Source: a virus. From it: a stretch of 39,208 nucleotides of DNA. The stretch lies in IMG/VR virus record IMGVR_UViG_3300045988_042900, positions 1-39,208 of that record. One strand, 5' to 3'. Within the stretch, counting starts at the first letter, position 1. Every line of letters begins with the position of its first letter. Made by a program: the position numbers and the translations under genes. The notes under the pieces are model-generated. The model saw only the letters and a program-made list of their open reading frames with translations. It was not told the DNA's origin and did no database searches. Below are positions 1-39,208 of the stretch, piece by piece.

Positions 1-28
1 TTAAGTATCTCCCTTAACTGTCTTTATT
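1..28. repeat. Terminal direct repeat, copy 1 (identical to 39181-39208)
   Basis: TTAAGTATCTCCCTTAACTGTCTTTATT occurs verbatim at both ends of the window. This implies a circular or permuted 39,180-bp unit, or an assembly overlap. Confidence 0.9.
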
Positions 29-32
29 ATAC

Positions 33-46
33 TACACACGTGTGTA
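33..46. promoter_or_regulatory. Perfect 14-bp palindrome TACACACGTGTGTA (operator-like)
   Basis: The sequence is self-complementary. It lies in the divergent intergenic region between the minus gene 38983-39156 (across the junction) and the plus cargo operon that starts at 150. Confidence 0.45.
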
Positions 47-149
47 TATGTCAAGCCCAAAATGATATTTTTTAGAGATTTTTATGGGATTTTTTCCGCA
101 TGGTTGGTTTACCAAAAATTTGGTACGGTATAAGCAGGAGGTGGGGCAA

Positions 150-527
150 ATGTGGCACTCTTACAACGCAAACCCAGACGAGAAAAATGTCGGGGATTGC
201 GTTATCAGATCCATTTGCACCGCCATGAATGTGCCGTGGGAAGATGCCTATATAGGCGTATGTGCCCATGGGCTAAAGCTCCACGATCTCCCGTCGGCTA
301 ACCGTGTTTGGGGTGATTACCTCAGACAGCAGGGCTATACACGGCACGCCATGCCGAATACCTGCCCGGACTGCTACACGGTGGCGGATTTTACGGCGGA
401 TCACCCAACCGGAACTTACGTCCTAGCGCTTCCCAGCCATGTTGTATGCGTTCGGGATGGAGACTGGATCGACACATGGGACAGCGGCGACGAGACACCC
501 ATCTACTATTGGACTAAGGAGGGATAG
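150..527 (+). CDS. Papain-like/NlpC-like cysteine peptidase-fold protein (uncharacterised)
   Basis: AGGAGG at 136-141 sits 8 nt before the ATG at 150, so this internal start is preferred over the track start at 84. Candidate Cys (GDCVIRSI) and His/Asp (HVVCVRDGDWIDTWDS) residues are arranged like a Cys-His-Asp triad. Confidence 0.6.
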   Translation: MWHSYNANPDEKNVGDCVIRSICTAMNVPWEDAYIGVCAHGLKLHDLPSANRVWGDYLRQQGYTRHAMPNTCPDCYTVADFTADHPTGTYVLALPSHVVCVRDGDWIDTWDSGDETPIYYWTKEG

Positions 528-529
528 AC

Positions 530-943
530 ATGGCCTATACGCCATACGGTGGCTATAATTTTGGCTACCAGCCTAATATGTATCAGCCAATGCAGAGCCA
601 ACCCGCGCAGGATCAGTTTGCACAGTACCGGCAGAACCAGCAACATGGCATGATTTGGGTGCAGGGCGAGTCAGGGGCAAAAAGCTACCTCGTTTCAGCT
701 GGATGTACTGTCCCCCTGTGGGACAGCGAGAACCAGACGGTCTACATCAAATCCTGCGATGCGTCGGGTATGCCCTCAATGCGAATCATCGACTATACGG
801 AGCGCGTACAGGCTCATGGTCAAGCCCCGGCGGCGGCTCCTAAACTGGAGTATGTGACGCGGCAGGAGTATGACGCACTCGCCGCCAGAGTAGACGCGCT
901 AAGTAAAAAGGAGGTTACGCAGAATGCCGAACCCACTGTTTAA
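530..943 (+). CDS. Hypothetical protein with a Q/Y/P-rich N-terminus
   Basis: AAGGAGGGA precedes the ATG at 530. The N-terminus is low-complexity and Gln-rich, followed by a globular core (GMIWVQGESGAKSY...YIKSCDASGMP). Confidence 0.7.
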   Translation: MAYTPYGGYNFGYQPNMYQPMQSQPAQDQFAQYRQNQQHGMIWVQGESGAKSYLVSAGCTVPLWDSENQTVYIKSCDASGMPSMRIIDYTERVQAHGQAPAAAPKLEYVTRQEYDALAARVDALSKKEVTQNAEPTV

Positions 944-1148
944 CGCCCTAGGCGGGAGCCAGATGCCCGGGCCACTGGGCAACTTTACACAGATGATGCA
1001 GCAATTCCAGCGGTTTAAGGCAAACTTTAATGGCGACCCTAAAGCGGAGGTACAAAAGCTGTTGCAATCCGGCAAAATGTCGCAGCAGCAATTAGACCAG
1101 CTCCAAGCGGCTGCGAAGCAGTTCCAGGCGTTGCTGGGCAATAAGTAA
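924..1148 (+). CDS. Hypothetical small Gln-rich protein
   Basis: AAAAGGAGG lies 10 nt upstream of the ATG. The start overlaps the previous gene by 20 nt. The product is helical and Q-rich. Confidence 0.6.
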   Translation: MPNPLFNALGGSQMPGPLGNFTQMMQQFQRFKANFNGDPKAEVQKLLQSGKMSQQQLDQLQAAAKQFQALLGNK

Positions 1149-1200
1149 GCAATTCCGGCCAGAATTGACATAAATCAAAATTTTGAAAGGGGGAGACAAA

Positions 1201-1959
1201 ATGTCTCTGACAACTAGCGAGATGACCCCTGCTGATATCGCAGCTGTGACCAACAACGGCGGCAATAGCGGCTGGGGATTCGGTGGCGACGGCGCATGGT
1301 GGATTATCATCCTGTTCCTGTTCGTTTTCTGTGGTTGGGGCGGCAATTGGGGCAACGGCGGCATTGGTGGCAACGGCGCGGGTGCCGTTGATGGATATGT
1401 GCTGACCTCCGATTTTGCCAACATCGAGCGCAAGCTTGACAGTGTAAACAACGGCATTTGCGACGGCTTTTATGCAATGAATACCGGTATGCTTAACGGC
1501 TTTGCAAACGTGACCCAGGCTGTTACCGGTGGATTCTCTCAGGCGGAGTTGTCCCGTTGCAACCAGCAGGCGGCGCTTATGCAGCAGCTTAACAATATGG
1601 CCATGCAGCAGGCTAATTGCTGCTGCGAGACCAGAGAGGCAATCCAGGGCGTAAATTACAACTTGGCAACCCAGAGCTGTGACACCCGGAACACCATCCA
1701 GAATACCACCCGGGACATCATCGACGCGATGAATTGCGGTTTCCGTAGCCTGGATCAGCGTCTGACCTCTCAGGAGATCGCGGCGAAGGATAGCAAGATT
1801 GCCGAGCAGAACCAGCAGCTGTTCGCAGCCCAGCTGGCAGCATCCCAGGCGGCTCAGAACAGCTACCTGGTATCTCAGCTCCGGCCTACTCCTATTCCGG
1901 CCTATGCATCTTGCAACCCCTGGGCTGCTGGATCGTATACCGGATGCGCCGGTTGCTAA
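1201..1959 (+). CDS. Membrane protein with a Gly/Trp-rich N-terminus (YjcZ-like flavour) and a Cys/Gln/Asn-rich C-terminal region
   Basis: GGGGGAGA precedes the ATG at 1201 (the track start at 1183 is a TTG). The sequence GGNSGWGFGGDGAWWIIILFLFVFCGWGGNWGNGG contains one TM segment. Cys clusters include CCC and the terminal CAGC. Confidence 0.65.
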   Translation: MSLTTSEMTPADIAAVTNNGGNSGWGFGGDGAWWIIILFLFVFCGWGGNWGNGGIGGNGAGAVDGYVLTSDFANIERKLDSVNNGICDGFYAMNTGMLNGFANVTQAVTGGFSQAELSRCNQQAALMQQLNNMAMQQANCCCETREAIQGVNYNLATQSCDTRNTIQNTTRDIIDAMNCGFRSLDQRLTSQEIAAKDSKIAEQNQQLFAAQLAASQAAQNSYLVSQLRPTPIPAYASCNPWAAGSYTGCAGC

Positions 1960-2020
1960 CAGCATATAGATCAACTGTTCGGTTACCCCGGACTGTTCGG
2001 CTCCTGCCGATAATGATTAC

Positions 2021-2049
2021 GCGGCGGGGATCACACCCCGCCGCTTTTT
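2021..2049 (+). terminator. Rho-independent terminator inside the cargo operon
   Basis: A 9-bp GC stem (GCGGCGGGG/CCCCGCCGC) with a 6-nt loop is followed by TTTTT. The RBS of the next gene follows immediately. Confidence 0.7.
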
Positions 2050-2064
2050 GAAAGGAGAAAACAA

Positions 2065-2487
2065 ATGGCCGAGTATACAAATAGCAGCGTTGTGGCGGTA
2101 GCTGCTGGTCAAAACGTGCCGCTGACGGAGACCGCTGTAGCTGGGAAATCCTGCGTAGTGCACCGGGAAGGCGCTGGTATTGTCACACTGCGTGGCCTGA
2201 CAAATCAGTGCAAGGCCCGTTATAAGGTCAGCTTTGGCGGCAATATCGCCGTGCCTACCGGTGGCACTGTTGAGGCAATCACCGCAGCCCTGGCGGTTAA
2301 CGGGGAGGCACTGGCTAGCACCACGGCTACCGTTACCCCTGCGGCGGTGGAGAACTATTTTAACATCTATGTTGCGGCATTTGTCGAGGTGCCGCGTGGA
2401 TGTTGCGTAACCGTTGCGGCGAGAAATACTAGCACCCAGACGATCAATTTTGCCAATAGCAATCTGATTATTGAGCGTGTGGCATAA
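2065..2487 (+). CDS. Hypothetical beta-rich protein resembling the BclA C-terminal (C1q/TNF-like) domain
   Basis: The RBS is AAAGGAG. The product is rich in Ala/Val/Thr/Gly and reads as all-beta (VSFGGNIAVPTGGTVEAI...VAARNTSTQTINFANSNLIIERV). The family resemblance is from memory only. Confidence 0.6.
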   Translation: MAEYTNSSVVAVAAGQNVPLTETAVAGKSCVVHREGAGIVTLRGLTNQCKARYKVSFGGNIAVPTGGTVEAITAALAVNGEALASTTATVTPAAVENYFNIYVAAFVEVPRGCCVTVAARNTSTQTINFANSNLIIERVA

Positions 2488-2501
2488 GGGAGGGATATAT
2501 A

Positions 2502-2906
2502 ATGAGTATGCAGGCAATGGACGAGCTGCGGGAAATGCTCTGCAAAGAGCTGGACGAGATCAGCCGGAAGGGCGAGCTTGGAGCCGGTGACCTAGATATC
2601 GTGCACAAGCTGACCGACACCATCAAAAATATTGACAAAATCGAGATGCTGGAAGATGACGGTTATAGCCGTGACGGCGCATGGGAGGCCGACATGCGCG
2701 GCACTTATGGGCGCGGCAATAGCTACGCCGGCCGCCGGGGAACCCATTATGTCAGAGGGCATTATAGCCGCCGGGGAACTGATGGCTATAGCCGTACCGA
2801 CAGCATCGAGGCATTCCGTGACCGCGCGCGAGAGATGATGCGCAACGCGACCGGCGAAGAACGCGAAGTGCTCCAGCGCTGCGTGGATGCTCTGGATCGG
2901 GCATAG
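2502..2906 (+). CDS. Hypothetical protein with helical ends and a central Arg/Gly/Tyr-rich segment
   Basis: The RBS is GGGAGGGA. The central segment reads GYSRDG...YGRGNSYAGRRGTHYVRGHYSRRGTDGYSR. I recall similar proteins in Clostridia prophages, with no known function. Confidence 0.65.
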   Translation: MSMQAMDELREMLCKELDEISRKGELGAGDLDIVHKLTDTIKNIDKIEMLEDDGYSRDGAWEADMRGTYGRGNSYAGRRGTHYVRGHYSRRGTDGYSRTDSIEAFRDRAREMMRNATGEEREVLQRCVDALDRA

Positions 2907-2920
2907 CCCAGGAGGGGCGT

Positions 2921-3229
2921 ATGCTTGATTTGGACGAGATTAACGCCGCCATTCGGGAACTGGAGAACGGTGAAACTACCCTTGCAAATTGCTCTAAACT
3001 AGCAACACTGCACACAGTAAGAGACCATCTAATAGAGACCGACTATGCTCCGTATTCCTACGCCTCTGCACCAGTGGTGGCTGTTTCAGGCGATAGCGAT
3101 TTTATGCGTACCATTTCGGGCCGTAACAATCAGGAAGTAATGGATATCATGGATGATCTTATGGACACGCTCAGGGTATCAATGCCGAAAGCGTATCGCA
3201 GCGTGATGGAGCGGCTGCGGAGCATATAA
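2921..3229 (+). CDS. Hypothetical protein, apparent partner of 2502-2906
   Basis: The RBS is GGAGGGG. It is the last gene of the cargo operon and is followed by a strong terminator. Confidence 0.65.
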   Translation: MLDLDEINAAIRELENGETTLANCSKLATLHTVRDHLIETDYAPYSYASAPVVAVSGDSDFMRTISGRNNQEVMDIMDDLMDTLRVSMPKAYRSVMERLRSI

Positions 3230-3230
3230 G

Positions 3231-3262
3231 TAGAGGGGCGGTTATCCGCCCCTCTATTATTT
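3231..3262. terminator. Bidirectional terminator between the cargo operon and the integrase
   Basis: An 11-bp stem (TAGAGGGGCGG/CCGCCCCTCTA) with loop TTAT is followed by a T-rich tail. It sits between convergent genes. Confidence 0.8.
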
Positions 3263-3292
3263 GGTTATAATTGACCGTGAGTACACCAAAGG

Positions 3293-4618
3293 TTAAATAT
3301 AGCCAACTAATTCAAAATTTATTTCGCCGTCGTTGCTGACGGAGATTTTTTTAACGGTACGCCTCCAAAACTCACGGCGCTCTGACGGCTCTAAACCACC
3401 GTAAACGTTCATCGTGGATTTCAGTGCATCTACATCTATTTGCTCCTTTTCTTCCGGCTCCGGGGCTTCTAACTGCTTTCTGAGCGATGTGTAGTCCTTT
3501 ACGTATACGTCGCGCTCTATCAAGTCGGACAGGTACAGGTCTTTGAGTTTTTCCATTTTGCGCCTTATCGCCGCCTTGTCTACAGTTGGCTGATTGGATG
3601 CGTTCTGCTGGGCGACCTCTACATTGTAGCCGATGCATCCGGATATGATGTGATCTACCATGTACTGCTCCAGATCGTCTTCACGCTCCCGGCGGCGATG
3701 GACGCAGGAGCGGCCTGCATAGCTTGGGCACTTGTAGTACACGTATTCGCCACCGTGGACGTGGGACATGGTGCCGGACAGGCGACGACCACACTCGGCA
3801 CAGAACACTATACCGGTAAATAGATATATATGCCTTTGCGTAAAATCTCCGCTGTGACGGGTGGAACGCTCTGCCATGATGGACTGAGCAAGGGCAAAAT
3901 CCTGCGGTGGGACGATGGGCGGGTATAACTGCTCACCGTTATCTGCAACGCCAATATACCGCTTATTTTTGAGCATCTGCTTTGTGTTTTTATAGGAGCG
4001 GGTGATACCATACTCGGACAGGAGATAGCGCCCAGTTGAGGTGACGGATTGAGTGGCGATAAAATGCCGGAACACATCTCGGACAACAGGGGCAGTTTCA
4101 GGGTCTTCCACCAGTTTTCCTTTGACGATTTTTAGTCCAAGCGGTTGCGTGCCGTGATGGCACAGGCCATTCTCCCGCTTATTCTTGTTTATGGTTTTGA
4201 TTCGTTCTGATGTACGGTCAGCCTCCGATTCAGCAACCGATAGCATGATGTTGACCTTAAATCTTCCGGCGCTAGTCTCTGTCTCATACTCCTCCTCAAT
4301 CGTTTTCCAGCAGACGCGGTGTTCGTCCAAAACGTCCTGAACTTTATAATATTCTTTGACATTTCGGAACCACCGGTCTAGCTTGGTAAATACAATCATC
4401 TCAATTTTATCAGCTCTAACATCGTTCAAAAGCCGCTGCAAATCCGGACGCTTTGATGCTGGCTTTCTGGCTGAGATTCCGGCATCAACGTACACGTCCA
4501 CTATCGTATGATGGTTTTCGTTTGCCCATTTTTTCAAATTTTCCTGCTGCACCCCGATTGACAAGCCATGTATGGCCTGCTCCTCCGTGGACACTCGCGC
4601 ATACAGCGCTACACGCAT
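3293..4618 (-). CDS. Large serine recombinase (phage integrase)
   Basis: The N-terminus MRVALYARVSTEEQ is the resolvase catalytic Ser motif. A recombinase domain, a Cys zinc ribbon (CAECGRRL...YYKCPSY...C) and a C-terminal coiled coil follow. The RBS is GGAGGA. Confidence 0.9.
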   Translation of the reverse strand: MRVALYARVSTEEQAIHGLSIGVQQENLKKWANENHHTIVDVYVDAGISARKPASKRPDLQRLLNDVRADKIEMIVFTKLDRWFRNVKEYYKVQDVLDEHRVCWKTIEEEYETETSAGRFKVNIMLSVAESEADRTSERIKTINKNKRENGLCHHGTQPLGLKIVKGKLVEDPETAPVVRDVFRHFIATQSVTSTGRYLLSEYGITRSYKNTKQMLKNKRYIGVADNGEQLYPPIVPPQDFALAQSIMAERSTRHSGDFTQRHIYLFTGIVFCAECGRRLSGTMSHVHGGEYVYYKCPSYAGRSCVHRRREREDDLEQYMVDHIISGCIGYNVEVAQQNASNQPTVDKAAIRRKMEKLKDLYLSDLIERDVYVKDYTSLRKQLEAPEPEEKEQIDVDALKSTMNVYGGLEPSERREFWRRTVKKISVSNDGEINFELVGYI

Positions 4619-4630
4619 TTTTATTCCTCC

Positions 4631-4659
4631 TTGATTTTATGGAGGCCCTGCGCTATAAT
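4631..4659 (+). promoter_or_regulatory. SigA-type promoter (TTGATT, 17 nt, TATAAT) diverging from the integrase
   Basis: The -35 is at 4631-4636 and a perfect -10 at 4654-4659 with a 17-nt spacer. The -35 abuts the integrase RBS. The -10 overlaps minus-strand TATAGC/TATTAT hexamers. Confidence 0.55.
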
Positions 4660-4665
4660 AATTGT

Positions 4666-4762
4666 GCAGATTCCTCCAAATTGGGTGCTTCCCTTTTTAC
4701 TCCCCGATATCTGCGTGATGCCCTCGGTGCTCGGTACACCGGGGGCATTTTTTATTTTTTTT
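4666..4762 (+). ncRNA. Candidate small RNA of about 95 nt (promoter-to-terminator unit with no ORF or RBS)
   Basis: The unit is bounded by the promoter at 4631-4659 and the terminator at 4718-4762. It contains AUUCCUCC (4670-4677), which is complementary to the integrase SD region GGAGGAAU (the same 8-mer occurs at 4623-4630 on the plus strand). Confidence 0.45.
4718..4762 (+). terminator. Plus-strand rho-independent terminator
   Basis: A 12-bp stem (4718-4729 with 4737-4748, one G-U pair) and a 7-nt loop are followed by TTTTTTATTTTTTTT. The opposite strand has no U-run. Confidence 0.8.
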
Positions 4763-4786
4763 GAGGACTAGCCTTTTCGTCCCCTC

Positions 4787-5302
4787 TCATTGCTGGATTA
4801 TCCCAATGTTTGGGTGCAGGAAGTCCCATATCAAATAGGACAGTAGCCCGGCGGCAACCAATATAAGCAGCAACGTGGCGATAGCTGCCCAGGTTATCAT
4901 GATCTTTATCGTCTTAGACTTCCTTTTTATTTCTGCCTGCTGCTCCTCTATGGTGGATTGCATACGGCTGATTTGCTCAGTACGATCTACGATACCCTGC
5001 TGACGCTCTTTGTCTATCTCTTCACGGGCAGCCAGCATAACCCTTAGTGCCTCTATGTTTTCCTGCGGCACGGTGTCTGGATTGTATGCATCTCCGATGA
5101 CCGCACGGGCAATTGCCTGGATCGTTGCAGGTCTGCATTGCTCGGCTGATTCTATCGGAGCCGCCATTACCTTCTGGACAGTGGCTTTGCACACAGATTC
5201 CCCAGCTAATTCACACGCATCAACGATCTGCTGGTATGTGATTCCCTTTTTGTCTCTCATGGTTCGGATTTTCCGAATCAACTCGGCTTGATTCGGGGAC
5301 AC
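4787..5302 (-). CDS. Membrane-anchored HTH protein (HTH, coiled coil, C-terminal TM)
   Basis: The start is GTG with RBS AGAGGTGA. The N-terminus is HTH-like (ITYQQIVDACELAGESVCKATVQKV). A charged coiled coil follows, then the TM segment ITWAAIATLLLILVAAGLLSYLIW. Confidence 0.7.
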   Translation of the reverse strand: MSPNQAELIRKIRTMRDKKGITYQQIVDACELAGESVCKATVQKVMAAPIESAEQCRPATIQAIARAVIGDAYNPDTVPQENIEALRVMLAAREEIDKERQQGIVDRTEQISRMQSTIEEQQAEIKRKSKTIKIMITWAAIATLLLILVAAGLLSYLIWDFLHPNIGIIQQ

Positions 5303-5335
5303 GATTTATCACCTCTTTTGTAAAATAGCACCAAA

Positions 5336-5355
5336 ATAGTACAATTATAGTACAA
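5336..5355. repeat. Direct repeat ATAGTACAA x2 with 11-bp period (operator-like)
   Basis: Copies lie at 5336-5344 and 5347-5355. They overlap opposing -10-like hexamers (plus TACAAT at 5340-5345; minus TATAAT at 5349-5344), just upstream of gene 4787-5302. Confidence 0.45.
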
Positions 5356-5447
5356 AAACATGGTTAAAATAGCATATAAATGGTATTGTGTGGAAACGAA
5401 AACAGTGTTACTATGGTGGCAACAAAGCACTGCGGGAGGTGAGCAAC

Positions 5448-5540
5448 ATGAAGCAGTGCCATGAGGATTACCCACCGCCGGAGGTGGAACAATTTATCAA
5501 ACGACGCAGGAAACCAATCAGAGATAGGAGTTACTGGTAG
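5448..5540 (+). CDS. Possible 30-aa micro-ORF (MKQCHEDYPPPEVEQFIKRRRKPIRDRSYW)
   Basis: GGGAGG at 5434-5439 sits 8 nt before the ATG. The 3' end overlaps the convergent gene 5518-6018 by 23 nt. No conservation evidence is available. Confidence 0.25.
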   Translation: MKQCHEDYPPPEVEQFIKRRRKPIRDRSYW

Positions 5541-6018
5541 TAGTGATCGGCTTGCTCTTGCAATAGGGCCGGAGATTTTCCCAAAGGTAGCTCCCGGCAA
5601 GCGATCCTTCCGGCACCTCGAATACAATGGTGTTTGCAGTTCCCGGTGCGGACTGCGGCTCGTAATTGAGGATGAAACAATCCACGTTTTTCTTGGCCTT
5701 GCTTTTAGTGCTGCCGATGATGGAGCCGACGATTGCCCCAGTGTCACCAAACAGCAACCCACCGGCTACCGCCATGCCAAGGGAGCGATTACCAGCATTC
5801 TGTATGTCTTGGGATTTTACAACGCCGCAACTGACAACCTGCTTGAGCTTTAGACGGCTGACGCTGCTTGACCCCTTCCCGGTAATAACCAGCTCCTTGT
5901 TGTACATATCAAATACAACCTTTAGTTGCTGCCACTGGGACATCCCAGGCAAGCCCGATATGTGGTTAAAATAGTATGTCGGGCGACGATCCGTGTTTTG
6001 GCTGTTAAATAAGCCCAT
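5518..6018 (-). CDS. Hypothetical protein with a glycine-zipper segment (lysogeny-side moron)
   Basis: The RBS is AAGGAGGA and the gene has its own promoter at 6049-6077. The glycine zipper reads GMAVAGGLLFGDTGAIVGSIIG, between two beta-rich halves. Confidence 0.7.
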   Translation of the reverse strand: MGLFNSQNTDRRPTYYFNHISGLPGMSQWQQLKVVFDMYNKELVITGKGSSSVSRLKLKQVVSCGVVKSQDIQNAGNRSLGMAVAGGLLFGDTGAIVGSIIGSTKSKAKKNVDCFILNYEPQSAPGTANTIVFEVPEGSLAGSYLWENLRPYCKSKPITTTSNSYL

Positions 6019-6048
6019 GATTGATTCCTCCTTGTTTCTGATAAAATA

Positions 6049-6077
6049 ATTTTACCAAAAACAGAGAATTTTATCAA
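6049..6077 (-). promoter_or_regulatory. SigA-type promoter for 5518-6018 (TTGATA, 17 nt, TAAAAT)
   Basis: On the minus strand the -35 is at 6077-6072 and the -10 at 6054-6049, with a 17-nt spacer. Confidence 0.6.
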
Positions 6078-6178
6078 GGGCAAAAGAGCACGAAGGGGGA
6101 GAAAACGATTGTGCAAATTGTCAAAATGTCCTGATGTTACACACAACCTTGTCTAGACCTTGACTTAACTTCCCGATG

Positions 6179-6200
6179 TTATCCAAGCGTTTATCCAAGC
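6179..6200. repeat. Direct repeat TTATCCAAGC x2 (12-bp period)
   Basis: Copies lie at 6179-6188 and 6191-6200, inside the divergent intergenic region. Confidence 0.5.
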
Positions 6201-6202
6201 CA

Positions 6203-6232
6203 TACCATTTTGTTGACATCAACAAAATGGTA
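6203..6232. promoter_or_regulatory. 30-bp palindrome (14-bp arms, 2-nt centre) containing TTGACA
   Basis: The sequence is TACCATTTTGTTGA-CA-TCAACAAAATGGTA. It could be an operator or a hairpin. Confidence 0.5.
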
Positions 6233-6256
6233 AACTGGTCGATTTTAACCAGTTTG
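6233..6256. promoter_or_regulatory. Inverted repeat AAACTGGT-8 nt-ACCAGTTT
   Basis: This second 8-bp-arm inverted repeat directly abuts the first palindrome. Confidence 0.4.
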
Positions 6257-6291
6257 AATTGCCCGAATATACAATAAATAAGGAGGCACGT

Positions 6292-6402
6292 ATGAAAGAG
6301 GAATACAGAGACGAAATCAAACAGATTATTGATGGGATCACCGATGAACGAGAACTATACCTTATATTATTATATACTCGGTGTGCAGCCGGGTACGCAT
6401 AG
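6292..6402 (+). CDS. 36-aa micro-protein (MKEEYRDEIKQIIDGITDERELYLILLYTRCAAGYA)
   Basis: AGGAGG at 6281-6286 sits 5 nt before the ATG at 6292. The stop is followed directly by a terminator. It is too short to appear in the ORF track. Confidence 0.5.
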   Translation: MKEEYRDEIKQIIDGITDERELYLILLYTRCAAGYA

Positions 6403-6404
6403 CG

Positions 6405-6433
6405 AAAGGAGCGGGTTCAACCCGCTCCTTTTT
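6405..6433. terminator. Terminator shared by the micro-ORF and the repressor gene
   Basis: An 11-bp stem (AAAGGAGCGGG/CCCGCTCCTTT) with loop TTCAA is followed by a T-run. It overlaps the repressor stop codon. Confidence 0.75.
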
Positions 6434-6803
6434 ATTTGCCGTCTGTAATGGTTTCTGCGAGGTGGGCTAAGGTTTCCCAATCCTGCTCCGTCCATTTTGC
6501 CATAGCTGCAACCAGCCGCCTGCGGAATGTCTCCGGCTCGTCTTTAAGCACAGAATGTAGGAAGCTACTGATTTCCTCGTCTTTAGATTGAGCTATACGC
6601 TCGGCCCCTTCTCCAGTTCTGAGCCACTCTTCTCGGATTCCGAACTCACGGCAAATAGACTTTACCGTTTGGTCGGATGGATTATTTATTCCTTTTTCGA
6701 TGTAACTGCAAGCTGACGCCGATATTCCTATCTTTGATCCAAATTGATCCAGCGTCATTTTTGCGATTTCTTTACGGACGTGCTTAATTCTCGCATTTAT
6801 CAT
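6432..6803 (-). CDS. XRE-family HTH repressor (CI-like)
   Basis: The HTH reads MTLDQFGSKIGISASACSYIEKGINNPS. The gene is transcribed divergently from the early operon. The RBS is GGAGGTGAGGAG. Confidence 0.85.
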   Translation of the reverse strand: MINARIKHVRKEIAKMTLDQFGSKIGISASACSYIEKGINNPSDQTVKSICREFGIREEWLRTGEGAERIAQSKDEEISSFLHSVLKDEPETFRRRLVAAMAKWTEQDWETLAHLAETITDGK

Positions 6804-6825
6804 ATCTCCTCACCTCCTTAAACCT

Positions 6826-6854
6826 AATATACCACTCTCCATGGAAAAAATCAA
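6826..6854 (-). promoter_or_regulatory. Repressor promoter (TTGATT, 17 nt, TATATT)
   Basis: On the minus strand the -35 is at 6854-6849 and the -10 at 6831-6826. Confidence 0.55.
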
Positions 6855-6884
6855 GTAAAAAATCAATTTAATTAAAAATAATGC

Positions 6885-6913
6885 TTGACATTTGGATTAG
6901 ATTGATATATACT
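6885..6913 (+). promoter_or_regulatory. Early rightward promoter (TTGACA, 17 nt, TATACT)
   Basis: A consensus -35 at 6885-6890 and the -10 at 6908-6913 are separated by 17 nt. Confidence 0.7.
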
Positions 6914-6960
6914 TAAATCACATTAAATAACACAACACAAAATTACATGGGGGTAAGCAC

Positions 6961-7167
6961 ATGGACGATTTAACCCTAGAGGGCTTGTTAAAGGGACACC
7001 GAATGATAACCGATGATACCAAGATCATCATCCGGGACGCCATGAATACAAAGGTTGTGGCGGTCGGTAATTGGTTTGAGGACAGCATAATGGAGCAAAT
7101 GGACAAGCCTATTTCGTGCCTTGGCTATTATGCAATAACAAACCGGCTGCACATCATCCTAAAATGA
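6961..7167 (+). CDS. Hypothetical early protein
   Basis: This is the first ORF after the early promoter. The RBS is weak (GGGGG). Confidence 0.55.
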   Translation: MDDLTLEGLLKGHRMITDDTKIIIRDAMNTKVVAVGNWFEDSIMEQMDKPISCLGYYAITNRLHIILK

Positions 7168-7230
7168 GGCCCTGAGCGGTGAGCCTTAATCGCCGCATCC
7201 CATAAATCCCACCGAAAAGGAGGCTATAAC

Positions 7231-7374
7231 ATGAGCGAGAAAGAGAAAAAGATGGCTGACACCATCAAAAAGGCACTGCCGAAAATGACCGACTTTGATA
7301 AGGGTTACTTTTTGGCAAAGGCTGAATCCGCTATGGAGGAGGCTATGAAAAAGGAGACCGAGCGCCATGACTGA
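7231..7374 (+). CDS. 47-aa hypothetical early protein
   Basis: AAAGGAGG at 7216-7223 precedes the ATG at 7231. It is not in the ORF track because it is under 60 aa. Confidence 0.55.
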   Translation: MSEKEKKMADTIKKALPKMTDFDKGYFLAKAESAMEEAMKKETERHD

Positions 7375-7489
7375 TGTAAAACTCACCCAGGCGCAGGCTC
7401 AGTACATTTGGGATGTCCTGGCAGACATCTGGGGCAGAAAACACGGGGTAAAACTTACTGTGACCGTCACCCCAAAGGAGGGAGAATGA
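7367..7489 (+). CDS. 40-aa hypothetical early protein
   Basis: The ATG overlaps the previous gene's end, and the stop overlaps the next start as ATGA (translational coupling). Confidence 0.45.
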   Translation: MTDVKLTQAQAQYIWDVLADIWGRKHGVKLTVTVTPKEGE

Positions 7490-7662
7490 ACGCGCCGTGT
7501 AAGGATTGCCCAGAACGGCATTCCGTATGCCATGATACCTGTGAGCGCTACCAAGCGTTCCACCAGGAGCGGGTAGAAATCAGCCGGAAGCGGCAGATGG
7601 ACATCATCCGATACCGGGACGATAAAAGATGGCACCCCAGGGCAATCCGGGGTGAACAATAA
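7486..7662 (+). CDS. Small Cys/His-rich protein (CKDCPERHSVCHDTCERY)
   Basis: AAAGGAGGGA sits immediately upstream of the ATG at 7486, so this internal start is preferred over the track start at 7408. Confidence 0.6.
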   Translation: MNAPCKDCPERHSVCHDTCERYQAFHQERVEISRKRQMDIIRYRDDKRWHPRAIRGEQ

Positions 7663-7678
7663 AAATGGAGGAATCTGC

Positions 7679-8143
7679 ATGAAAAAGTACGAACTTGCTA
7701 GCGAGGCTAAGGTAGAGTGTGGTGTAACGCTGCACCAAATCCGCGCTCTGGTTGATATCGAGCGCTATGGAGTAAAAGCTGGTGACTTGGGTGGCTGGAT
7801 TGAGAGTGAGGCCAACCTGGATCATAAGAGCGAGGCCTGGGTGTCCGGCGAGGCCCAGGTGTTCGGCGAGGCCCGGGTGTTCGGCAAGGCCAGGGTGTCC
7901 AAAACAGACCATGTATTGACTGTTGGGCCGATTGGAAGCCGTGACGGTACGACTACATTCTTCCGCGCGAAGTTTTCGGATGGCTTTGCTATCTCCGTTT
8001 GCTGCGGATGCTTTTATGGCACGGTGGATGAGTTTCGGGGCAAGGTTAAGGCGACCCACGGTGACAGCAAGCACGGCAAAGCATACCAACTTGCCGCAGA
8101 CCTTGCAGAGACTCAGATTGAGCTTGATGAGGAGGAGCTGTGA
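7679..8143 (+). CDS. Hexapeptide-repeat (beta-helix-like) protein
   Basis: GGAGG sits 7 nt before the ATG at 7679. The product contains the repeats EAWVSG/EAQVFG/EARVFG/KARVSK. Confidence 0.7.
   Translation: MKKYELASEAKVECGVTLHQIRALVDIERYGVKAGDLGGWIESEANLDHKSEAWVSGEAQVFGEARVFGKARVSKTDHVLTVGPIGSRDGTTTFFRAKFSDGFAISVCCGCFYGTVDEFRGKVKATHGDSKHGKAYQLAADLAETQIELDEEEL
7830..7901 (+). repeat. 4 x 18-bp tandem repeat (in-frame, coding)
   Basis: The units are GCGAGGCCTGGGTGTCCG, GCGAGGCCCAGGTGTTCG, GCGAGGCCCGGGTGTTCG and GCAAGGCCAGGGTGTCCA. Confidence 0.85.
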
Positions 8144-8358
8144 TGGCGACGTATTATTCCGATGATCCCATTGCGGATTTCGGCCGCTGGGATCGGGATC
8201 AGCAAAAATTGCTGGACAAGCTCCCGAGATGCTACGCCTGCGATGAGCCCATACAGGACGATGTTTGCTATTGTTTCAATGGGCACAAGTATTGCCTGGA
8301 CTGCAAGGATGCAGCCGCAGATGATATCCTGCCCGAGTTTTTGGAGGCGACGGTATGA
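8143..8358 (+). CDS. Small Cys-rich (zinc-finger-like) protein
   Basis: The start overlaps the previous stop as TGATG. Cys pairs read CYACDEP...CYCFNGHKYCLDC. Confidence 0.6.
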   Translation: MATYYSDDPIADFGRWDRDQQKLLDKLPRCYACDEPIQDDVCYCFNGHKYCLDCKDAAADDILPEFLEATV

Positions 8359-8591
8359 TTGGCCCCAATTCTGGAGTGTCGCGGTACATCACCGGCACCT
8401 ACACTGTCAAGGTGCATTTCCCGGTTGATCTGCGGGGGAATGTTTATCTAAATTGCCGCCAATGCAAGTACTTCCGGCGCACATCGAGCACCTGTGGGCT
8501 TAATAGTGAGGTCTGCGAGTTTCCTGATCAGTATCGTGGATCATGCTGCCCACTGACTTTTGATATTGTGGAGGACAAAGATGGAGGTTAA
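8355..8591 (+). CDS. Small Cys-rich protein
   Basis: The start overlaps the previous stop as ATGA. Cys residues read CRQC...C...C...CC. Confidence 0.55.
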   Translation: MIGPNSGVSRYITGTYTVKVHFPVDLRGNVYLNCRQCKYFRRTSSTCGLNSEVCEFPDQYRGSCCPLTFDIVEDKDGG

Positions 8592-9312
8592 ATTTCGCAC
8601 ACTGCGCCCCGATGAAATTGAGTGCCGGGTAAAACAGATCACCAACGATTATCTGGTGATTCTGCTCTACAAGAATTCTCGGGTGGACATGGACTTGATG
8701 GATGAGACCGTCGGCCCTATGAATTGGAGCCGGAGGCATTGCAGAGACAATGCCAACTGCGTGGTCAGCATCTACGATGCAGACAAGCGCGAGTGGGTAT
8801 CCAAGGAGGACACCGGCACCGAGAGCAACACCGAAGCTGAGAAGGGCCTTGCCTCTGACAGTTTTAAGCGTGCGTGTGTCAACTGGGGCATTGGCCGTGA
8901 GTTGTATTCCGCGCCGCGAATCTATGTGAAATCGACCGACTGCAACGTCGGTCAGGGCCGGAATGGCAAGTCCGTGTGCAAGGACAGTTTCAGCGTCTCG
9001 CGCGTCAACTATAACGACGCGCGGAAGATTGACCAGCTGGAGCTTATCAATAATCGGACTGGCAAGGTAGTCTTCTGCTTCCCGGCTGCTCCCAAGCAGC
9101 CGGACAAGCCCACACCTCCCGCTCCGCCACCGGCTGTGGTCAAGTGCAAGGACTGTGAAAAGCCCATTACTGATGTGACCTGGGCAAACGGCACCCAAAC
9201 CAGTGCCAAGACTATGGTCAACAAGACCATTCAGATATACGGCGTGCCGCTCTGCGGCGACTGCTACACCATGAGACGTGCGAAGGAGAAGACCGATGGA
9301 AACCAGAGCTGA
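8581..9312 (+). CDS. Rad52/Sak-like single-strand annealing protein with a C-terminal zinc ribbon
   Basis: The motif run MDLMDETVGPMNW...EDTGTESNTEAEKGLASDSFKRACVNWGIGRELY matches the phage Rad52-like/DUF1071 pattern as I recall it. The zinc ribbon is CKDC...CGDC. The start is taken at the ATG at 8581. Confidence 0.75.
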   Translation: MEVKFRTLRPDEIECRVKQITNDYLVILLYKNSRVDMDLMDETVGPMNWSRRHCRDNANCVVSIYDADKREWVSKEDTGTESNTEAEKGLASDSFKRACVNWGIGRELYSAPRIYVKSTDCNVGQGRNGKSVCKDSFSVSRVNYNDARKIDQLELINNRTGKVVFCFPAAPKQPDKPTPPAPPPAVVKCKDCEKPITDVTWANGTQTSAKTMVNKTIQIYGVPLCGDCYTMRRAKEKTDGNQS

Positions 9313-9832
9313 CCGGATCAACTGGTCTATTGACCAAGACGGCACGTGGCTCCATCTCCTGGTCACGGACGGCCAGGAAGCCCGGGCATACGCCGAGAGC
9401 GCGGACAAGCCCCAGCGGGTCAAAATCACCCGCTGGCGGGACAAGCGGAGCCTATCCGCCAACGCATACGCCTGGACGTTGCTGGGCAAGCTGTCTGCGG
9501 CGCTCCACCTCCCCCCAGAGGAGATATACCGTCAGCTGATCCCGGATGTTGGCGACAACTACACCACCGTCACCGTTGACCTTCTGGGCCTTGACAAGCT
9601 CCGGGAAACCTGGGGCAACAATGGGAAGGGCTGGTTGGTTGACGTGATCGGGGCCGGGGTTAAAACCGGCACCCTGGATGTGGCCCTCTATTATGGCTCC
9701 AGCGTCTACGACACTGCCCAGATGGCCCGGCTTATTGACCTGATCGTCGCCGAGTGCCGCGAGAACGGCATTGAATATTTGCCACCGGATCAGCTGGCGG
9801 CAATGCTGGAGGATTGGCATGGGGAGCGTTAA
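9296..9832 (+). CDS. NinB/Orf-like recombination mediator
   Basis: RSLSANAYAWTLLGKLS parallels lambda NinB RSLDQNRKLWACLGDVS. The C-terminal MARLIDLIVAECRENGIE region is also similar. AAGGAG precedes the ATG at 9296. Confidence 0.55.
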   Translation: METRADRINWSIDQDGTWLHLLVTDGQEARAYAESADKPQRVKITRWRDKRSLSANAYAWTLLGKLSAALHLPPEEIYRQLIPDVGDNYTTVTVDLLGLDKLRETWGNNGKGWLVDVIGAGVKTGTLDVALYYGSSVYDTAQMARLIDLIVAECRENGIEYLPPDQLAAMLEDWHGER

Positions 9833-10127
9833 AAGAGCCACCTCTATCCCAGCAGAGGTTAAAGAGACAGTGCGGGAGCGGGACAACGGACGCTGCATTA
9901 TCTGCGGCGCACCGGGAAACCCCTGGTGCCACTACATCCCACGCTCTGCCTTGGGGCTGGGTGTGGAGCAGAATATCGTGACGCTGTGTGACAGGTGCCA
10001 CCGGCAGTATGACCAGAGCACATTACGACCCGCTTACAAGCGGATCATTGAGGACTATTTGAGCACCAGATATCCGGGGTGGGATCCGGAGAATCTGGTA
10101 TACCATAAAGGAGGGCACAATGCTTAA
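9819..10127 (+). CDS. HNH endonuclease
   Basis: The motif reads CIICG...H.IPRS....N...LC..CH. Confidence 0.75.
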   Translation: MGSVKRATSIPAEVKETVRERDNGRCIICGAPGNPWCHYIPRSALGLGVEQNIVTLCDRCHRQYDQSTLRPAYKRIIEDYLSTRYPGWDPENLVYHKGGHNA

Positions 10128-10512
10128 TCACATCACACTAGCTGGACGGCTTACAGCTGATCCGGAGCTGAGACGGACGCAGAGCGGGATTGCGGTTGCA
10201 TCCTTTAATCTGGCCGTGGATCAGGACTACAAGGCGCAAAATGGCGACAGGGGCGTGGATTTTATCCCCATTGTGGCCTGGAGAGGCACGGCTGAATTTG
10301 CCGAGAAATACTTCGAGAAGGGCCAGATGGTGATTGTTTCCGGGCGATTGGCCAGCCGCCGCTACGAGGACAAGAACGGTAACAAGCGGACGGCCTATGA
10401 GGTTGTAGCCAGCAACATCTATTTTGCTGGGAGCAAGGCAAAAAGCGAAACCGATTCTGCGCCTCAGAAATTTGACGATTTCGCTGACGATGACAGCGAT
10501 TTACCATTTTAA
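10120..10512 (+). CDS. ssb: Single-stranded DNA-binding protein
   Basis: The OB-fold N-terminus reads MLNHITLAGRLTADPELR. The acidic tail ends in DDDSDLPF. Confidence 0.9.
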   Translation: MLNHITLAGRLTADPELRRTQSGIAVASFNLAVDQDYKAQNGDRGVDFIPIVAWRGTAEFAEKYFEKGQMVIVSGRLASRRYEDKNGNKRTAYEVVASNIYFAGSKAKSETDSAPQKFDDFADDDSDLPF

Positions 10513-10515
10513 GCC

Positions 10516-10881
10516 ATGGCCTATAACAAGTATCACGCCCGCAAAATTCGGGCGGACGGGCAGACGTTTGACAGCCGAAAAGAATTTAAGCGATACCGAG
10601 AGCTGCAAATCTTAGAGGCTGCCGGACGTATCACAGACCTGCGCAGACAGATTGCATTTGAGCTAATCCCGGCGCAGAGAGAGCCGGACATTACGGGGCC
10701 TAGAGGCGGTAAACGCCCGGGCAAGGTGATTGAGCGGCCTTGCCGTTACATAGCCGATTTTGTCTACCGGCAAGACGGCAAAACGGTGGTTGAGGACTGT
10801 AAAGGCGTACGCACACCGGAGTATACCATCAAACGTAAGCTGATGCTCTGGAGATATCAAATCAGGATTTTGGAGACTTAG
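10516..10881 (+). CDS. DUF1064-type phage nuclease (putative resolvase-like)
   Basis: The pattern is KYHARK...DGQTFDSRKEFKRYRELQ...YIADFVY...VEDCKG. Confidence 0.7.
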   Translation: MAYNKYHARKIRADGQTFDSRKEFKRYRELQILEAAGRITDLRRQIAFELIPAQREPDITGPRGGKRPGKVIERPCRYIADFVYRQDGKTVVEDCKGVRTPEYTIKRKLMLWRYQIRILET

Positions 10882-10890
10882 GAGGATATC

Positions 10891-11529
10891 GTGAAAAAAA
10901 TCACCGATGTCCCGAACGAGTACCTCGAAGAAATGGACTGCTTGAGTGACGCAGAGTTCGGAAGACTAATCAGGGGGCTGTTACAATACAGCATTACTGG
11001 TGTGGAGCCCGATCTTAAAGGCACGGAACGGCTGTTTTGGAAGACGGTACGCAATCGGGAAGATAGGTTTGCGGAGGCGTATACGCAGAGATGCGCCACA
11101 CAGAAAGAAAACGGTAAAAAAGGTGGCAGACCGAAAAACCCACCGGTTATTTTGGAAAACCCAAAAAACCCACGGGTTTTTTCAGAAACCCAAAAAACCC
11201 AACTGAACAGAACAGAACTGAACAGAACAGAACTGAACAGAACTGAACTGGGGAATAAAGGGGCGCATGACGCGCCCACTCGCCACCGCTATGGCGAATA
11301 TGAAAACGTCCTCTTGACGGATGATGAGCTGGGAAAGCTAAAAAACGAGTTCCCGTCTGACTGGCAGGAGCGGATTGAGCGGCTCAGTGGGTACATTGCA
11401 TCGAGTGGGAAAAAATACAAGAGCCACCTGGCTACCATCCGTAACTGGGCGAGAAAAGAAAAGCCCACAGCAAACAACGGGGGCCTCATCATGGGCATTA
11501 ACCCGGACGAATTGGAGGGGATATTTTGA
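10891..11529 (+). CDS. Replisome-organizer-like / DUF6291-like replication protein
   Basis: The start is GTG with RBS AGGAGGA. Motifs include NGKKGGRPKNP, and YGEYENVLLTDDE...KKYKSHLATIRNWARKE in the C-terminal half. Iteron-like repeats are embedded in the gene. Confidence 0.6.
   Translation: MKKITDVPNEYLEEMDCLSDAEFGRLIRGLLQYSITGVEPDLKGTERLFWKTVRNREDRFAEAYTQRCATQKENGKKGGRPKNPPVILENPKNPRVFSETQKTQLNRTELNRTELNRTELGNKGAHDAPTRHRYGEYENVLLTDDELGKLKNEFPSDWQERIERLSGYIASSGKKYKSHLATIRNWARKEKPTANNGGLIMGINPDELEGIF
11131..11250 (+). repeat. Iteron-like repeat cluster inside the replication gene (candidate ori)
   Basis: There are four AAAAACCCA-type units (two extend to AAAAACCCAC(C/G)GGTT). They are followed by about 3 x 15-bp CTGAACAGAACAGAA tandem units at 11203-11250, which encode (NRTEL)3. 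Confidence 0.6.
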
Positions 11530-11846
11530 CAAACTCGGAGGCGGTAAAATTTGTCGGTCTGTACAGGCAATTTTACCCAGTCAAAGACACGGAGATACGC
11601 AACAAGGCGGCTGCTTTTGCCCTGGCGTTTGAGGCTCAGAGCTACGAGGACGCCAAGGCGGCGCTACAGGCGTTTGTCCAGTCAGACACAAAAGGCTATG
11701 CGCCTACCGTTGGGCAACTCATGGAGCGGATGCCACAGCGGAAAGAAGAACCCATGTGGGGCCGTGTGAGCAAATGGGACGTGGAGCACAGCAGAGAGCA
11801 GATGGCGGAGATGTTGCGAGGCTGGGGGAATGAAAAATATGGGTAA
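11526..11846 (+). CDS. Putative helicase loader (G39P-like); assignment tentative
   Basis: The start is TTG with GGAGGGG 5 nt upstream. Size, position after the organizer gene, and helical composition support the call. Confidence 0.4.
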   Translation: MTNSEAVKFVGLYRQFYPVKDTEIRNKAAAFALAFEAQSYEDAKAALQAFVQSDTKGYAPTVGQLMERMPQRKEEPMWGRVSKWDVEHSREQMAEMLRGWGNEKYG

Positions 11847-12648
11847 TGCAGAGGTCACCCAGAGAGGCAAGCGGTGGTATGTGACCCGCAATGGAGAGTT
11901 TGTTGGACGGTACTCCACGGAGGCCGAAGCGGCAAGGGCGGCGGAGATTGCTGCAAACTCGGACGTGTGGCCACCGTGCTCTGGATGCGAGGGAATCCGA
12001 TGGCGCAGCGGGAAATGGGAATTTCGTGCATATGGGGTGTGGTGCCGAGACGTTGACCTTACGGCGGTGATAAAATACCGCGACAAACACACAAACGTTG
12101 CCAAGCGGAAGAGCGAAAAGCCGAAAATTGGCAATGGCGGTAGCGGATGCGCAAAATGTGTCTGGAGACTTTCGCTGAGCGGCGGGGAGAAGGGGCAAAA
12201 CCGGTACCACTGTGGGTATTCCCTCTGCCTCGGGCATCACTCACGGATATATCTCCACTACCAACGTACCGGGACGCAGAGCCTGGAAGGGTTTACCTCC
12301 GGCACTGGATGCACGGAATTTATGGCTGGGAACCCAAGGGATAAGCTGTCACTGATGCAAGATGACCCCGCAAACGTCACGGAAAAGGCGTGGGCGTTGC
12401 TGGAAAAAGAGGGCGTGATAACACGTGCGGACGCCAAGACGAGCGCAACCAGAAAACCGTACAACCTGACCACAGATATGGACATGGAAAAAGCTAAGGC
12501 ACTAAAAAGCCGCTACACATGGAGAGAAATTGCTACAGCCGCCGGGCTAAGCGTCAATGGCGCAAAGGGCAGCTGGGAGAGGCAGAGAATTAACCGGCAG
12601 GCCGCAAAGCGGCTGCTGGACGCATATGGGATTGACATCACAAAATAA
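11830..12648 (+). CDS. DNA-binding protein with an AP2-like N-terminus and a Cys-rich middle
   Basis: KRWYVTRNGEFVGRYSTEAEAARAAE fits the AP2-type strand-helix pattern. Several CxxC-like pairs follow. The C-terminal end looks HTH-like. Confidence 0.55.
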   Translation: MKNMGNAEVTQRGKRWYVTRNGEFVGRYSTEAEAARAAEIAANSDVWPPCSGCEGIRWRSGKWEFRAYGVWCRDVDLTAVIKYRDKHTNVAKRKSEKPKIGNGGSGCAKCVWRLSLSGGEKGQNRYHCGYSLCLGHHSRIYLHYQRTGTQSLEGFTSGTGCTEFMAGNPRDKLSLMQDDPANVTEKAWALLEKEGVITRADAKTSATRKPYNLTTDMDMEKAKALKSRYTWREIATAAGLSVNGAKGSWERQRINRQAAKRLLDAYGIDITK

Positions 12649-12681
12649 GCTGGCGAGCATAAAACGCATGGAGGAATCATC

Positions 12682-13278
12682 ATGAAAAAGTTGCATATCA
12701 AGCTCACATTTACCGCTCCCGTGCTGGGAACCAGCCCCGCCAACGAGGACATTTACCGCGATTTTATCGGGAGCAAGGCCCCGGACGCTGCCAGCGTGGA
12801 GGACGAGATTGCAGCACTGGGCGCAGATGCCGTGATTGAGAAGGGCATGACCGTGTTCCCCCGCACGGAGGACGGCAGACCATTTTTCTACGACTACCAG
12901 ATTAAGGGATTTTTCGAGGATTCCTGCGGTGGGCTGCGGAAAGTCACTGGCTCTGAGTCCAGCAAAATCAAAGCCTATAAAAAGGAGATTGACAAGCTGA
13001 TTTTCCCACAGCCCCGCCAAATCCCCATCAGCTTTGAGGGAGAAATTGGGAAATGCGAACGGCCGCTGAGAGCAGCCACCGCCCAGGGCGAACGGATCAG
13101 CCTTGCCTGCTCCGAGCAGATTCCCGCTGGCGCGACCTGTGAGTTTGACGTGGTGCTCCTGAGTGACAGCCATGAGAAAGCCCTCCGTGAATGGTTGGAC
13201 TACGGTTGCCTGAGCGGAATCGGGCAGTGGCGGAACTCCGGAATGGGCAGATTTACTTGGGAGGAAATCCCCCAATAA
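12682..13278 (+). CDS. Uncharacterised protein with a C-terminal GhGxxxxxGhG (RAMP/Cas6-like) glycine loop
   Basis: The RBS is GGAGGA. The N-terminal strand is KLHIKLTFTAPVLG. The C-terminus GIGQWRNSGMGRF fits the Cas6-type G-rich loop pattern. The family assignment is unverified. Confidence 0.7.
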   Translation: MKKLHIKLTFTAPVLGTSPANEDIYRDFIGSKAPDAASVEDEIAALGADAVIEKGMTVFPRTEDGRPFFYDYQIKGFFEDSCGGLRKVTGSESSKIKAYKKEIDKLIFPQPRQIPISFEGEIGKCERPLRAATAQGERISLACSEQIPAGATCEFDVVLLSDSHEKALREWLDYGCLSGIGQWRNSGMGRFTWEEIPQ

Positions 13279-13879
13279 GCAACGGCATTGCCCTGAAACG
13301 CGCCGAGCTGATACGCAATGGCATGGAATAGCTCAGACGTGCTAGGCAACGGAATGGCACCGCTTCCAAACGCAAAGGAGTAGAACAGTACGCCAATGCC
13401 GAGCAAAGGAAATGCGCAGCCTAGATTCGCGCCGAAGCGCAAAGGAATTGAATTGAACCGCTTGGAATCGAAACTGCAATGGAATTGCATGGGAAAGCGG
13501 CGAAAAGCTACGAGGAGAAGAGCATGGCAATGGCATTGCGGATCAAAGATGTGATATGCAACGGAACGGCACAGCGCGCTGCAAGGGAGAAGCATAGAGA
13601 AGTCCAGAGAAGCGGAGCGAAGGAGGTGCATAGAACCGTTATGCATGGTGATACTTTGATCTGGGCAATGAACGGCATGGCGATGGATAAGCAAGGCAAT
13701 GAACGGCATGGCGATGGATAAGCAGGGAATGGCTCAGAGACGCAAAGACCCGCAAAGGGGTTGGACAGCATGGCTATGAGCGGCAACGCCAGGGAAATGC
13801 GACGACCTGCACGGCAAAGATGAGCAAAGGAACAGGTATGCATTGAACTGGACTACAATTACCAAATGGAGGAATCAAA
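13279..13879 (+). repeat. 600-bp noncoding, purine-rich motif array (12 x GCAANGG, mostly GCAANGGAA/T)
   Basis: The motif starts at 13279, 13315, 13346, 13372, 13403, 13439, 13476, 13527, 13558, 13581, 13752 and 13824, commonly 26-37 nt apart. No ORF here has an RBS. Short hairpins include GCAATGGCATTGC and TGCAATGGAATTGCA. Confidence 0.8.
13664..13724 (+). repeat. Perfect 30-nt direct repeat x2 (31-nt period)
   Basis: GGCAATGAACGGCATGGCGATGGATAAGCA occurs at 13664-13693 and 13695-13724. Confidence 0.9.
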
Positions 13880-14209
13880 ATGAAAACAATCACAATTAAC
13901 GAGGTGGGCTGGGACTTGCACCTCCTGTATCGGGAGGCAATCCAGACCAAGGCACGCCGGGGGCTATTTGGATATATGCTCCGGACGGGCCGGGCTGATA
14001 ACCTGATTTTCGGCGGTGCTTTCCAGCTGCTCAAACAGCTGGAGCCGGTCTGGGGTAAGGAGGCTTACAGCCTCCGCCCCGAGACTTCGGCGGCACGGGA
14101 AATAATCGCTGTTACTGAGGTTGCTCTTGCGGGTGGATTTGATCGGTTCGCGCTTTCACGCCGGGAGATGCAGCGGACGATTAGAGCACTGGACGATATT
14201 GAGATTTAG
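13880..14209 (+). CDS. Hypothetical protein
   Basis: GGAGGA sits 7 nt before the ATG. Confidence 0.65.
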   Translation: MKTITINEVGWDLHLLYREAIQTKARRGLFGYMLRTGRADNLIFGGAFQLLKQLEPVWGKEAYSLRPETSAAREIIAVTEVALAGGFDRFALSRREMQRTIRALDDIEI

Positions 14210-14222
14210 GAGGCGCATTATT

Positions 14223-14561
14223 GTGGATTACATTGACCGTCATGACGCAATCGTGGCACTGAGGAAATTTGCGGAGAGCTGCAAGGGCAGCTCTGAGGCC
14301 GCAACCGCTGTATCCGTGGCTATCTCGGTGCTGTCTCGGGTGCCGTCTCCGTGGGCGGATGCCAACACCAGGCCACCGGAAAAGACGGGCGAGTATCTGT
14401 GTGTTTTTAAGTACAGACAGGCACCATGGGCTGATGTGTTTATGGACAAGATGACCTATTGTGCATCCCCCAGTCACAGCGGGTTTGAGGCGTGGCGCGG
14501 GCAGGTTGTTTCTCACTGGATGCCGCTCCCAGACCTGCCGAAGGGCCGGGAGGAGAAATAG
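14223..14561 (+). CDS. DUF551-like phage protein
   Basis: AGGAGG at 14208-14213 precedes the GTG at 14223. The C-terminus VSHWMPLPDLPK is typical of DUF551. Confidence 0.6.
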   Translation: MDYIDRHDAIVALRKFAESCKGSSEAATAVSVAISVLSRVPSPWADANTRPPEKTGEYLCVFKYRQAPWADVFMDKMTYCASPSHSGFEAWRGQVVSHWMPLPDLPKGREEK

Positions 14562-14562
14562 A

Positions 14563-15228
14563 ATGCCGGTTTTGATAGCTTGTGAGGAATCCCAGACCGA
14601 GTGCATGGCGTTCCGCGCCCTGGGGATTGAGGCGTACAGCTGCGATATACAGGAGCCAAGCGGCGGGCACCCTGAGTGGCACATCTTGGGGGATGCATTG
14701 GAAGCCATGAGGGGGGGACAGATAACCACCATGGACGGACAGATGCATGATATCCATGGGTGGGATTTGATGATCGCACATCCGCCCTGTACATATCTCA
14801 GCAACGCCGGGGCAGCGAGGCTGTATAAAAGAATTGACGGGGAATCGTATGTACGCTTAAAACGCCTGGAAAAGGGTTTGGATGCGAGAGAGTTTTTTAT
14901 GAAATTCCTAGAGGCAGATATACCGAAAATTGCGGTAGAAAACCCAATTCCGTCAGGAGTTTATAGGCTCCCGAAGTACGACCAAATCATACAACCATAC
15001 GAATTTGGGCACCCATACAGCAAGAAAACGTGCCTCTGGCTAAAGGGGCTGCCTAAACTCATGGCGACAGACATAGTGGAGCCGGTATGCTCTTGGGTGA
15101 GTGGCGGAAGCAAGAAAGCTGACGGAAGCAAGAGAGATAATCAAGGGACAACGTTTAGAGACAGCAAAAAACGGTCAAAGTCATTTTCCGGGATCGCCCG
15201 GGCAATGGCGGAACAGTGGGGGAGGTAG
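14563..15228 (+). CDS. C5-cytosine-methyltransferase-like protein lacking the canonical FxGxG SAM loop
   Basis: IAHPPCTYLSNAG resembles motif IV (PC). KIAVENP resembles motif VI (ENV). The N-terminus VLIACEESQ stands where FxGxG is expected. The RBS is GGGAGGAG. Confidence 0.6.
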   Translation: MPVLIACEESQTECMAFRALGIEAYSCDIQEPSGGHPEWHILGDALEAMRGGQITTMDGQMHDIHGWDLMIAHPPCTYLSNAGAARLYKRIDGESYVRLKRLEKGLDAREFFMKFLEADIPKIAVENPIPSGVYRLPKYDQIIQPYEFGHPYSKKTCLWLKGLPKLMATDIVEPVCSWVSGGSKKADGSKRDNQGTTFRDSKKRSKSFSGIARAMAEQWGR

Positions 15229-15232
15229 GGGA

Positions 15233-15376
15233 ATGAGCTACACTGAGGCATTGCGAATTGTAACCGAGTACTCAATTGCACTGAGCATGGGCTATGCGCT
15301 GGATAAAGACTGCTACCTTGAGTACGCCGAAGCGTTGCGGGTCGTGCTCCAGCGGGCGGAACAGGAGACAATATGA
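15233..15376 (+). CDS. 47-aa hypothetical protein
   Basis: The RBS is GGGGGAGG. The stop overlaps the next start as ATATGA. Confidence 0.45.
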   Translation: MSYTEALRIVTEYSIALSMGYALDKDCYLEYAEALRVVLQRAEQETI

Positions 15377-16257
15377 GCGAATGGTATGATGAGAGCCTTG
15401 ACAGGCTTAGGACGGCGGCGCGGCTGTCAGAACAGTATTACAAAAAGCAGCTGGTGGTTACCACGTCCGGCGGCAAAGACAGCTCTGTATGTGTTGATTT
15501 GGCTATCAAGGCTGGGATCAATTTTGAGGTGATCCATAACCACACCACGGCTGACGCTCCGGAGACAGTCCGATTTGTCAGGGAAGAGTTCCGGCGGCTG
15601 GAGCTGATGGGGGTTAAATGCACAATCAACTACCCCATGTACAAGGGGCAGCGCACATCCATGTGGGATTTGATCCCGCAGAAGCTCATGCCGCCTACAC
15701 GACTGGTGCGGTATTGCTGTGAGGTGCTCAAAGAGCACGGTGGCACTGGGAGATTTATCACAACCGGCGTGCGGTGGGCAGAATCTACCGCCCGGAAGAA
15801 CAACCGTGGGGCATTTGAACAGTTTCACCGCAACAAAGAAAAGCGGATCATCATCAACGATAACGACCCGGATCGCCTCCTGTTTGAAAACTGTTCCATC
15901 AAAGCAAAACGAGTTTGCAATCCAATCATTGACTGGGAGGACGAGGACGTATGGCACTACATCGACGAAAACCATGTGCCGATGAACCCTCTGTATGCAG
16001 AGGGGCTTGGCCGGGTTGGGTGCATCGGGTGCCCTTTAGCCGGAAAACACAAACGCGAGACAGAATTTGCCCGCTGGCCAAAGTACAAGACGGCATATAT
16101 ATCGGCTTTTGATCGGATGATCGCAGAGAGGAAACGCCGTGGAAAGATGGAGGGCACGTGGAACATGGGCACTACCGGAACCGATGTGTTTAACTGGTGG
16201 ATGGAGTACGATGTGCTGCCGGGGCAAATCGGAATGGAGGATGTGCTATATGAGTAA
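15373..16257 (+). CDS. PAPS-reductase/PP-loop ATPase family protein (DndC/IbrA-like)
   Basis: The PP-loop is VVTTSGGKDSSV. There is a C-terminal Cys cluster (CIGCPLAG). Confidence 0.8.
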   Translation: MSEWYDESLDRLRTAARLSEQYYKKQLVVTTSGGKDSSVCVDLAIKAGINFEVIHNHTTADAPETVRFVREEFRRLELMGVKCTINYPMYKGQRTSMWDLIPQKLMPPTRLVRYCCEVLKEHGGTGRFITTGVRWAESTARKNNRGAFEQFHRNKEKRIIINDNDPDRLLFENCSIKAKRVCNPIIDWEDEDVWHYIDENHVPMNPLYAEGLGRVGCIGCPLAGKHKRETEFARWPKYKTAYISAFDRMIAERKRRGKMEGTWNMGTTGTDVFNWWMEYDVLPGQIGMEDVLYE

Positions 16258-16477
16258 TTTTTACTGCGCGATTGGGCGATTTTTAGCGGTGGCTGGTGGC
16301 CTGCTGCTGTGCGCGACGCTGGTGGCGCTCCTAATAGGGCTCTGCTGTGAGGCGTGGATAGCGGCCAGCAACAGATTCCGGGACGTTTGCAGCGGCGAAA
16401 GCCTCATCCGGGAGTACAAGAAAAACAGGAAGGAATTTTCGGAATGGAGGGAGAGCAAGAACCGTGAAACGACATAG
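16250..16477 (+). CDS. Small membrane protein
   Basis: The ATG overlaps the previous stop. The TM segment is FLAVAGGLLLCATLVALLIGLCC. Confidence 0.55.
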   Translation: MSNFYCAIGRFLAVAGGLLLCATLVALLIGLCCEAWIAASNRFRDVCSGESLIREYKKNRKEFSEWRESKNRETT

Positions 16478-16551
16478 TGACAGCACGCTCATGAACCTGA
16501 CAAATAATTATTGCCCAAATTGCGGTGCAAAGATGGATGGAGGGGAAAAGG

Positions 16552-16863
16552 ATGAAACGTAAGACCTTTGTAAAACAATTAATGGCTATCGGTATCCCAC
16601 GAAATGAAGCGAACTCTATGTGCAGACGCGGGCTTGAGCACACAGCAAAGCAACGTGCCTATGGGTTGCCTGTCAGTATTACATGGGAGTACAATCTTGG
16701 AGATATGTGTGAGAAGTTTGACCGTATGCCAACCCAGGAGTGGCTGCTTGAGAGGTGGGGGTACGAAACAGTCTGCAAATATCGCCAATGGCTTGCAAAG
16801 CGGAGCAAAGAGGATCCCCGGAGGAGCTGGGGCCGGAACCACCCTGGTATGAAGGAGGAATAA
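16552..16863 (+). CDS. Hypothetical protein
   Basis: GGAGG at 16539-16543 sits 8 nt before the ATG at 16552. Confidence 0.55.
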   Translation: MKRKTFVKQLMAIGIPRNEANSMCRRGLEHTAKQRAYGLPVSITWEYNLGDMCEKFDRMPTQEWLLERWGYETVCKYRQWLAKRSKEDPRRSWGRNHPGMKEE

Positions 16864-16865
16864 AA

Positions 16866-17219
16866 ATGGATGCAGTTGAATACCTGACAGAGCTGAACAG
16901 AATGTGCGCAAAGAGCAACATCTGTGATGACTGCCCGATTTATAAGGCCACTGGGGGGAATTGCGGGTTGGCATACAACAACGCAGAAATGCTTGCGGGC
17001 CATGTGGAAATTGTTGAGCAGTGGGCTAAAGAGCACCCGTTCAGAACACGACAAAGCGTGTTTTTGGAGCGATATCCGAATGCAGCAATTGGTGAAAATG
17101 GCAGTATAGGTATATGCCCAGCAGCTATCGAGGGGAAAAATTGCCATGAGCTTTCCGCCGGGACGTCATGCTGTAAAGAGTGCATAAGCAACTACTGGTC
17201 TCAGGAGACAGACGAATGA
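16866..17219 (+). CDS. Cys-rich hypothetical protein
   Basis: AAGGAGGAA precedes the ATG at 16866. Cys residues read CDDCP...C...C...CCKEC. Confidence 0.6.
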   Translation: MDAVEYLTELNRMCAKSNICDDCPIYKATGGNCGLAYNNAEMLAGHVEIVEQWAKEHPFRTRQSVFLERYPNAAIGENGSIGICPAAIEGKNCHELSAGTSCCKECISNYWSQETDE

Positions 17220-17265
17220 CGCAACGAAGCATATGCAGAGGAGCAAAAATGGACGGAGGGGAATC

Positions 17266-17562
17266 ATGAGGCTCAGAGATAAAACTTATCGAGACTACGG
17301 ATTTCGGCACGGCGAGGAAAAGTACATCAAGCAGTTGGCTAGGCAACCTGGCTATGAGCAGCGGTTGTTGCTTTATGATGCTGCCTATGAGGCAAACAAC
17401 GCGCTTGCGGATGATGTCATATATTCGATCATCTCCGGCGTGAGCTATGACGAGATCATCAAAATCAGGTATATCCCAGCGACACGGGCTGATTTTTATG
17501 GTTACTGCCGAGCAACACTGGCTTTGTTCAGGGAAAAAATGAGGGAGTACGGCGCGATATAA
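17266..17562 (+). CDS. Hypothetical protein, last gene of the early operon (possible late-gene regulator by position only)
   Basis: GGAGGGG precedes the ATG at 17266. A strong terminator follows the gene. Confidence 0.55.
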   Translation: MRLRDKTYRDYGFRHGEEKYIKQLARQPGYEQRLLLYDAAYEANNALADDVIYSIISGVSYDEIIKIRYIPATRADFYGYCRATLALFREKMREYGAI

Positions 17563-17605
17563 AAAATGGAGTACGTCAATGTGTATACGACGTACTCCAT
17601 TTTTG
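17561..17605. terminator. Rho-independent terminator ending the early operon
   Basis: A 12-bp stem (ATGGAGTACGTC/GACGTACTCCAT) is flanked by an A-run and a T-run. Confidence 0.85.
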
Positions 17606-17625
17606 ATGATATACTGTATATATAT

Positions 17626-17846
17626 GCCAGGGGACAGTTCCGGGCTTATGTGCTCAGTTGGTAGAGCGACTGTTACACATTCCACAAACGCGATGCCCGC
17701 CTGGGTGGTGACAACTCCACCCTCTGGCTTCATACGCAGGTGCTCCGGTAGCTGGCTACTTTTTCGTGCAATTCCTCCTAAAATTGCCCTTGACTGATCT
17801 CCTTTCTGACCTAAAAGCCATGGCGGTTCAAATCCGCCCACCTGCG
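17626..17846 (+). ncRNA. Two adjacent tRNA-like structured domains (not canonical tRNAs by eye)
   Basis: Domain A is closed by GCCAGGG (17626-32) pairing with CTCTGGC (17722-28) and contains a canonical D-arm, GCTCAGTTGGTAGAGC (17652-67). Domain B is closed by GCAGGTG (17736-42) pairing with CACCTGC (17839-45). It contains a canonical T-arm, GGCGGTTCAAATCCGCC (17822-38), and a 6-bp hairpin with loop CCTCCTAA (17768-87). Confidence 0.4.
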
Positions 17847-17997
17847 CAAGATAGAGCGCGGCACACCTCTCAACGATGTGCAACAGGCCGCGACATAATG
17901 CCCTCTACGGGCAAAGCGTAAGCCTGTGACGCATCAGGGCACCGCTAGCTCCCGGCGGGGTACAAATAGGGAGCGCAAAAACGGAGGAATGTATGCG

Positions 17998-19125
17998 ATG
18001 GAGATACAATACAGGCGGCTAAGCGAGATCACGCCGTATGATAAAAACGCAAAGACCCACGACCAGACACAGATCAACAACGTTGCGGAGAGCATCCGAC
18101 AGTATGGCTTTGTGCAGCCGATTGTGGTTGACCGAGATAGAGTTATTGTGATCGGGCACTGTAGGGCATTGGCGGCGAAGGAGCTAGGCATGAAAGAGGT
18201 GCCTTGCGTCTGCGTGGACGATCTGACCCCGGAGCAGGTGACCGCCTTGCGACTGGTGGATAACAAGAGCAACGAAAGCGACTGGGACTTTGACCTGCTG
18301 GCTGATGAGCTGCCGGGGCTTGACCTGTCCGCTTTTGACTTTGACTGGGGCCTGCCGGAAGACCAAACGGAAGACGTTGTTGAGGACGAAGCACCGGAAG
18401 TCGACGAAGAATCGGAGCCCATTACCAAGATGGGTGATATTTGGCAGCTCGGGCGGCACCGACTTGTGTGCGGCGACAGCACCGACAAGGAAGCCGTGGA
18501 ATTGCTGATGGATGGCAAGAAAGCGGATATGGTGTTTACTGATCCACCGTATGGCGTAGATTACGAGGGGATAAACAACGACAGCAGAAGCGGGCTTGAA
18601 GATTTGCTGACATCTGCTTTTGAGAATTATAAAGAAAATTGTATTGATGGTGCAAGCGTGTATTGTTTCCATAGCGACAAGTGTGCGGATATTTTCCACG
18701 CAGTTTTTCGTTCTTTCTGCCACTTTTCTTCGATGATTATCTGGGAGAAGCAAAGCCTTGTTTTGTCGCAGGGAGATTATCAGTCTATTCACGAACCTTG
18801 CCTTTATGGTTGGTTTGATAATGGAACGCATAGATTTTTTGGAGATAGAAAGCAGACCTCTGTTTGGAAGTTTGACAGAAAATCCGTTTATGGTCACACC
18901 ACACCAAAGCCGATTGGATTTATTTGCAAGGCTATAGAAAATAGCAGTAAAAAGAATGAAAAAGTGCTTGACTTGTTTGGAGGTAGCGGTTCGACCCTTA
19001 TCGCTTGTGAACAGTTAGACCGCACTTGCCACATGATGGAACTTGACCCAAAGTATTGCGATGTCATTATCGAACGATGGGAAAACCTTACAGGGGAAAA
19101 GGCGGTGCTTCTGCATGACGATTGA
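17998..19125 (+). CDS. ParB-like nuclease domain fused to an N6A/N4C DNA methyltransferase
   Basis: The N-terminus is ParB-like (LSEITPYDKNAKTHD...IVIGHCRALAAKELG). Motif IV is TDPPYGVDY and motif I is DLFGGSGST. GGAGG sits 10 nt before the ATG at 17998. Confidence 0.85.
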   Translation: MEIQYRRLSEITPYDKNAKTHDQTQINNVAESIRQYGFVQPIVVDRDRVIVIGHCRALAAKELGMKEVPCVCVDDLTPEQVTALRLVDNKSNESDWDFDLLADELPGLDLSAFDFDWGLPEDQTEDVVEDEAPEVDEESEPITKMGDIWQLGRHRLVCGDSTDKEAVELLMDGKKADMVFTDPPYGVDYEGINNDSRSGLEDLLTSAFENYKENCIDGASVYCFHSDKCADIFHAVFRSFCHFSSMIIWEKQSLVLSQGDYQSIHEPCLYGWFDNGTHRFFGDRKQTSVWKFDRKSVYGHTTPKPIGFICKAIENSSKKNEKVLDLFGGSGSTLIACEQLDRTCHMMELDPKYCDVIIERWENLTGEKAVLLHDD

Positions 19126-19291
19126 AGAAGCAAAGGCAATCATCGAAAAAACAAACAGCCCGTATTTGAAGCGGGACATGGAGAAGCTTATCAAACGCCA
19201 GCAGAGAAAGGAGGGCGCGTATGGCAAGGCCAAGAAAGGAAATAGACCAGAAGCAGTTCGAAAACCTCTGCGGCCTGCAATGCACGCTTGA
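19115..19291 (+). CDS. Possible 58-aa protein overlapping the terS start
   Basis: The ATG overlaps the methyltransferase stop. The N-terminal part looks protein-like (MTIEEAKAIIEKTNSPYLKRDMEKLIKRQQ). The last 71 nt overlap terS. Confidence 0.3.
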   Translation: MTIEEAKAIIEKTNSPYLKRDMEKLIKRQQRKEGAYGKAKKGNRPEAVRKPLRPAMHA

Positions 19292-19589
19292 GGAAATCTG
19301 CGGATGGTTTGATGTGACCGATAAAACATTGGATAGCTGGTGCAAGCGCACCTACCATGCAAGTTTTTCCGAGGTATTTAAGCAAAAGCGAGGTAAGGGG
19401 AAAATTTCACTGCGGAGAAACCAGTGGCGGATTGCAGAGAAAAATGCAACAATGGCAATCTGGCTGGGCAAACAGTACCTAGGCCAGCGCGACGTGGTAG
19501 AGCAGACAATCGCCGTTGACACCGTCAAGGACGATGCACTCAGCCAGAGCCTCCGAGAGCTTGCAGATGGCTTAAAGTCCGATGATTAG
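19221..19589 (+). CDS. terS: Terminase small subunit
   Basis: The HTH pattern MARPRKEIDQKQFENLCGLQCTLEEI...SLRRNQWRIAEKNATMAIWLGKQYLGQ is typical. The gene lies immediately upstream of terL. Confidence 0.8.
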   Translation: MARPRKEIDQKQFENLCGLQCTLEEICGWFDVTDKTLDSWCKRTYHASFSEVFKQKRGKGKISLRRNQWRIAEKNATMAIWLGKQYLGQRDVVEQTIAVDTVKDDALSQSLRELADGLKSDD

Positions 19590-20817
19590 CGCAAAGCAAA
19601 AGCAGATTCTGGCTTTCCCGTACTCAAAATATGACGCGCTGATATGTGATGGCGCTGTACGATCCGGCAAAACGTCTGTGATGATATGGGCTTTTGTGGA
19701 TTGGGCCATGCGAGAGTTTGACGGACAGCGATTCGGGGTCTGCGGCAAAACTGTGGATTCTGCCTCTAAAAATATCATTGTGCCTTTTATCTCGATGACG
19801 TTGGCAAAGGAACGGTATGCGCTCAAATGGCGGCGTGCTGATCGAATATTAGAGGTAAGGAGGGGCCAACACGTCAACTATTTTGAGGTGTTTGGTGGCA
19901 AGGATGAAAGCTCGTTTATGTTGATTCAGGGCCGGACGATGGCCGGAGTGTTGCTGGACGAGGTGGCACTCATGCCGCAGAGTTTTGTTAATCAGGCTCT
20001 TACCCGATGCTCTGTAGATGGGGCACGGTATTGGTTTAGCTGCAACCCTTCAAACCCGCAACACTGGTTTTACCTGGACTGGATACAAAACCACGACAAG
20101 CATAACGCCCTGTATCTGCGGTTTGCAATGACCGATAACCCTAGCCTCAGTGATAAGACACTGCAGCGGTATCAGACCATGTATAGCGGCGTGTTTTACG
20201 ACCGGTATATCAGGGGATTGTGGGTAGCCGCTGAGGGCCTGATCTATGATATGTTTGGGGACGATAACATTACGGACGAGACCCCAACAAAGGGCGAATG
20301 GTATATAAGCTGTGACTACGGCACACTTAACCCGTTTTCTGCTGGCCTTTGGTGTTGGGATGGGAAAACCGCAACAAGAGTGCGGGAATATTACTATTCG
20401 GGGCGAGAAAATCGCGCGAATAAGACGGACGAGGAGTATTACCATGAAATGGAGACCCTGGCGGGAGAACAAAACATACGCGCAGTCGTGGTCGACCCCT
20501 CGGCGGCTAGCTTTATCGAGACAATACGGAGACATAGACGCTTTGTGGTCAGAAAAGCAGTCAACGATGTTGTCCCAGGAATCACAACAACTCAGCGATA
20601 CCTAGCGGATGGCACGATCAAGATACACCGGAGCTGCAAGGATGCAATCCGGGAGTTTGGCCTATATCGGTGGGACGATAAAGCCACCGATGACAAGCCC
20701 GTCAAGGAGAACGACCACGCGATGGACGATATCCGCTATTTTGTAATGACAATTCTCCGGCACAAAGTGGGAAGGCCGGAATATAAACCGCTTTGGAACG
20801 GAGGGATAGGCCATTAA
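19582..20817 (+). CDS. terL: Terminase large subunit (PBSX/Terminase_3-like)
   Basis: The Walker A motif is CDGAVRSGKTS. There is a C-terminal nuclease-like region (HAMDDIRY). Confidence 0.9.
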   Translation: MISAKQKQILAFPYSKYDALICDGAVRSGKTSVMIWAFVDWAMREFDGQRFGVCGKTVDSASKNIIVPFISMTLAKERYALKWRRADRILEVRRGQHVNYFEVFGGKDESSFMLIQGRTMAGVLLDEVALMPQSFVNQALTRCSVDGARYWFSCNPSNPQHWFYLDWIQNHDKHNALYLRFAMTDNPSLSDKTLQRYQTMYSGVFYDRYIRGLWVAAEGLIYDMFGDDNITDETPTKGEWYISCDYGTLNPFSAGLWCWDGKTATRVREYYYSGRENRANKTDEEYYHEMETLAGEQNIRAVVVDPSAASFIETIRRHRRFVVRKAVNDVVPGITTTQRYLADGTIKIHRSCKDAIREFGLYRWDDKATDDKPVKENDHAMDDIRYFVMTILRHKVGRPEYKPLWNGGIGH

Positions 20818-20830
20818 GACATACCAGGAT

Positions 20831-22171
20831 TTGCTTGCAGTGGGCGACAACGAAAAAGAGCGGATGCGATTTATCCGGGCGGCAATCGACGAGCATAAAA
20901 GCAGCACTGAGTACCGGATTGCATTTGATGCGGAAGAATATGACCGGCAGCGGAATGTGACCATTTGCCGGTACCAGAAGTTTCTATATACGCTGTCCGG
21001 GCAGGCTGTGCCGGACAACTACAGCGCCAACTACAAGCTGGCCTCCAACTTTTTCAACCGGTTTGTGACCCAAGAAAATCAATACCTCTTGGGAAATGGC
21101 GTGATGCTGGAGGACAGTAAGCACAAAGAGGCGCTGGGCCAGGATTTCGACAACAAGCTGCAAAACATGGGGCGGAATGCACTGGTACAGGGTGTGAGCT
21201 TCGGCCTGTGGAATCTGGATCATCTGGACGTGTTCAAGCTGACGGAATTTGTGCCGCTCTATGACGAGGAAACCGGCGCGTTAATGGCTGGAATCCGCTT
21301 TTGGCAGATTGACGCAGACAAGCCGCTTCGGGCTGTCCTCTATGAGACGGACGGGTATACCGACTATGTCAGACCAAAAAATGATGATATGCAGGTCAAA
21401 AGGGAGAAGCAGCCATACAAGTTGATACGTCAAAAGTCGGAGGCTTGCGCGGAGGAAGTCCTGCACGGCGAAAACTACCCAGGGTTTCCCATCGTCCCAA
21501 TGTGGGGCAACCCACACCATCAGAGCGAGCTTGTGGGCCTGCGGCAGAGTATTGACGCTTACGACCTGATAAAATCCGGTTTTGCCAACGACCTGGACGA
21601 TGCGGCGACGATCTACTGGATCATCAACAACGCCGGTGGCATGGATGATCTGGACATGGCGCAGTTTTTGGAGCGGCTGAAAACCGTAAAAGCCGCCGCG
21701 CTTAATGCGGATGATGGAGTGTCGGCGGAAGCGCACACCATCGAGGTGCCGTATGAGAGCCGGGTGGCGTACCTACAGAGGCTGGAGAGCGATATGTACA
21801 AGGACTACCAGGCGTTGGATGTTACTAACCTGGTAGGCGGCGAAAAGACTACCGTGGAGATCAAGGCGGCGTATCAGCCGCTTGACAACAAAGCAGATCA
21901 GTTTGAATACTGCGTTCTGGATTTCCTCCGGAGGCTATTTGAGATCGTCGGGATTGATGACAACCCGACATTCCAGCGCAACCAGATTGCAAACCTATCA
22001 GAGCAGACACAAATGGTGCTAATGGCTGCTGAATATCTGGACGAGGAAATGTTGCTCAAAAAACTGCCCTGGCTGACTGCTGAGGAAATCGAAGATATGC
22101 AAAAACGCAAGGCGGCTGATGAAGCAGGCCGTATCATTGCAGGGCCGGTGATTGACGATGGCAACAGCTGA
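20831..22171 (+). CDS. Portal protein (SPP1 gp6-like)
   Basis: The size and the position after terL support the call. The start codon is uncertain (TTG at 20831, no clear RBS). Confidence 0.8.
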   Translation: MLAVGDNEKERMRFIRAAIDEHKSSTEYRIAFDAEEYDRQRNVTICRYQKFLYTLSGQAVPDNYSANYKLASNFFNRFVTQENQYLLGNGVMLEDSKHKEALGQDFDNKLQNMGRNALVQGVSFGLWNLDHLDVFKLTEFVPLYDEETGALMAGIRFWQIDADKPLRAVLYETDGYTDYVRPKNDDMQVKREKQPYKLIRQKSEACAEEVLHGENYPGFPIVPMWGNPHHQSELVGLRQSIDAYDLIKSGFANDLDDAATIYWIINNAGGMDDLDMAQFLERLKTVKAAALNADDGVSAEAHTIEVPYESRVAYLQRLESDMYKDYQALDVTNLVGGEKTTVEIKAAYQPLDNKADQFEYCVLDFLRRLFEIVGIDDNPTFQRNQIANLSEQTQMVLMAAEYLDEEMLLKKLPWLTAEEIEDMQKRKAADEAGRIIAGPVIDDGNS

Positions 22172-23159
22172 TCTAGGGCATAAATTAGCGGATCAGGAAC
22201 TTGCAAAACTCGAACAGCGGATATCCCAAGTGTATGGCGATGCAGCTGCGGAGCTATCAGAAACCATTGATGCATATTTCGAATCGTTCCGGCAACGGGA
22301 CGAGGAAATGAAAAAGCTGCTCCAACGTGGCGAGATCACCAAGGCGCACTATAACCAGTGGAGGTTAAACCAGATTGGGCGCGGCGAACGCTATAAGCAG
22401 TTGCGCGATAAGATCGCCGAGCGTATGACTGACGCGACGGAGACTGCTACCAGCTACATCAACGATGTAACCCCTGGTATATACAGCCTCAACCGCAACT
22501 GGACGGCATACGAAATTGAGAAGGTTACCGGGAATGCCGACTTTACGCTTTGGAATGAGCAGGCTGTAAAAAGGCTCATAAAAGACAACCCAGATATGCT
22601 GCTGTATTACCCCGGCGACATAGCGATAAAATACGGGGATCACGTCAAATGGATCCGCGAATGCGTCGGGAAGACGATAATAAGTGCCATTTTGCAGGGC
22701 AAGAGCATCACTAAAATTGCAAACGAGTTACAGCAGAAGATCCCAGGCCTTAACAGGAACTTTGCGATAGGGACGGCCCGGACTGCAATAACCAATGCTC
22801 AGAATGCAGGGCGGCAAGATCAATATCTGCTTGCAAAGCAAATGGGTATTAAAGTTAAAAAGCGCTGGTTTGCCACACTGGACGGGCGAACCCGTCATGC
22901 TCACGCCATGGCGGATGGCCAAACGGTTGACGTTGATGCAGATTTTGACGTTGACGGCTATAAAATGACATATCCAGGAGATAGGCGTGCACCTGGATAT
23001 TTGCTCTATAATTGCCGCTGCACTATGCGGACGGTTGAGCCGGAAGGCATAGGGCTAGAACCAAGGCAGCGAGTAGCCAAAGACCCGGAGACCGGAAGAA
23101 ACATCTTGATCTCCGATATGACATACCAAGAGTGGCTGAGATGGAAGGAGGGCCAATAA
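22158..23159 (+). CDS. Head morphogenesis protein (SPP1 gp7 / Mu F-like)
   Basis: Motifs include ARTAITNAQNAGRQ, WFATLDGRTRHAHAMADGQ and YNCRCTM. Confidence 0.8.
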   Translation: MATADLGHKLADQELAKLEQRISQVYGDAAAELSETIDAYFESFRQRDEEMKKLLQRGEITKAHYNQWRLNQIGRGERYKQLRDKIAERMTDATETATSYINDVTPGIYSLNRNWTAYEIEKVTGNADFTLWNEQAVKRLIKDNPDMLLYYPGDIAIKYGDHVKWIRECVGKTIISAILQGKSITKIANELQQKIPGLNRNFAIGTARTAITNAQNAGRQDQYLLAKQMGIKVKKRWFATLDGRTRHAHAMADGQTVDVDADFDVDGYKMTYPGDRRAPGYLLYNCRCTMRTVEPEGIGLEPRQRVAKDPETGRNILISDMTYQEWLRWKEGQ

Positions 23160-23560
23160 TGGCGGAGATTAAAATCACTAGCCATGCGGCTGAAACACTA
23201 TTTGCACTCCGCTCGGCGTGCAACCGTGCCTTGGAGCGTTGCGGCATGCAGGCTGAGGGGTATGCACAAGCCGCGTGCCCTGTAGATACCGGCGCGCTTA
23301 GAAACTCCATTACTCACAAGGTCGTGGACAGCGAAAAGGCGGTATATGTCGGAACCAACCAGGAATACGGCGTATATGTTGAGATGGGCACCGGCAAATA
23401 CGTTTCCGGTGGCAGGCCCACGCCATGGGCATACCAGGATGCACAGGGCCGGTGGCACATGACACACGGCCAGAGGGCACAGCCTTACATCAAACCCGCT
23501 GTAGCTGACCATATTGGCACATACCAAAATATTATCAAGGATGCGATGCAGAGTGGATGA
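23159..23560 (+). CDS. HK97 gp10-family protein
   Basis: The motif PVDTGALRNSI is present. The start overlaps the previous stop as TAATG, with RBS GGAAGGAGGG. Confidence 0.65.
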   Translation: MAEIKITSHAAETLFALRSACNRALERCGMQAEGYAQAACPVDTGALRNSITHKVVDSEKAVYVGTNQEYGVYVEMGTGKYVSGGRPTPWAYQDAQGRWHMTHGQRAQPYIKPAVADHIGTYQNIIKDAMQSG

Positions 23561-23684
23561 TAAGATCATCGAAGCAATCCAGGCAATTATCCAGCGCGGC
23601 AATGACGTGGAGATACGCCGGAAGGGCAACGGCTATGTCGTGCTAGAGGTAAAAAAGACAATCAAATATACGACTCCCGCGTAA
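23553..23684 (+). CDS. 43-aa hypothetical protein (DDKIIEAIQAIIQRGNDVEIRRKGNGYVVLEVKKTIKY...)
   Basis: The start is GTG, overlapping the previous gene's end. The translation looks protein-like. It is under 60 aa and so absent from the track. Confidence 0.4.
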   Translation: MDDKIIEAIQAIIQRGNDVEIRRKGNGYVVLEVKKTIKYTTPA

Positions 23685-23707
23685 TTGGGCGCGGGAAAGG
23701 GCAATAG

Positions 23708-23749
23708 GAGCCAACTACTAAGGATTTTTTAGTGGTTGGCTCTTTTTTA
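23708..23749 (+). terminator. Rho-independent terminator
   Basis: A 12-bp stem (GAGCCAACTACT/AGTGGTTGGCTC, one G-U pair) is followed by TTTTTTAT. Confidence 0.8.
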
Positions 23750-23833
23750 TTTGGCAAAATCCGCGAGGCAATGCGGTTTTGATATCACAGTCGCCCCCGA
23801 AGGAATGGGGCCGAAGAAAAGGAGACTGAAACA

Positions 23834-24436
23834 ATGGCACTTACCAGAAAATTACTCAAAGGCATGGGTCTCACCGAGGAACAGATGGACACCATCATTG
23901 AGGCACACACTGATACCGTGGACGGCCTGAAAACGCAGGTTGCTACCTATAAGGCTGATGCGGAGAAGCTGCCTAGCGTCCAAAAGGAGCTGGACGATCT
24001 AAAGGCAGATGGCGACGGCGGCTACAAGGAGAAGTACGATAAAGAGCACAGCGCCTTTGAAACGTACAAATCTGAAATCGCCAAGAAGGAGGCCAAAAGC
24101 GCCAAGGAATCGGCGGTAAAGGCTTACTACGAAAGCAAGGGAATCACCGGCAACGGTCTGGAGATTGCTATGCGCGGCTCTAATGCGGAGATTGATGCGG
24201 TAGAGCTGGAGGACGGCAAGATCAAGGATACGGCAGCTCTTGACGCTCTGGTAAGCGGCACCTTTAAGGGGCTGGTTTCCACCACCACCACCACTGGGGC
24301 AAATACTGCTACACCACCGACAAGCACCGGCGGCGGAAAAACTAAGGACGAAATCATGCAGATCAAGGATCGCGCTGAACGTCGTGCTGCAATCGCCGCC
24401 AACATGAATCTATTTACTGACCAGAATGGAGGCTAA
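23834..24436 (+). CDS. Capsid scaffolding protein
   Basis: The product is a charged coiled coil with a Thr/Gly linker. The gene lies directly upstream of the major capsid gene. Confidence 0.75.
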   Translation: MALTRKLLKGMGLTEEQMDTIIEAHTDTVDGLKTQVATYKADAEKLPSVQKELDDLKADGDGGYKEKYDKEHSAFETYKSEIAKKEAKSAKESAVKAYYESKGITGNGLEIAMRGSNAEIDAVELEDGKIKDTAALDALVSGTFKGLVSTTTTTGANTATPPTSTGGGKTKDEIMQIKDRAERRAAIAANMNLFTDQNGG

Positions 24437-24439
24437 TCA

Positions 24440-25582
24440 ATGGCTGAAAACAACATTATCAAAAAGACCGACCTTACAAGAGTGCGTGAAATCGAATTTA
24501 CCGAGATGTTTGGCTACTCGGTCAAAAAGCTGGTTGAGGCACTTGGCATCACCCGCAAGATCGCAAAGCAGGCTGGCACCGTGCTCAAGAGCTATAAGGC
24601 TACCGGAACCCTGGAAAACGGCAATGTTGGCGAGGGCGAAACCATCCCCCTGAGCCACTACAAGACTGAGGCGGTGGACTACAAGGAAATCACCCTCAAA
24701 AAGTGGCGCAAGGCAACCACTGCGGAGGCAATCACCGACAGAGGGTATGACCAGGCTGTGCAGATGACCACCGATGAGATGCTCAAGGACGTACAGAAGG
24801 GCATCCGCAAGGATTTCTTCGATTTTATGGCGACTGGCACCGGCTCTGTGTCCGGCAGCGATTTCCAGGCTGTACTTGCTCAGGCGTGGGGTAATCTCCA
24901 GGTGCTCTTTGAGGACGACGAGGTAAGCGCCGTGTATTTCATCAATCCTCTGGACGTTGCGGATTACCTGTCCAAGGCAAATATCACCGTGCAGACTGCA
25001 TTCGGCATGAGCTACGTTGAGAATTTTCTCGGTCTCGGCACGCTCTTTATGAATTCCAGCGTCCCCAAGGGCACCGTGTATGCTACCGTTAAGGACAACC
25101 TGGTGCTGTACTACATCCCAGTCAACGGTGCCGATCTCAACGAGGTATTCTCCTTTACCAGCGACTCCACCGGCTATATCGGCATCCACGAGGAGGCAGA
25201 TTACACCAACATGACTGCGTCCGATACCGTAATCAACGGCATGGAGCTGTTTGCCGAGCTGATTGACGGCGTAGTCGTTGGCAATATCGGCACCGGCACT
25301 CTGGGCACCCTGACCGTGACCTCTGCCTCTGGCACTGCAAGCGGAGATACCAAGCTCACTGTGTCCCCGGCAAAAACCAAGAAGGGCAACAAGTACAAGT
25401 ACGCAACCGATTCGACCACCGCCCCGGCTGTTGCCTACTATGACAACGTTGCGGCATGGAGCGACTGGGATGGCAAGAGCGACCTGACCATCGCAAGCAG
25501 CCAGAAGGTCACTGTGGTTGAGTGCGACGGCAATTACCATGCGCTCAAAAGCGGCAACGCTACTGTTACCGCCAAAACCTGA
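24440..25582 (+). CDS. Major capsid protein with a C-terminal Ig-like extension
   Basis: The RBS is strong, and position and size fit. The C-terminus TLTVTSASGTASGDTKLTVSP... looks like a Big_2-type domain. Confidence 0.8.
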   Translation: MAENNIIKKTDLTRVREIEFTEMFGYSVKKLVEALGITRKIAKQAGTVLKSYKATGTLENGNVGEGETIPLSHYKTEAVDYKEITLKKWRKATTAEAITDRGYDQAVQMTTDEMLKDVQKGIRKDFFDFMATGTGSVSGSDFQAVLAQAWGNLQVLFEDDEVSAVYFINPLDVADYLSKANITVQTAFGMSYVENFLGLGTLFMNSSVPKGTVYATVKDNLVLYYIPVNGADLNEVFSFTSDSTGYIGIHEEADYTNMTASDTVINGMELFAELIDGVVVGNIGTGTLGTLTVTSASGTASGDTKLTVSPAKTKKGNKYKYATDSTTAPAVAYYDNVAAWSDWDGKSDLTIASSQKVTVVECDGNYHALKSGNATVTAKT

Positions 25583-25597
25583 TAAGGAGGCAACGCA

Positions 25598-26101
25598 ATG
25601 CTGGAAGAAATCCTGAGAACCTGCAACAACTGGTTTTTGGTGCCGGATGGCATCCACACCGGTACGTTTTCCGTCGATGGTGGCAGCATTGCGTTGCCAT
25701 TTTTGACAGATGGCCAGTATTTCAGGGTTGTCGGCTCTGTTTTTAACGACGGCGTTTACCAGTATCCACCCTCTGTGGTGGAGCTGGTGGACGAAACGTT
25801 TGACGGCGCTATCTGGGCGCTTGCTATTCCCAAATCTGTTGTTGATTTGTCGGAGCGGGTGAAGGAGTGGAACGAAAAATACCGGGCCACAGCTGCCGGG
25901 CCGTATCAGTCCGAGAGCTTTGGCGGCTACAGCTATTCCAAGGCGACCGACCCAAAGACCGGTGGAACCGCGACATGGAAAACTGCATTTGCTGATGAGC
26001 TTTCCCGGTGGCGCAAAATTGGGAACCCGGCAAAGGATGTGCCCAAGCAGAGCACCACATGGTATCGCAGGCCCTACAACCCAGACAATCCGTGGAGGTG
26101 A
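25598..26101 (+). CDS. Head-tail connector/completion protein (assigned by position)
   Basis: The RBS is AAGGAGG. This is the first gene after the capsid gene. Confidence 0.45.
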   Translation: MLEEILRTCNNWFLVPDGIHTGTFSVDGGSIALPFLTDGQYFRVVGSVFNDGVYQYPPSVVELVDETFDGAIWALAIPKSVVDLSERVKEWNEKYRATAAGPYQSESFGGYSYSKATDPKTGGTATWKTAFADELSRWRKIGNPAKDVPKQSTTWYRRPYNPDNPWR

Positions 26102-26105
26102 AGAC

Positions 26106-26456
26106 ATGAGCCTACTGGATGATTTTGGGCGAAAATGTTGCCTAATGGAAAAACGCCGAACCCCGGACGGTGCTGGAGGCTGGGATGTGCAATGGGTGGA
26201 TGGCGCAGAGTTTGTCAACTACCAGGCCCTGGACACGTCCATGGAGGCCAGGAGAGCGGAAAAAGATGGAGTAACTTCCGTGTATTCCGCCCTGGTTAAA
26301 AAATCTCTGCCCATCGAGTACAACGATGCTTTTAAGGATTTGGCTACCGGTACCACATACCGGGTTACTTCCAGGCCGGAGGACAAGGCGGCCCCAGCTA
26401 GCGCAAGCTTTGACCTTAAATTCTTCACTGCGGAGAGGTGGGCACTTACCTCATGA
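26106..26456 (+). CDS. Head-tail adaptor / head closure protein
   Basis: The call rests on size and sequence pattern (DGAGGWDVQW...YRVTS) and on position. Confidence 0.5.
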   Translation: MSLLDDFGRKCCLMEKRRTPDGAGGWDVQWVDGAEFVNYQALDTSMEARRAEKDGVTSVYSALVKKSLPIEYNDAFKDLATGTTYRVTSRPEDKAAPASASFDLKFFTAERWALTS

Positions 26457-26821
26457 CCAAAGACAAAGCGCTATATGCGTGGTTTAACGAGTTTATGCCG
26501 TTCTACCCTGCATCATCCGTGCCGGATGACGTGATTTTCCCGTACGGCACATACACCCTTGCTACCGGGGCTTTTGGAGCCGACCCGGTAAGCCTTACCG
26601 TCAACCTCTGGTTTTATACGGAATCGGAGGCGGCACCAAACCAAAAGGCGCAGGAGCTTTCTGAGCGCATCGGGAGAGGTGGAGTGCTGATCCCGTGTGA
26701 CGGTGGGGCGGTATGGCTCAAACGCGGCGCACCGTGGTGCCAGAGCCTTGTGGACGAGGCAGACCACGGCATTAAGCGACGGTACATTAACATTACTGCT
26801 GAGTATTTTACTCAGGATTAA
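26453..26821 (+). CDS. Tail completion/terminator-like protein (assigned by position)
   Basis: The start overlaps the previous stop as ATGA. The gene precedes the major tail protein. Confidence 0.45.
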   Translation: MTKDKALYAWFNEFMPFYPASSVPDDVIFPYGTYTLATGAFGADPVSLTVNLWFYTESEAAPNQKAQELSERIGRGGVLIPCDGGAVWLKRGAPWCQSLVDEADHGIKRRYINITAEYFTQD

Positions 26822-26830
26822 GGAGGACAT

Positions 26831-27412
26831 ATGAGCAAATTTACTGTGATCCCCGAGAACACATTTTCTGAGTTGCAGCTCAACGCGGGCGTGCTGCTTA
26901 ATAAGTTCACCCCGGCAACTGCCACCGCTCCTGCTGACGAGGACATCATCTGCGCGACTACAGGCGGCATTACCGTAAGCTGTACCCCGACATTTTCTGA
27001 CCTCGGCGAGGACGTCGACAACTGCCCCAAGAATACCAAGGAGCTCAAGCATCTTGACGGGTGGGAATGCAAGATGTCCACAACTGCACTGGGCACAAGC
27101 CCGGCAAACATTAAGCTCTCTCTCGGCTGCGCAGATGTTGATGGTACGGACACCACCAAGATTGTGCCACGAGTAGATTTGGCGCAGAGCGATTTCAGCG
27201 ACATCTGGTGGGTTGGCGACCGCGCAGATGGCGGCATGGTCGCGATCCAGGTCAAAAATGCGCTTTCCACTGGAGGTTTCTCCCTCAAAACCACCGACAA
27301 CGGAAAGGGCCAGATCACCTTGGAGCTCACCGGGCATGTATCCATCAGCAAGCAGAGCGAGGTGCCTATGGTATTTTACAGCGCCGCAGCTGCAACGGTC
27401 GACGGAGGTTAA
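26831..27412 (+). CDS. Major tail protein
   Basis: The RBS is AAGGAGGA. The gene lies directly upstream of the chaperone pair and the tape measure gene. Confidence 0.7.
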   Translation: MSKFTVIPENTFSELQLNAGVLLNKFTPATATAPADEDIICATTGGITVSCTPTFSDLGEDVDNCPKNTKELKHLDGWECKMSTTALGTSPANIKLSLGCADVDGTDTTKIVPRVDLAQSDFSDIWWVGDRADGGMVAIQVKNALSTGGFSLKTTDNGKGQITLELTGHVSISKQSEVPMVFYSAAAATVDGG

Positions 27413-27415
27413 ATC

Positions 27416-27799
27416 ATGAAACTGTCTGAGTATCGCGGTGATGATGCGCTGGAAGTCCTGGCGGAGTTGCTTGAGCCCGCCGTGGAAATCCTTGCTGATG
27501 CTGACATTGCCGCCGCGTGGCGGGACAAAAACCCCAATAAAACCAGAGGGCAGAAGCAGCTAAAAGCCGTGTCTATTGCTATTAAAAAGCACAAAGAAGC
27601 GGTGATTGCCATTCTCGCCGCGCTGGATCACGAGACCCCGGATGAGTACCGGGAGAAAATCAATGTTGTGACGCTGCCCAAAAAGCTGCTGGAAGTGCTC
27701 AACGACAAGGATCTGCGCAATTTTTTTACCTCGCAGGAGCAGACCAAGGGCGAACCCTCTGGCTCTGCTTCGGCGAGTACCGAGGTGCCCGGACAGTAA
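27416..27799 (+). CDS. Tail assembly chaperone (gpG analogue)
   Basis: It lies between the major tail protein and the tape measure gene, and contains a slippery site near its 3' end. Confidence 0.75.
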   Translation: MKLSEYRGDDALEVLAELLEPAVEILADADIAAAWRDKNPNKTRGQKQLKAVSIAIKKHKEAVIAILAALDHETPDEYREKINVVTLPKKLLEVLNDKDLRNFFTSQEQTKGEPSGSASASTEVPGQ

Positions 27800-28059
27800 A
27801 ATCGTTTCTGGGCTATGCCGCCGCGTGTTATCGCCGCGACTGCGATAGACTGCGGTATCAGTGCTATGTCACCGACACCATTAAGATGATCGCGGAAAAC
27901 ACGGCAAAATACGCTGGCGGTATGGCCCCATCTAAACGGTATGCTGATCTCGTCCACCCCGCGCCCGTTGAAACTCGCAGCGCTGGAGAAATAATTGACA
28001 ACATCTGCGCAAAACTAGACGCGATGGGAAAGGAGGATAGAGCTTTTGGATGTATTTGA
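27416..28059 (+). CDS. Tail assembly chaperone -1 frameshift product (gpGT analogue)
   Basis: I translated the -1 frame codon by codon: it is open from 27727 to the TGA at 28057-28059. There is no independent start or RBS for this part. Confidence 0.65.
27721..27727 (+). promoter_or_regulatory. Programmed -1 ribosomal frameshift slippery heptamer U_UUU_UUU
   Basis: The zero-frame codons are AAT TTT TTT ACC, giving an X_XXY_YYZ pattern in phase. Confidence 0.65.
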
Positions 28060-28542
28060 TCTTTGCGCCCGGATCACGTTGGAAACAGGCGAATACGAGA
28101 AATCTCTCAACGGAGCGCAATCTAAAACAGTCTCGTTTGGAGACGTGTTAAAAAATACATTTGGCAAAATCGCTAAGGCGGCCACGATTAAGAAAATTGC
28201 AGAGGCTGTATATGATGTAGGCAAGGCGGCTGTGTCTAGCTATGCCGACTATGAGCAGCTCGTGGGCGGAGTAGAAACGCTTTTTAAGGGCAGCGCATCT
28301 ATTGTCGAGGGATACGCGAAAACCGCTTACAAGACCGCTGGTCTGTCCGCCAATGAGTACATGGAAACGGTCACCTCCTTTTCTGCGTCTTTGTTGCAAA
28401 GCCTCGGCAATGATACCGCAAAAGCCGCCGAAAAGGCGGACATGGCGGTTACCGACATGGCCGATAACGCGAACAAAATGGGCACGTCTATGGAGGCCGT
28501 CCAGAATGCGTACCAGGGTTTTGCCAAACAAAACTACACGAT
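28046..28542 (+). CDS. Tape measure protein, exon 1
   Basis: AGGAGG sits 9 nt before the TTG at 28046. The exon ends ...QGFAKQNYT plus 2 nt. Confidence 0.75.
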
Positions 28543-28845
28543 AGACAATCTAATGTCCGCTGCGTGAGTGATTGCGCAGTGCGCGCGGGTTAACCTTACC
28601 AAGGGTGTGTCCGCTATTCGGATGCTAACGGGGAAACTCTAAGGGCAAAAGCCTATGACAATCCCGTGCCAAGCCTCAATAGAGGAAGGTGTAACGACTA
28701 TCGGCTCGTCACCGAGTACAGCGGCTATTGGTACGCCGTTGGAAATGCCCGCCAACTATTCCAGCAATAATGTTGGATATTTGGAATAGTTGAAGATATA
28801 GTCTAATCCCCTAAAAAATATCGGGAAACCGAGGGTATGCAAATG
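28543..28845 (+). mobile_element. Group I intron (ORF-less, 303 nt) in the tape measure gene
   Basis: Exon 1 ends in U and the intron ends in G. AGATATAGTC (28794-28803) is a J8/7-P7-like element. GACTAT (28696-701) pairs with ATAGTC (28798-803). Splicing restores ...NYT-M-LDNLKLGYGGTK... Confidence 0.75.
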
Positions 28846-31465
28846 GCTAGATAATCTCAAGCTGGGATACGGTGGAACCAAGACCGAGATGGAGCGGCTG
28901 CTTAAAGACGCAGAAGCGCTAAAAAAGAAGCAGGGCGAGGTTGCCCATTACAGCGTTGACAGCTATGCAGACATTGTCGATGCTATCCATGTCGTGCAGA
29001 CCGAGATGGGCGTTACCGGCACTACTGCGCTTGAAGCATCTGAGACAATCTCCGGCAGTATGGCGAGCGCCAAAGCATCCATTGGCAACCTGCTCACCGG
29101 TATGGTTGATACTGACCAGGATATTATTGCTTTGGGAGAGCAGACCGCCGGGGCAGTAGCTACGGCGTTTGAAAATGTCGCACCGGCTATTGCCAATTTT
29201 ATGACGGTCGGTGTTCGCGCAATTGGTGATGCGGTAGACCCAGCCAATAAAGTGTCCCGTGCACTCGGGGACATTGAGGCGGCTCAGGCGCGGGTGACGA
29301 GCTCCAACAATATCCTAGAGCTCGTCTCCAGGTATAGGGCACTGCAAGAGCAAGCAGAGAGCTCCGAAACATCGTCCAGTGAGCTGGCCAACATTGAGAA
29401 AGAGCTTACCTCAGTGAGAAACCAGCTGGCAACTGCTACCGGAAATGCAAAAATAGCGCAGTCCGAATCGAATGACGAACTTGCAGATGCAATCGAATAT
29501 GAAGAAGCGCTTGCACAGCGCGAGAAAGAACGCGCTCAGCTGCAGATGTATGAGGATGTCGCAAAGGGAGCAGCTGCATATGGGGAGTCATTACATGAGC
29601 TGTCTGTTGTTAGTGGAGAGCTTGCGGACGCTGAAAAGCAGTATTCCGATACCACCGAGAACAAGACGAAAAACGCTGCCCAGGAATACTCAAAACTGTC
29701 AAGCGAAATTGACGATCTTTCCAACAGCTTTTTTGACGGCGAAATTTCTGTTGATGAAATGCACACCGGGCTGGACGAGATTGCTGATAGTGTTTACAAG
29801 CTGACGGGCGAGAAGGTAGAATTTAGCGACATTTTAGCTGGCCAAGAGTATATCGACAATCTGGACCTTACATTTGACAATTTGGCGGATCGTACGATTG
29901 ATACTTATGAGGAAATGGACGAATTGCGCACCCGGCAGGACGATTTGACGGAGTCCACGGAATCCTACCAGAAAAAAGTCGCGAATCTCGTAGATGCCGG
30001 ATTACTTACAGCGGACGAAGCCGCCGGGTATCTCGGCATCACTGTGGATGAACTCAAAGACGTGCTGGATGCAACCGCAGAGTCTACAGACGATGTTGGC
30101 GAATCTGCCGATGACGCCGCAGAGGAACTTACAGACGAGCAAAAGGCCGCGAAAGACCTTAAAAAATCCTTGGCGGATATCGGCACCGAGGCTTACAACG
30201 CAATTGAATCAGGTGAAGACCTGCGGGACAAGTACGACGATCTAACCGGGCAGCTAGAAAGCCTAGACGGCGAGCTTGACGAAACCACGCTCAGCCTTGT
30301 AAATACCGCCCTGGAGACGCTAAATCTAGCGGCGACCAACCAGGAGCTTACGGACGGATATCCCGGTTTTGTCACTGCCGCTCAAAACGCCGGTGTATCT
30401 CTGTCTAATCTGTCTGCGTGGCTGATTGACAATGAGGTTACCGCAGAGCAGTGGGGGTCTCAGGTGTCCAGTGCTGTTGACGGCGTTATCAACAATTTTA
30501 CGGAGGTAAAGACGTCAACGGGCCAAAGCGTCGCTGAGATGAAATCGGCGCTGGAGAGCAACATTGCGGCGTACACGACATGGAACAGGGATATCGCGGA
30601 CTTAATGGCTGGAGCTGTTAAGAGTGGCGACCAAAGCAAAATCGCCTTTGTCCAGGCCCTACAGGATATGGGGATTGGAGCTGCTGCTCAGGTTGCTGCA
30701 ATGGCGGAGGACGTTGATGGGACGCTGGCCGAATTTGGGCCACTTTTTGCTGACGCTGCAGACCAAGGTATGCTGGAGGTCAAAAACAGCATCGAAGGAG
30801 GCACCGCGCCGTCCAAAGCTGCGGCGAAATCCTCGATGGAGGACGTCCAGGATGCAATGGAATCTATTGATTTTGCGGCAACCGGCAAGGACGCAATGTC
30901 TGATCTTGCTAGCGGCATTAGGCAAAAAACCGGAACGGCTACCTCAGCAGCCAAAAGCGTTGCAACCAGTGCAAAGTCCTCAGCTGGGGACGTAAGTTTT
31001 TATTCGGTCGGTTACAACATGGACTATGGAATGGCAAGCGGCATCTGGGGCGGCAAAAGCCTGGTTACTAGCGCTGCGCAAAGCGTGGCCCGAGCCGCTT
31101 ACAATGCCGCAAAGCGTGTCCTGGGCATTCATTCTCCGTCCACGGTATTTCGAGACGGGGTCGGTAAAATGATAACAGAGGGCATTTCCACCGGGATGAC
31201 CGCGCCGGACGTACTCCACGCCCTGGAGCTGGCATCAAGCGAGGTGTCCGACGCCGCTTACGACGGGATGACTGCACTGCCGTATGAGCTTGGCGTGGCC
31301 ACCGGCACCGAACGCTATGCAACGTCAGTTCGGGGCGGGAATGTAATCAACAATTACATCAACATTGATGGCACAAAATACACAGATGCAAACGAGTTGG
31401 CAGACGTGATCTCTGATGTGCTCGTGAGACGGTATAGGCGGGAGGTGGCAGCACTTGGCGGATAA
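28846..31465 (+). CDS. Tape measure protein, exon 2
   Basis: The frame is open from 28847 (LDNLKLGYGGTKTEMERLL...). The product is long and helical, as expected for a tape measure protein. The spliced product is 1038 aa. Confidence 0.8.
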
Positions 31466-32195
31466 CCCGTATTTTATCTACGACGGTGTGGACTCCCGCA
31501 CCCTCAAAATACAGATGCAGCGTGAAATCGTACTCGACGGGGCAAAGCCAAACGTTGAAAAAATCACGATCCCCGGCAGAAATGGAACGCTGGACTACTG
31601 GGATGGAACGTATGAAAACCGTGAGGCAGTTGCACGGTGCTTTATCCTTGACAACGATGCATCCGGGTATTTTGCACAGGCGCAGAAGTGGATGCAATCT
31701 CCGGTATACAAGCGGTTGGAGCTATCAAATGAGCCGGATGTGTATATGATGGCGACCGTTACAGACAGTGGAGACCGTGAAATCCTGCAAGGTGTTTTGG
31801 CCCCGTTTAAAATCAAATTTGATTGCAAGCCGCAAAAATACCTAAAAACCGGCGAGACTGCATTTGAGATCACAAATGGCGACACCTTGCATAATAGCTG
31901 GTTTGAGGCAAAGCCGCTAATCAGAATATATATAACTGGCGGCGGGGGAACTTCCGGAGCGTTAAAGGTTGGCAGCGCAACAGTCGTGCTCTCTGACGTT
32001 AGCTCTAATATTATGATTGACTGCGAGACGCAAAACGCATACTCAATAGGGCTGGGTGGCGCGATTGCCAATGCTAACAACAAGATACAGACGCTCAAGT
32101 TTCCGACGTTGCCGCCTGGGGACACAGAAATATCGTGGATTGGCGATATCTCAATCTCAAAAATGCAAATTGTACCTAGGTGGTGGAGACTATGA
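31455..32195 (+). CDS. Distal tail protein (Dit)
   Basis: The gene follows the tape measure gene. The N-terminal pattern is YDGVDSRTLKI...ITIPGRNG. The start is TTG and overlaps the tape measure gene's end. Confidence 0.65.
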   Translation: MADNPYFIYDGVDSRTLKIQMQREIVLDGAKPNVEKITIPGRNGTLDYWDGTYENREAVARCFILDNDASGYFAQAQKWMQSPVYKRLELSNEPDVYMMATVTDSGDREILQGVLAPFKIKFDCKPQKYLKTGETAFEITNGDTLHNSWFEAKPLIRIYITGGGGTSGALKVGSATVVLSDVSSNIMIDCETQNAYSIGLGGAIANANNKIQTLKFPTLPPGDTEISWIGDISISKMQIVPRWWRL

Positions 32196-33376
32196 GACCG
32201 ATTTTATACGACGAGACGGAAACGTCGTACTCCAAAAATGGGCTTGGTGTCCTGACCGATGCTATCAGTTGCGCAGTGACCCAGGAGCGGAATGGCTCCT
32301 ATGAGTTGGAGATGGAGTATCCAGTGCTTGGGATCCATTTTGATGACCTTAAATTACAGCGCATCATCCTGGCGAAACCAGATGAATCCAGCAGAAACCA
32401 GCCATTTAGGATCTATGACATATCCAAACCGCTCCTCGGAAACGTCACAGTAAACGCTCGGCACGTTGCATATGACCTCATGGGCATACCAGTCAAGCCG
32501 TTTAAGTCTACGTCGGCGCCCGCTGCGATGAAAGCTTTGAAGGACAATGCGGCAGCTGATTGCCCCTATACGTTTGAGACGGACAAAGAGACGGAGGCGA
32601 CGATGACTGTTAGCGTGCCAACGTCGATTTGGGAACTCTTGGGCGGTAGTGAGGGCGGGATATTGGACGTATACGGCGGCGAGTATGAGTTTGACCGATA
32701 CAAGGTCAAGCTACATAAAGCCCGTGGAAGCAACAATGGTGTTGTGATCCGCTACGGGAAAAATCTTGTCGATCTCACGCAGGAGGAATCCTGCGAGAAC
32801 GTGTATACAGGTGTATACCCGTATTGGACGGACACCGAGGGGGCGCTTGTACAGCTACCGGAATATGTGCTCACCGCCGAGGGAACCTACCCTGTAACGC
32901 GCATACTTCCTCTTGACCTAAGCGACGAGTGGGAAAATGCACCAACGGTAGAACAACTCCGGACGCGTGCCACTAAATATATGACGGATAACAAGATTGG
33001 CGTGCCTAGGGTGAGCTTAACAGTTGATTTTGTGCAAGATAGCCAAATTGAGCAGGTCGGTTTGTGCGACACGGTAACGATCTATTTTGAGACCCTCGGC
33101 GTATCCTCCACGGCAAAATGCGTGGCAGCAGAATATGATGTCCTACATGAGCGCTATAACAGTATTGACATTGGGTACGTCAAAGAGAGCTACCCAAGGA
33201 TTGTTGCAAATCACCAGCGTAAAATCAGTTCTACGGCAAGTAAGCGGGATGTGCAGAGGACATCGGCGAGCATCAGCGCCTCGACCAAAGCAGAGTTGAG
33301 CGGCTATGCCACTCAGACATACGTTACCCAGCAGATTCAGGCAGCGGTGGTATCGACATGGGAGGCGAGTTACTGA
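32192..33376 (+). CDS. Tail-associated protein (Tal / prophage tail endopeptidase N-domain family)
   Basis: The N-terminus reads MRPILYDETE...NGLGVLTDAISCAVTQERNGSYELEMEYP. The start overlaps the previous stop as ATGA. Confidence 0.65.
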   Translation: MRPILYDETETSYSKNGLGVLTDAISCAVTQERNGSYELEMEYPVLGIHFDDLKLQRIILAKPDESSRNQPFRIYDISKPLLGNVTVNARHVAYDLMGIPVKPFKSTSAPAAMKALKDNAAADCPYTFETDKETEATMTVSVPTSIWELLGGSEGGILDVYGGEYEFDRYKVKLHKARGSNNGVVIRYGKNLVDLTQEESCENVYTGVYPYWTDTEGALVQLPEYVLTAEGTYPVTRILPLDLSDEWENAPTVEQLRTRATKYMTDNKIGVPRVSLTVDFVQDSQIEQVGLCDTVTIYFETLGVSSTAKCVAAEYDVLHERYNSIDIGYVKESYPRIVANHQRKISSTASKRDVQRTSASISASTKAELSGYATQTYVTQQIQAAVVSTWEASY

Positions 33377-33377
33377 T

Positions 33378-34622
33378 ATGAGTACCCAGACGGACAAGCT
33401 CCAACAAATCGCCAATGCCATCCGGGCAAGTTCCGGGGAGACAGAGCAGATTCAGGCGTCGCTTTTTTTTCAAAAGATCAACCAGCTCAAGCGCTACCGC
33501 TGGGCTGACAGCACCTTGACATACTGTGAGCCCCGAGCTCTGGAGGCTGTGGACGTGGCAAAAAGCTACTGGATTGCCCGGGCTTCGGGCCGGAAATTTG
33601 TCTATTCCGGCGGCGCGACATTCCTCGACGGTTCGCCGCTCAACAATGCTGCTGAGCAGGGGCTTATCGACTGCTCCACCTATATTCATCTGGTCATGCG
33701 GGGCATTCCGTACCACAAAAGCCCCTATGTCAACGCCGCCGCGAATGCCACCTACAATGCATCGGCGCTTGCTACCAATACGGCATATGCTTGGGCTGAC
33801 GACCACATCCGTTCCAGCAACACTCTGGGCGGGATGGTTCGCTACGCCGCCGATCTGGCCGCCTATTATTGGGCCGCCGGACGGGCCTTTACGGACGCAA
33901 GCCAGCGGAAGCCCGGGGATTTGATTTTTCACTCGACCCACCAGAACAACCGGTTTATGTCCATTACCCACGTCTCCATCGTGTCTGACAACATCGACCA
34001 GTACTACAACGTGACGGATGTGACCAACACGGTAGTTCGTACGAATTACGCCAACCGAAATGCGGATATCGTCTTCTTTGCGCGGCCTGACTATGAGCGA
34101 TTGCCCCAGCAGTCCTATACCTTTGACCCCAATCACAACTATCTGGCGTATCCGTGGATCTTTGGTGACAGCAACACCTACAGCTCCGGCGTCACCGCCA
34201 CGGCGGCAGAAACCGGTGTAACCACGTCCTGCTCTGGGGCGACGGCGTCTACCACAATCCCCATTGTGTCCTCCAGCTACCCCCTGTACCTCCCTGCGGG
34301 CACCTATCATCTCTCCGGTGCCCCGGCGTATCAGGATCGCCGCGCCCGGGTGGACTACTCCTATTGGGGCCTGCGGTTATATCCGGCGGACGGGCGCACC
34401 ATCACCTCCCATGTCACGGGGTATACGTCGGCAAGCTATGGTTCTGCCCCTGTGGCGGTCAGCCAGACCCAGAATCACGTGTGGGAAAAGGGCTACGGCG
34501 CGACGTTTTCCATTGACACCCCGATGTCCTTTTACGCCAATCTATACATCTCCAAAACGCCCACGGCCTCCGCATACAGCGGCACAGACCTGTGGACGCC
34601 AACGCTAAGGAGGATCGCATGA
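33378..34622 (+). CDS. Tail protein with an NlpC/P60-like peptidase domain and a C-terminal beta-rich domain
   Basis: The candidate Cys motif is LIDCSTYIHLV and the His motif is PGDLIFHS...ITHVSIV. Confidence 0.6.
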   Translation: MSTQTDKLQQIANAIRASSGETEQIQASLFFQKINQLKRYRWADSTLTYCEPRALEAVDVAKSYWIARASGRKFVYSGGATFLDGSPLNNAAEQGLIDCSTYIHLVMRGIPYHKSPYVNAAANATYNASALATNTAYAWADDHIRSSNTLGGMVRYAADLAAYYWAAGRAFTDASQRKPGDLIFHSTHQNNRFMSITHVSIVSDNIDQYYNVTDVTNTVVRTNYANRNADIVFFARPDYERLPQQSYTFDPNHNYLAYPWIFGDSNTYSSGVTATAAETGVTTSCSGATASTTIPIVSSSYPLYLPAGTYHLSGAPAYQDRRARVDYSYWGLRLYPADGRTITSHVTGYTSASYGSAPVAVSQTQNHVWEKGYGATFSIDTPMSFYANLYISKTPTASAYSGTDLWTPTLRRIA

Positions 34623-36118
34623 ATATTGAGTTATCAAACGGTCTACACCATTTTTATCAGTGGGACACCGGGCAGAAAGTCAGGGTGCCGGAGAATGTGC
34701 CGACGGTGCACTTTAAGTGGGGCAATGATGCCGTCTCGTTTGATGCGGTTGACGGCTGGGTTGAAATTCCGCCGGAGCTGACCCAGAAGGATGGGTATAT
34801 CCTCCTTTGGACGTATAGGGAGGATCACACCCTGGACGCGGCCAAAATCCAAGTAGAGCGCAGGCCAAAGCCAGATGGATACGCATACACCCCCACAGAG
34901 ATCAAAACATGGGAGCAACTGGATAAACGGATTACGGCGCTGGAAAAAGGCGGCGGAGTGGCTGCCGTTACCAGTGTTAACGGCAAAACCGGAGCGGTGG
35001 AGCTGACTGCGGAGGACGTGGGTGCTGCAACTGAGGAGTATGTTGACAACAACAGCAAGCTGTTTGTAATCAATATCACCGACAGCCTCAATGGCAGTAA
35101 TGATAAAGTATATTCCGCAGATAAAACCTATAGCGAAATTTTAGGAGCTCTGAATAACGGTCTGTTGCCGGTTTGTAAAATGCCAAAACACACAACAGGT
35201 AGTTACGTCTATGGATTATGTTACTTCTCAGGCAAGTTGACTCCGCCTATAGGGAATGATTCTATCTTTTTCAGGAGCCTAGACATAGACACGCTTAACT
35301 CAAAACGTACTGTAGTGAGTATTTATCCAAATAACGATGTCGTGGTAGCCTCAGAACCGGTAGTAATGACCGGAGCAACCGATTCCAGATCAGGTATTCC
35401 AGGATACGTCCCGGTGCCGCAGTCCTCCGAACGAAACTACTTTCTCCGGGGTGACGCAAAGTGGAAGCCAGCACTCCAGCCTCCGGTTATTGCGTCTGTC
35501 GGGCAATACCTCTCCGTTAAATCCGTTGATAGCAATGGAGTTGTAACTGAGACGGCGGCGGTTGATGCTCCCAGCGCCGGAGGCCTCTCCCTTGGCCTCA
35601 CCAGCGCTACGGTTGGTCAGACCGTCAAAATCTCTGCGGTAGATGTTAACGGTGTGCCGACGGCATGGGTGCCGGTGGATATGGCGAGTGGCGAGGACAC
35701 AAAAGAATGGACGAAAATTATTGACGTCTCGGTCACAGAAGCTACACAAATGTTTAAACGAGACGGGCTGGATAATTATACGGAGTTTTTTCTCAAATGG
35801 AGCGATTTGCAAAACGCAACAACGGTAAACTCTGGTCAGGATTTGTACATTAACAACGTGATTGTCGCGTCTACCGCAATCACTGTGCAGAAGAGCGGTG
35901 CCGCCATATATGGATGGACATGGCTAAAATATAATGGACGCGTATGGATCACCACTAAAAGCGCAGGGGCGATATTGGGCAGCAATACAACGTTTGGGAT
36001 TGCATATGCGCCATATAACACTGTGGACGGCGTTGGGCCAGCGACAAGACTAGAACTCCGGACGGCGAACGGGACTTATGCGCCGACTACTGGGAAACTT
36101 GAGGTGTGGGCAAGATGA
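34619..36118 (+). CDS. Tail fiber / receptor-binding protein
   Basis: VTSVNGKTGAVELTAEDVGA is a motif common in phage fibers. The RBS is AAGGAGGA and the start overlaps the previous stop as ATGA. Confidence 0.7.
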   Translation: MNIELSNGLHHFYQWDTGQKVRVPENVPTVHFKWGNDAVSFDAVDGWVEIPPELTQKDGYILLWTYREDHTLDAAKIQVERRPKPDGYAYTPTEIKTWEQLDKRITALEKGGGVAAVTSVNGKTGAVELTAEDVGAATEEYVDNNSKLFVINITDSLNGSNDKVYSADKTYSEILGALNNGLLPVCKMPKHTTGSYVYGLCYFSGKLTPPIGNDSIFFRSLDIDTLNSKRTVVSIYPNNDVVVASEPVVMTGATDSRSGIPGYVPVPQSSERNYFLRGDAKWKPALQPPVIASVGQYLSVKSVDSNGVVTETAAVDAPSAGGLSLGLTSATVGQTVKISAVDVNGVPTAWVPVDMASGEDTKEWTKIIDVSVTEATQMFKRDGLDNYTEFFLKWSDLQNATTVNSGQDLYINNVIVASTAITVQKSGAAIYGWTWLKYNGRVWITTKSAGAILGSNTTFGIAYAPYNTVDGVGPATRLELRTANGTYAPTTGKLEVWAR

Positions 36119-36513
36119 AAAAATTTGTGAACGGCGAATACTTTGACATGACCGCAGAGGAAATTGTGGCCATGCAGGAAGCACAGCTCGCAATGGAGCA
36201 CAACGTTGAGCCGCTGACGGACAGCGCAAAACTCGCATTGATGCTGGCGGCAATCCCGGAGGAACCGGTGCCGACGGTGGCACCAAAGGTTGGATACAAG
36301 TGGAAGGCGATATATAGCTCGTCCGCCGGATTTGCTTGGGAGCTGGTGGAAGATCCCGATGCGTTGGGCACCATGAAAAATCCGCTGCGCTGGACGGAGG
36401 GGCATGAGGTCAAGGCAGGGTACCACTATACTGACGGAACGCACATCTATGTCGCACTGGAGGACGGTGTGCCGACCGGGATTGAGGATGAAACATATTT
36501 TACGGAGGTGTAA
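36115..36513 (+). CDS. Hypothetical tail-fiber-associated protein
   Basis: The start overlaps the fiber gene stop as ATGA. Confidence 0.55.
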   Translation: MKKFVNGEYFDMTAEEIVAMQEAQLAMEHNVEPLTDSAKLALMLAAIPEEPVPTVAPKVGYKWKAIYSSSAGFAWELVEDPDALGTMKNPLRWTEGHEVKAGYHYTDGTHIYVALEDGVPTGIEDETYFTEV

Positions 36514-36516
36514 TCA

Positions 36517-36783
36517 TTGGAGCTTGTAATTGCGATCGTGCCGCCACTCATAACAGGGGTGCTGGCGCTGGTAGGCGTGGTTATTACCAGCGCCAGCACG
36601 GCAAAAAAGATGCAGGCGAATTTGGAGAAAAACCAGGCTGTCACGGAGACAAAGATTGAGGAGCTGACCAGAGAGGTCAGGGAACACAATGGATTTGCAC
36701 GACGAGTCCCAGTCGTTGAGGAGCAGATCAAGGTCATCAATCATCGGATTAAAGATTTGGAGGCTGAAAATCATGACCATTAA
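36517..36783 (+). CDS. xhlA: XhlA-like membrane protein (lysis-associated)
   Basis: GGAGG sits 8 nt before the TTG at 36517. An N-terminal TM segment is followed by a coiled coil containing REHNGF...RIKDLE. Confidence 0.6.
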   Translation: MELVIAIVPPLITGVLALVGVVITSASTAKKMQANLEKNQAVTETKIEELTREVREHNGFARRVPVVEEQIKVINHRIKDLEAENHDH

Positions 36784-36994
36784 GAAGAAAATGTGGTGGA
36801 AGGCAGCAGGTATCCGCGCCGTGAAAACCGTGGCGCAGACGGCTGTAGCAATGATTCCCGCCGCCGTGACCATCGGCGCGGTGGACTGGGTTACAGTGCT
36901 AGGTACTGCGGCTCTTGCGGGCATCGTTAGCATGCTGACCAGCATTGCCGGGCTGCCGGAAGTGGACGTGGAGGAAGAAGTGGACGATGACTGA
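36773..36994 (+). CDS. Holin (phi-LC3/LL-H-like)
   Basis: There are two TM segments and an acidic tail (LTSIAGLPEVDVEEEVDDD). Confidence 0.75.
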   Translation: MTIKKKMWWKAAGIRAVKTVAQTAVAMIPAAVTIGAVDWVTVLGTAALAGIVSMLTSIAGLPEVDVEEEVDDD

Positions 36995-37250
36995 CAGAGA
37001 GTTTACCAACCTGTGCTTGCAGCTGGTGGCGGATTACACCAACCAGAATATGGACAAGACGGACTGCGAGAGCATCACCACCGACAACGTATACACGGTC
37101 TGGAGTTGCAAGACGCTCCAGAACTGGAAAGCACTGCTGAGTACCACAGTGCCGGACGGTATGTACTATGAGGTAACGTACAACGGAGACCGGGATGAAG
37201 TGTACCTGGATGCATATAAAAAGTTTGAGAACAAGTGCTTTTGCACTTAA
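36987..37250 (+). CDS. Hypothetical protein within the lysis cassette
   Basis: The ATG overlaps the holin gene's end. Confidence 0.5.
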   Translation: MTDREFTNLCLQLVADYTNQNMDKTDCESITTDNVYTVWSCKTLQNWKALLSTTVPDGMYYEVTYNGDRDEVYLDAYKKFENKCFCT

Positions 37251-37268
37251 CGAAGGGGGACAAGTAAC

Positions 37269-37448
37269 ATGTATACACCCGAGATCATGGAGACAATCAA
37301 AGCCCTTGCCTACGGGCTGGATGCTGACGAAATTGCCGCGAACTGCGGCATGGACATCTCTGAGGTGGAGCGCATCAAGACCGAGTACGCCGCCGACATC
37401 AAAGCACGGCGTGACGCGCTGAAGGAGGCCGGTTACTATGGCGGATAA
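37269..37448 (+). CDS. 59-aa HTH-like protein within the lysis cassette
   Basis: AAGGGGGA sits 9 nt before the ATG. The HTH-like segment is YGLDADEIAANCGMDISEVERI. The 3' end overlaps the endolysin start. Confidence 0.5.
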   Translation: MYTPEIMETIKALAYGLDADEIAANCGMDISEVERIKTEYAADIKARRDALKEAGYYGG

Positions 37449-38469
37449 GTGGCTCGGCATTGATGTTTCAGAGCACAACGGCGTCCTGAATTGGGCAGCC
37501 ATCAAAAGGGCCGGGATTAAGTTTGCGATTATTCGGGACGGCTACGGCATATCCCATGTGGACAACCAGTTCCACGCCAACATGGCCGGGGCGATCGCAC
37601 AGGGCATCCATATTGGTATCTACCATTTCTCTTACGCCCTGTCGGCGGCGGGAGCCAAAGCGGAAGCGGAATACGTCCTACGGTTGATCGAACAGTACAA
37701 GGACAAGATCGTATTGCCGGTATTTTTTGATTTTGAGTATGATACCGTGGACTACGCAAAAAAGTGTGGCGTAACCCTGGGCAAGGAGGCGTTCAACGCC
37801 CATACCGTGGCATTCTGCGATACCATTCAGGCGGCTGGCTACCGGGCTGGCGTCTACTATAACCTGGATTATCTCCGCAACTATGTGGACAAGGATCGGA
37901 TCGGCAAGTACGCCCAATGGTATGCTCAGTATACCAACAAGGCCAGTACCAACAGCTGGGACTATTGGCAGTACAGCAGCAGCTACGTCATCCCGGGCTG
38001 CTCTGGCAAGTTCGATATCAATATCATGGCCAATTCCGGCAGCATCACCAACAGCCGGAAGTATAAGCAGGGCTGGAACAAGGATGATCGCGGCTGGTGG
38101 TATGCCGATAGCGCCACCACCTACTACAAGTCTCGCTGGGCCAAGATCAAGGGCAAATGGTACTATTTCGACGAGGAGGGCTATATGAGGGCTAATTCCT
38201 GGGAAACCGACGCGGGCGGAGACAGCTATTTTGTTGGGCCTGAGGGAGATATGCTGACAAATATGGTTGTCGGCCTTGGCGCAGACGGAAAACTCCAGCC
38301 CATTGAACAGTGGTATCACACCCTGGGCGAGGTGCCGAATGGGTACCGCAAGGAGCTGGACAAGCTGGTGGACGCCGGGAAGCTAAAGGGCAAAAGCGGA
38401 AGCGGCGATGATATGGTGTTGGATATGCCGCTGAGTGCGCTGCGGGTATTAATCATCCTGAGCCGGTAA
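37438..38469 (+). CDS. Endolysin: GH25 muramidase with cell-wall-binding repeats
   Basis: GIDVSEHNGVLNWAAIKRAGIKFAIIRDGYG is the GH25 pattern. The C-terminal GW/YY repeats (WWYADSATTYY, KGKWYYFDEEGYM) resemble CW_binding_1. Confidence 0.85.
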   Translation: MADKWLGIDVSEHNGVLNWAAIKRAGIKFAIIRDGYGISHVDNQFHANMAGAIAQGIHIGIYHFSYALSAAGAKAEAEYVLRLIEQYKDKIVLPVFFDFEYDTVDYAKKCGVTLGKEAFNAHTVAFCDTIQAAGYRAGVYYNLDYLRNYVDKDRIGKYAQWYAQYTNKASTNSWDYWQYSSSYVIPGCSGKFDINIMANSGSITNSRKYKQGWNKDDRGWWYADSATTYYKSRWAKIKGKWYYFDEEGYMRANSWETDAGGDSYFVGPEGDMLTNMVVGLGADGKLQPIEQWYHTLGEVPNGYRKELDKLVDAGKLKGKSGSGDDMVLDMPLSALRVLIILSR

Positions 38470-38484
38470 CAGGAGGTGACGGGG

Positions 38485-38682
38485 ATGCAGATCAAGGACT
38501 ATACAGTTCCGGAGTTGGAGCATTTCCGGGCAGCCTGCAATTTTACCAGTCTGGAGCGGGAGTTTTTCGACCTGCGGGCAGCGGGAATTACGATTGAAAG
38601 TTGCTGCGACGCGATGGGGTATTCCATCGGCGGGATACGGCACATTTCCGGACGGGTAAAAAATAAAATGAAACGGGTATGA
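38485..38682 (+). CDS. Small sigma-70 region-4/LuxR-like HTH protein
   Basis: AGGAGG sits 8 nt before the ATG at 38485. The sequence reads FTSLEREFFDLRAAGITIESCCDAMGYSIGGIRHISGRV. Confidence 0.6.
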   Translation: MQIKDYTVPELEHFRAACNFTSLEREFFDLRAAGITIESCCDAMGYSIGGIRHISGRVKNKMKRV

Positions 38683-38715
38683 AAAATCCCCCACCTTTCG
38701 GTGGGGGATTTTTTT
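38682..38715. terminator. Bidirectional rho-independent terminator
   Basis: A 14-bp stem (AAAAATCCCCCACC/GGTGGGGGATTTTT) has loop TTTC. Confidence 0.85.
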
Positions 38716-38882
38716 GCCCGTTGAGGCTCCACTCAATCACCACTACGAGAAAAAGGGGAACTACAATTTTGAGGGCAGGATCATTTCAATCCACTGATGC
38801 ATTGTCCAATCTATTTATCGCTACATCCCCACTAACGTGGGGTTGTGACTGGCATATGCATCAGACAGCAGGGGTTACCTGC
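38716..38882 (-). ncRNA. Candidate minus-strand ncRNA carrying a type I-C CRISPR-repeat-like module
   Basis: The unit lies between the promoter at 38889-38917 and the terminator at 38682-38715. On the minus strand, a 9-bp stem (CUGAUGCAU/AUGCAUCAG, 38864-38856 with 38802-38794) is followed at once by UGGAUUGAAAU. The stem encloses the hairpin CCCCAC-GUUA-GUGGGG and a 5' GUCAC. Confidence 0.4.
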
Positions 38883-38888
38883 AATTGT

Positions 38889-38917
38889 ATTTTAACACGC
38901 GTTCTGTAAAATTTCAA
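38889..38917 (-). promoter_or_regulatory. SigA-type promoter (TTGAAA, 17 nt, TAAAAT) on the minus strand
   Basis: The -35 is at 38917-38912 and the -10 at 38894-38889, with a 17-nt spacer. Confidence 0.5.
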
Positions 38918-38946
38918 TAATCAGCCGACCAATTCGGCTGATTATT
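38916..38946. terminator. 13-bp-stem hairpin; terminator of 38983-39156
   Basis: AATAATCAGCCGA-CCAAT-TCGGCTGATTATT. On the minus strand it is followed by GAAAUUUU, so GAUUAUUGAAAU forms a second, degenerate copy of the repeat handle. Confidence 0.65.
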
Positions 38947-38982
38947 TTGACATTTTGAACCCGTTTTCTTGTACCGCTTAAA

Positions 38983-39156
38983 TCAAATTGCGAATTCTTC
39001 ACCGTACTTTTCCTCATGAGCCTTGCAGTATGCGTCAAAAAACTCCTGTTCTGTGCAACCTCCGATTTCCATGTGCAGTTTTTCTCTGATTTCATCGTCC
39101 ATAAATTGCACGCACTCGTCGAAATCTACCTGATCGTTGTTATAAGATACATACAT
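38983..39156 (-). CDS. 57-aa acidic protein (MYVSYNNDQVDFDECVQFMDDEIREKLHMEIGGCTEQEFFDAYCKAHEEKYGEEFAI)
   Basis: GGGAGGA sits 7 nt before the ATG at 39156. It replaces the poor-looking track ORF 38892-39095, which is in another frame. It is under 60 aa and so absent from the track. Confidence 0.6.
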   Translation of the reverse strand: MYVSYNNDQVDFDECVQFMDDEIREKLHMEIGGCTEQEFFDAYCKAHEEKYGEEFAI

Positions 39157-39180
39157 TGTTGTTTCCTCCCAATTGATTTA

Positions 39181-39208
39181 TTAAGTATCTCCCTTAACTG
39201 TCTTTATT
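39181..39208. repeat. Terminal direct repeat, copy 2
   Basis: This is identical to 1-28. Confidence 0.9.

What the first reader, a model, noticed from the sequence alone, without database searches (positions are those of the whole stretch)
13279..13879. 600-bp noncoding array of GCAANGG(A) motifs with about 31-nt phasing
No plausible ORF exists between 13278 and 13880; the track ORFs here lack an RBS and look non-protein-like. GCAANGG occurs 12 times in about 550 bp, where about 0.1 would be expected by chance. Near-variants add to this (GCAATGA x2, GCAAAGA x2, GCAGGGA). Successive spacings are mostly 26-37 nt, which is roughly three helical turns. A perfect 30-nt unit is duplicated at 13664-13724. 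The plus strand is purine-rich and carries more than 20 GGA triplets, most in an A(N)GGA context. Several sit in loops of short hairpins (TGCAAT-GGA-ATTGCA at 13475-13489; GCAAT-GGC-ATTGC at 13527-13539). Possible roles: (i) a phased DNA-binding array such as an origin, centromere-like site or nucleoprotein scaffold; (ii) an RNA sponge for a GGA-binding protein of the CsrA type, embedded in the early transcript; (iii) a substrate or binding platform for the upstream RAMP-like protein.
Basis: seen in the sequence. Interest (0 to 1): 0.75.

Follow-up and report, generated by a model that had tools for sequence, protein, structure and literature searches.

The report
Phage VIPR guide-RNA repeat array
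The 600-base "noncoding array" is a run of about 107 five-base repeats placed directly after a small CRISPR-like (RAMP) gene, which matches the recently described phage VIPR system, where such repeats form guide RNAs used to silence rival phages; it is real and functional, but an example of a kind reported in 2026 preprints, not a new one.

Summary
The basic period, however, is 5 nt, not 31. Bases 13279-13838 (+) form about 107 tandem units of consensus G-(C/A)-N-N-N. G is present in 95% of units; 89 units are 5 nt and 16 are 6 nt. GCAANGG marks the sites where the register slips by +1, so modules are 5k+1 nt long (26, 31, 36 or 41 nt).

The upstream 198-aa protein (12682-13278) is a stand-alone, single-RRM RAMP with a Cas7/Csm3-like fold, a thumb hairpin and a G-loop. 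It is distantly but collinearly related to the tested Vipr protein of phage SUSP1.

All 49 related loci with an intact gene have a G-phased pentamer tract next to it on the coding strand: 43 downstream, 5 upstream, 1 on both sides. A sister phage that lost the gene also lost the array. Among close relatives G is nearly invariant, the other positions vary, and whole modules are swapped.

This matches VIPR (bioRxiv 10.64898/2026.04.26.720920 and .720927), in the published YNNNG/NNNNG repeat variant. RNA expression, filament formation and targets are inferred, and my target searches were inconclusive. Verdict: a new member of a known kind, of moderate interest.

The parts
12682..13278 (+). vipr-like gene: a 198-aa stand-alone single-RRM RAMP (Cas7/Csm3-like fold) with a thumb beta-hairpin (about residues 123-147) and a G-loop, GIGQWRNSGMGRF (residues 177-189)
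   Evidence: AF2 model: pLDDT 85.6, pTM 0.79. The top 50 Foldseek PDB hits are all Csm3, type VII Cas7, Cmr4 or Cas7-11. The family profile hits type VII Cas7 and Csm4 at the G-loop. hhalign against the SUSP1 Vipr family gives E 5.9e-5 over 173 collinear columns. BLASTP against SUSP1 Vipr gives E 3e-4 over the full length. The window model and the SUSP1 Vipr model share the same six nearest neighbours in BFVD.
13279..13838 (+). Predicted vrRNA array: about 107 tandem units of G-(C/A)-N-N-N (89 of 5 nt, 16 of 6 nt). It starts at the first base after the vipr stop codon, with no promoter-like or terminator-like site between gene and array.
   Evidence: Autocorrelation. Cyclic-model parse: G 95%, C/A 86% at position 2; shuffled sequences score strongly negative. 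60% of G have a G at +5, against 32% in resamples. No promoter-like or terminator-like sites. No Rfam match. The same kind of tract is present in 49 of 49 related loci.
13279..13830 (+). GCAANGG punctuation: 12 exact copies start at 13279, 13315, 13346, 13372, 13403, 13439, 13476, 13527, 13558, 13581, 13752 and 13824. Degenerate copies start at 13617, 13665, 13696, 13722, 13742 and 13814. Each marks a +1 register slip and delimits modules of 5k+1 nt.
   Evidence: Motif positions. Across 19 arrays, 74 of 115 inter-motif distances are 1 mod 5, with 26, 31, 36 and 41 nt the most common. Indels between close relatives begin and end at these motifs.
13664..13725 (+). Tandem duplication of one 31-nt module (six units plus one base), 30/31 identical, specific to this phage
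   Evidence: Absent from the aligned arrays of L005, L006, L007 and L037.
13839..13879 (+). Non-periodic leader and ribosome-binding site (AATTACCAAATGGAGGAATCAAA) of the next ORF (13880-14209). It marks the 3' boundary of the array and is not part of the repeat.
   Evidence: Conserved in L005, L006, L007, L037 and L041, while the array beside it varies.

Best explanation
This is a VIPR (Viral Interference Programmable Repeat) locus of a temperate siphovirus of gut Clostridia (Oscillospiraceae-type hosts). It has two parts: the 198-aa RAMP gene at 12682-13278, a Vipr homologue, and its guide-RNA array at 13279-13838. Proposed mechanism, by analogy with the SUSP1 and P. fulva systems: the array is transcribed with vipr as its 3' extension. 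Vipr protomers then bind the RNA, one per pentamer, and flip the conserved G (with the following C/A) into a pocket formed by the thumb and the G-loop. The variable bases are presented for gapped base pairing with double-stranded DNA of a competing phage or prophage, which is silenced. In this family only one G per unit is conserved. That fits the G-loop sequence Q-W-R here against D-W-R in SUSP1, and T17 here in place of H17. The two residues that read the first G in SUSP1 are replaced, while the Trp that stacks on the second G is kept. GCAANGG motifs, each adding one base, split the array into modules of 5-8 units, which are the units gained and lost in evolution and probably the individual guides. 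Shown here: the protein fold, the distant homology, the strict gene-array linkage, the strand-specific conserved G with variable other positions, and module turnover. Inferred: transcription and processing, filament formation, the pairing rule and the targets.
For: Protein fold:
- AF2 model with pLDDT 85.6.
- All top Foldseek PDB hits are Cas7-family backbone subunits.
- The G-loop matches type VII Cas7 and Csm4.

Link to a tested Vipr:
- SUSP1 Vipr (KT454805 28474-29061, minus strand) was located by the published residues H17, K33, R138 and D177-W178-R179.
- BLASTP is collinear over the full length, E 3e-4.
- Profile-profile comparison gives E 5.9e-5.
- The AF2 models of both proteins share the same six nearest BFVD neighbours and the same order of secondary-structure elements.

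Array:
- 5-nt period with G at 95% of units.
- SUSP1 control: its GGYNN tracts were recovered beside its vipr.

Linkage:
- 49 of 49 loci have the tract on the coding strand.
- In L041, vipr and the array were deleted together.

Evolution:
- Between 95-97% identical relatives, the G phase changes at 1-2 of 47-60 sites, other phases at 10-18%.
- Modules are replaced as cassettes; 70 of 75 distinct modules are unique to one array.

Literature: VIPR consists of a phage-encoded ~20 kDa RAMP plus pentanucleotide-repeat vrRNAs. Alternative repeats YNNNG and NNNNG and contiguous 'staggered' arrays are reported.

Context: the window is a phage genome with no cas genes.
Against: - Sequence similarity to validated Vipr proteins is weak. 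HMMER profiles of either family do not detect the other (E 0.1-1), and the hhalign probability is only 65%.
- The canonical GGY motif is absent.
- No conserved structured 3' tail, hammerhead ribozyme or per-guide promoter was found.
- No accessory (vap) gene is conserved next to the gene.
- A continuous array of ~107 units is longer than any single published vrRNA (up to 30 repeats).
- No target was found. A local search performed no better than shuffled guides, and five IMG/VR seed scans gave only chance-like hits.
- No expression data are available.
Confidence: 0.85

Rival explanations
1. A phased DNA-level protein-binding array: an iteron origin, a centromere-like site or a nucleoprotein scaffold read as double-stranded DNA.
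For: The tract consists of direct repeats. Twice the 5.17-nt period is 10.3 nt, close to the helical repeat of DNA. The locus lies just downstream of the replication module: replisome organizer and helicase loader.
Against: The signal is strictly strand-specific: G sits on the coding strand in 49 of 49 loci. Only one base per 5 nt is conserved and the rest is hypervariable, which does not fit a sequence-specific double-stranded DNA site. Array length ranges from about 90 to 800 nt, with cassette turnover. The tract follows the RAMP gene, not the replication genes, and sits upstream of it in 5 loci. No AT-rich unwinding element is present. A better origin candidate lies inside the replisome-organizer gene at 11140-11254.
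Confidence: 0.04
2. An RNA sponge for a GGA-binding regulator of the CsrA type, embedded in the early transcript.
For: There are 23 GGA triplets, some in the loops of short hairpins.
Against: GGA is not significantly enriched: 17 +/- 3.9 is expected from composition. The GGA triplets arise from the GCAAN-GG-A register slips. The RNA folds no better than shuffles (z = -0.39). The conserved feature is one G every 5 nt, not A(N)GGA in loops. This idea does not explain the obligate RAMP partner.
Confidence: 0.02
3. An anti-CRISPR decoy: a phage Cas7 mimic plus a repeat-like RNA that poisons host type III, type I or type VII effector complexes, analogous to RNA anti-CRISPRs (Racr).
For: The protein is structurally closest to Csm3 and type VII Cas7. 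Phages are known to encode CRISPR-repeat mimics (Racr, PMC10651486, listed).
Against: The array has a 5-nt unit, not the 6-nt Cas7 register, and does not resemble a CRISPR repeat with spacers. The hypervariable, module-swapping content fits a guide repertoire rather than a mimic of one fixed host repeat. The protein groups with SUSP1 Vipr and with the same viral structural neighbours.
Confidence: 0.05
4. Non-functional sequence: a decayed pseudogene or a slippage-generated pentanucleotide satellite.
For: There is no ORF with a ribosome-binding site. The repeats are degenerate, and the array sequence has no blastn match in the phage collection.
Against: The tract is kept next to the gene in 49 of 49 loci down to 51-56% protein identity, while its sequence is replaced. 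The periodic G is under purifying selection relative to the other phases. No related locus has a coding gene in its place.
Confidence: 0.02

Closest known systems
VIPR systems (Vipr protein + vrRNA), bioRxiv 10.64898/2026.04.26.720920 and 10.64898/2026.04.26.720927; reference locus Escherichia phage SUSP1 (type II)
   Same: Both have a phage-encoded, stand-alone RAMP of about 195-200 aa with one RRM, a helical-bundle insert, a thumb hairpin and a G-loop carrying W-R. Both have tandem pentanucleotide repeats on the coding strand in the intergenic DNA beside the gene, with conserved G and hypervariable other positions. Neither has cas genes or a CRISPR array. In both, arrays can lie upstream or downstream of the gene.
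   Different: - Only one G per unit is conserved (G-M-N-N-N, equivalent to the published YNNNG/NNNNG variants), not GGY.
- The G-loop reads Q-W-R instead of D-W-R, and H17 is replaced by T.
- The array is a single continuous tract of ~107 units that abuts the stop codon and is punctuated by GCAANGG every 5k+1 nt. SUSP1 has separate ~100-nt vrRNAs of 9-16 repeats, each with a pseudoknotted 3' tail.
- No conserved vap gene.
- Sequence similarity is detectable only by profile-profile or structure comparison.
- The hosts are gut Clostridia.
Class 1 CRISPR backbone subunits (Csm3, Cmr4, type VII Cas7) on crRNA
   Same: The RRM + thumb + G-loop fold is shared (Foldseek E about 5e-7, TM 0.52-0.58). 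The presumed mode is also shared: one protomer per short RNA segment, with the thumb flipping bases.
   Different: The RNA register is 5 nt instead of 6. There is no repeat-spacer array, no Cas5, Cas6, Cas10 or Cas11 partner and no adaptation genes, and the locus is viral. Residues equivalent to the Csm3 catalytic site were not examined.
TRAP-trp leader RNA (Bacillus)
   Same: Both involve an oligomeric protein reading a short conserved element repeated about every 5 nt in single-stranded RNA (comparison from general knowledge).
   Different: The fold is unrelated. TRAP reads 11 GAG/UAG triplets and regulates attenuation. There is no evidence for such a role here.
RNA anti-CRISPRs (Racr; PMC10651486)
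   Same: Both are phage-encoded non-coding RNAs that engage RAMP proteins.
   Different: Racrs are solitary mimics of host CRISPR repeats and have no dedicated phage RAMP. Here the RNA is a pentamer array with its own RAMP gene.

Membership tests
VIPR | Small stand-alone RAMP (single RRM, thumb, glycine-rich loop) outside any CRISPR-Cas locus | tested here: met
   AF2 model with pLDDT 85.6 and element order beta1, helical bundle, beta, alpha1, beta-hairpin thumb, alpha2, G-loop, beta4. Foldseek hits are Csm3, Cas7 and Cmr4 only. No cas genes were found among the window ORFs examined, which are phage genes. No CRISPR-type repeat was found in 13000-14200.
VIPR | Homology to an experimentally validated Vipr (SUSP1) | tested here: inconclusive
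   Collinear full-length BLASTP, 23% identity, E 3e-4 for the single comparison. hhalign of family profiles: E 5.9e-5, probability 65%. The AF2 models share the same top six BFVD neighbours. HMMER profile-to-sequence searches do not connect the families. Overall supportive but distant.
VIPR | Tandem pentanucleotide repeats next to vipr, on its strand, with conserved G positions | tested here: met
   About 107 units with G at 95%. Present in 49 of 49 loci, always with G on the coding strand.
VIPR | Canonical YNNGG (GGY/NN) consensus | tested here: not met
   The unit is G(95%)-C/A(86%)-N-N-N. G is depleted just before the conserved G (18% against a 33% background), except at GCAANGG. This corresponds to the alternative YNNNG/NNNNG repeats that the authors report for some types.
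VIPR | Non-G positions hypervariable between related systems (guide-like repertoire) | tested here: met
   Phase-specific substitution counts. Cassette indels. 70 of 75 distinct modules are unique to one array.
VIPR | Each vrRNA capped by a conserved structured 3' tail (type II), or separated by hammerhead ribozymes (some type I and V loci) | tested here: not met
   The tract is almost uninterrupted pentamers. No Rfam family matches even at E <= 1. Folding gives z = -0.39. The closest published architecture is the contiguous 'staggered array', whose figure could not be inspected.
VIPR | Accessory vap gene in the operon | tested here: not met
   Clustering of all neighbouring ORFs in 42 loci found no protein family that co-occurs with vipr. 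The flanking 272-aa and 109-aa genes persist in L041, which lacks vipr and the array.
VIPR | vrRNAs are expressed, processed and co-purify with Vipr as a helical filament | not testable with these tools
   Requires small-RNA sequencing, pull-down and cryo-EM.
VIPR | Guides match DNA targets in competing mobile elements under the 1-nt-skip rule | tested here: inconclusive
   The local 0.77-Mb search (both strands) did no better than shuffled guides. Five exact 9-unit seeds against IMG/VR gave 0, 0, 1, 5 and 7 hits with no extension. The pairing register for this family is unknown, and mismatch-tolerant searching was not possible.
CRISPR-Cas (type III / type VII) | Repeat-spacer array plus a multi-subunit effector (Cas5, Cas10, Cas11 or Cas14) | tested here: not met
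   Only a Cas7-like fold is present. There are no 25-40-nt repeats with unique spacers and no other cas genes.
CsrA/RsmA sponge RNA | Many A(N)GGA sites, enriched and presented in hairpin loops | tested here: not met
   23 GGA observed against 17 +/- 3.9 expected. No excess secondary structure.
Iteron origin / partition site | Sequence-conserved double-stranded DNA repeats of about 10-22 bp, linked to an initiator or ParB-type gene | tested here: not met
   Only one base per 5 nt is conserved, the signal is strand-specific, and the tract is linked to the RAMP gene rather than to replication genes.

The most novel reading that the evidence does not exclude
This very large gut-phage family (more than 1,700 clusters at 50% identity) could be a distinct VIPR type with its own code. 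It would have a one-G repeat read by a Q-W-R G-loop, three free bases per unit, and promoter-less arrays co-transcribed with vipr. A GCAANGG +1 register slip would cut these arrays into guides of 5-8 protomers, about one filament turn. That would imply a different guide-definition or processing mechanism, and possibly a different pairing rule from the published NN + 1-skip code.
Probability: 0.3. Interest if true: 0.7.

Novelty: new member of a known kind. Interest (0 to 1): 0.5.

Why it matters
VIPR is a newly described mode of RNA-guided DNA recognition and is proposed to be older than CRISPR. This locus indicates that a distant, very abundant branch exists in temperate phages of human-gut Clostridia, with a reduced repeat code and long punctuated arrays. 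The replacement of the residues that read the first G (D to Q, H to T) coincides with loss of that G from the repeat. This natural covariation supports the published recognition model. The 5k+1 modules offer a testable idea for how guides are delimited without tails or ribozymes. The arrays could also be decoded to map phage-phage conflicts in the gut.

Tried and rejected
- **Rfam:** no family matched, at gathering thresholds over the whole window or at E <= 1 over the region.
- **Protein libraries:** Pfam, PHROGs, NCBIfam, PADLOC and single-sequence PDB searches of the 198-aa protein gave nothing. Only the family profile and the structure gave a lead.
- **blastn of the array** against phage records gave no match.
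- **RNA folding:** no excess stability on either strand, so a large structured RNA was rejected.
- **Promoter and terminator scan:** nothing between the gene and the array.
- **Coding or recoded gene:** rejected because lag-3 autocorrelation is depleted and relatives show block indels.
- **Accessory gene:** none is conserved. The 109-aa downstream ORF is not part of the system, because it persists in L041.
- **Target search:** 15 combinations of pairing positions and skip length were tested against all fetched DNA. None was enriched over shuffled guides except trivial self-matches at period 5. Two perfect 8-9-unit local matches were low-complexity and out of codon phase. Five IMG/VR seed scans returned chance-like hits in unrelated low-GC environmental contigs.
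- **HMMER profile searches** between the two Vipr families were not significant.

Full report
**1. The observation**

Region 13279-13879 lies between the stop codon of a 198-aa ORF (12682-13278, +) and the start of a 109-aa ORF (13880-14209, +).

- GCAANGG occurs 12 times here and 25 times in the remaining 38.6 kb. Its reverse complement never occurs in the region.
- First-order Markov resamples give 0.88 copies on average, with a maximum of 5 in 2000.
- GGA is not significantly enriched: 23 observed against 17 +/- 3.9 expected.

**2. The real unit is a pentamer**

Autocorrelation shows peaks at 5, 10, 15/16, 21, 26, 31, 36 and 41 nt, with z up to 9, and a depletion at lag 3.

I trained a cyclic five-state model on 19 non-redundant arrays. 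It gives a unit of G (95%), C/A (53%/33%), A-rich N, N, N. Shuffled sequences score strongly negative.

- The window array parses into about 107 units: 89 of 5 nt and 16 of 6 nt.
- The most frequent 6-mers in the arrays are mostly of the form G-N-A-N-N-G.
- GCAANGG is the place where one extra base is inserted. Across the arrays, 74 of 115 distances between successive motifs are 1 mod 5, with 26, 31, 36 and 41 nt the most common.
- The periodic tract ends near 13838. The remaining 41 nt are the conserved leader and ribosome-binding site of the next gene.

**3. The upstream protein**

No Pfam, PHROG, NCBIfam or PADLOC family matches it. It nevertheless belongs to a very large uncharacterised family. 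More than 7,700 90%-identity clusters score E <= 0.001, and 1,732 50%-identity clusters do so.

- A profile of 42 members hits the G-rich loop of type VII Cas7 (E 4e-4) and of Csm4.
- An AlphaFold2 model (pLDDT 85.6, pTM 0.79) shows a single RRM, a small helical insert, a long beta-hairpin (the thumb) and a G-loop.
- Its top 50 Foldseek matches in the PDB are all Csm3, type VII Cas7, Cmr4 or Cas7-11 (E down to 5e-7, TM 0.52-0.58).
- A 65%-identical viral protein in BFVD is already labelled "Cas system-associated RAMP superfamily protein".

**4. Comparative genomics**

I fetched homologous loci from GenBank phage records (L001-L004), IMG/VR (L005-L041) and GTDB genomes (L043-L050). The genome hits are Oscillospiraceae, Lachnospiraceae, Peptococcaceae and other gut MAGs.

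- All 49 loci with an intact gene carry a G-phased pentamer tract directly beside it on the coding strand: 43 downstream (starting within a few bases of the stop codon), 5 upstream and 1 on both sides. Almost no such tract occurs elsewhere in the loci.
- Tract length ranges from about 90 to 800 nt.
- L041 is a sister phage that keeps both flanking genes. In it, vipr is cut after about codon 31 and joined to the last ~25 nt of the array. Gene and array were therefore lost together.
- No other gene is conserved next to the RAMP gene.
- Among phages whose RAMP is 95-97% identical, the arrays differ by whole-module insertions, deletions and replacements that begin and end at GCAA motifs, while the flanks are conserved.
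- In alignable blocks, the G phase changes at 1-2 of 47-60 sites and the other four phases at 10-18%.
- Of 75 distinct modules, 70 are unique to one array.

**5. Literature**

A full-text search led to two 2026 bioRxiv preprints on VIPR systems. They report:

- A phage-encoded RAMP of about 20 kDa (Vipr) oligomerises on vrRNAs made of tandem YNNGG pentamers, one protomer per repeat.
- The thumb and G-loop sequester GGY. The NN bases pair with double-stranded DNA, skipping every third target base.
- Targets are competing phages, and the outcome is transcriptional silencing.
- Seven types exist. Alternative repeats NNNGG, YNNNG and NNNNG occur. Arrays can be contiguous ("staggered"), ribozyme-separated or single. 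Accessory vap genes vary.

**6. Direct comparison with the reference system**

In SUSP1 (KT454805) I located vipr (28474-29061, minus strand) from the published residues H17, K33, R138 and D177-W178-R179. I also recovered its GGYNN tracts in both flanking intergenic regions.

- The window protein aligns to SUSP1 Vipr collinearly over the full length (23% identity, E 3e-4).
- Family profiles align with E 5.9e-5 over 173 columns.
- HMMER profile-to-sequence searches do not connect the families, so the relationship is distant.
- An AF2 model of SUSP1 Vipr (pLDDT 93) has the same order of secondary-structure elements. Its six best BFVD neighbours are the same six proteins as for the window model, including the window-family member A0A8S5R426 (E 2e-8).
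- The G-loop reads G-I-G-Q-W-R here and G-V-G-D-W-R in SUSP1, and H17 is T17 here.
- In SUSP1, H17 and D177 read the first G, while W178 stacks on the second. I infer that the single conserved G here corresponds to the second G. This is consistent with the published YNNNG variant.

**7. Mechanism proposed**

The array is co-transcribed with vipr. This is inferred from the absence of a promoter-like or terminator-like site and from the array starting at the stop codon. The RNA is then coated by Vipr protomers, one per pentamer, and the variable bases guide the filament to DNA of rival elements.

The GCAANGG +1 slips probably delimit individual guides of 5-8 units. Their role is inferred only from spacing and from indel boundaries.

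I could not find targets. A local search under 15 rules was no better than shuffled guides, and five exact-seed scans of IMG/VR gave only chance-like hits. Exact 9-unit seeds under one assumed register are a weak test.

**8. Rivals**

- *Origin or centromere DNA:* contradicted by the strand specificity, by the single conserved base per unit, by module turnover, and by linkage to the RAMP gene rather than to replication genes. A better origin candidate lies at 11140-11254.
- *CsrA sponge:* contradicted by the lack of GGA enrichment and of excess structure.
- *Anti-CRISPR decoy:* contradicted by the 5-nt register and the hypervariable content.
- *Junk or pseudogene:* contradicted by conservation of the architecture in 49 of 49 loci and by selection on the periodic G.

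**9. Verdict**

The locus is best filed as a VIPR system of a distant, gut-phage branch with a one-G repeat and a long punctuated array. The kind was described in 2026 preprints, so this is a new member of a known kind. I could not check whether this family is among the authors' 667 classified systems. Interest is moderate, at 0.5. The variant features (one-G code with a matching G-loop change, 5k+1 modules, no tail and no vap gene) are worth an experiment.

Noticed in passing
window 11140-11254: A perfect (GAACA/GAACT)x10 pentamer tandem at 11205-11254 lies inside the DUF6291/DnaD-like replisome-organizer ORF (10891-11529), where it encodes NRTEL x3. It is preceded by AAACCCAAAAAACCCA-type repeats. 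This is probably the phage replication origin. Its unit happens to fit the G-M-A-N-N pattern of the array.
   Followed up: partly
L041 2960-3160 (IMGVR_UViG_3300045988_041547): A sister phage keeps the 272-aa and 109-aa flanking genes, but vipr is truncated after about codon 31 and fused to the last ~25 nt of the array. This is a natural joint deletion of gene and array.
   Followed up: yes
L004 2521-3000; L009 2641-3000; L035 2221-3000; L036 2131-2950; L050 about 2010-2400; L044 both sides: In these more divergent loci the pentamer array lies upstream of the RAMP gene, or on both sides of it, on the same strand.
   Followed up: yes
BFVD entries A7WKN2 (Betalipothrixvirus pezzuloense) and A0A0A0P750 (Los Azufres archaeal virus 2): Two archaeal-virus proteins are among the shared structural neighbours of both the window protein and SUSP1 Vipr (E about 1e-3 to 4e-3). 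This is consistent with Vipr-like RAMPs in archaeal viruses.
   Followed up: no
window 14461-15228, 15373-16257, 17926-19125: Three genes of DNA-modification type lie just downstream of the locus: a DNA methyltransferase, a PAPS-reductase-like protein and a ParB-like/methyltransferase fusion.
   Followed up: no
window 3293-4618 (-), 19582-38469 (+): The window is a near-complete temperate siphovirus-type genome. It encodes a serine integrase, large terminase, portal, major head protein, tape measure protein and endolysin. No cas genes were seen.
   Followed up: partly
L006 array units 65-73 against L033 4088-4114: This is an 18/18 match under the rule 'positions 4-5, 1-nt skip', at the start of an ORF in another Vipr-carrying phage. 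It is A-rich, low in complexity and out of codon-wobble phase, so it was judged to be chance.
   Followed up: partly

Follow-up and report, generated by a model that had tools for sequence, protein, structure and literature searches.

A very probable IA2-like group I intron, lacking an endonuclease gene, in the tape-measure gene of a phage

The window analysed here is the full 39,208-nucleotide stretch of the viral record IMGVR_UViG_3300045988_042900, in which the major tail protein gene is followed by two small ORFs, the tape-measure protein (TMP) gene, Dit and a further tail protein gene. The TMP gene appears as two fragments of 173 and 858 amino acids. The upstream frame begins with a TTG codon at 28046, approximately 9 nt downstream from an AAGGAGG Shine-Dalgarno sequence, and, as a preliminary description made from the sequence had read it, runs to ...AYQGFAKQNYT and, if left unspliced, through IDNLMSAA to a TGA stop at 28565-28567. 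The second frame, open from before 28846, reads LDNLKLGYGGTKTEMERLLKDAE, and an ATG within it at 28889 opens the 858-aa ORF. The preliminary description held that the 303 nt in between are an ORF-less group I intron, and the resulting gene structure is as follows.

28046..28542, + strand: TMP exon 1, TTG start, 165 codons plus the AT of Met166 (ORF list, translation)
28543..28845, + strand: very probable group I intron, 303 nt, IA2-like, without a homing-endonuclease ORF (RF00028, covariation, same-site homologues, MFE)
28846..31465, + strand: TMP exon 2, beginning with the G of Met166, then LDNLKLGYGGTK..., stop codon included

When 28542 is joined to 28846, the outcome is an ORF of 3117 nt, 1038 codons and a stop, with the insertion point inside codon Met166 (between AT and G). 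The junction product is FAKQNYT-M-LDNLKLGYGG (spliced sequence FAKQNYTMLDNLKLGYGG), and the predicted ligated-exon RNA or its DNA copy would read ...AACTACACGAT followed directly by GCTAGATAATCTC... across the junction. The site lies within the most conserved motif of the TMP, NYTMLDNLKLGYGG, and an alignment to intron-less homologues runs without a break across exactly 28542/28846: the junction stretch is contiguous in 118 of the 120 best homologues (with an exact FAKQNYTMLDNL in 112), 76 of 80 viral TMP loci are contiguous over it, and thousands of homologues are a single protein across it. Where homologous TMP genes are interrupted, the interruption is the same intron at the same site and not a genuine division into two genes. 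Matches of the spliced protein to PHROG tape-measure families also span the junction (phrog_6900, residues 18-215, E 5.7e-76), although a Pfam search of the TMP N-terminus and exon 1 found no domain. At the nucleotide level, a megablast search with the TMP gene found nothing in the phage collection, and a metagenome scan for TMP relatives returned, among the matches listed, full-length identities of at most 68% and partial identities of at most 84%. Read from the sequence, the two apparent gene fragments are one predicted tape-measure protein of 1038 residues.

The boundary bases are those expected of a group I intron, with a T at 28542 and a G at 28845. The preliminary description had gone further in calling this the only in-frame junction that satisfies both rules, which is incorrect: more than 100 in-frame U/G pairs can be listed, for example 28542/28824, 28542/28833 and 28551/28845. 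The boundary rules are not unique; it is only the homologues that single out 28542/28845. Alternative splice junctions giving ...YTIDNLKLGYGG were considered and rejected, since each of them lacks a G in front of the 3′ site and would yield a product one residue short of the conserved motif.

Removal of the insert restores the host gene, and intron-less alleles exist. One is found in a contig, L416, that is 94.9% identical to window positions 27221-28539 and has an uninterrupted site reading AACTACACC-ATG-CTT-GAT-AAC-CT; it was found among viral contigs by back-translation of an odd C-terminus, with 1348 nt compared, and the empty-site sequence is AACTACACCATGCTTGATAACCT. The contig (IMGVR_UViG_3300045988_050559) has instead another insert, 12 nt further downstream.

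The Rfam group I model RF00028 matches the insert from end to end, covering model positions 1-253 of 253 at 28560-28825 with 48.1 bits and E-values of 2.8e-11 when 501 nt are searched and 2.2e-9 for the whole window. A scan of the whole window in Rfam gathering mode gave no match, and the hit appears only under E-value thresholds: the curated gathering cut-off for RF00028, which is an operational threshold and not a structural definition, is 50 bits, and the window copy falls 1.9 bits under it. Three ORF-less homologues at the same site (L312, L286 and L228) lie above the cut-off at 54.0, 53.0 and 52.9 bits, and a further contig, L207, gave scores of 49.4 and 57.9 bits. The low score of the window copy is due to a displaced P3 5′ strand that Rfam aligned with mismatches, placing its own P3 onto a region that contains two extra hairpins. 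The MFE z-score of the insert is -3.70, and an unconstrained MFE fold recovers the same helices, P3 included. The absence of an ORF from the insert is borne out for endonuclease-like ORFs; the only ORFs that overlap it encode 44 aa (28655-28789, + strand) and 41 aa (28756-28881, - strand), and neither is endonuclease-like.

A structure model was built on an alignment of 43 non-redundant same-site introns, less than 96% identical to one another and trimmed beforehand of endonuclease inserts. It comprises P1-P10, a P3/P7 pseudoknot, P7.1 and P7.2, for a total of 82 pairs in 17 helices, with the following elements in the window.

28540..28557, + strand: P1 hairpin, 4 bp, GAU of exon 1 and the first intron A (28540-43) with UGUC (28554-57); 98.8% of cells paired
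28548..28552, + strand: P10 guide AUCUA in the P1 loop, complementary to exon 2 UAGAU (28848-28852); 87.4% paired
28560..28579, + strand: P2, 8-bp hairpin with GUGA loop; 8/8 pairs changed on both sides; holds the in-frame TGA 28565-67
28585..28590, + strand: P3 5′ strand GCGGGU, pairing with GCCCGC 28747-28752 in a pseudoknot with P7; 100% paired (43 sequences)
28594..28622, + strand: two additional hairpins separating the P3 5′ strand from J3/4 (28594-97/28601-04 and 28610-13/28619-22)
28628..28690, + strand: P4-P6 domain, aligning to P4-P6 of RF00028; 85-100% paired, with covarying pairs in every helix
28628-33/28662-67, 28638-39/28657-58 and 28643-46/28651-54, + strand: P4, P5 and P5a
28668-70/28688-90 and 28674-77/28682-85, + strand: P6 and P6a
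28696..28700, + strand: P7 5′ strand GACUA, pairing with UAGUC 28799-28803; 100% paired; matches the RF00028 consensus GACUA...UAGUC
28701..28740, + strand: P7.1 (28701-04/28712-15) and P7.2 (28720-25/28735-40); 100% and 98.8% paired
28753..28792, + strand: P8, 10-bp stem (28753-62/28783-92) with a 20-nt loop; 8/10 pairs covary; extendable by A28763-U28782
28793..28803, + strand: J8/7 and P7 3′ strand, AAGAUAUAGUC, catalytic-core element; invariant in 43 sequences and equal to the RF00028 consensus
28808..28835, + strand: P9 (28808-10/28833-35) enclosing P9a (28821-24/28829-32, GAAA loop)
28845..28845, + strand: omega G, the last base of the intron at the 3′ splice site; G in 43/43 aligned homologues

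Over the 43 sequences the modelled pairs are 95.4% paired, compared with 35-44% in slid-partner controls, and 50 of the 82 carry compensatory changes on both sides. The model has a covariation score of 0.461 (0.065-0.10 in controls), with none of 500 shuffles reaching the observed values. The window copy forms all 82 as standard pairs and departs from columns conserved at 90% or more at only three positions, each common to an endonuclease-bearing relative, L251. In P3, three pairs covary, one of them through four types (CG:15, UA:11, GC:10, AU:7), while the extra hairpins, which are absent from the Rfam consensus, are 96.3% and 91.3% paired with covariation in 2/4 and 4/4 pairs. Covarying pairs make up 2/4 of P7.1, 6/6 of P7.2 and 4/4 of P9a, the last being 100% paired; P9 is invariant and hence silent, and P7 is so nearly invariant that it carries no covariation information, although it is consistent with the core. 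Two other pairings were discarded: a canonical P3 using the invariant GGUGUG just 5′ of hairpin C, whose partner varies without compensation, and a CUCG/CGAG form of P7.1, which is broken in L114-type sequences.

The splice sites are fixed by P1 and P10, as both covary with exon bases. The pairs of P1 are G28540-C28557, A28541-U28556, the 5′ splice-site wobble U28542-G28555 and A28543-U28554; the U-G is present in 42 of 43 sequences and the pair next to the splice site switches from A-U to U-A in seven, such that the weak 4-bp P1 suspected at the outset is real. At one P10 position the pairs are UA:34, GC:3, CG:2 and UG:2, and through this compensated variation the Leu codon of the exon and the guide in the intron vary in concert. 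A resemblance between the start of the intron and the start of exon 2 had also been pointed out; it is present because AUCUA 28548-52 complements UAGAU 28848-52 in an exon stretch that is nearly palindromic, and it is traced to P10. Introns of relatives that end in TTG or CGG instead of ATG keep the terminal G.

The core elements picked out by eye have largely found a place in this model. The motif AGATATAGTC, likened in the preliminary description to the J8/7-P7 element of the Tetrahymena intron, is indeed at 28794-28803 within the J8/7-P7 element, for which the Rfam consensus is AAGAUAUAGUC, and GACTAT at 28696-28701, put forward as a P7 candidate, includes the P7 strand that forms GACUA/UAGUC in every sequence, as in RF00028. 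Among the proposed helices, 28560-64/28575-79 lies within the 8-bp P2, 28628-33/28662-67 is P4 and the 10-bp helix corresponds to P8, but 28614-18/28678-82 had to be abandoned, as it joins two hairpin loops and can be drawn only in the window copy and its nearest relative.

The Michel-Westhof classification gives IA2 introns two further helices, P7.1 and P7.2, which follow the P7 5′ strand and precede the P3 3′ strand. The window copy has both, but it departs from the IA2 and Rfam-consensus arrangement in which the P3 5′ strand leads directly into J3/4 and P4: the hairpins at 28594-28604 and 28610-28622 separate its P3 5′ strand from UGCUAA-P4. For this reason the label IA2-like is preferred to canonical IA2. 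Taken together, the end-to-end RF00028 match, the covariation over 43 homologues and the homologues at the same site make it very probable that 28543-28845 is an ORF-less, IA2-like group I intron that splits the TMP gene, as the preliminary description had proposed; it is predicted to be spliced in vivo, and an RNA with this core would be expected to self-splice in a guanosine-dependent manner by two transesterifications.

Members of the family to which this intron belongs were counted in over 119 contigs of viral origin and in 22 from bacterial genomes. Essentially all examined copies occupy the same TMP site, with homologous same-site introns in more than 80 contigs. Most relatives hold in the P8 loop an ORF for a NUMOD4 + HNH_3 endonuclease, whose nearest solved relative is PDB 1U3E (E 7.8e-9), deposited as 'HNH homing endonuclease' and which we take to be I-HmuI. 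Among distinct inserts, the HNH ORF is forward in 64, reversed in 10 and missing from 25, and the 25 distinct ORF-less copies reside in otherwise intact TMP genes. The window copy belongs to the last class, with no endonuclease ORF in 28543-28845 and hence none of the coding content of a mobile, endonuclease-encoding group I intron. It is equivalent to the L251 intron minus a single 524-nt block (L251 positions 227-750, HNH gene included), with the scar in the P8 loop at 28768/28769; on either side of the gap the two are 98.2% (4/224 differ) and 100% (0/77 differ) identical. The ORF-less state is secondary and arose by a 524-nt deletion of the HNH homing-endonuclease gene. The flanking exons of the two are only 57-73% identical, and the contrast with 98-100% in the intron indicates horizontal transfer. 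About 10% of distinct copies have the HNH gene antisense to the intron, between perfectly complementary P8 arms, which suggests inversion by recombination across the P8 stem; an antisense HNH gene requires expression that is independent of the host transcript.

The 45-nt TMP motif NYTMLDNLKLGYGG contains at least three or four distinct insertion sites. Some relatives have tandem introns with a 22-nt or 31-nt mini-exon between them, and the occupied site differs between near-identical phages. An insert of about 225 nt at a neighbouring site in L415-L419 is a candidate intron; it has no Rfam match at E <= 1e-3. It is possible, but rather doubtful, that the family represents an undescribed structural and genomic variant, defined by the P3-J3/4 hairpins, the TMP insertion hotspot and the roughly 10% of copies with antisense HNH genes.

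The following pathway can be envisioned. The late-operon transcript would fold into the P1-P10 architecture, with the end of the 5′ exon paired to the internal guide (U28542-G28555); exogenous guanosine bound at P7 would attack the 5′ splice site, the start of exon 2 would pair with the neighbouring guide bases to form P10, and exchange at the terminal G28845 would ligate 28542 to 28846 to give one mRNA and a 1038-aa TMP. If splicing failed, translation would end at TGA 28565-67 after 173 residues, and since the host gene is essential, splicing stays under selection. The family presumably homes into its exact TMP site by means of the NUMOD4+HNH endonuclease encoded in the P8 loop. The window copy, having lost the gene, would still splice but would not mobilise itself, and could be passed on only through recombination or where a relative infecting the same cell provided the endonuclease in trans. 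With the endonuclease gone, one of the selective forces that favour retention of the element is lost.

Several other accounts of the interruption can be weighed against splicing. The insert might be a decayed remnant that no longer splices, in which case the TMP would be a pseudogene in a defective prophage or in an assembly of a dead phage. Deletion of the endonuclease gene is a step that precedes decay in the intron life-cycle model, and the Rfam score is slightly below the gathering cut-off; however, an RNA in decay would hardly retain every one of its modelled pairs, differ from an endonuclease-bearing relative at just 4 of 224 and 0 of 77 positions, and share with that relative all three of its departures from conserved columns. 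With ORF-less copies recurring in otherwise intact TMP genes and both exons open here for 1038 codons in total, decay is improbable. Still less probable is that there are two genuine TMP genes separated by a structured intergenic RNA, or by an intron-derived element reused, for example, in the regulation of translation. Separate CDSs are annotated in Lactococcus phage 38502, Str-PAP-1 and MissG1, and ATG 28889 would serve as the start of the downstream gene, yet homology restarts 14 codons ahead of that ATG and precisely at 28846, the break falls inside a codon, homologues by the thousand are single proteins over the junction, and P1 and P10 pair and covary with exon bases on both sides, which is sensible only for splicing.

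The gap might also be dealt with by the ribosome, through bypassing or frameshifting, or be an artefact of assembly. Translational bypassing of a coding gap does occur in phage T4 gene 60, but nothing specific supports it here, and a 303-nt gap with a covariation-supported group I fold argues against it; an assembly artefact is excluded because the same insert turns up in isolate genomes as well as in over 100 independent contigs. This last pair of explanations is the least probable of all, close to negligible, and RNA splicing of a group I intron is the reading we retain.

In practical terms, the 173-aa and 858-aa 'genes' should be annotated as one 1038-aa TMP, and the same correction is due in database entries for phage genomes where 'tapemeasure / HNH endonuclease / tapemeasure' appear as three CDSs. 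TMP length sets tail length, so fragments taken separately would mislead comparisons of tail length and gene content. The locus also illustrates the homing-endonuclease life cycle in gut phages, where the endonuclease gene can be found forward, reversed, degenerate or deleted. The current understanding of group I introns is unchanged by the window intron.

The kind of element is already known: a 2008 study described TMP group I introns, and the same-site intron is present in sequenced phages of Lactococcus and Streptococcus. Lactococcus phage 38502 (KX160204) and Streptococcus phage Str-PAP-1 (KP208803) have the identical site, with ...AAYTAYACGAT before the insert, G at its end and GTTRGATAA... 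after it, and their ribozymes are 76.8% and 70.5% identical to that of the window, respectively. In both, the TMP is split into two CDSs and the records list three separate CDSs with no intron annotated; unlike the ORF-less window copy, both introns keep an endonuclease gene ('HNH endonuclease' and 'endonuclease').

In prophage tape-measure genes of the Bacillus cereus group, three group I introns have been described, TMP-IVS1 and IVS2 (IA2) and IVS3 (IA1) (Tourasse & Kolsto 2008, PMC2504315). These share with the present intron a TMP host gene in Firmicute siphophage-type prophages, subclass IA and highly conserved targets; most lack a complete endonuclease gene, and related introns occupy several nearby sites with P1/IGS adapted to each (PMC2504315). 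The hosts differ, being Bacillus in that case and gut Clostridia-type phages here, and a search of Bacillus phage records gave no long nucleotide match, the 43 matching Bacillus records all ranking below the top 30 hits, of which the lowest cover only 14% of the query. The lysin-gene group I intron of Streptococcus thermophilus phages appears, from its title and citation, to offer a parallel in that it circulates both with an endonuclease ORF and as shorter ORF-deletion derivatives, in another host gene and another intron lineage (Foley et al. 2000, cited in PMC3952083). Two other papers, PMC7838156 and PMC4299906, mention introns solely with regard to other genes or within their reference lists.

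The endonuclease of the relatives, through its homology to PDB 1U3E, connects the family to the DNA-polymerase intron of Bacillus phage SPO1 with its I-HmuI. The core elements ACGGGG...AAUCCCGUGC, GACUAU, P7.1/P7.2 and GAUAUAGUC presumably resemble those of the IA2 ribozymes of phage T4 td and Staphylococcus phage Twort. Compared with SPO1, td and Twort, the host genes are different, and the present family places its endonuclease in the P8 loop and carries the two extra P3-J3/4 hairpins.

The tape-measure protein (TMP) gene of this phage is, judged by its neighbouring genes, part of a siphovirus-type tail module, and it is interrupted. The 5′ ORF starts at a TTG (28046) preceded by AAGGAGG, runs to ...AYQGFAKQNYT and, after eight further codons (IDNLMSAA), stops at a TGA (28565-67); about 300 nt downstream of this stop lies a second frame, LDNLKLGYGGTKTEMERLLKDAE. 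As the preliminary description stated, joining 28542 (T) to 28846, with G28845 the last base removed, yields one 1038-aa protein. The joined ORF is 3117 nt long, and the break falls inside the codon for Met166 (AT/G).

26831-27412: major tail protein
27416-28059: two small ORFs in the chaperone position
28046-28542 (+): TMP exon 1
28543-28845 (+): group I intron, 303 nt, ORF-less
28846-31465 (+): TMP exon 2
31455-32195: Dit
32180-33376: tail protein

The small ORFs in the tail assembly chaperone position encode 127 aa (27416-27799) and 57 aa (27886-28059), the latter overlapping the TMP start.

Tape-measure PHROGs match the spliced N-terminus across the junction (phrog_6900, residues 18-215, E 5.7e-76). 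It had been claimed that no other in-frame junction obeys the rule of a U before and a G at the end of the intron; more than 100 do, so the group I boundary rules alone do not pick 28542/28846, and it is the homologues that place it. When residues 1-319 of the spliced protein served as query, 7992 proteins among 8000 scored candidates matched at E <= 1e-5. The best 120 of the 7992 are mostly "tail tape measure" proteins of ~500 aa with 88-91% of the query covered in one piece; the motif F[AS]KQN[YF][TA]MLDNLKLGYGG is unbroken in 118 of these 120, FAKQNYTMLDNL is found exactly in 112, and 76 of 80 TMP loci from viral contigs are also contiguous across the junction. By this comparison, which the preliminary description had proposed as a check, 28542/28846 is the only junction that restores the most conserved motif of the TMP family. 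At 1038 aa the spliced protein (28046-31465) is about twice as long as the ~500 aa of most proteins sharing its N-terminal 300 residues, and the conserved intron target thus lies in a module common to TMPs that differ widely in length.

In gathering mode Rfam gives no hit anywhere in the window. With E-value thresholds, the covariance-model search also proposed at the outset aligns the whole of RF00028 (Group I catalytic intron; positions 1-253 of 253) to 28560-28825, though at 48.1 bits, under the gathering cut-off of 50 (E 2.8e-11 in 501 nt, 2.2e-9 in the whole window). That cut-off is exceeded by ORF-less homologues from the same site (54.0 bits in locus L312, 53.0 in L286 and 52.9 in L228). 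The window copy departs from the consensus in having two covariation-supported hairpins between the P3 5′ strand and UGCUAA-P4, and J3/4 and P4 do not directly follow the P3 5′ strand; the Rfam alignment sets its P3 on the second extra hairpin, with mismatches, and the sub-threshold score is explained by this displacement. P7.1 and P7.2 put the intron in subgroup IA2 of the Michel-Westhof scheme. Elsewhere in the window, 23672-23718 (+) gives a weak match to RF02990 (gut-2 RNA) over the full model length (34.9 bits against a cut-off of 39.8, E 7.5e-4).

The fold was modelled as 82 pairs on an alignment of 43 representatives, mutually <96% identical, including 12 nt of exon per side and with long P8-loop inserts trimmed.

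Helix model of the intron (paired strands, window coordinates)
P1: 28540-43 with 28554-57
P10: 28548-52 with 28848-52
P2: 28560-67 with 28572-79
P3: 28585-90 with 28747-52
Two extra hairpins: 28594-97 with 28601-04, and 28610-13 with 28619-22
P4: 28628-33 with 28662-67
P5: 28638-39 with 28657-58
P5a: 28643-46 with 28651-54
P6: 28668-70 with 28688-90
P6a: 28674-77 with 28682-85
P7: 28696-700 with 28799-803
P7.1: 28701-04 with 28712-15
P7.2: 28720-25 with 28735-40
P8: 28753-62 with 28783-92
P9: 28808-10 with 28833-35
P9a: 28821-24 with 28829-32

In the window copy each of the 82 pairs is a standard one. Over the 43 sequences 95.4% of cells are paired; sliding the 3′ partners by 1-3 columns lowers this to 35-44%. 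Both sides change at 50 of the 82 pairs (14-24 in the slid controls), covariation scores 0.461 (0.065-0.10 in the controls), and none of 500 shuffles reaches any observed measure. P3 pairs completely (100%), one of its positions showing four pair types, and every pair covaries in P2, P7.2 and P9a, while P7 and P9 are invariant, which is consistent with the model and carries no covariation information. An unconstrained minimum-free-energy fold of the 303 nt (z = -3.70) recovers P2, the long-range P3, both extra hairpins, P4-P6, P7.2, P8 and P9/P9a.

The 4-bp P1, previously called weak, gains from the comparison: the splice-site U-G is retained in 42 of 43 sequences, and the adjoining pair changes from A-U to U-A in seven. 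One P10 pair is seen as UA, GC, CG and UG, so that the exon Leu codon and the intron guide change in step. Through P1 and P10 the ribozyme is thus bound to either exon end, and the splice sites are fixed without recourse to the protein argument. The resemblance noted between the intron start (AGACAATCTA) and exon 2 (AGATAATCTC) is present, and is explained by P10, since intron AUCUA is the guide for a nearly palindromic exon 2 UAGAU. A helix formerly drawn at 28614-18/28678-82, connecting two hairpin loops, lacks conservation across the family and is unsupported. The initial observation is thus confirmed and its group I reading supported, with two corrections, to the uniqueness of the junction and to this helix. 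The complementarity itself, between the second extra hairpin loop (CUAUU, 28614-28618) and the P6a loop region (AAUAG, 28678-28682), occurs in the window copy and, less well, in locus L251, and may reflect either chance or a loop-loop contact specific to the lineage. U28591 and A28745 are likewise confined to these two copies, 41 of the 42 other sequences having G and G there; because the positions flank P3, the joint change may represent an extra pair or a tertiary contact.

Viral contigs scanned with the J8/7-P7 core and a degenerate P7-P7.1 pattern place the family in more than 119 contigs among the matches listed. The degenerate pattern also hits 22 bacterial genome contigs, mostly of gut Clostridia (Oscillospiraceae, Faecalibacterium, Gemmiger, Eubacteriales, Lachnospira, Peptostreptococcaceae), with one Companilactobacillus and one Staphylococcaceae MAG. 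Both exon flanks (...AAYTAYACGAT-intron-GYTNGAYAAY...) are found in 85 of the 142 core matches listed, and most of the remainder are introns at the same site ending ...TTG or ...CGG, not ...ATG. Lengths fall into classes of 269-388 nt and ~800-905 nt, plus one of 1178 nt. The long introns carry in the P8 loop an ORF of ~160-220 aa with NUMOD4 and HNH_3 domains, homologous (E 7.8e-9) to PDB 1U3E, deposited as "HNH homing endonuclease" and presumably I-HmuI of the Bacillus phage SPO1 intron. The HNH ORF is in forward orientation in 64 of the distinct inserts listed and reversed in 10; a further 25 inserts are ORF-less, and 3 long ones have no intact ORF. In forward copies the last codons (...KGWIFEKVEDIV, then stop) double as the 3′ strand of P8, J8/7 and the 3′ strand of P7.

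In the reverse copies (10 of 102 distinct inserts listed: L138, L210, L221, L226, L238, L251, L272, L294, L297, L309), an intact HNH ORF lies antisense to intron and host gene between perfectly complementary P8 arms, which suggests inversion across the P8 stem or re-invasion; such a gene would need its own promoter. The window copy's closest relatives are of this type. The nearest, L251, has an 827-nt intron whose positions 3-226 are 98.2% identical to 3-226 of the window intron and whose positions 751-827 are 100% identical to 227-303, so that the window copy is L251 minus one 524-nt block, the deletion junction (28768/28769) lying in the P8 loop. In the flanking exons of the two phages identity falls to 73% and 66% (150 nt) or 63% and 57% (495 nt); near-identical introns between diverged exons indicate that the intron moved between diverged phages. 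Against columns at least 90% conserved, the window copy shows no sign of decay, departing at three positions (T28591, A28745 and an extra C28840), all common to L251.

The site is empty in a close relative. The TMP homologue P0036, whose protein is 98% identical to exon 1 and ends ...YTMLDNL-NNMGARAA before its stop, comes from contig L416 (IMGVR_UViG_3300045988_050559, 39,062 bp). This contig shares 94.9% identity with window 27221-28539 and is uninterrupted across the intron site (AACTACACC ATG CTT GAT AAC CT). A different insert begins 12 nt further downstream, its first bases only being present (L416 1320-1348). In L415 (3695-3940), L417, L418 and L419 it is ~225 nt long, with boundaries ...AACCT/TAACAAYATGGGGGC ... 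CAAATG/CAAACTCGGG that obey the U/G rule and GACTG/CAGTC as a possible P7; Rfam at E <= 1e-3 does not recognise it, and it is a candidate intron. In many relatives the intron is followed by a second one, across a mini-exon of 22 or 31 nt: the second insert follows ...AAGCTGGGT in L207, L156, L210, L217, L230, L235, L236, L238, L266, L280, L288, L297, L304, L309 and L329, and ...GGTTACGGT in L212, L282 and L327. In L207 (1460-2035) Rfam scores both introns (49.4 and 57.9 bits). Given these second introns, the TMP motif NYTMLDNLKLGYGG is a hotspot where introns insert at three or more sites; in the window only the first is occupied.

By established group I chemistry, guanosine would initiate cleavage after U28542, exon 2 would dock through P10, and the exons would be ligated after G28845 into an mRNA for the 1038-aa protein, whereas unspliced RNA would give a 173-aa truncation. 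Having no endonuclease, the window copy cannot initiate homing; it could persist because precise splicing would be harmless, and could be mobilised by recombination or by the endonuclease of a co-infecting relative. A limited literature search found no report of experimental splicing for this family.

Group I introns in TMP genes are of a kind already described, and another would not surprise a specialist. The 2008 account (PMC2504315) describes them in Bacillus cereus-group prophages, at three sites, of subclasses IA1 and IA2, mostly without a complete endonuclease gene and including related introns fitted to neighbouring sites via P1, as well as one in Lactobacillus delbrueckii phage JCL1032. 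In S. thermophilus, lysin genes provide a known case of a phage group I intron with ORF-deletion derivatives (Foley et al. 2000, as cited in PMC3952083). The window copy helps annotation and illustrates the intron/endonuclease life cycle well. Lactococcus phage 38502 (KX160204) and Streptococcus phage Str-PAP-1 (KP208803) have a homologous intron at exactly its site, in records reading [quoted passage not shown] and similar. Str-PAP-1 has a second strong group I match (L414 454-740, 82.1 bits) ~0.8 kb upstream of its TMP intron, adjoining another CDS labelled "endonuclease"; neither intron is annotated. In Streptococcus phage MissG1 the site is empty; 22 nt downstream lies a different group I intron (Rfam 69.4 bits), labelled only as "ncRNA". 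Set against these known systems, the sole parts that might be new are the extra hairpins, the multi-site hotspot with tandem introns and the antisense endonuclease genes.

Follow-up and report, generated by a model that had tools for sequence, protein, structure and literature searches.

The stretch of DNA analyzed here, referred to as the window, comprises the 39,208 nt of virus record IMGVR_UViG_3300045988_042900. Its positions 1-28 repeat positions 39181-39208, and the genome is therefore circular. The phage is a temperate gut phage; on TerL comparison, its nearest relative in culture is Eggerthella phage PMBT5 (55%). An RNA unit lies in an intergenic region flanked by the lysis module and the cargo genes, next to an acrIC5 homolog (Table 1). 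Pfam searches of the neighboring cargo ORFs, in the window and in sibling phages, returned HTH domains only; no tRNA or tmRNA genes were found in the window, the phage showed no cas genes, and the gene tables of near-identical contigs held no Cas families. Exact look-ups of the AcrIC5 and integrase proteins matched phage-sized metagenome contigs only, the same kind of look-up returned no record for a plus-strand 68-aa ORF, and a scan of 185,579 species genomes revealed no prophage copy of the RNA unit. Spacers from the arrays that we fetched gave a single partial match to the window (19/20), judged to be a chance hit.

Table 1. Features of the RNA unit and its surroundings, in window coordinates
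Feature	Position	Strand	Description
Serine integrase	3293-4618		~5 kb from the RNA unit across the circular junction
acrIC5 promoter	26..54	-	TTGACA 54..49, 17-nt spacer, TATAAT 31..26; reads across the junction into 39208
acrIC5 homolog, 57 aa	38983..39156	-	Gene directly upstream of the RNA unit, same strand
13-bp hairpin after acrIC5	38916-38946	-	Perfect inverted repeat; 3' arm overlaps the unit's -35 box
Sigma-70 promoter of the unit	38889..38917	-	10/12 consensus positions, TG extension (TG-n-TAAAAT)
5' hairpin GCAGG-UAACC-CCUGC	38868..38882	-	Seen in the fold; loop varies, stem kept among variants
Long hairpin	38794..38866	-	GU overhang (38866-38865), C:G-closed 9-bp stem, 53-nt structured insert
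Inner hairpin CCCCAC-GUUA-GUGGGG, then AUG	38824..38848	-	Like a type I-E repeat stem-loop
11-nt UGGAUUGAAAU	38783..38793	-	Exact motif, identical to the type I-C crRNA 5' handle
3' body	38711..38782	-	~65-70 nt, structured, no known match; common to the sibling type B unit
Bidirectional intrinsic terminator	38682-38713	.	14-bp perfect inverted repeat with flanking A and T runs

A preliminary description of this DNA had proposed a noncoding minus-strand unit with its own promoter and terminator, and a check of the coordinates bore this out, from 38917 to 38682. The promoter pairs a -35 box TTGAAA (38917..38912) with a -10 box TAAAAT (38894..38889) across a 17-nt spacer, and transcription is predicted to start near 38886-38882. 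Eight of the nine sequence variants of the unit have the consensus TTGACA at -35, and in three of those the -10 box is TACAAT; the promoters of relatives likewise combine TTGACA with TACAAT or TAAAAT, and in the sibling unit types the distance from the -10 box to the first hairpin equals that in the window. These signals suggest expression as a small RNA running from the unit's own promoter to an intrinsic terminator. Two strong terminators had been placed on either side of the unit. The downstream one stands, as a 14-bp hairpin with a U-tract, whereas the U-tract of the upstream 13-bp hairpin is only weak (GAAAUUUU); this hairpin is probably a terminator, possibly a leaky one, and some read-through from acrIC5 into the unit is possible. 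The downstream terminator also serves the plus-strand 68-aa ORF, which ends at 38682; it closes the RNA fold and is kept in all relatives, including one genome that lacks the unit.

The motif GTGGATTGAAAT occurs at 38794..38783 on the minus strand as its sole exact copy in the window, and none of 100 dinucleotide shuffles contained an exact match. It had been named as the 3' end of type I-C repeats, an identity that we confirmed on real arrays, with the repeats of Ca. Fimenecus (GTCGCTCCCCGCACGGGGAGCGTGGATTGAAAT), Paenibacillus and Amphibacillus all ending in it. Cas5c recognizes the stem base, U22-G23-G24 and the 3' overhang of its substrate, and ignores the loop and the 5' overhang (PMC8524198); in the unit, its predicted cut falls between G38794 and U38793. 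The handle is constant across unit types A, B and C except for two single-base variants. With one handle and no periodic direct repeats, the window holds a single repeat-like unit outside any array. The degenerate second handle that had been suggested upstream (GATTATTGAAAT) is formed jointly by the -35 box and the upstream hairpin's 3' arm, and is not a handle because relatives read GATTATTGACAT there. Rfam searches, run on the whole window at the gathering threshold and on the region to an E-value of 10, gave terminator look-alikes and no family at threshold; CRISPR-DR9 scored 11.6 bits on the region, which is not significant (E = 5.7).

Directly before the handle, the 9-bp stem noted at the outset is present: CUGAUGCAU (38864..38856) pairs with AUGCAUCAG (38802..38794) and encloses 53 nt. 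Because GUC lies directly at the base of this long stem (38866..38864), it is the entire long hairpin that takes the position of the repeat stem-loop. Folding of the isolated segment yielded a 2-nt GU overhang, a C:G closure and an 11-nt tail, the layout of three real I-C repeats and of the RNA anti-CRISPR RacrIC1. At the elements that the enzyme reads, the structure thus resembles that of a cognate repeat, the loop excepted. Sequence matches to I-C repeats are limited to GTC and the 12-nt 3' end, and the stem is unrelated in sequence to any repeat seen. Full-length repeat identity of the SRUFinder type is lacking, as the stem differs and is split by 53 nt; since only GTC and the last 12 nt match, full-length similarity searches such as SRUFinder would miss the unit. 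Compared with a genuine I-C repeat and its Cas5c (Cas5d)-processed crRNA, the unit shares the overhang, the closed stem and the UGGAUUGAAAU tail, but it is a single copy without an array, and its loop measures 53 nt against 4-5. The AU-rich 9-bp stem and the giant loop were counted against a decoy reading.

The fold as a whole is markedly stable, with a free energy of -87.5 kcal/mol for the 201-nt RNA against -54.4 +/- 4.4 for shuffles (z = -7.57). In full-length folds, GGAUU of the handle is paired with the first five nucleotides of the body (unpaired probability at most 0.06), and this pairing could compete with Cas5c. Covariation cannot test the fold, because identity among all nine type A variants exceeds 90%; single variants carry a handle mutation (L004) or a stem mismatch (L034). 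The 5' hairpin aligns with the repeat hairpin of the sibling type B unit to a degree equaled in 11 of 5,000 shuffles, and it is likely the homolog of that hairpin, that is, the ancestral repeat stem-loop. As to its likely origin, the 53-nt loop can equally be seen as ~75 nt inserted into a canonical unit where Cas5c would cut, and it falls in the part that Cas5c does not read.

Sibling phages carry canonical solitary I-C units at the equal locus, each built of a promoter, a GTC-stem-loop-GTGGATTGAAAT element and a terminator. In the type B unit, a canonical hairpin is joined to the 3' body of the window's unit, and the four unit types have in common only promoter spacing, stem geometry and handle. 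Presence and absence mark the unit as a discrete module, missing cleanly in L006 relative to L005. Two further sibling genomes (L009, L012) each contain two tandem units in which the 18-nt stretch behind the handle shows an identical set of three A-to-G changes; elsewhere, unit 1 is identical. The islands of this lineage are variable, combining the unit with HTH (aca-like) genes and small uncharacterized proteins, and with AcrIC5 in some genomes. A census of IMG/VR with a pattern for promoter-driven I-C units recovered 37 loci where we estimate that ~3 would be expected. These represent 25 distinct units whose stem sequences differ and nevertheless pair from C3:G, with a mean of 5.1 bp compared to 1.6 for shuffled interiors. 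Within this census the long-stem variant is confined to the window's lineage, where it is prevalent across many samples. The hairpin sequences of the sibling units are absent from the portion of the published SRU table that was consulted.

The gene upstream of the unit matches the AcrIC5 profile (Pfam PF22147, E = 9.4e-22, 77.4 bits against a cutoff of 27) and the structure of 'Anti-CRISPR protein Type I-C5' (PDB 7YHR, E = 2e-11), residues 3-56 of the query aligning to residues 4-58 of the 60-residue chain. Only 37 nt separate its end from the hairpin that precedes the unit, which places the unit beside an acr gene. The spacer of the acrIC5 promoter holds a palindrome, ACACACGTGTGT (45..34), and an equal promoter precedes acrIC5 in loci L032 and L041; from these features, the palindromic promoter may be an Aca operator. 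Among other AcrIC5 loci in IMG/VR, no handle was found within 2.5 kb outside the unit's lineage, save in L047, where it proved to be a chance match inside coding sequence. The pairing of AcrIC5 with a repeat is therefore not universal.

A precedent exists in a Bifidobacterium pseudocatenulatum prophage, in which RacrIC1 accompanies an AcrIC5 homolog and the I-C system is inhibited by the RNA alone and by the protein alone (Camara-Wilpert et al., Nature 2023, PMC10651486). The two loci are alike in that a temperate phage carries a solitary I-C repeat mimic directly after an AcrIC5 homolog, on the same strand, with a stem followed by the I-C handle. They differ in architecture. RacrIC1 is a contiguous 34-nt near-copy of the repeat (29/34 positions) that lies 11 nt after acrIC5 in one joint transcript (PMC10651486), whereas the window's unit is driven by a separate promoter located behind a hairpin, encloses 53 nt within an AU-rich 9-bp stem of unrelated sequence, matches in GTC and the last 12 nt, and continues into a conserved body of ~65 nt and a terminator.

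Because a pair of AcrIC5 and an I-C Racr has already been validated in RacrIC1, we interpret the unit as a Racr-type mimic of a new structural variety: probably an RNA anti-CRISPR against type I-C, set in an anti-CRISPR locus together with acrIC5. The decisive context is the upstream AcrIC5 homolog and the sibling canonical I-C units, one of them with a matching 3' body. The repeat-mimic role put forward in the preliminary description is thus supported by the neighboring gene, the siblings, the Cas5c-read elements and the RacrIC1 precedent. AcrIC5 and the mimicry itself suggest that the host carries a type I-C system.

Judging from the sequence signals, the unit's promoter would drive an RNA of ~200 nt, to which read-through from the acrIC5 promoter may contribute. 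[quoted passage not shown] Given its published specificity, the host's Cas5c would be expected to bind this structure, probably to cut at G38794/U38793, and to stay on the 11-nt handle. By analogy with RacrIF1 and RacrIC1, Cas7 and Cas8c might then assemble on the meaningless structured body into non-productive complexes, drawing Cas subunits off real crRNAs. Such a decoy would work beside AcrIC5, the latter at the protein level.

A possible, if unlikely, alternative is that the unit acts as a guide (a Cracr or crlRNA), in which the handle and the first 10-30 nt of the body would steer the host's I-C Cascade to silence a host promoter. Partial complementarity to the promoter of the cas operon or of a CreT-like toxin would provide the target, and the terminator hairpin would replace the 3' repeat. 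Viral crlRNAs, I-C ones included, have been described; in these, two repeats bracket a short spacer that resembles host CreR/CreA and, across 9 or more PAM-proximal nt, matches cas or creT promoters (bioRxiv 10.1101/2024.10.29.618823). Like these elements (Liu et al.) and host CreR/CreA (bioRxiv 10.1101/2023.03.10.532045), the window's unit is a promoter-driven, repeat-like element followed by non-repeat sequence; crlRNAs are likewise phage-encoded and often lie beside acr genes. The 3' body is conserved and common to units with different 5' modules, the tandem units of L009 and L012 look guide-like in that they co-vary after the handle, as expected of a sequence-specific guide, and the census holds clear I-C mini-arrays with short spacers. 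Conservation of the ~65-nt body, which a pure decoy would not obviously need, hints at an extra or different function.

Against a guide stands the lack of a convincing second repeat: the best handle-like candidate in the body, GTGGTGATTGA, was equaled in 73 of 1,000 shuffles and has no stem before it. A host counterpart was not found either. When the 185,579 genomes, one per species, were scanned for an exact match to the handle and the 9 nt that follow it, as in a CreR/CreA-like element, only three chance spacers in real I-C arrays emerged, and these arrays served as positive control for the repeat end. The fetched loci contained no seed match with a PAM. The corresponding scan of IMG/VR recovered the unit's own lineage and, in an unrelated family, matches to GGGATTGAAATAATCATGCCCC that coincide with an apparent ribosome-binding site and start codon and were set aside as coincidence.

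That the unit is a structured sRNA or a decaying relic without a CRISPR role, its 12-nt match being due to chance or to the dead remnant of a captured repeat, we regard as very unlikely. It belongs to no Rfam family, the large insertion that displaces the canonical hairpin could look like disruption, and the mutated handle and mismatched stem of the two single variants could be read as decay. Shuffling never reproduced the 12-mer, however, and the insertion recreates GU and a C:G stem base right at the handle; moreover, AcrIC5 adjoins, the shared promoter spacing, stem geometry and handle are kept across four unit types, and the form is prevalent in many samples.

Similarly improbable is a single-spacer mini-array, in which the body would be a spacer that aims the host's I-C Cascade-Cas3 at a competing mobile element. 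Virus-borne mini-CRISPR arrays are reportedly known, with at least two repeats and with spacers that match related viruses. The window's unit resembles them as a CRISPR-derived element on a virus without cas genes, unique sequence beyond the length of a spacer follows its handle, and two census loci (L081, L090) do show two repeats separated by a 33-nt spacer. The unit itself, by contrast, has one repeat only, and its body is nearly constant across variants and does not vary as spacers do. No protospacer for the body, with or without a TTC PAM, was present in GenBank phages, PLSDB, IMG/VR or JGI metagenomes. Blastn of the whole unit against GenBank phages and PLSDB plasmids gave terminator-like matches only (E at least 3), within IMG/VR the body's conserved 19-mer was confined to the units themselves, JGI metagenome contigs held no TTC-flanked match to its first 22 nt, and self-targets in the window were restricted to chance matches of 11-13 nt. 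The mini-array role entertained earlier gained no support, with no second repeat and no protospacer in the four collections searched, and since neither a protospacer nor a host CreR-like counterpart was found in these scans, the guide and mini-array readings are both unsupported and unlikely. An attP or another recombination or packaging site has a negligible probability: the unit is intergenic, contains inverted repeats and is located in a temperate phage where the lysis module meets the cargo genes, but the integrase gene is ~5 kb away and no contig splits the unit. Contigs from 9 independent samples carry it intact and with identical flanks at either end, its absence in L006 is clean, and a recombination site does not explain the promoter and terminator layout.

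Repeat-mimic RNA anti-CRISPRs are a known kind, and the split, long-stem form is what is unusual here. RNA anti-CRISPRs have so far been found through near-full-length repeat copies; the present unit points to mimics that retain just the parts read by the enzyme (GU, the stem base and the 11-nt handle) and tolerate or exploit a 53-nt structured insertion in the loop, so that split or diverged forms may be missing from catalogues of RNA anti-CRISPRs. A natural series is also available within the lineage, comprising a canonical hairpin with a matching body, the long-stem form, tandem co-varying units and a locus with no unit, that could map the requirements of Cas5c and of I-C Cascade assembly by direct comparison. 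The pairing of AcrIC5 with an I-C Racr would moreover be repeated independently, in a phage whose relatives infect Gram-positive gut bacteria, which supports the joint deployment of protein and RNA inhibitors.

The insert contains a final element, the GC hairpin CCCCAC-GUUA-GUGGGG. It is present as first described (38842..38827, minus strand), but its assignment to the 5' half of an I-C repeat was not supported, as it looks more like a type I-E stem-loop, a likeness that may be coincidental. A speculative and quite unlikely extension is that the unit is a two-in-one decoy whose insert is itself a type I-E repeat mimic, with AUG..CG after the hairpin as in GTAAACCCCACATGCGTGGGGATGAACCG. If so, a Cas6e-type stem-loop would be nested in a Cas5c-type site and one transcript would titrate two type I systems; in a wider sense, repeat mimics could be built of modules, their loops taking up functional insertions invisible to similarity searches. 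JGI metagenomes contained no array with the exact hairpin, Rfam returned no CRISPR-DR match to it, and the consulted portion of the published SRU table yielded nothing for the I-E idea as such. The inner stem followed by AUG does recur in repeats labeled I-E in the SRUFinder table and in an I-E-like mini-array of phage L073, and the hairpin has one further occurrence in IMG/VR (L117).

The minus-strand unit of the phage genome, described in the preliminary description as noncoding RNA with its own promoter, stem, handle and terminator, was confirmed by coordinates, folding and shuffled controls (table below). The 201-nt RNA folded at -87.5 kcal/mol, versus -54.4 ± 4.4 for shuffles (z = -7.57), and exact copies of the 12-nt sequence GTGGATTGAAAT numbered one in the window and 0/100 in shuffles. 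The -35 box overlaps the 3′ arm of the 13-bp upstream hairpin, and the terminator hairpin also ends a convergent plus-strand ORF. Because no periodic direct repeats were detected in the window, the unit is not an array, and neither a tRNA nor an Rfam family was found in the window. No ribosome-binding site precedes the small ORFs of the region, and a 76-aa plus-strand ORF was ruled out as a conserved gene because the DNA at that position differs or is missing in sibling phages. The "second handle" claimed upstream found no support.

Features of the minus-strand unit and its acrIC5 neighbor, in window coordinates
Feature	Position	Strand	Details
acrIC5 promoter	54..26	minus	TTGACA, 17-nt spacer, TATAAT; spans circular junction
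acrIC5 homologue, 57-aa ORF	39156..38983	minus	upstream of unit
Perfect 13-bp hairpin	38946..38916	minus	inverted-repeat search
Sigma-70 promoter	-35 38917..38912; -10 to 38889	minus	TTGAAA, 17-nt spacer, TG-n-TAAAAT; 10/12 consensus positions
5-bp hairpin	38882..38868	minus	GCAGG-UAACC-CCUGC
GU	38866-38865	minus	directly before 9-bp stem
9-bp stem	38864..38856 with 38802..38794	minus	CUGAUGCAU pairing with AUGCAUCAG; encloses 53 nt
Inner hairpin	38842..38827	minus	CCCCAC-GUUA-GUGGGG; inside 53-nt insert
11-nt handle	38793..38783	minus	UGGAUUGAAAU
Body, ~70 nt	after handle	minus	
14-bp perfect terminator hairpin	38713..38682		A and T runs on flanks; inverted-repeat search

The identity of the motif as the 3′ end of type I-C repeats was borne out on real arrays. 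When the handle followed by the initial 9 nt of the body was used to scan a species-genome collection, hits came from three loci, in Paenibacillus oralis (repeat GTCGCACTCTACGTGAGTGCGTGGATTGAAAT), Ca. Fimenecus stercoravium (repeat GTCGCTCCCCGCACGGGGAGCGTGGATTGAAAT) and Amphibacillus sediminis. Each is an ordinary type I-C array in which the start of a spacer coincides with these 9 nt by chance, so GTGGATTGAAAT genuinely ends I-C repeats in Bacillota. In I-C repeats, a 7-bp stem with a 5-nt loop is flanked by overhangs of 2 nt (5′) and 11 nt (3′); for recognition their processing enzyme, Cas5c, relies on the 3′ overhang, the stem base and U22-G23-G24, with the loop and 5′ overhang not needed (PMC8524198). 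Folded alone, the window segment shows a C:G-closed stem between a 2-nt GU overhang and the 11-nt tail, a layout equal to that in folds of the three real I-C repeats and of RacrIC1, a validated I-C RNA anti-CRISPR (Racr). Every element that Cas5c reportedly reads is kept in the unit, and the difference falls in the element that it ignores.

Promoter-driven units of this kind recur in viral genomes. An IMG/VR pattern scan (TTGACA, 28-36 nt, GTC, 14-24 nt, GTGGATTGAAAT) recovered 37 loci, versus roughly 3 expected by chance on a rough estimate, representing 25 distinct units. Their stems differ in sequence and pair from C3:G, averaging 5.1 consecutive bp versus 1.6 in shuffled interiors. Downstream of each lie 10-70 nt that are AT-rich for the most part; most units are also followed by a terminator-like hairpin, and a few are mini-arrays. 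Loops span 3-23 nt in this census versus 53 nt in the window unit, and a long-stem pattern found nothing comparable in IMG/VR outside the window's lineage. Separately, GGGATTGAAATAATCATGCCCC recurs in unrelated IMG/VR contigs (L013-L031) from many other samples, where it was rejected as an I-C handle: this coincidental look-alike, which resembles a ribosome-binding site and the start of a conserved gene (MPL...), is of a type that would mislead searches by motif alone.

The 57-aa ORF upstream of the unit is, by homology, an AcrIC5 homologue, matching Pfam PF22147 (E = 9.4e-22, 77 bits, cutoff 27) and aligning almost end to end with PDB 7YHR 'Anti-CRISPR protein Type I-C5' (E = 2e-11). Window positions 1-28 repeat 39181-39208, and this 28-nt end overlap makes the assembly circular. 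The circular genome is that of a temperate phage and encodes a serine integrase (3293-4618), an HTH repressor, a GH25 endolysin and an r1t-type holin; by TerL, its nearest matches are at 65% (a lemur-gut virus) and 55% (Eggerthella phage PMBT5). The acrIC5 promoter spacer holds a perfect 12-nt palindrome, ACACACGTGTGT, which would give it the usual look of an Aca-controlled acr promoter. The window genome has no aca gene beside this promoter; in the near-identical contig L032 the promoter is duplicated, and copy one drives a 63-aa ORF and an HTH (aca-like) gene.

Sixteen metagenome contigs are recorded as encoding the exact AcrIC5 protein, and among the ten places listed for these, from 10 samples, the unit is intact with the same flanks on both sides in all nine contigs that reach past acrIC5. 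This form, type A, has nine sequence variants, all >90% identical, with the consensus TTGACA as -35 box in 8/9, and its upstream gene differs in some genomes (L004, L005). Siblings were sought in IMG/VR with a conserved 68-aa ORF (38476-38682, plus strand) as anchor; it sits directly after the endolysin and marks the insertion point of all unit types, without a Pfam family or an exact match in the protein collection. Sibling phages carry different cargo at one position, just beyond the shared terminator. Type B (L010) places a canonical short unit, GTCAGGGTGAAAGCCCCTGTGGATTGAAAT, 6 nt after TTGACA-17-TAATAT, with the 3′ body and terminator of type A; type C (L009 and L012, both 3205-3560, minus) consists of two tandem I-C solitary repeat units, GTCTGGGGGACAACCTCAGTGGATTGAAAT and GTCAGGGCGCAAGCCCCGTGGATTGAAAT, each driven by a promoter of its own and closed by its own terminator; and L006 shows a clean indel without the unit. 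The only features common to the four unit types are an invariant handle, the distance from promoter to hairpin and the GU/C...G geometry of the stem, a pattern that is what selection on Cas5c recognition would be expected to leave. When types A and B are aligned, promoter matches promoter and the 5′ hairpin of type A falls on the repeat hairpin of type B (hairpin segment equalled by 11/5000 shuffles). Type A thus has the appearance of a type B-like unit that, if the change ran in this direction, gained a ~75-nt hairpin precisely where Cas5c cuts, with GUC...G restored ahead of the handle by the base of the insert.

Racrs are defined as solitary repeat mimics and are enriched beside acr genes; RacrIC1, an I-C unit of a Bifidobacterium prophage, lies 11 nt downstream of the gene for an AcrIC5 homologue, shares a transcript with that gene and by itself inhibits I-C (Camara-Wilpert et al., PMC10651486). 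The same gene pair recurs in the window. Unlike RacrIC1, the window unit has its own promoter, a non-repeat-like stem that is split or extended, and a long conserved 3′ body, and its repeat similarity is too low for a full-length search; it lacks the full-length similarity to a CRISPR repeat by which Racrs are recognized. The unit would be a structural form new within the Racr kind, the pairing of AcrIC5 with an I-C Racr being already known.

The AcrIC5 neighbor, the sibling units and the Cas5c-read elements all support the earlier proposal of an I-C repeat mimic and candidate RNA anti-CRISPR, and we consider a Racr-type decoy the most likely mechanism, though by no means an assured one, with published Cas5c specificity and RacrIC1 activity in its favor. 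Transcription would start at the unit's own promoter, possibly supplemented by read-through of the weak upstream hairpin. Cas5c would bind the stem base and handle, probably cut between G38794 and U38793, and stay on the handle, with Cas7/Cas8c assembling non-productively on the structured body; Cas subunits would then be diverted from real crRNAs, in parallel with AcrIC5. Two caveats attach to the decoy. In full-length folds, the GGAUU of the handle (within window 38783-38797) pairs with the complementary first five nt of the body (38778-38782; GAUCC, or AAUCC in type B), a predicted 5-bp hairpin that would hide part of the handle in free RNA and that could be chance or a modulator of Cas5c access. 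The decoy also leaves the conserved body unaccounted for.

Viral Cracr and crlRNA elements are mini-arrays that silence cas or toxin promoters by means of short spacers imitating host CreR/CreA (bioRxiv 10.1101/2024.10.29.618823), and the unit's 3′ body might likewise act as a guide against such a host promoter. At the level of the locus, both tandem copies share three A-to-G changes in the 18 nt post-handle between L009 and L012 (ATATACTTTATTTAGATT vs GTGTACTTTGTTTAGATT), unit 1 being otherwise identical except for the last handle base (T to A); these concerted changes suggest either a guide-like, sequence-specific post-handle segment or gene conversion. The window unit, however, has no significant second repeat, the species-genome scan yielded no host CreR/CreA counterpart, and no target appeared in the loci examined.

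A dual I-C/I-E mimic is speculative, and we consider it improbable. The inner hairpin followed by AUG equals the stem and first 3′ nt of I-E-labelled repeats in a published SRU table (e.g. GTAAACCCCACATGCGTGGGGATGAACCG) and shares 17/18 positions with the second repeat of an I-E-like mini-array carried by phage L073. Against this, few stretches of the unit vary as much as the putative I-E handle, a nearly identical stem occurs in the phage's terminators, no Rfam CRISPR-DR match was obtained, and JGI metagenomes contained no array with the exact inner hairpin. The mini-array for inter-virus conflict suggested in the preliminary description, with the body as a spacer against a competing element, is unsupported, as no protospacer was found in GenBank phages, PLSDB, IMG/VR or JGI metagenomes.

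Several neighboring observations concern other elements. The L073 contig carries two elements ~1.4 kb apart (1812-1990, plus; 3270-3370, minus), an I-C mini-array with short spacer-like segments and the I-E-like mini-array (CTCCCCACGCATGTGGGGATGATCCC, 21 nt, GTGTTCCCCACGTTGGTGGGGATTATGG, then a terminator), which together look like a Cracr-type arrangement against two CRISPR types. On the unrelated viral contig L117 (39-58, minus), GTCAAGTTCCCCACGTTAGTGGGGATGTTAC lies downstream of a promoter-like AT-rich stretch, has 20 nt in common with the unit's inner hairpin and may be an I-E-like solitary repeat. Finally, the lysis module and the integrase are separated by a variable cargo island (window 84-3229, plus, with equivalents in L005, L009 and L010). 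In sibling phages the island contains repeated cassettes in which a small HTH (aca-like) gene is accompanied by a promoter, palindromic in L010 and L011 at least, and by a small ORF that in L010 is acidic. No Pfam match was obtained for these ORFs, which are candidate new anti-defence genes.
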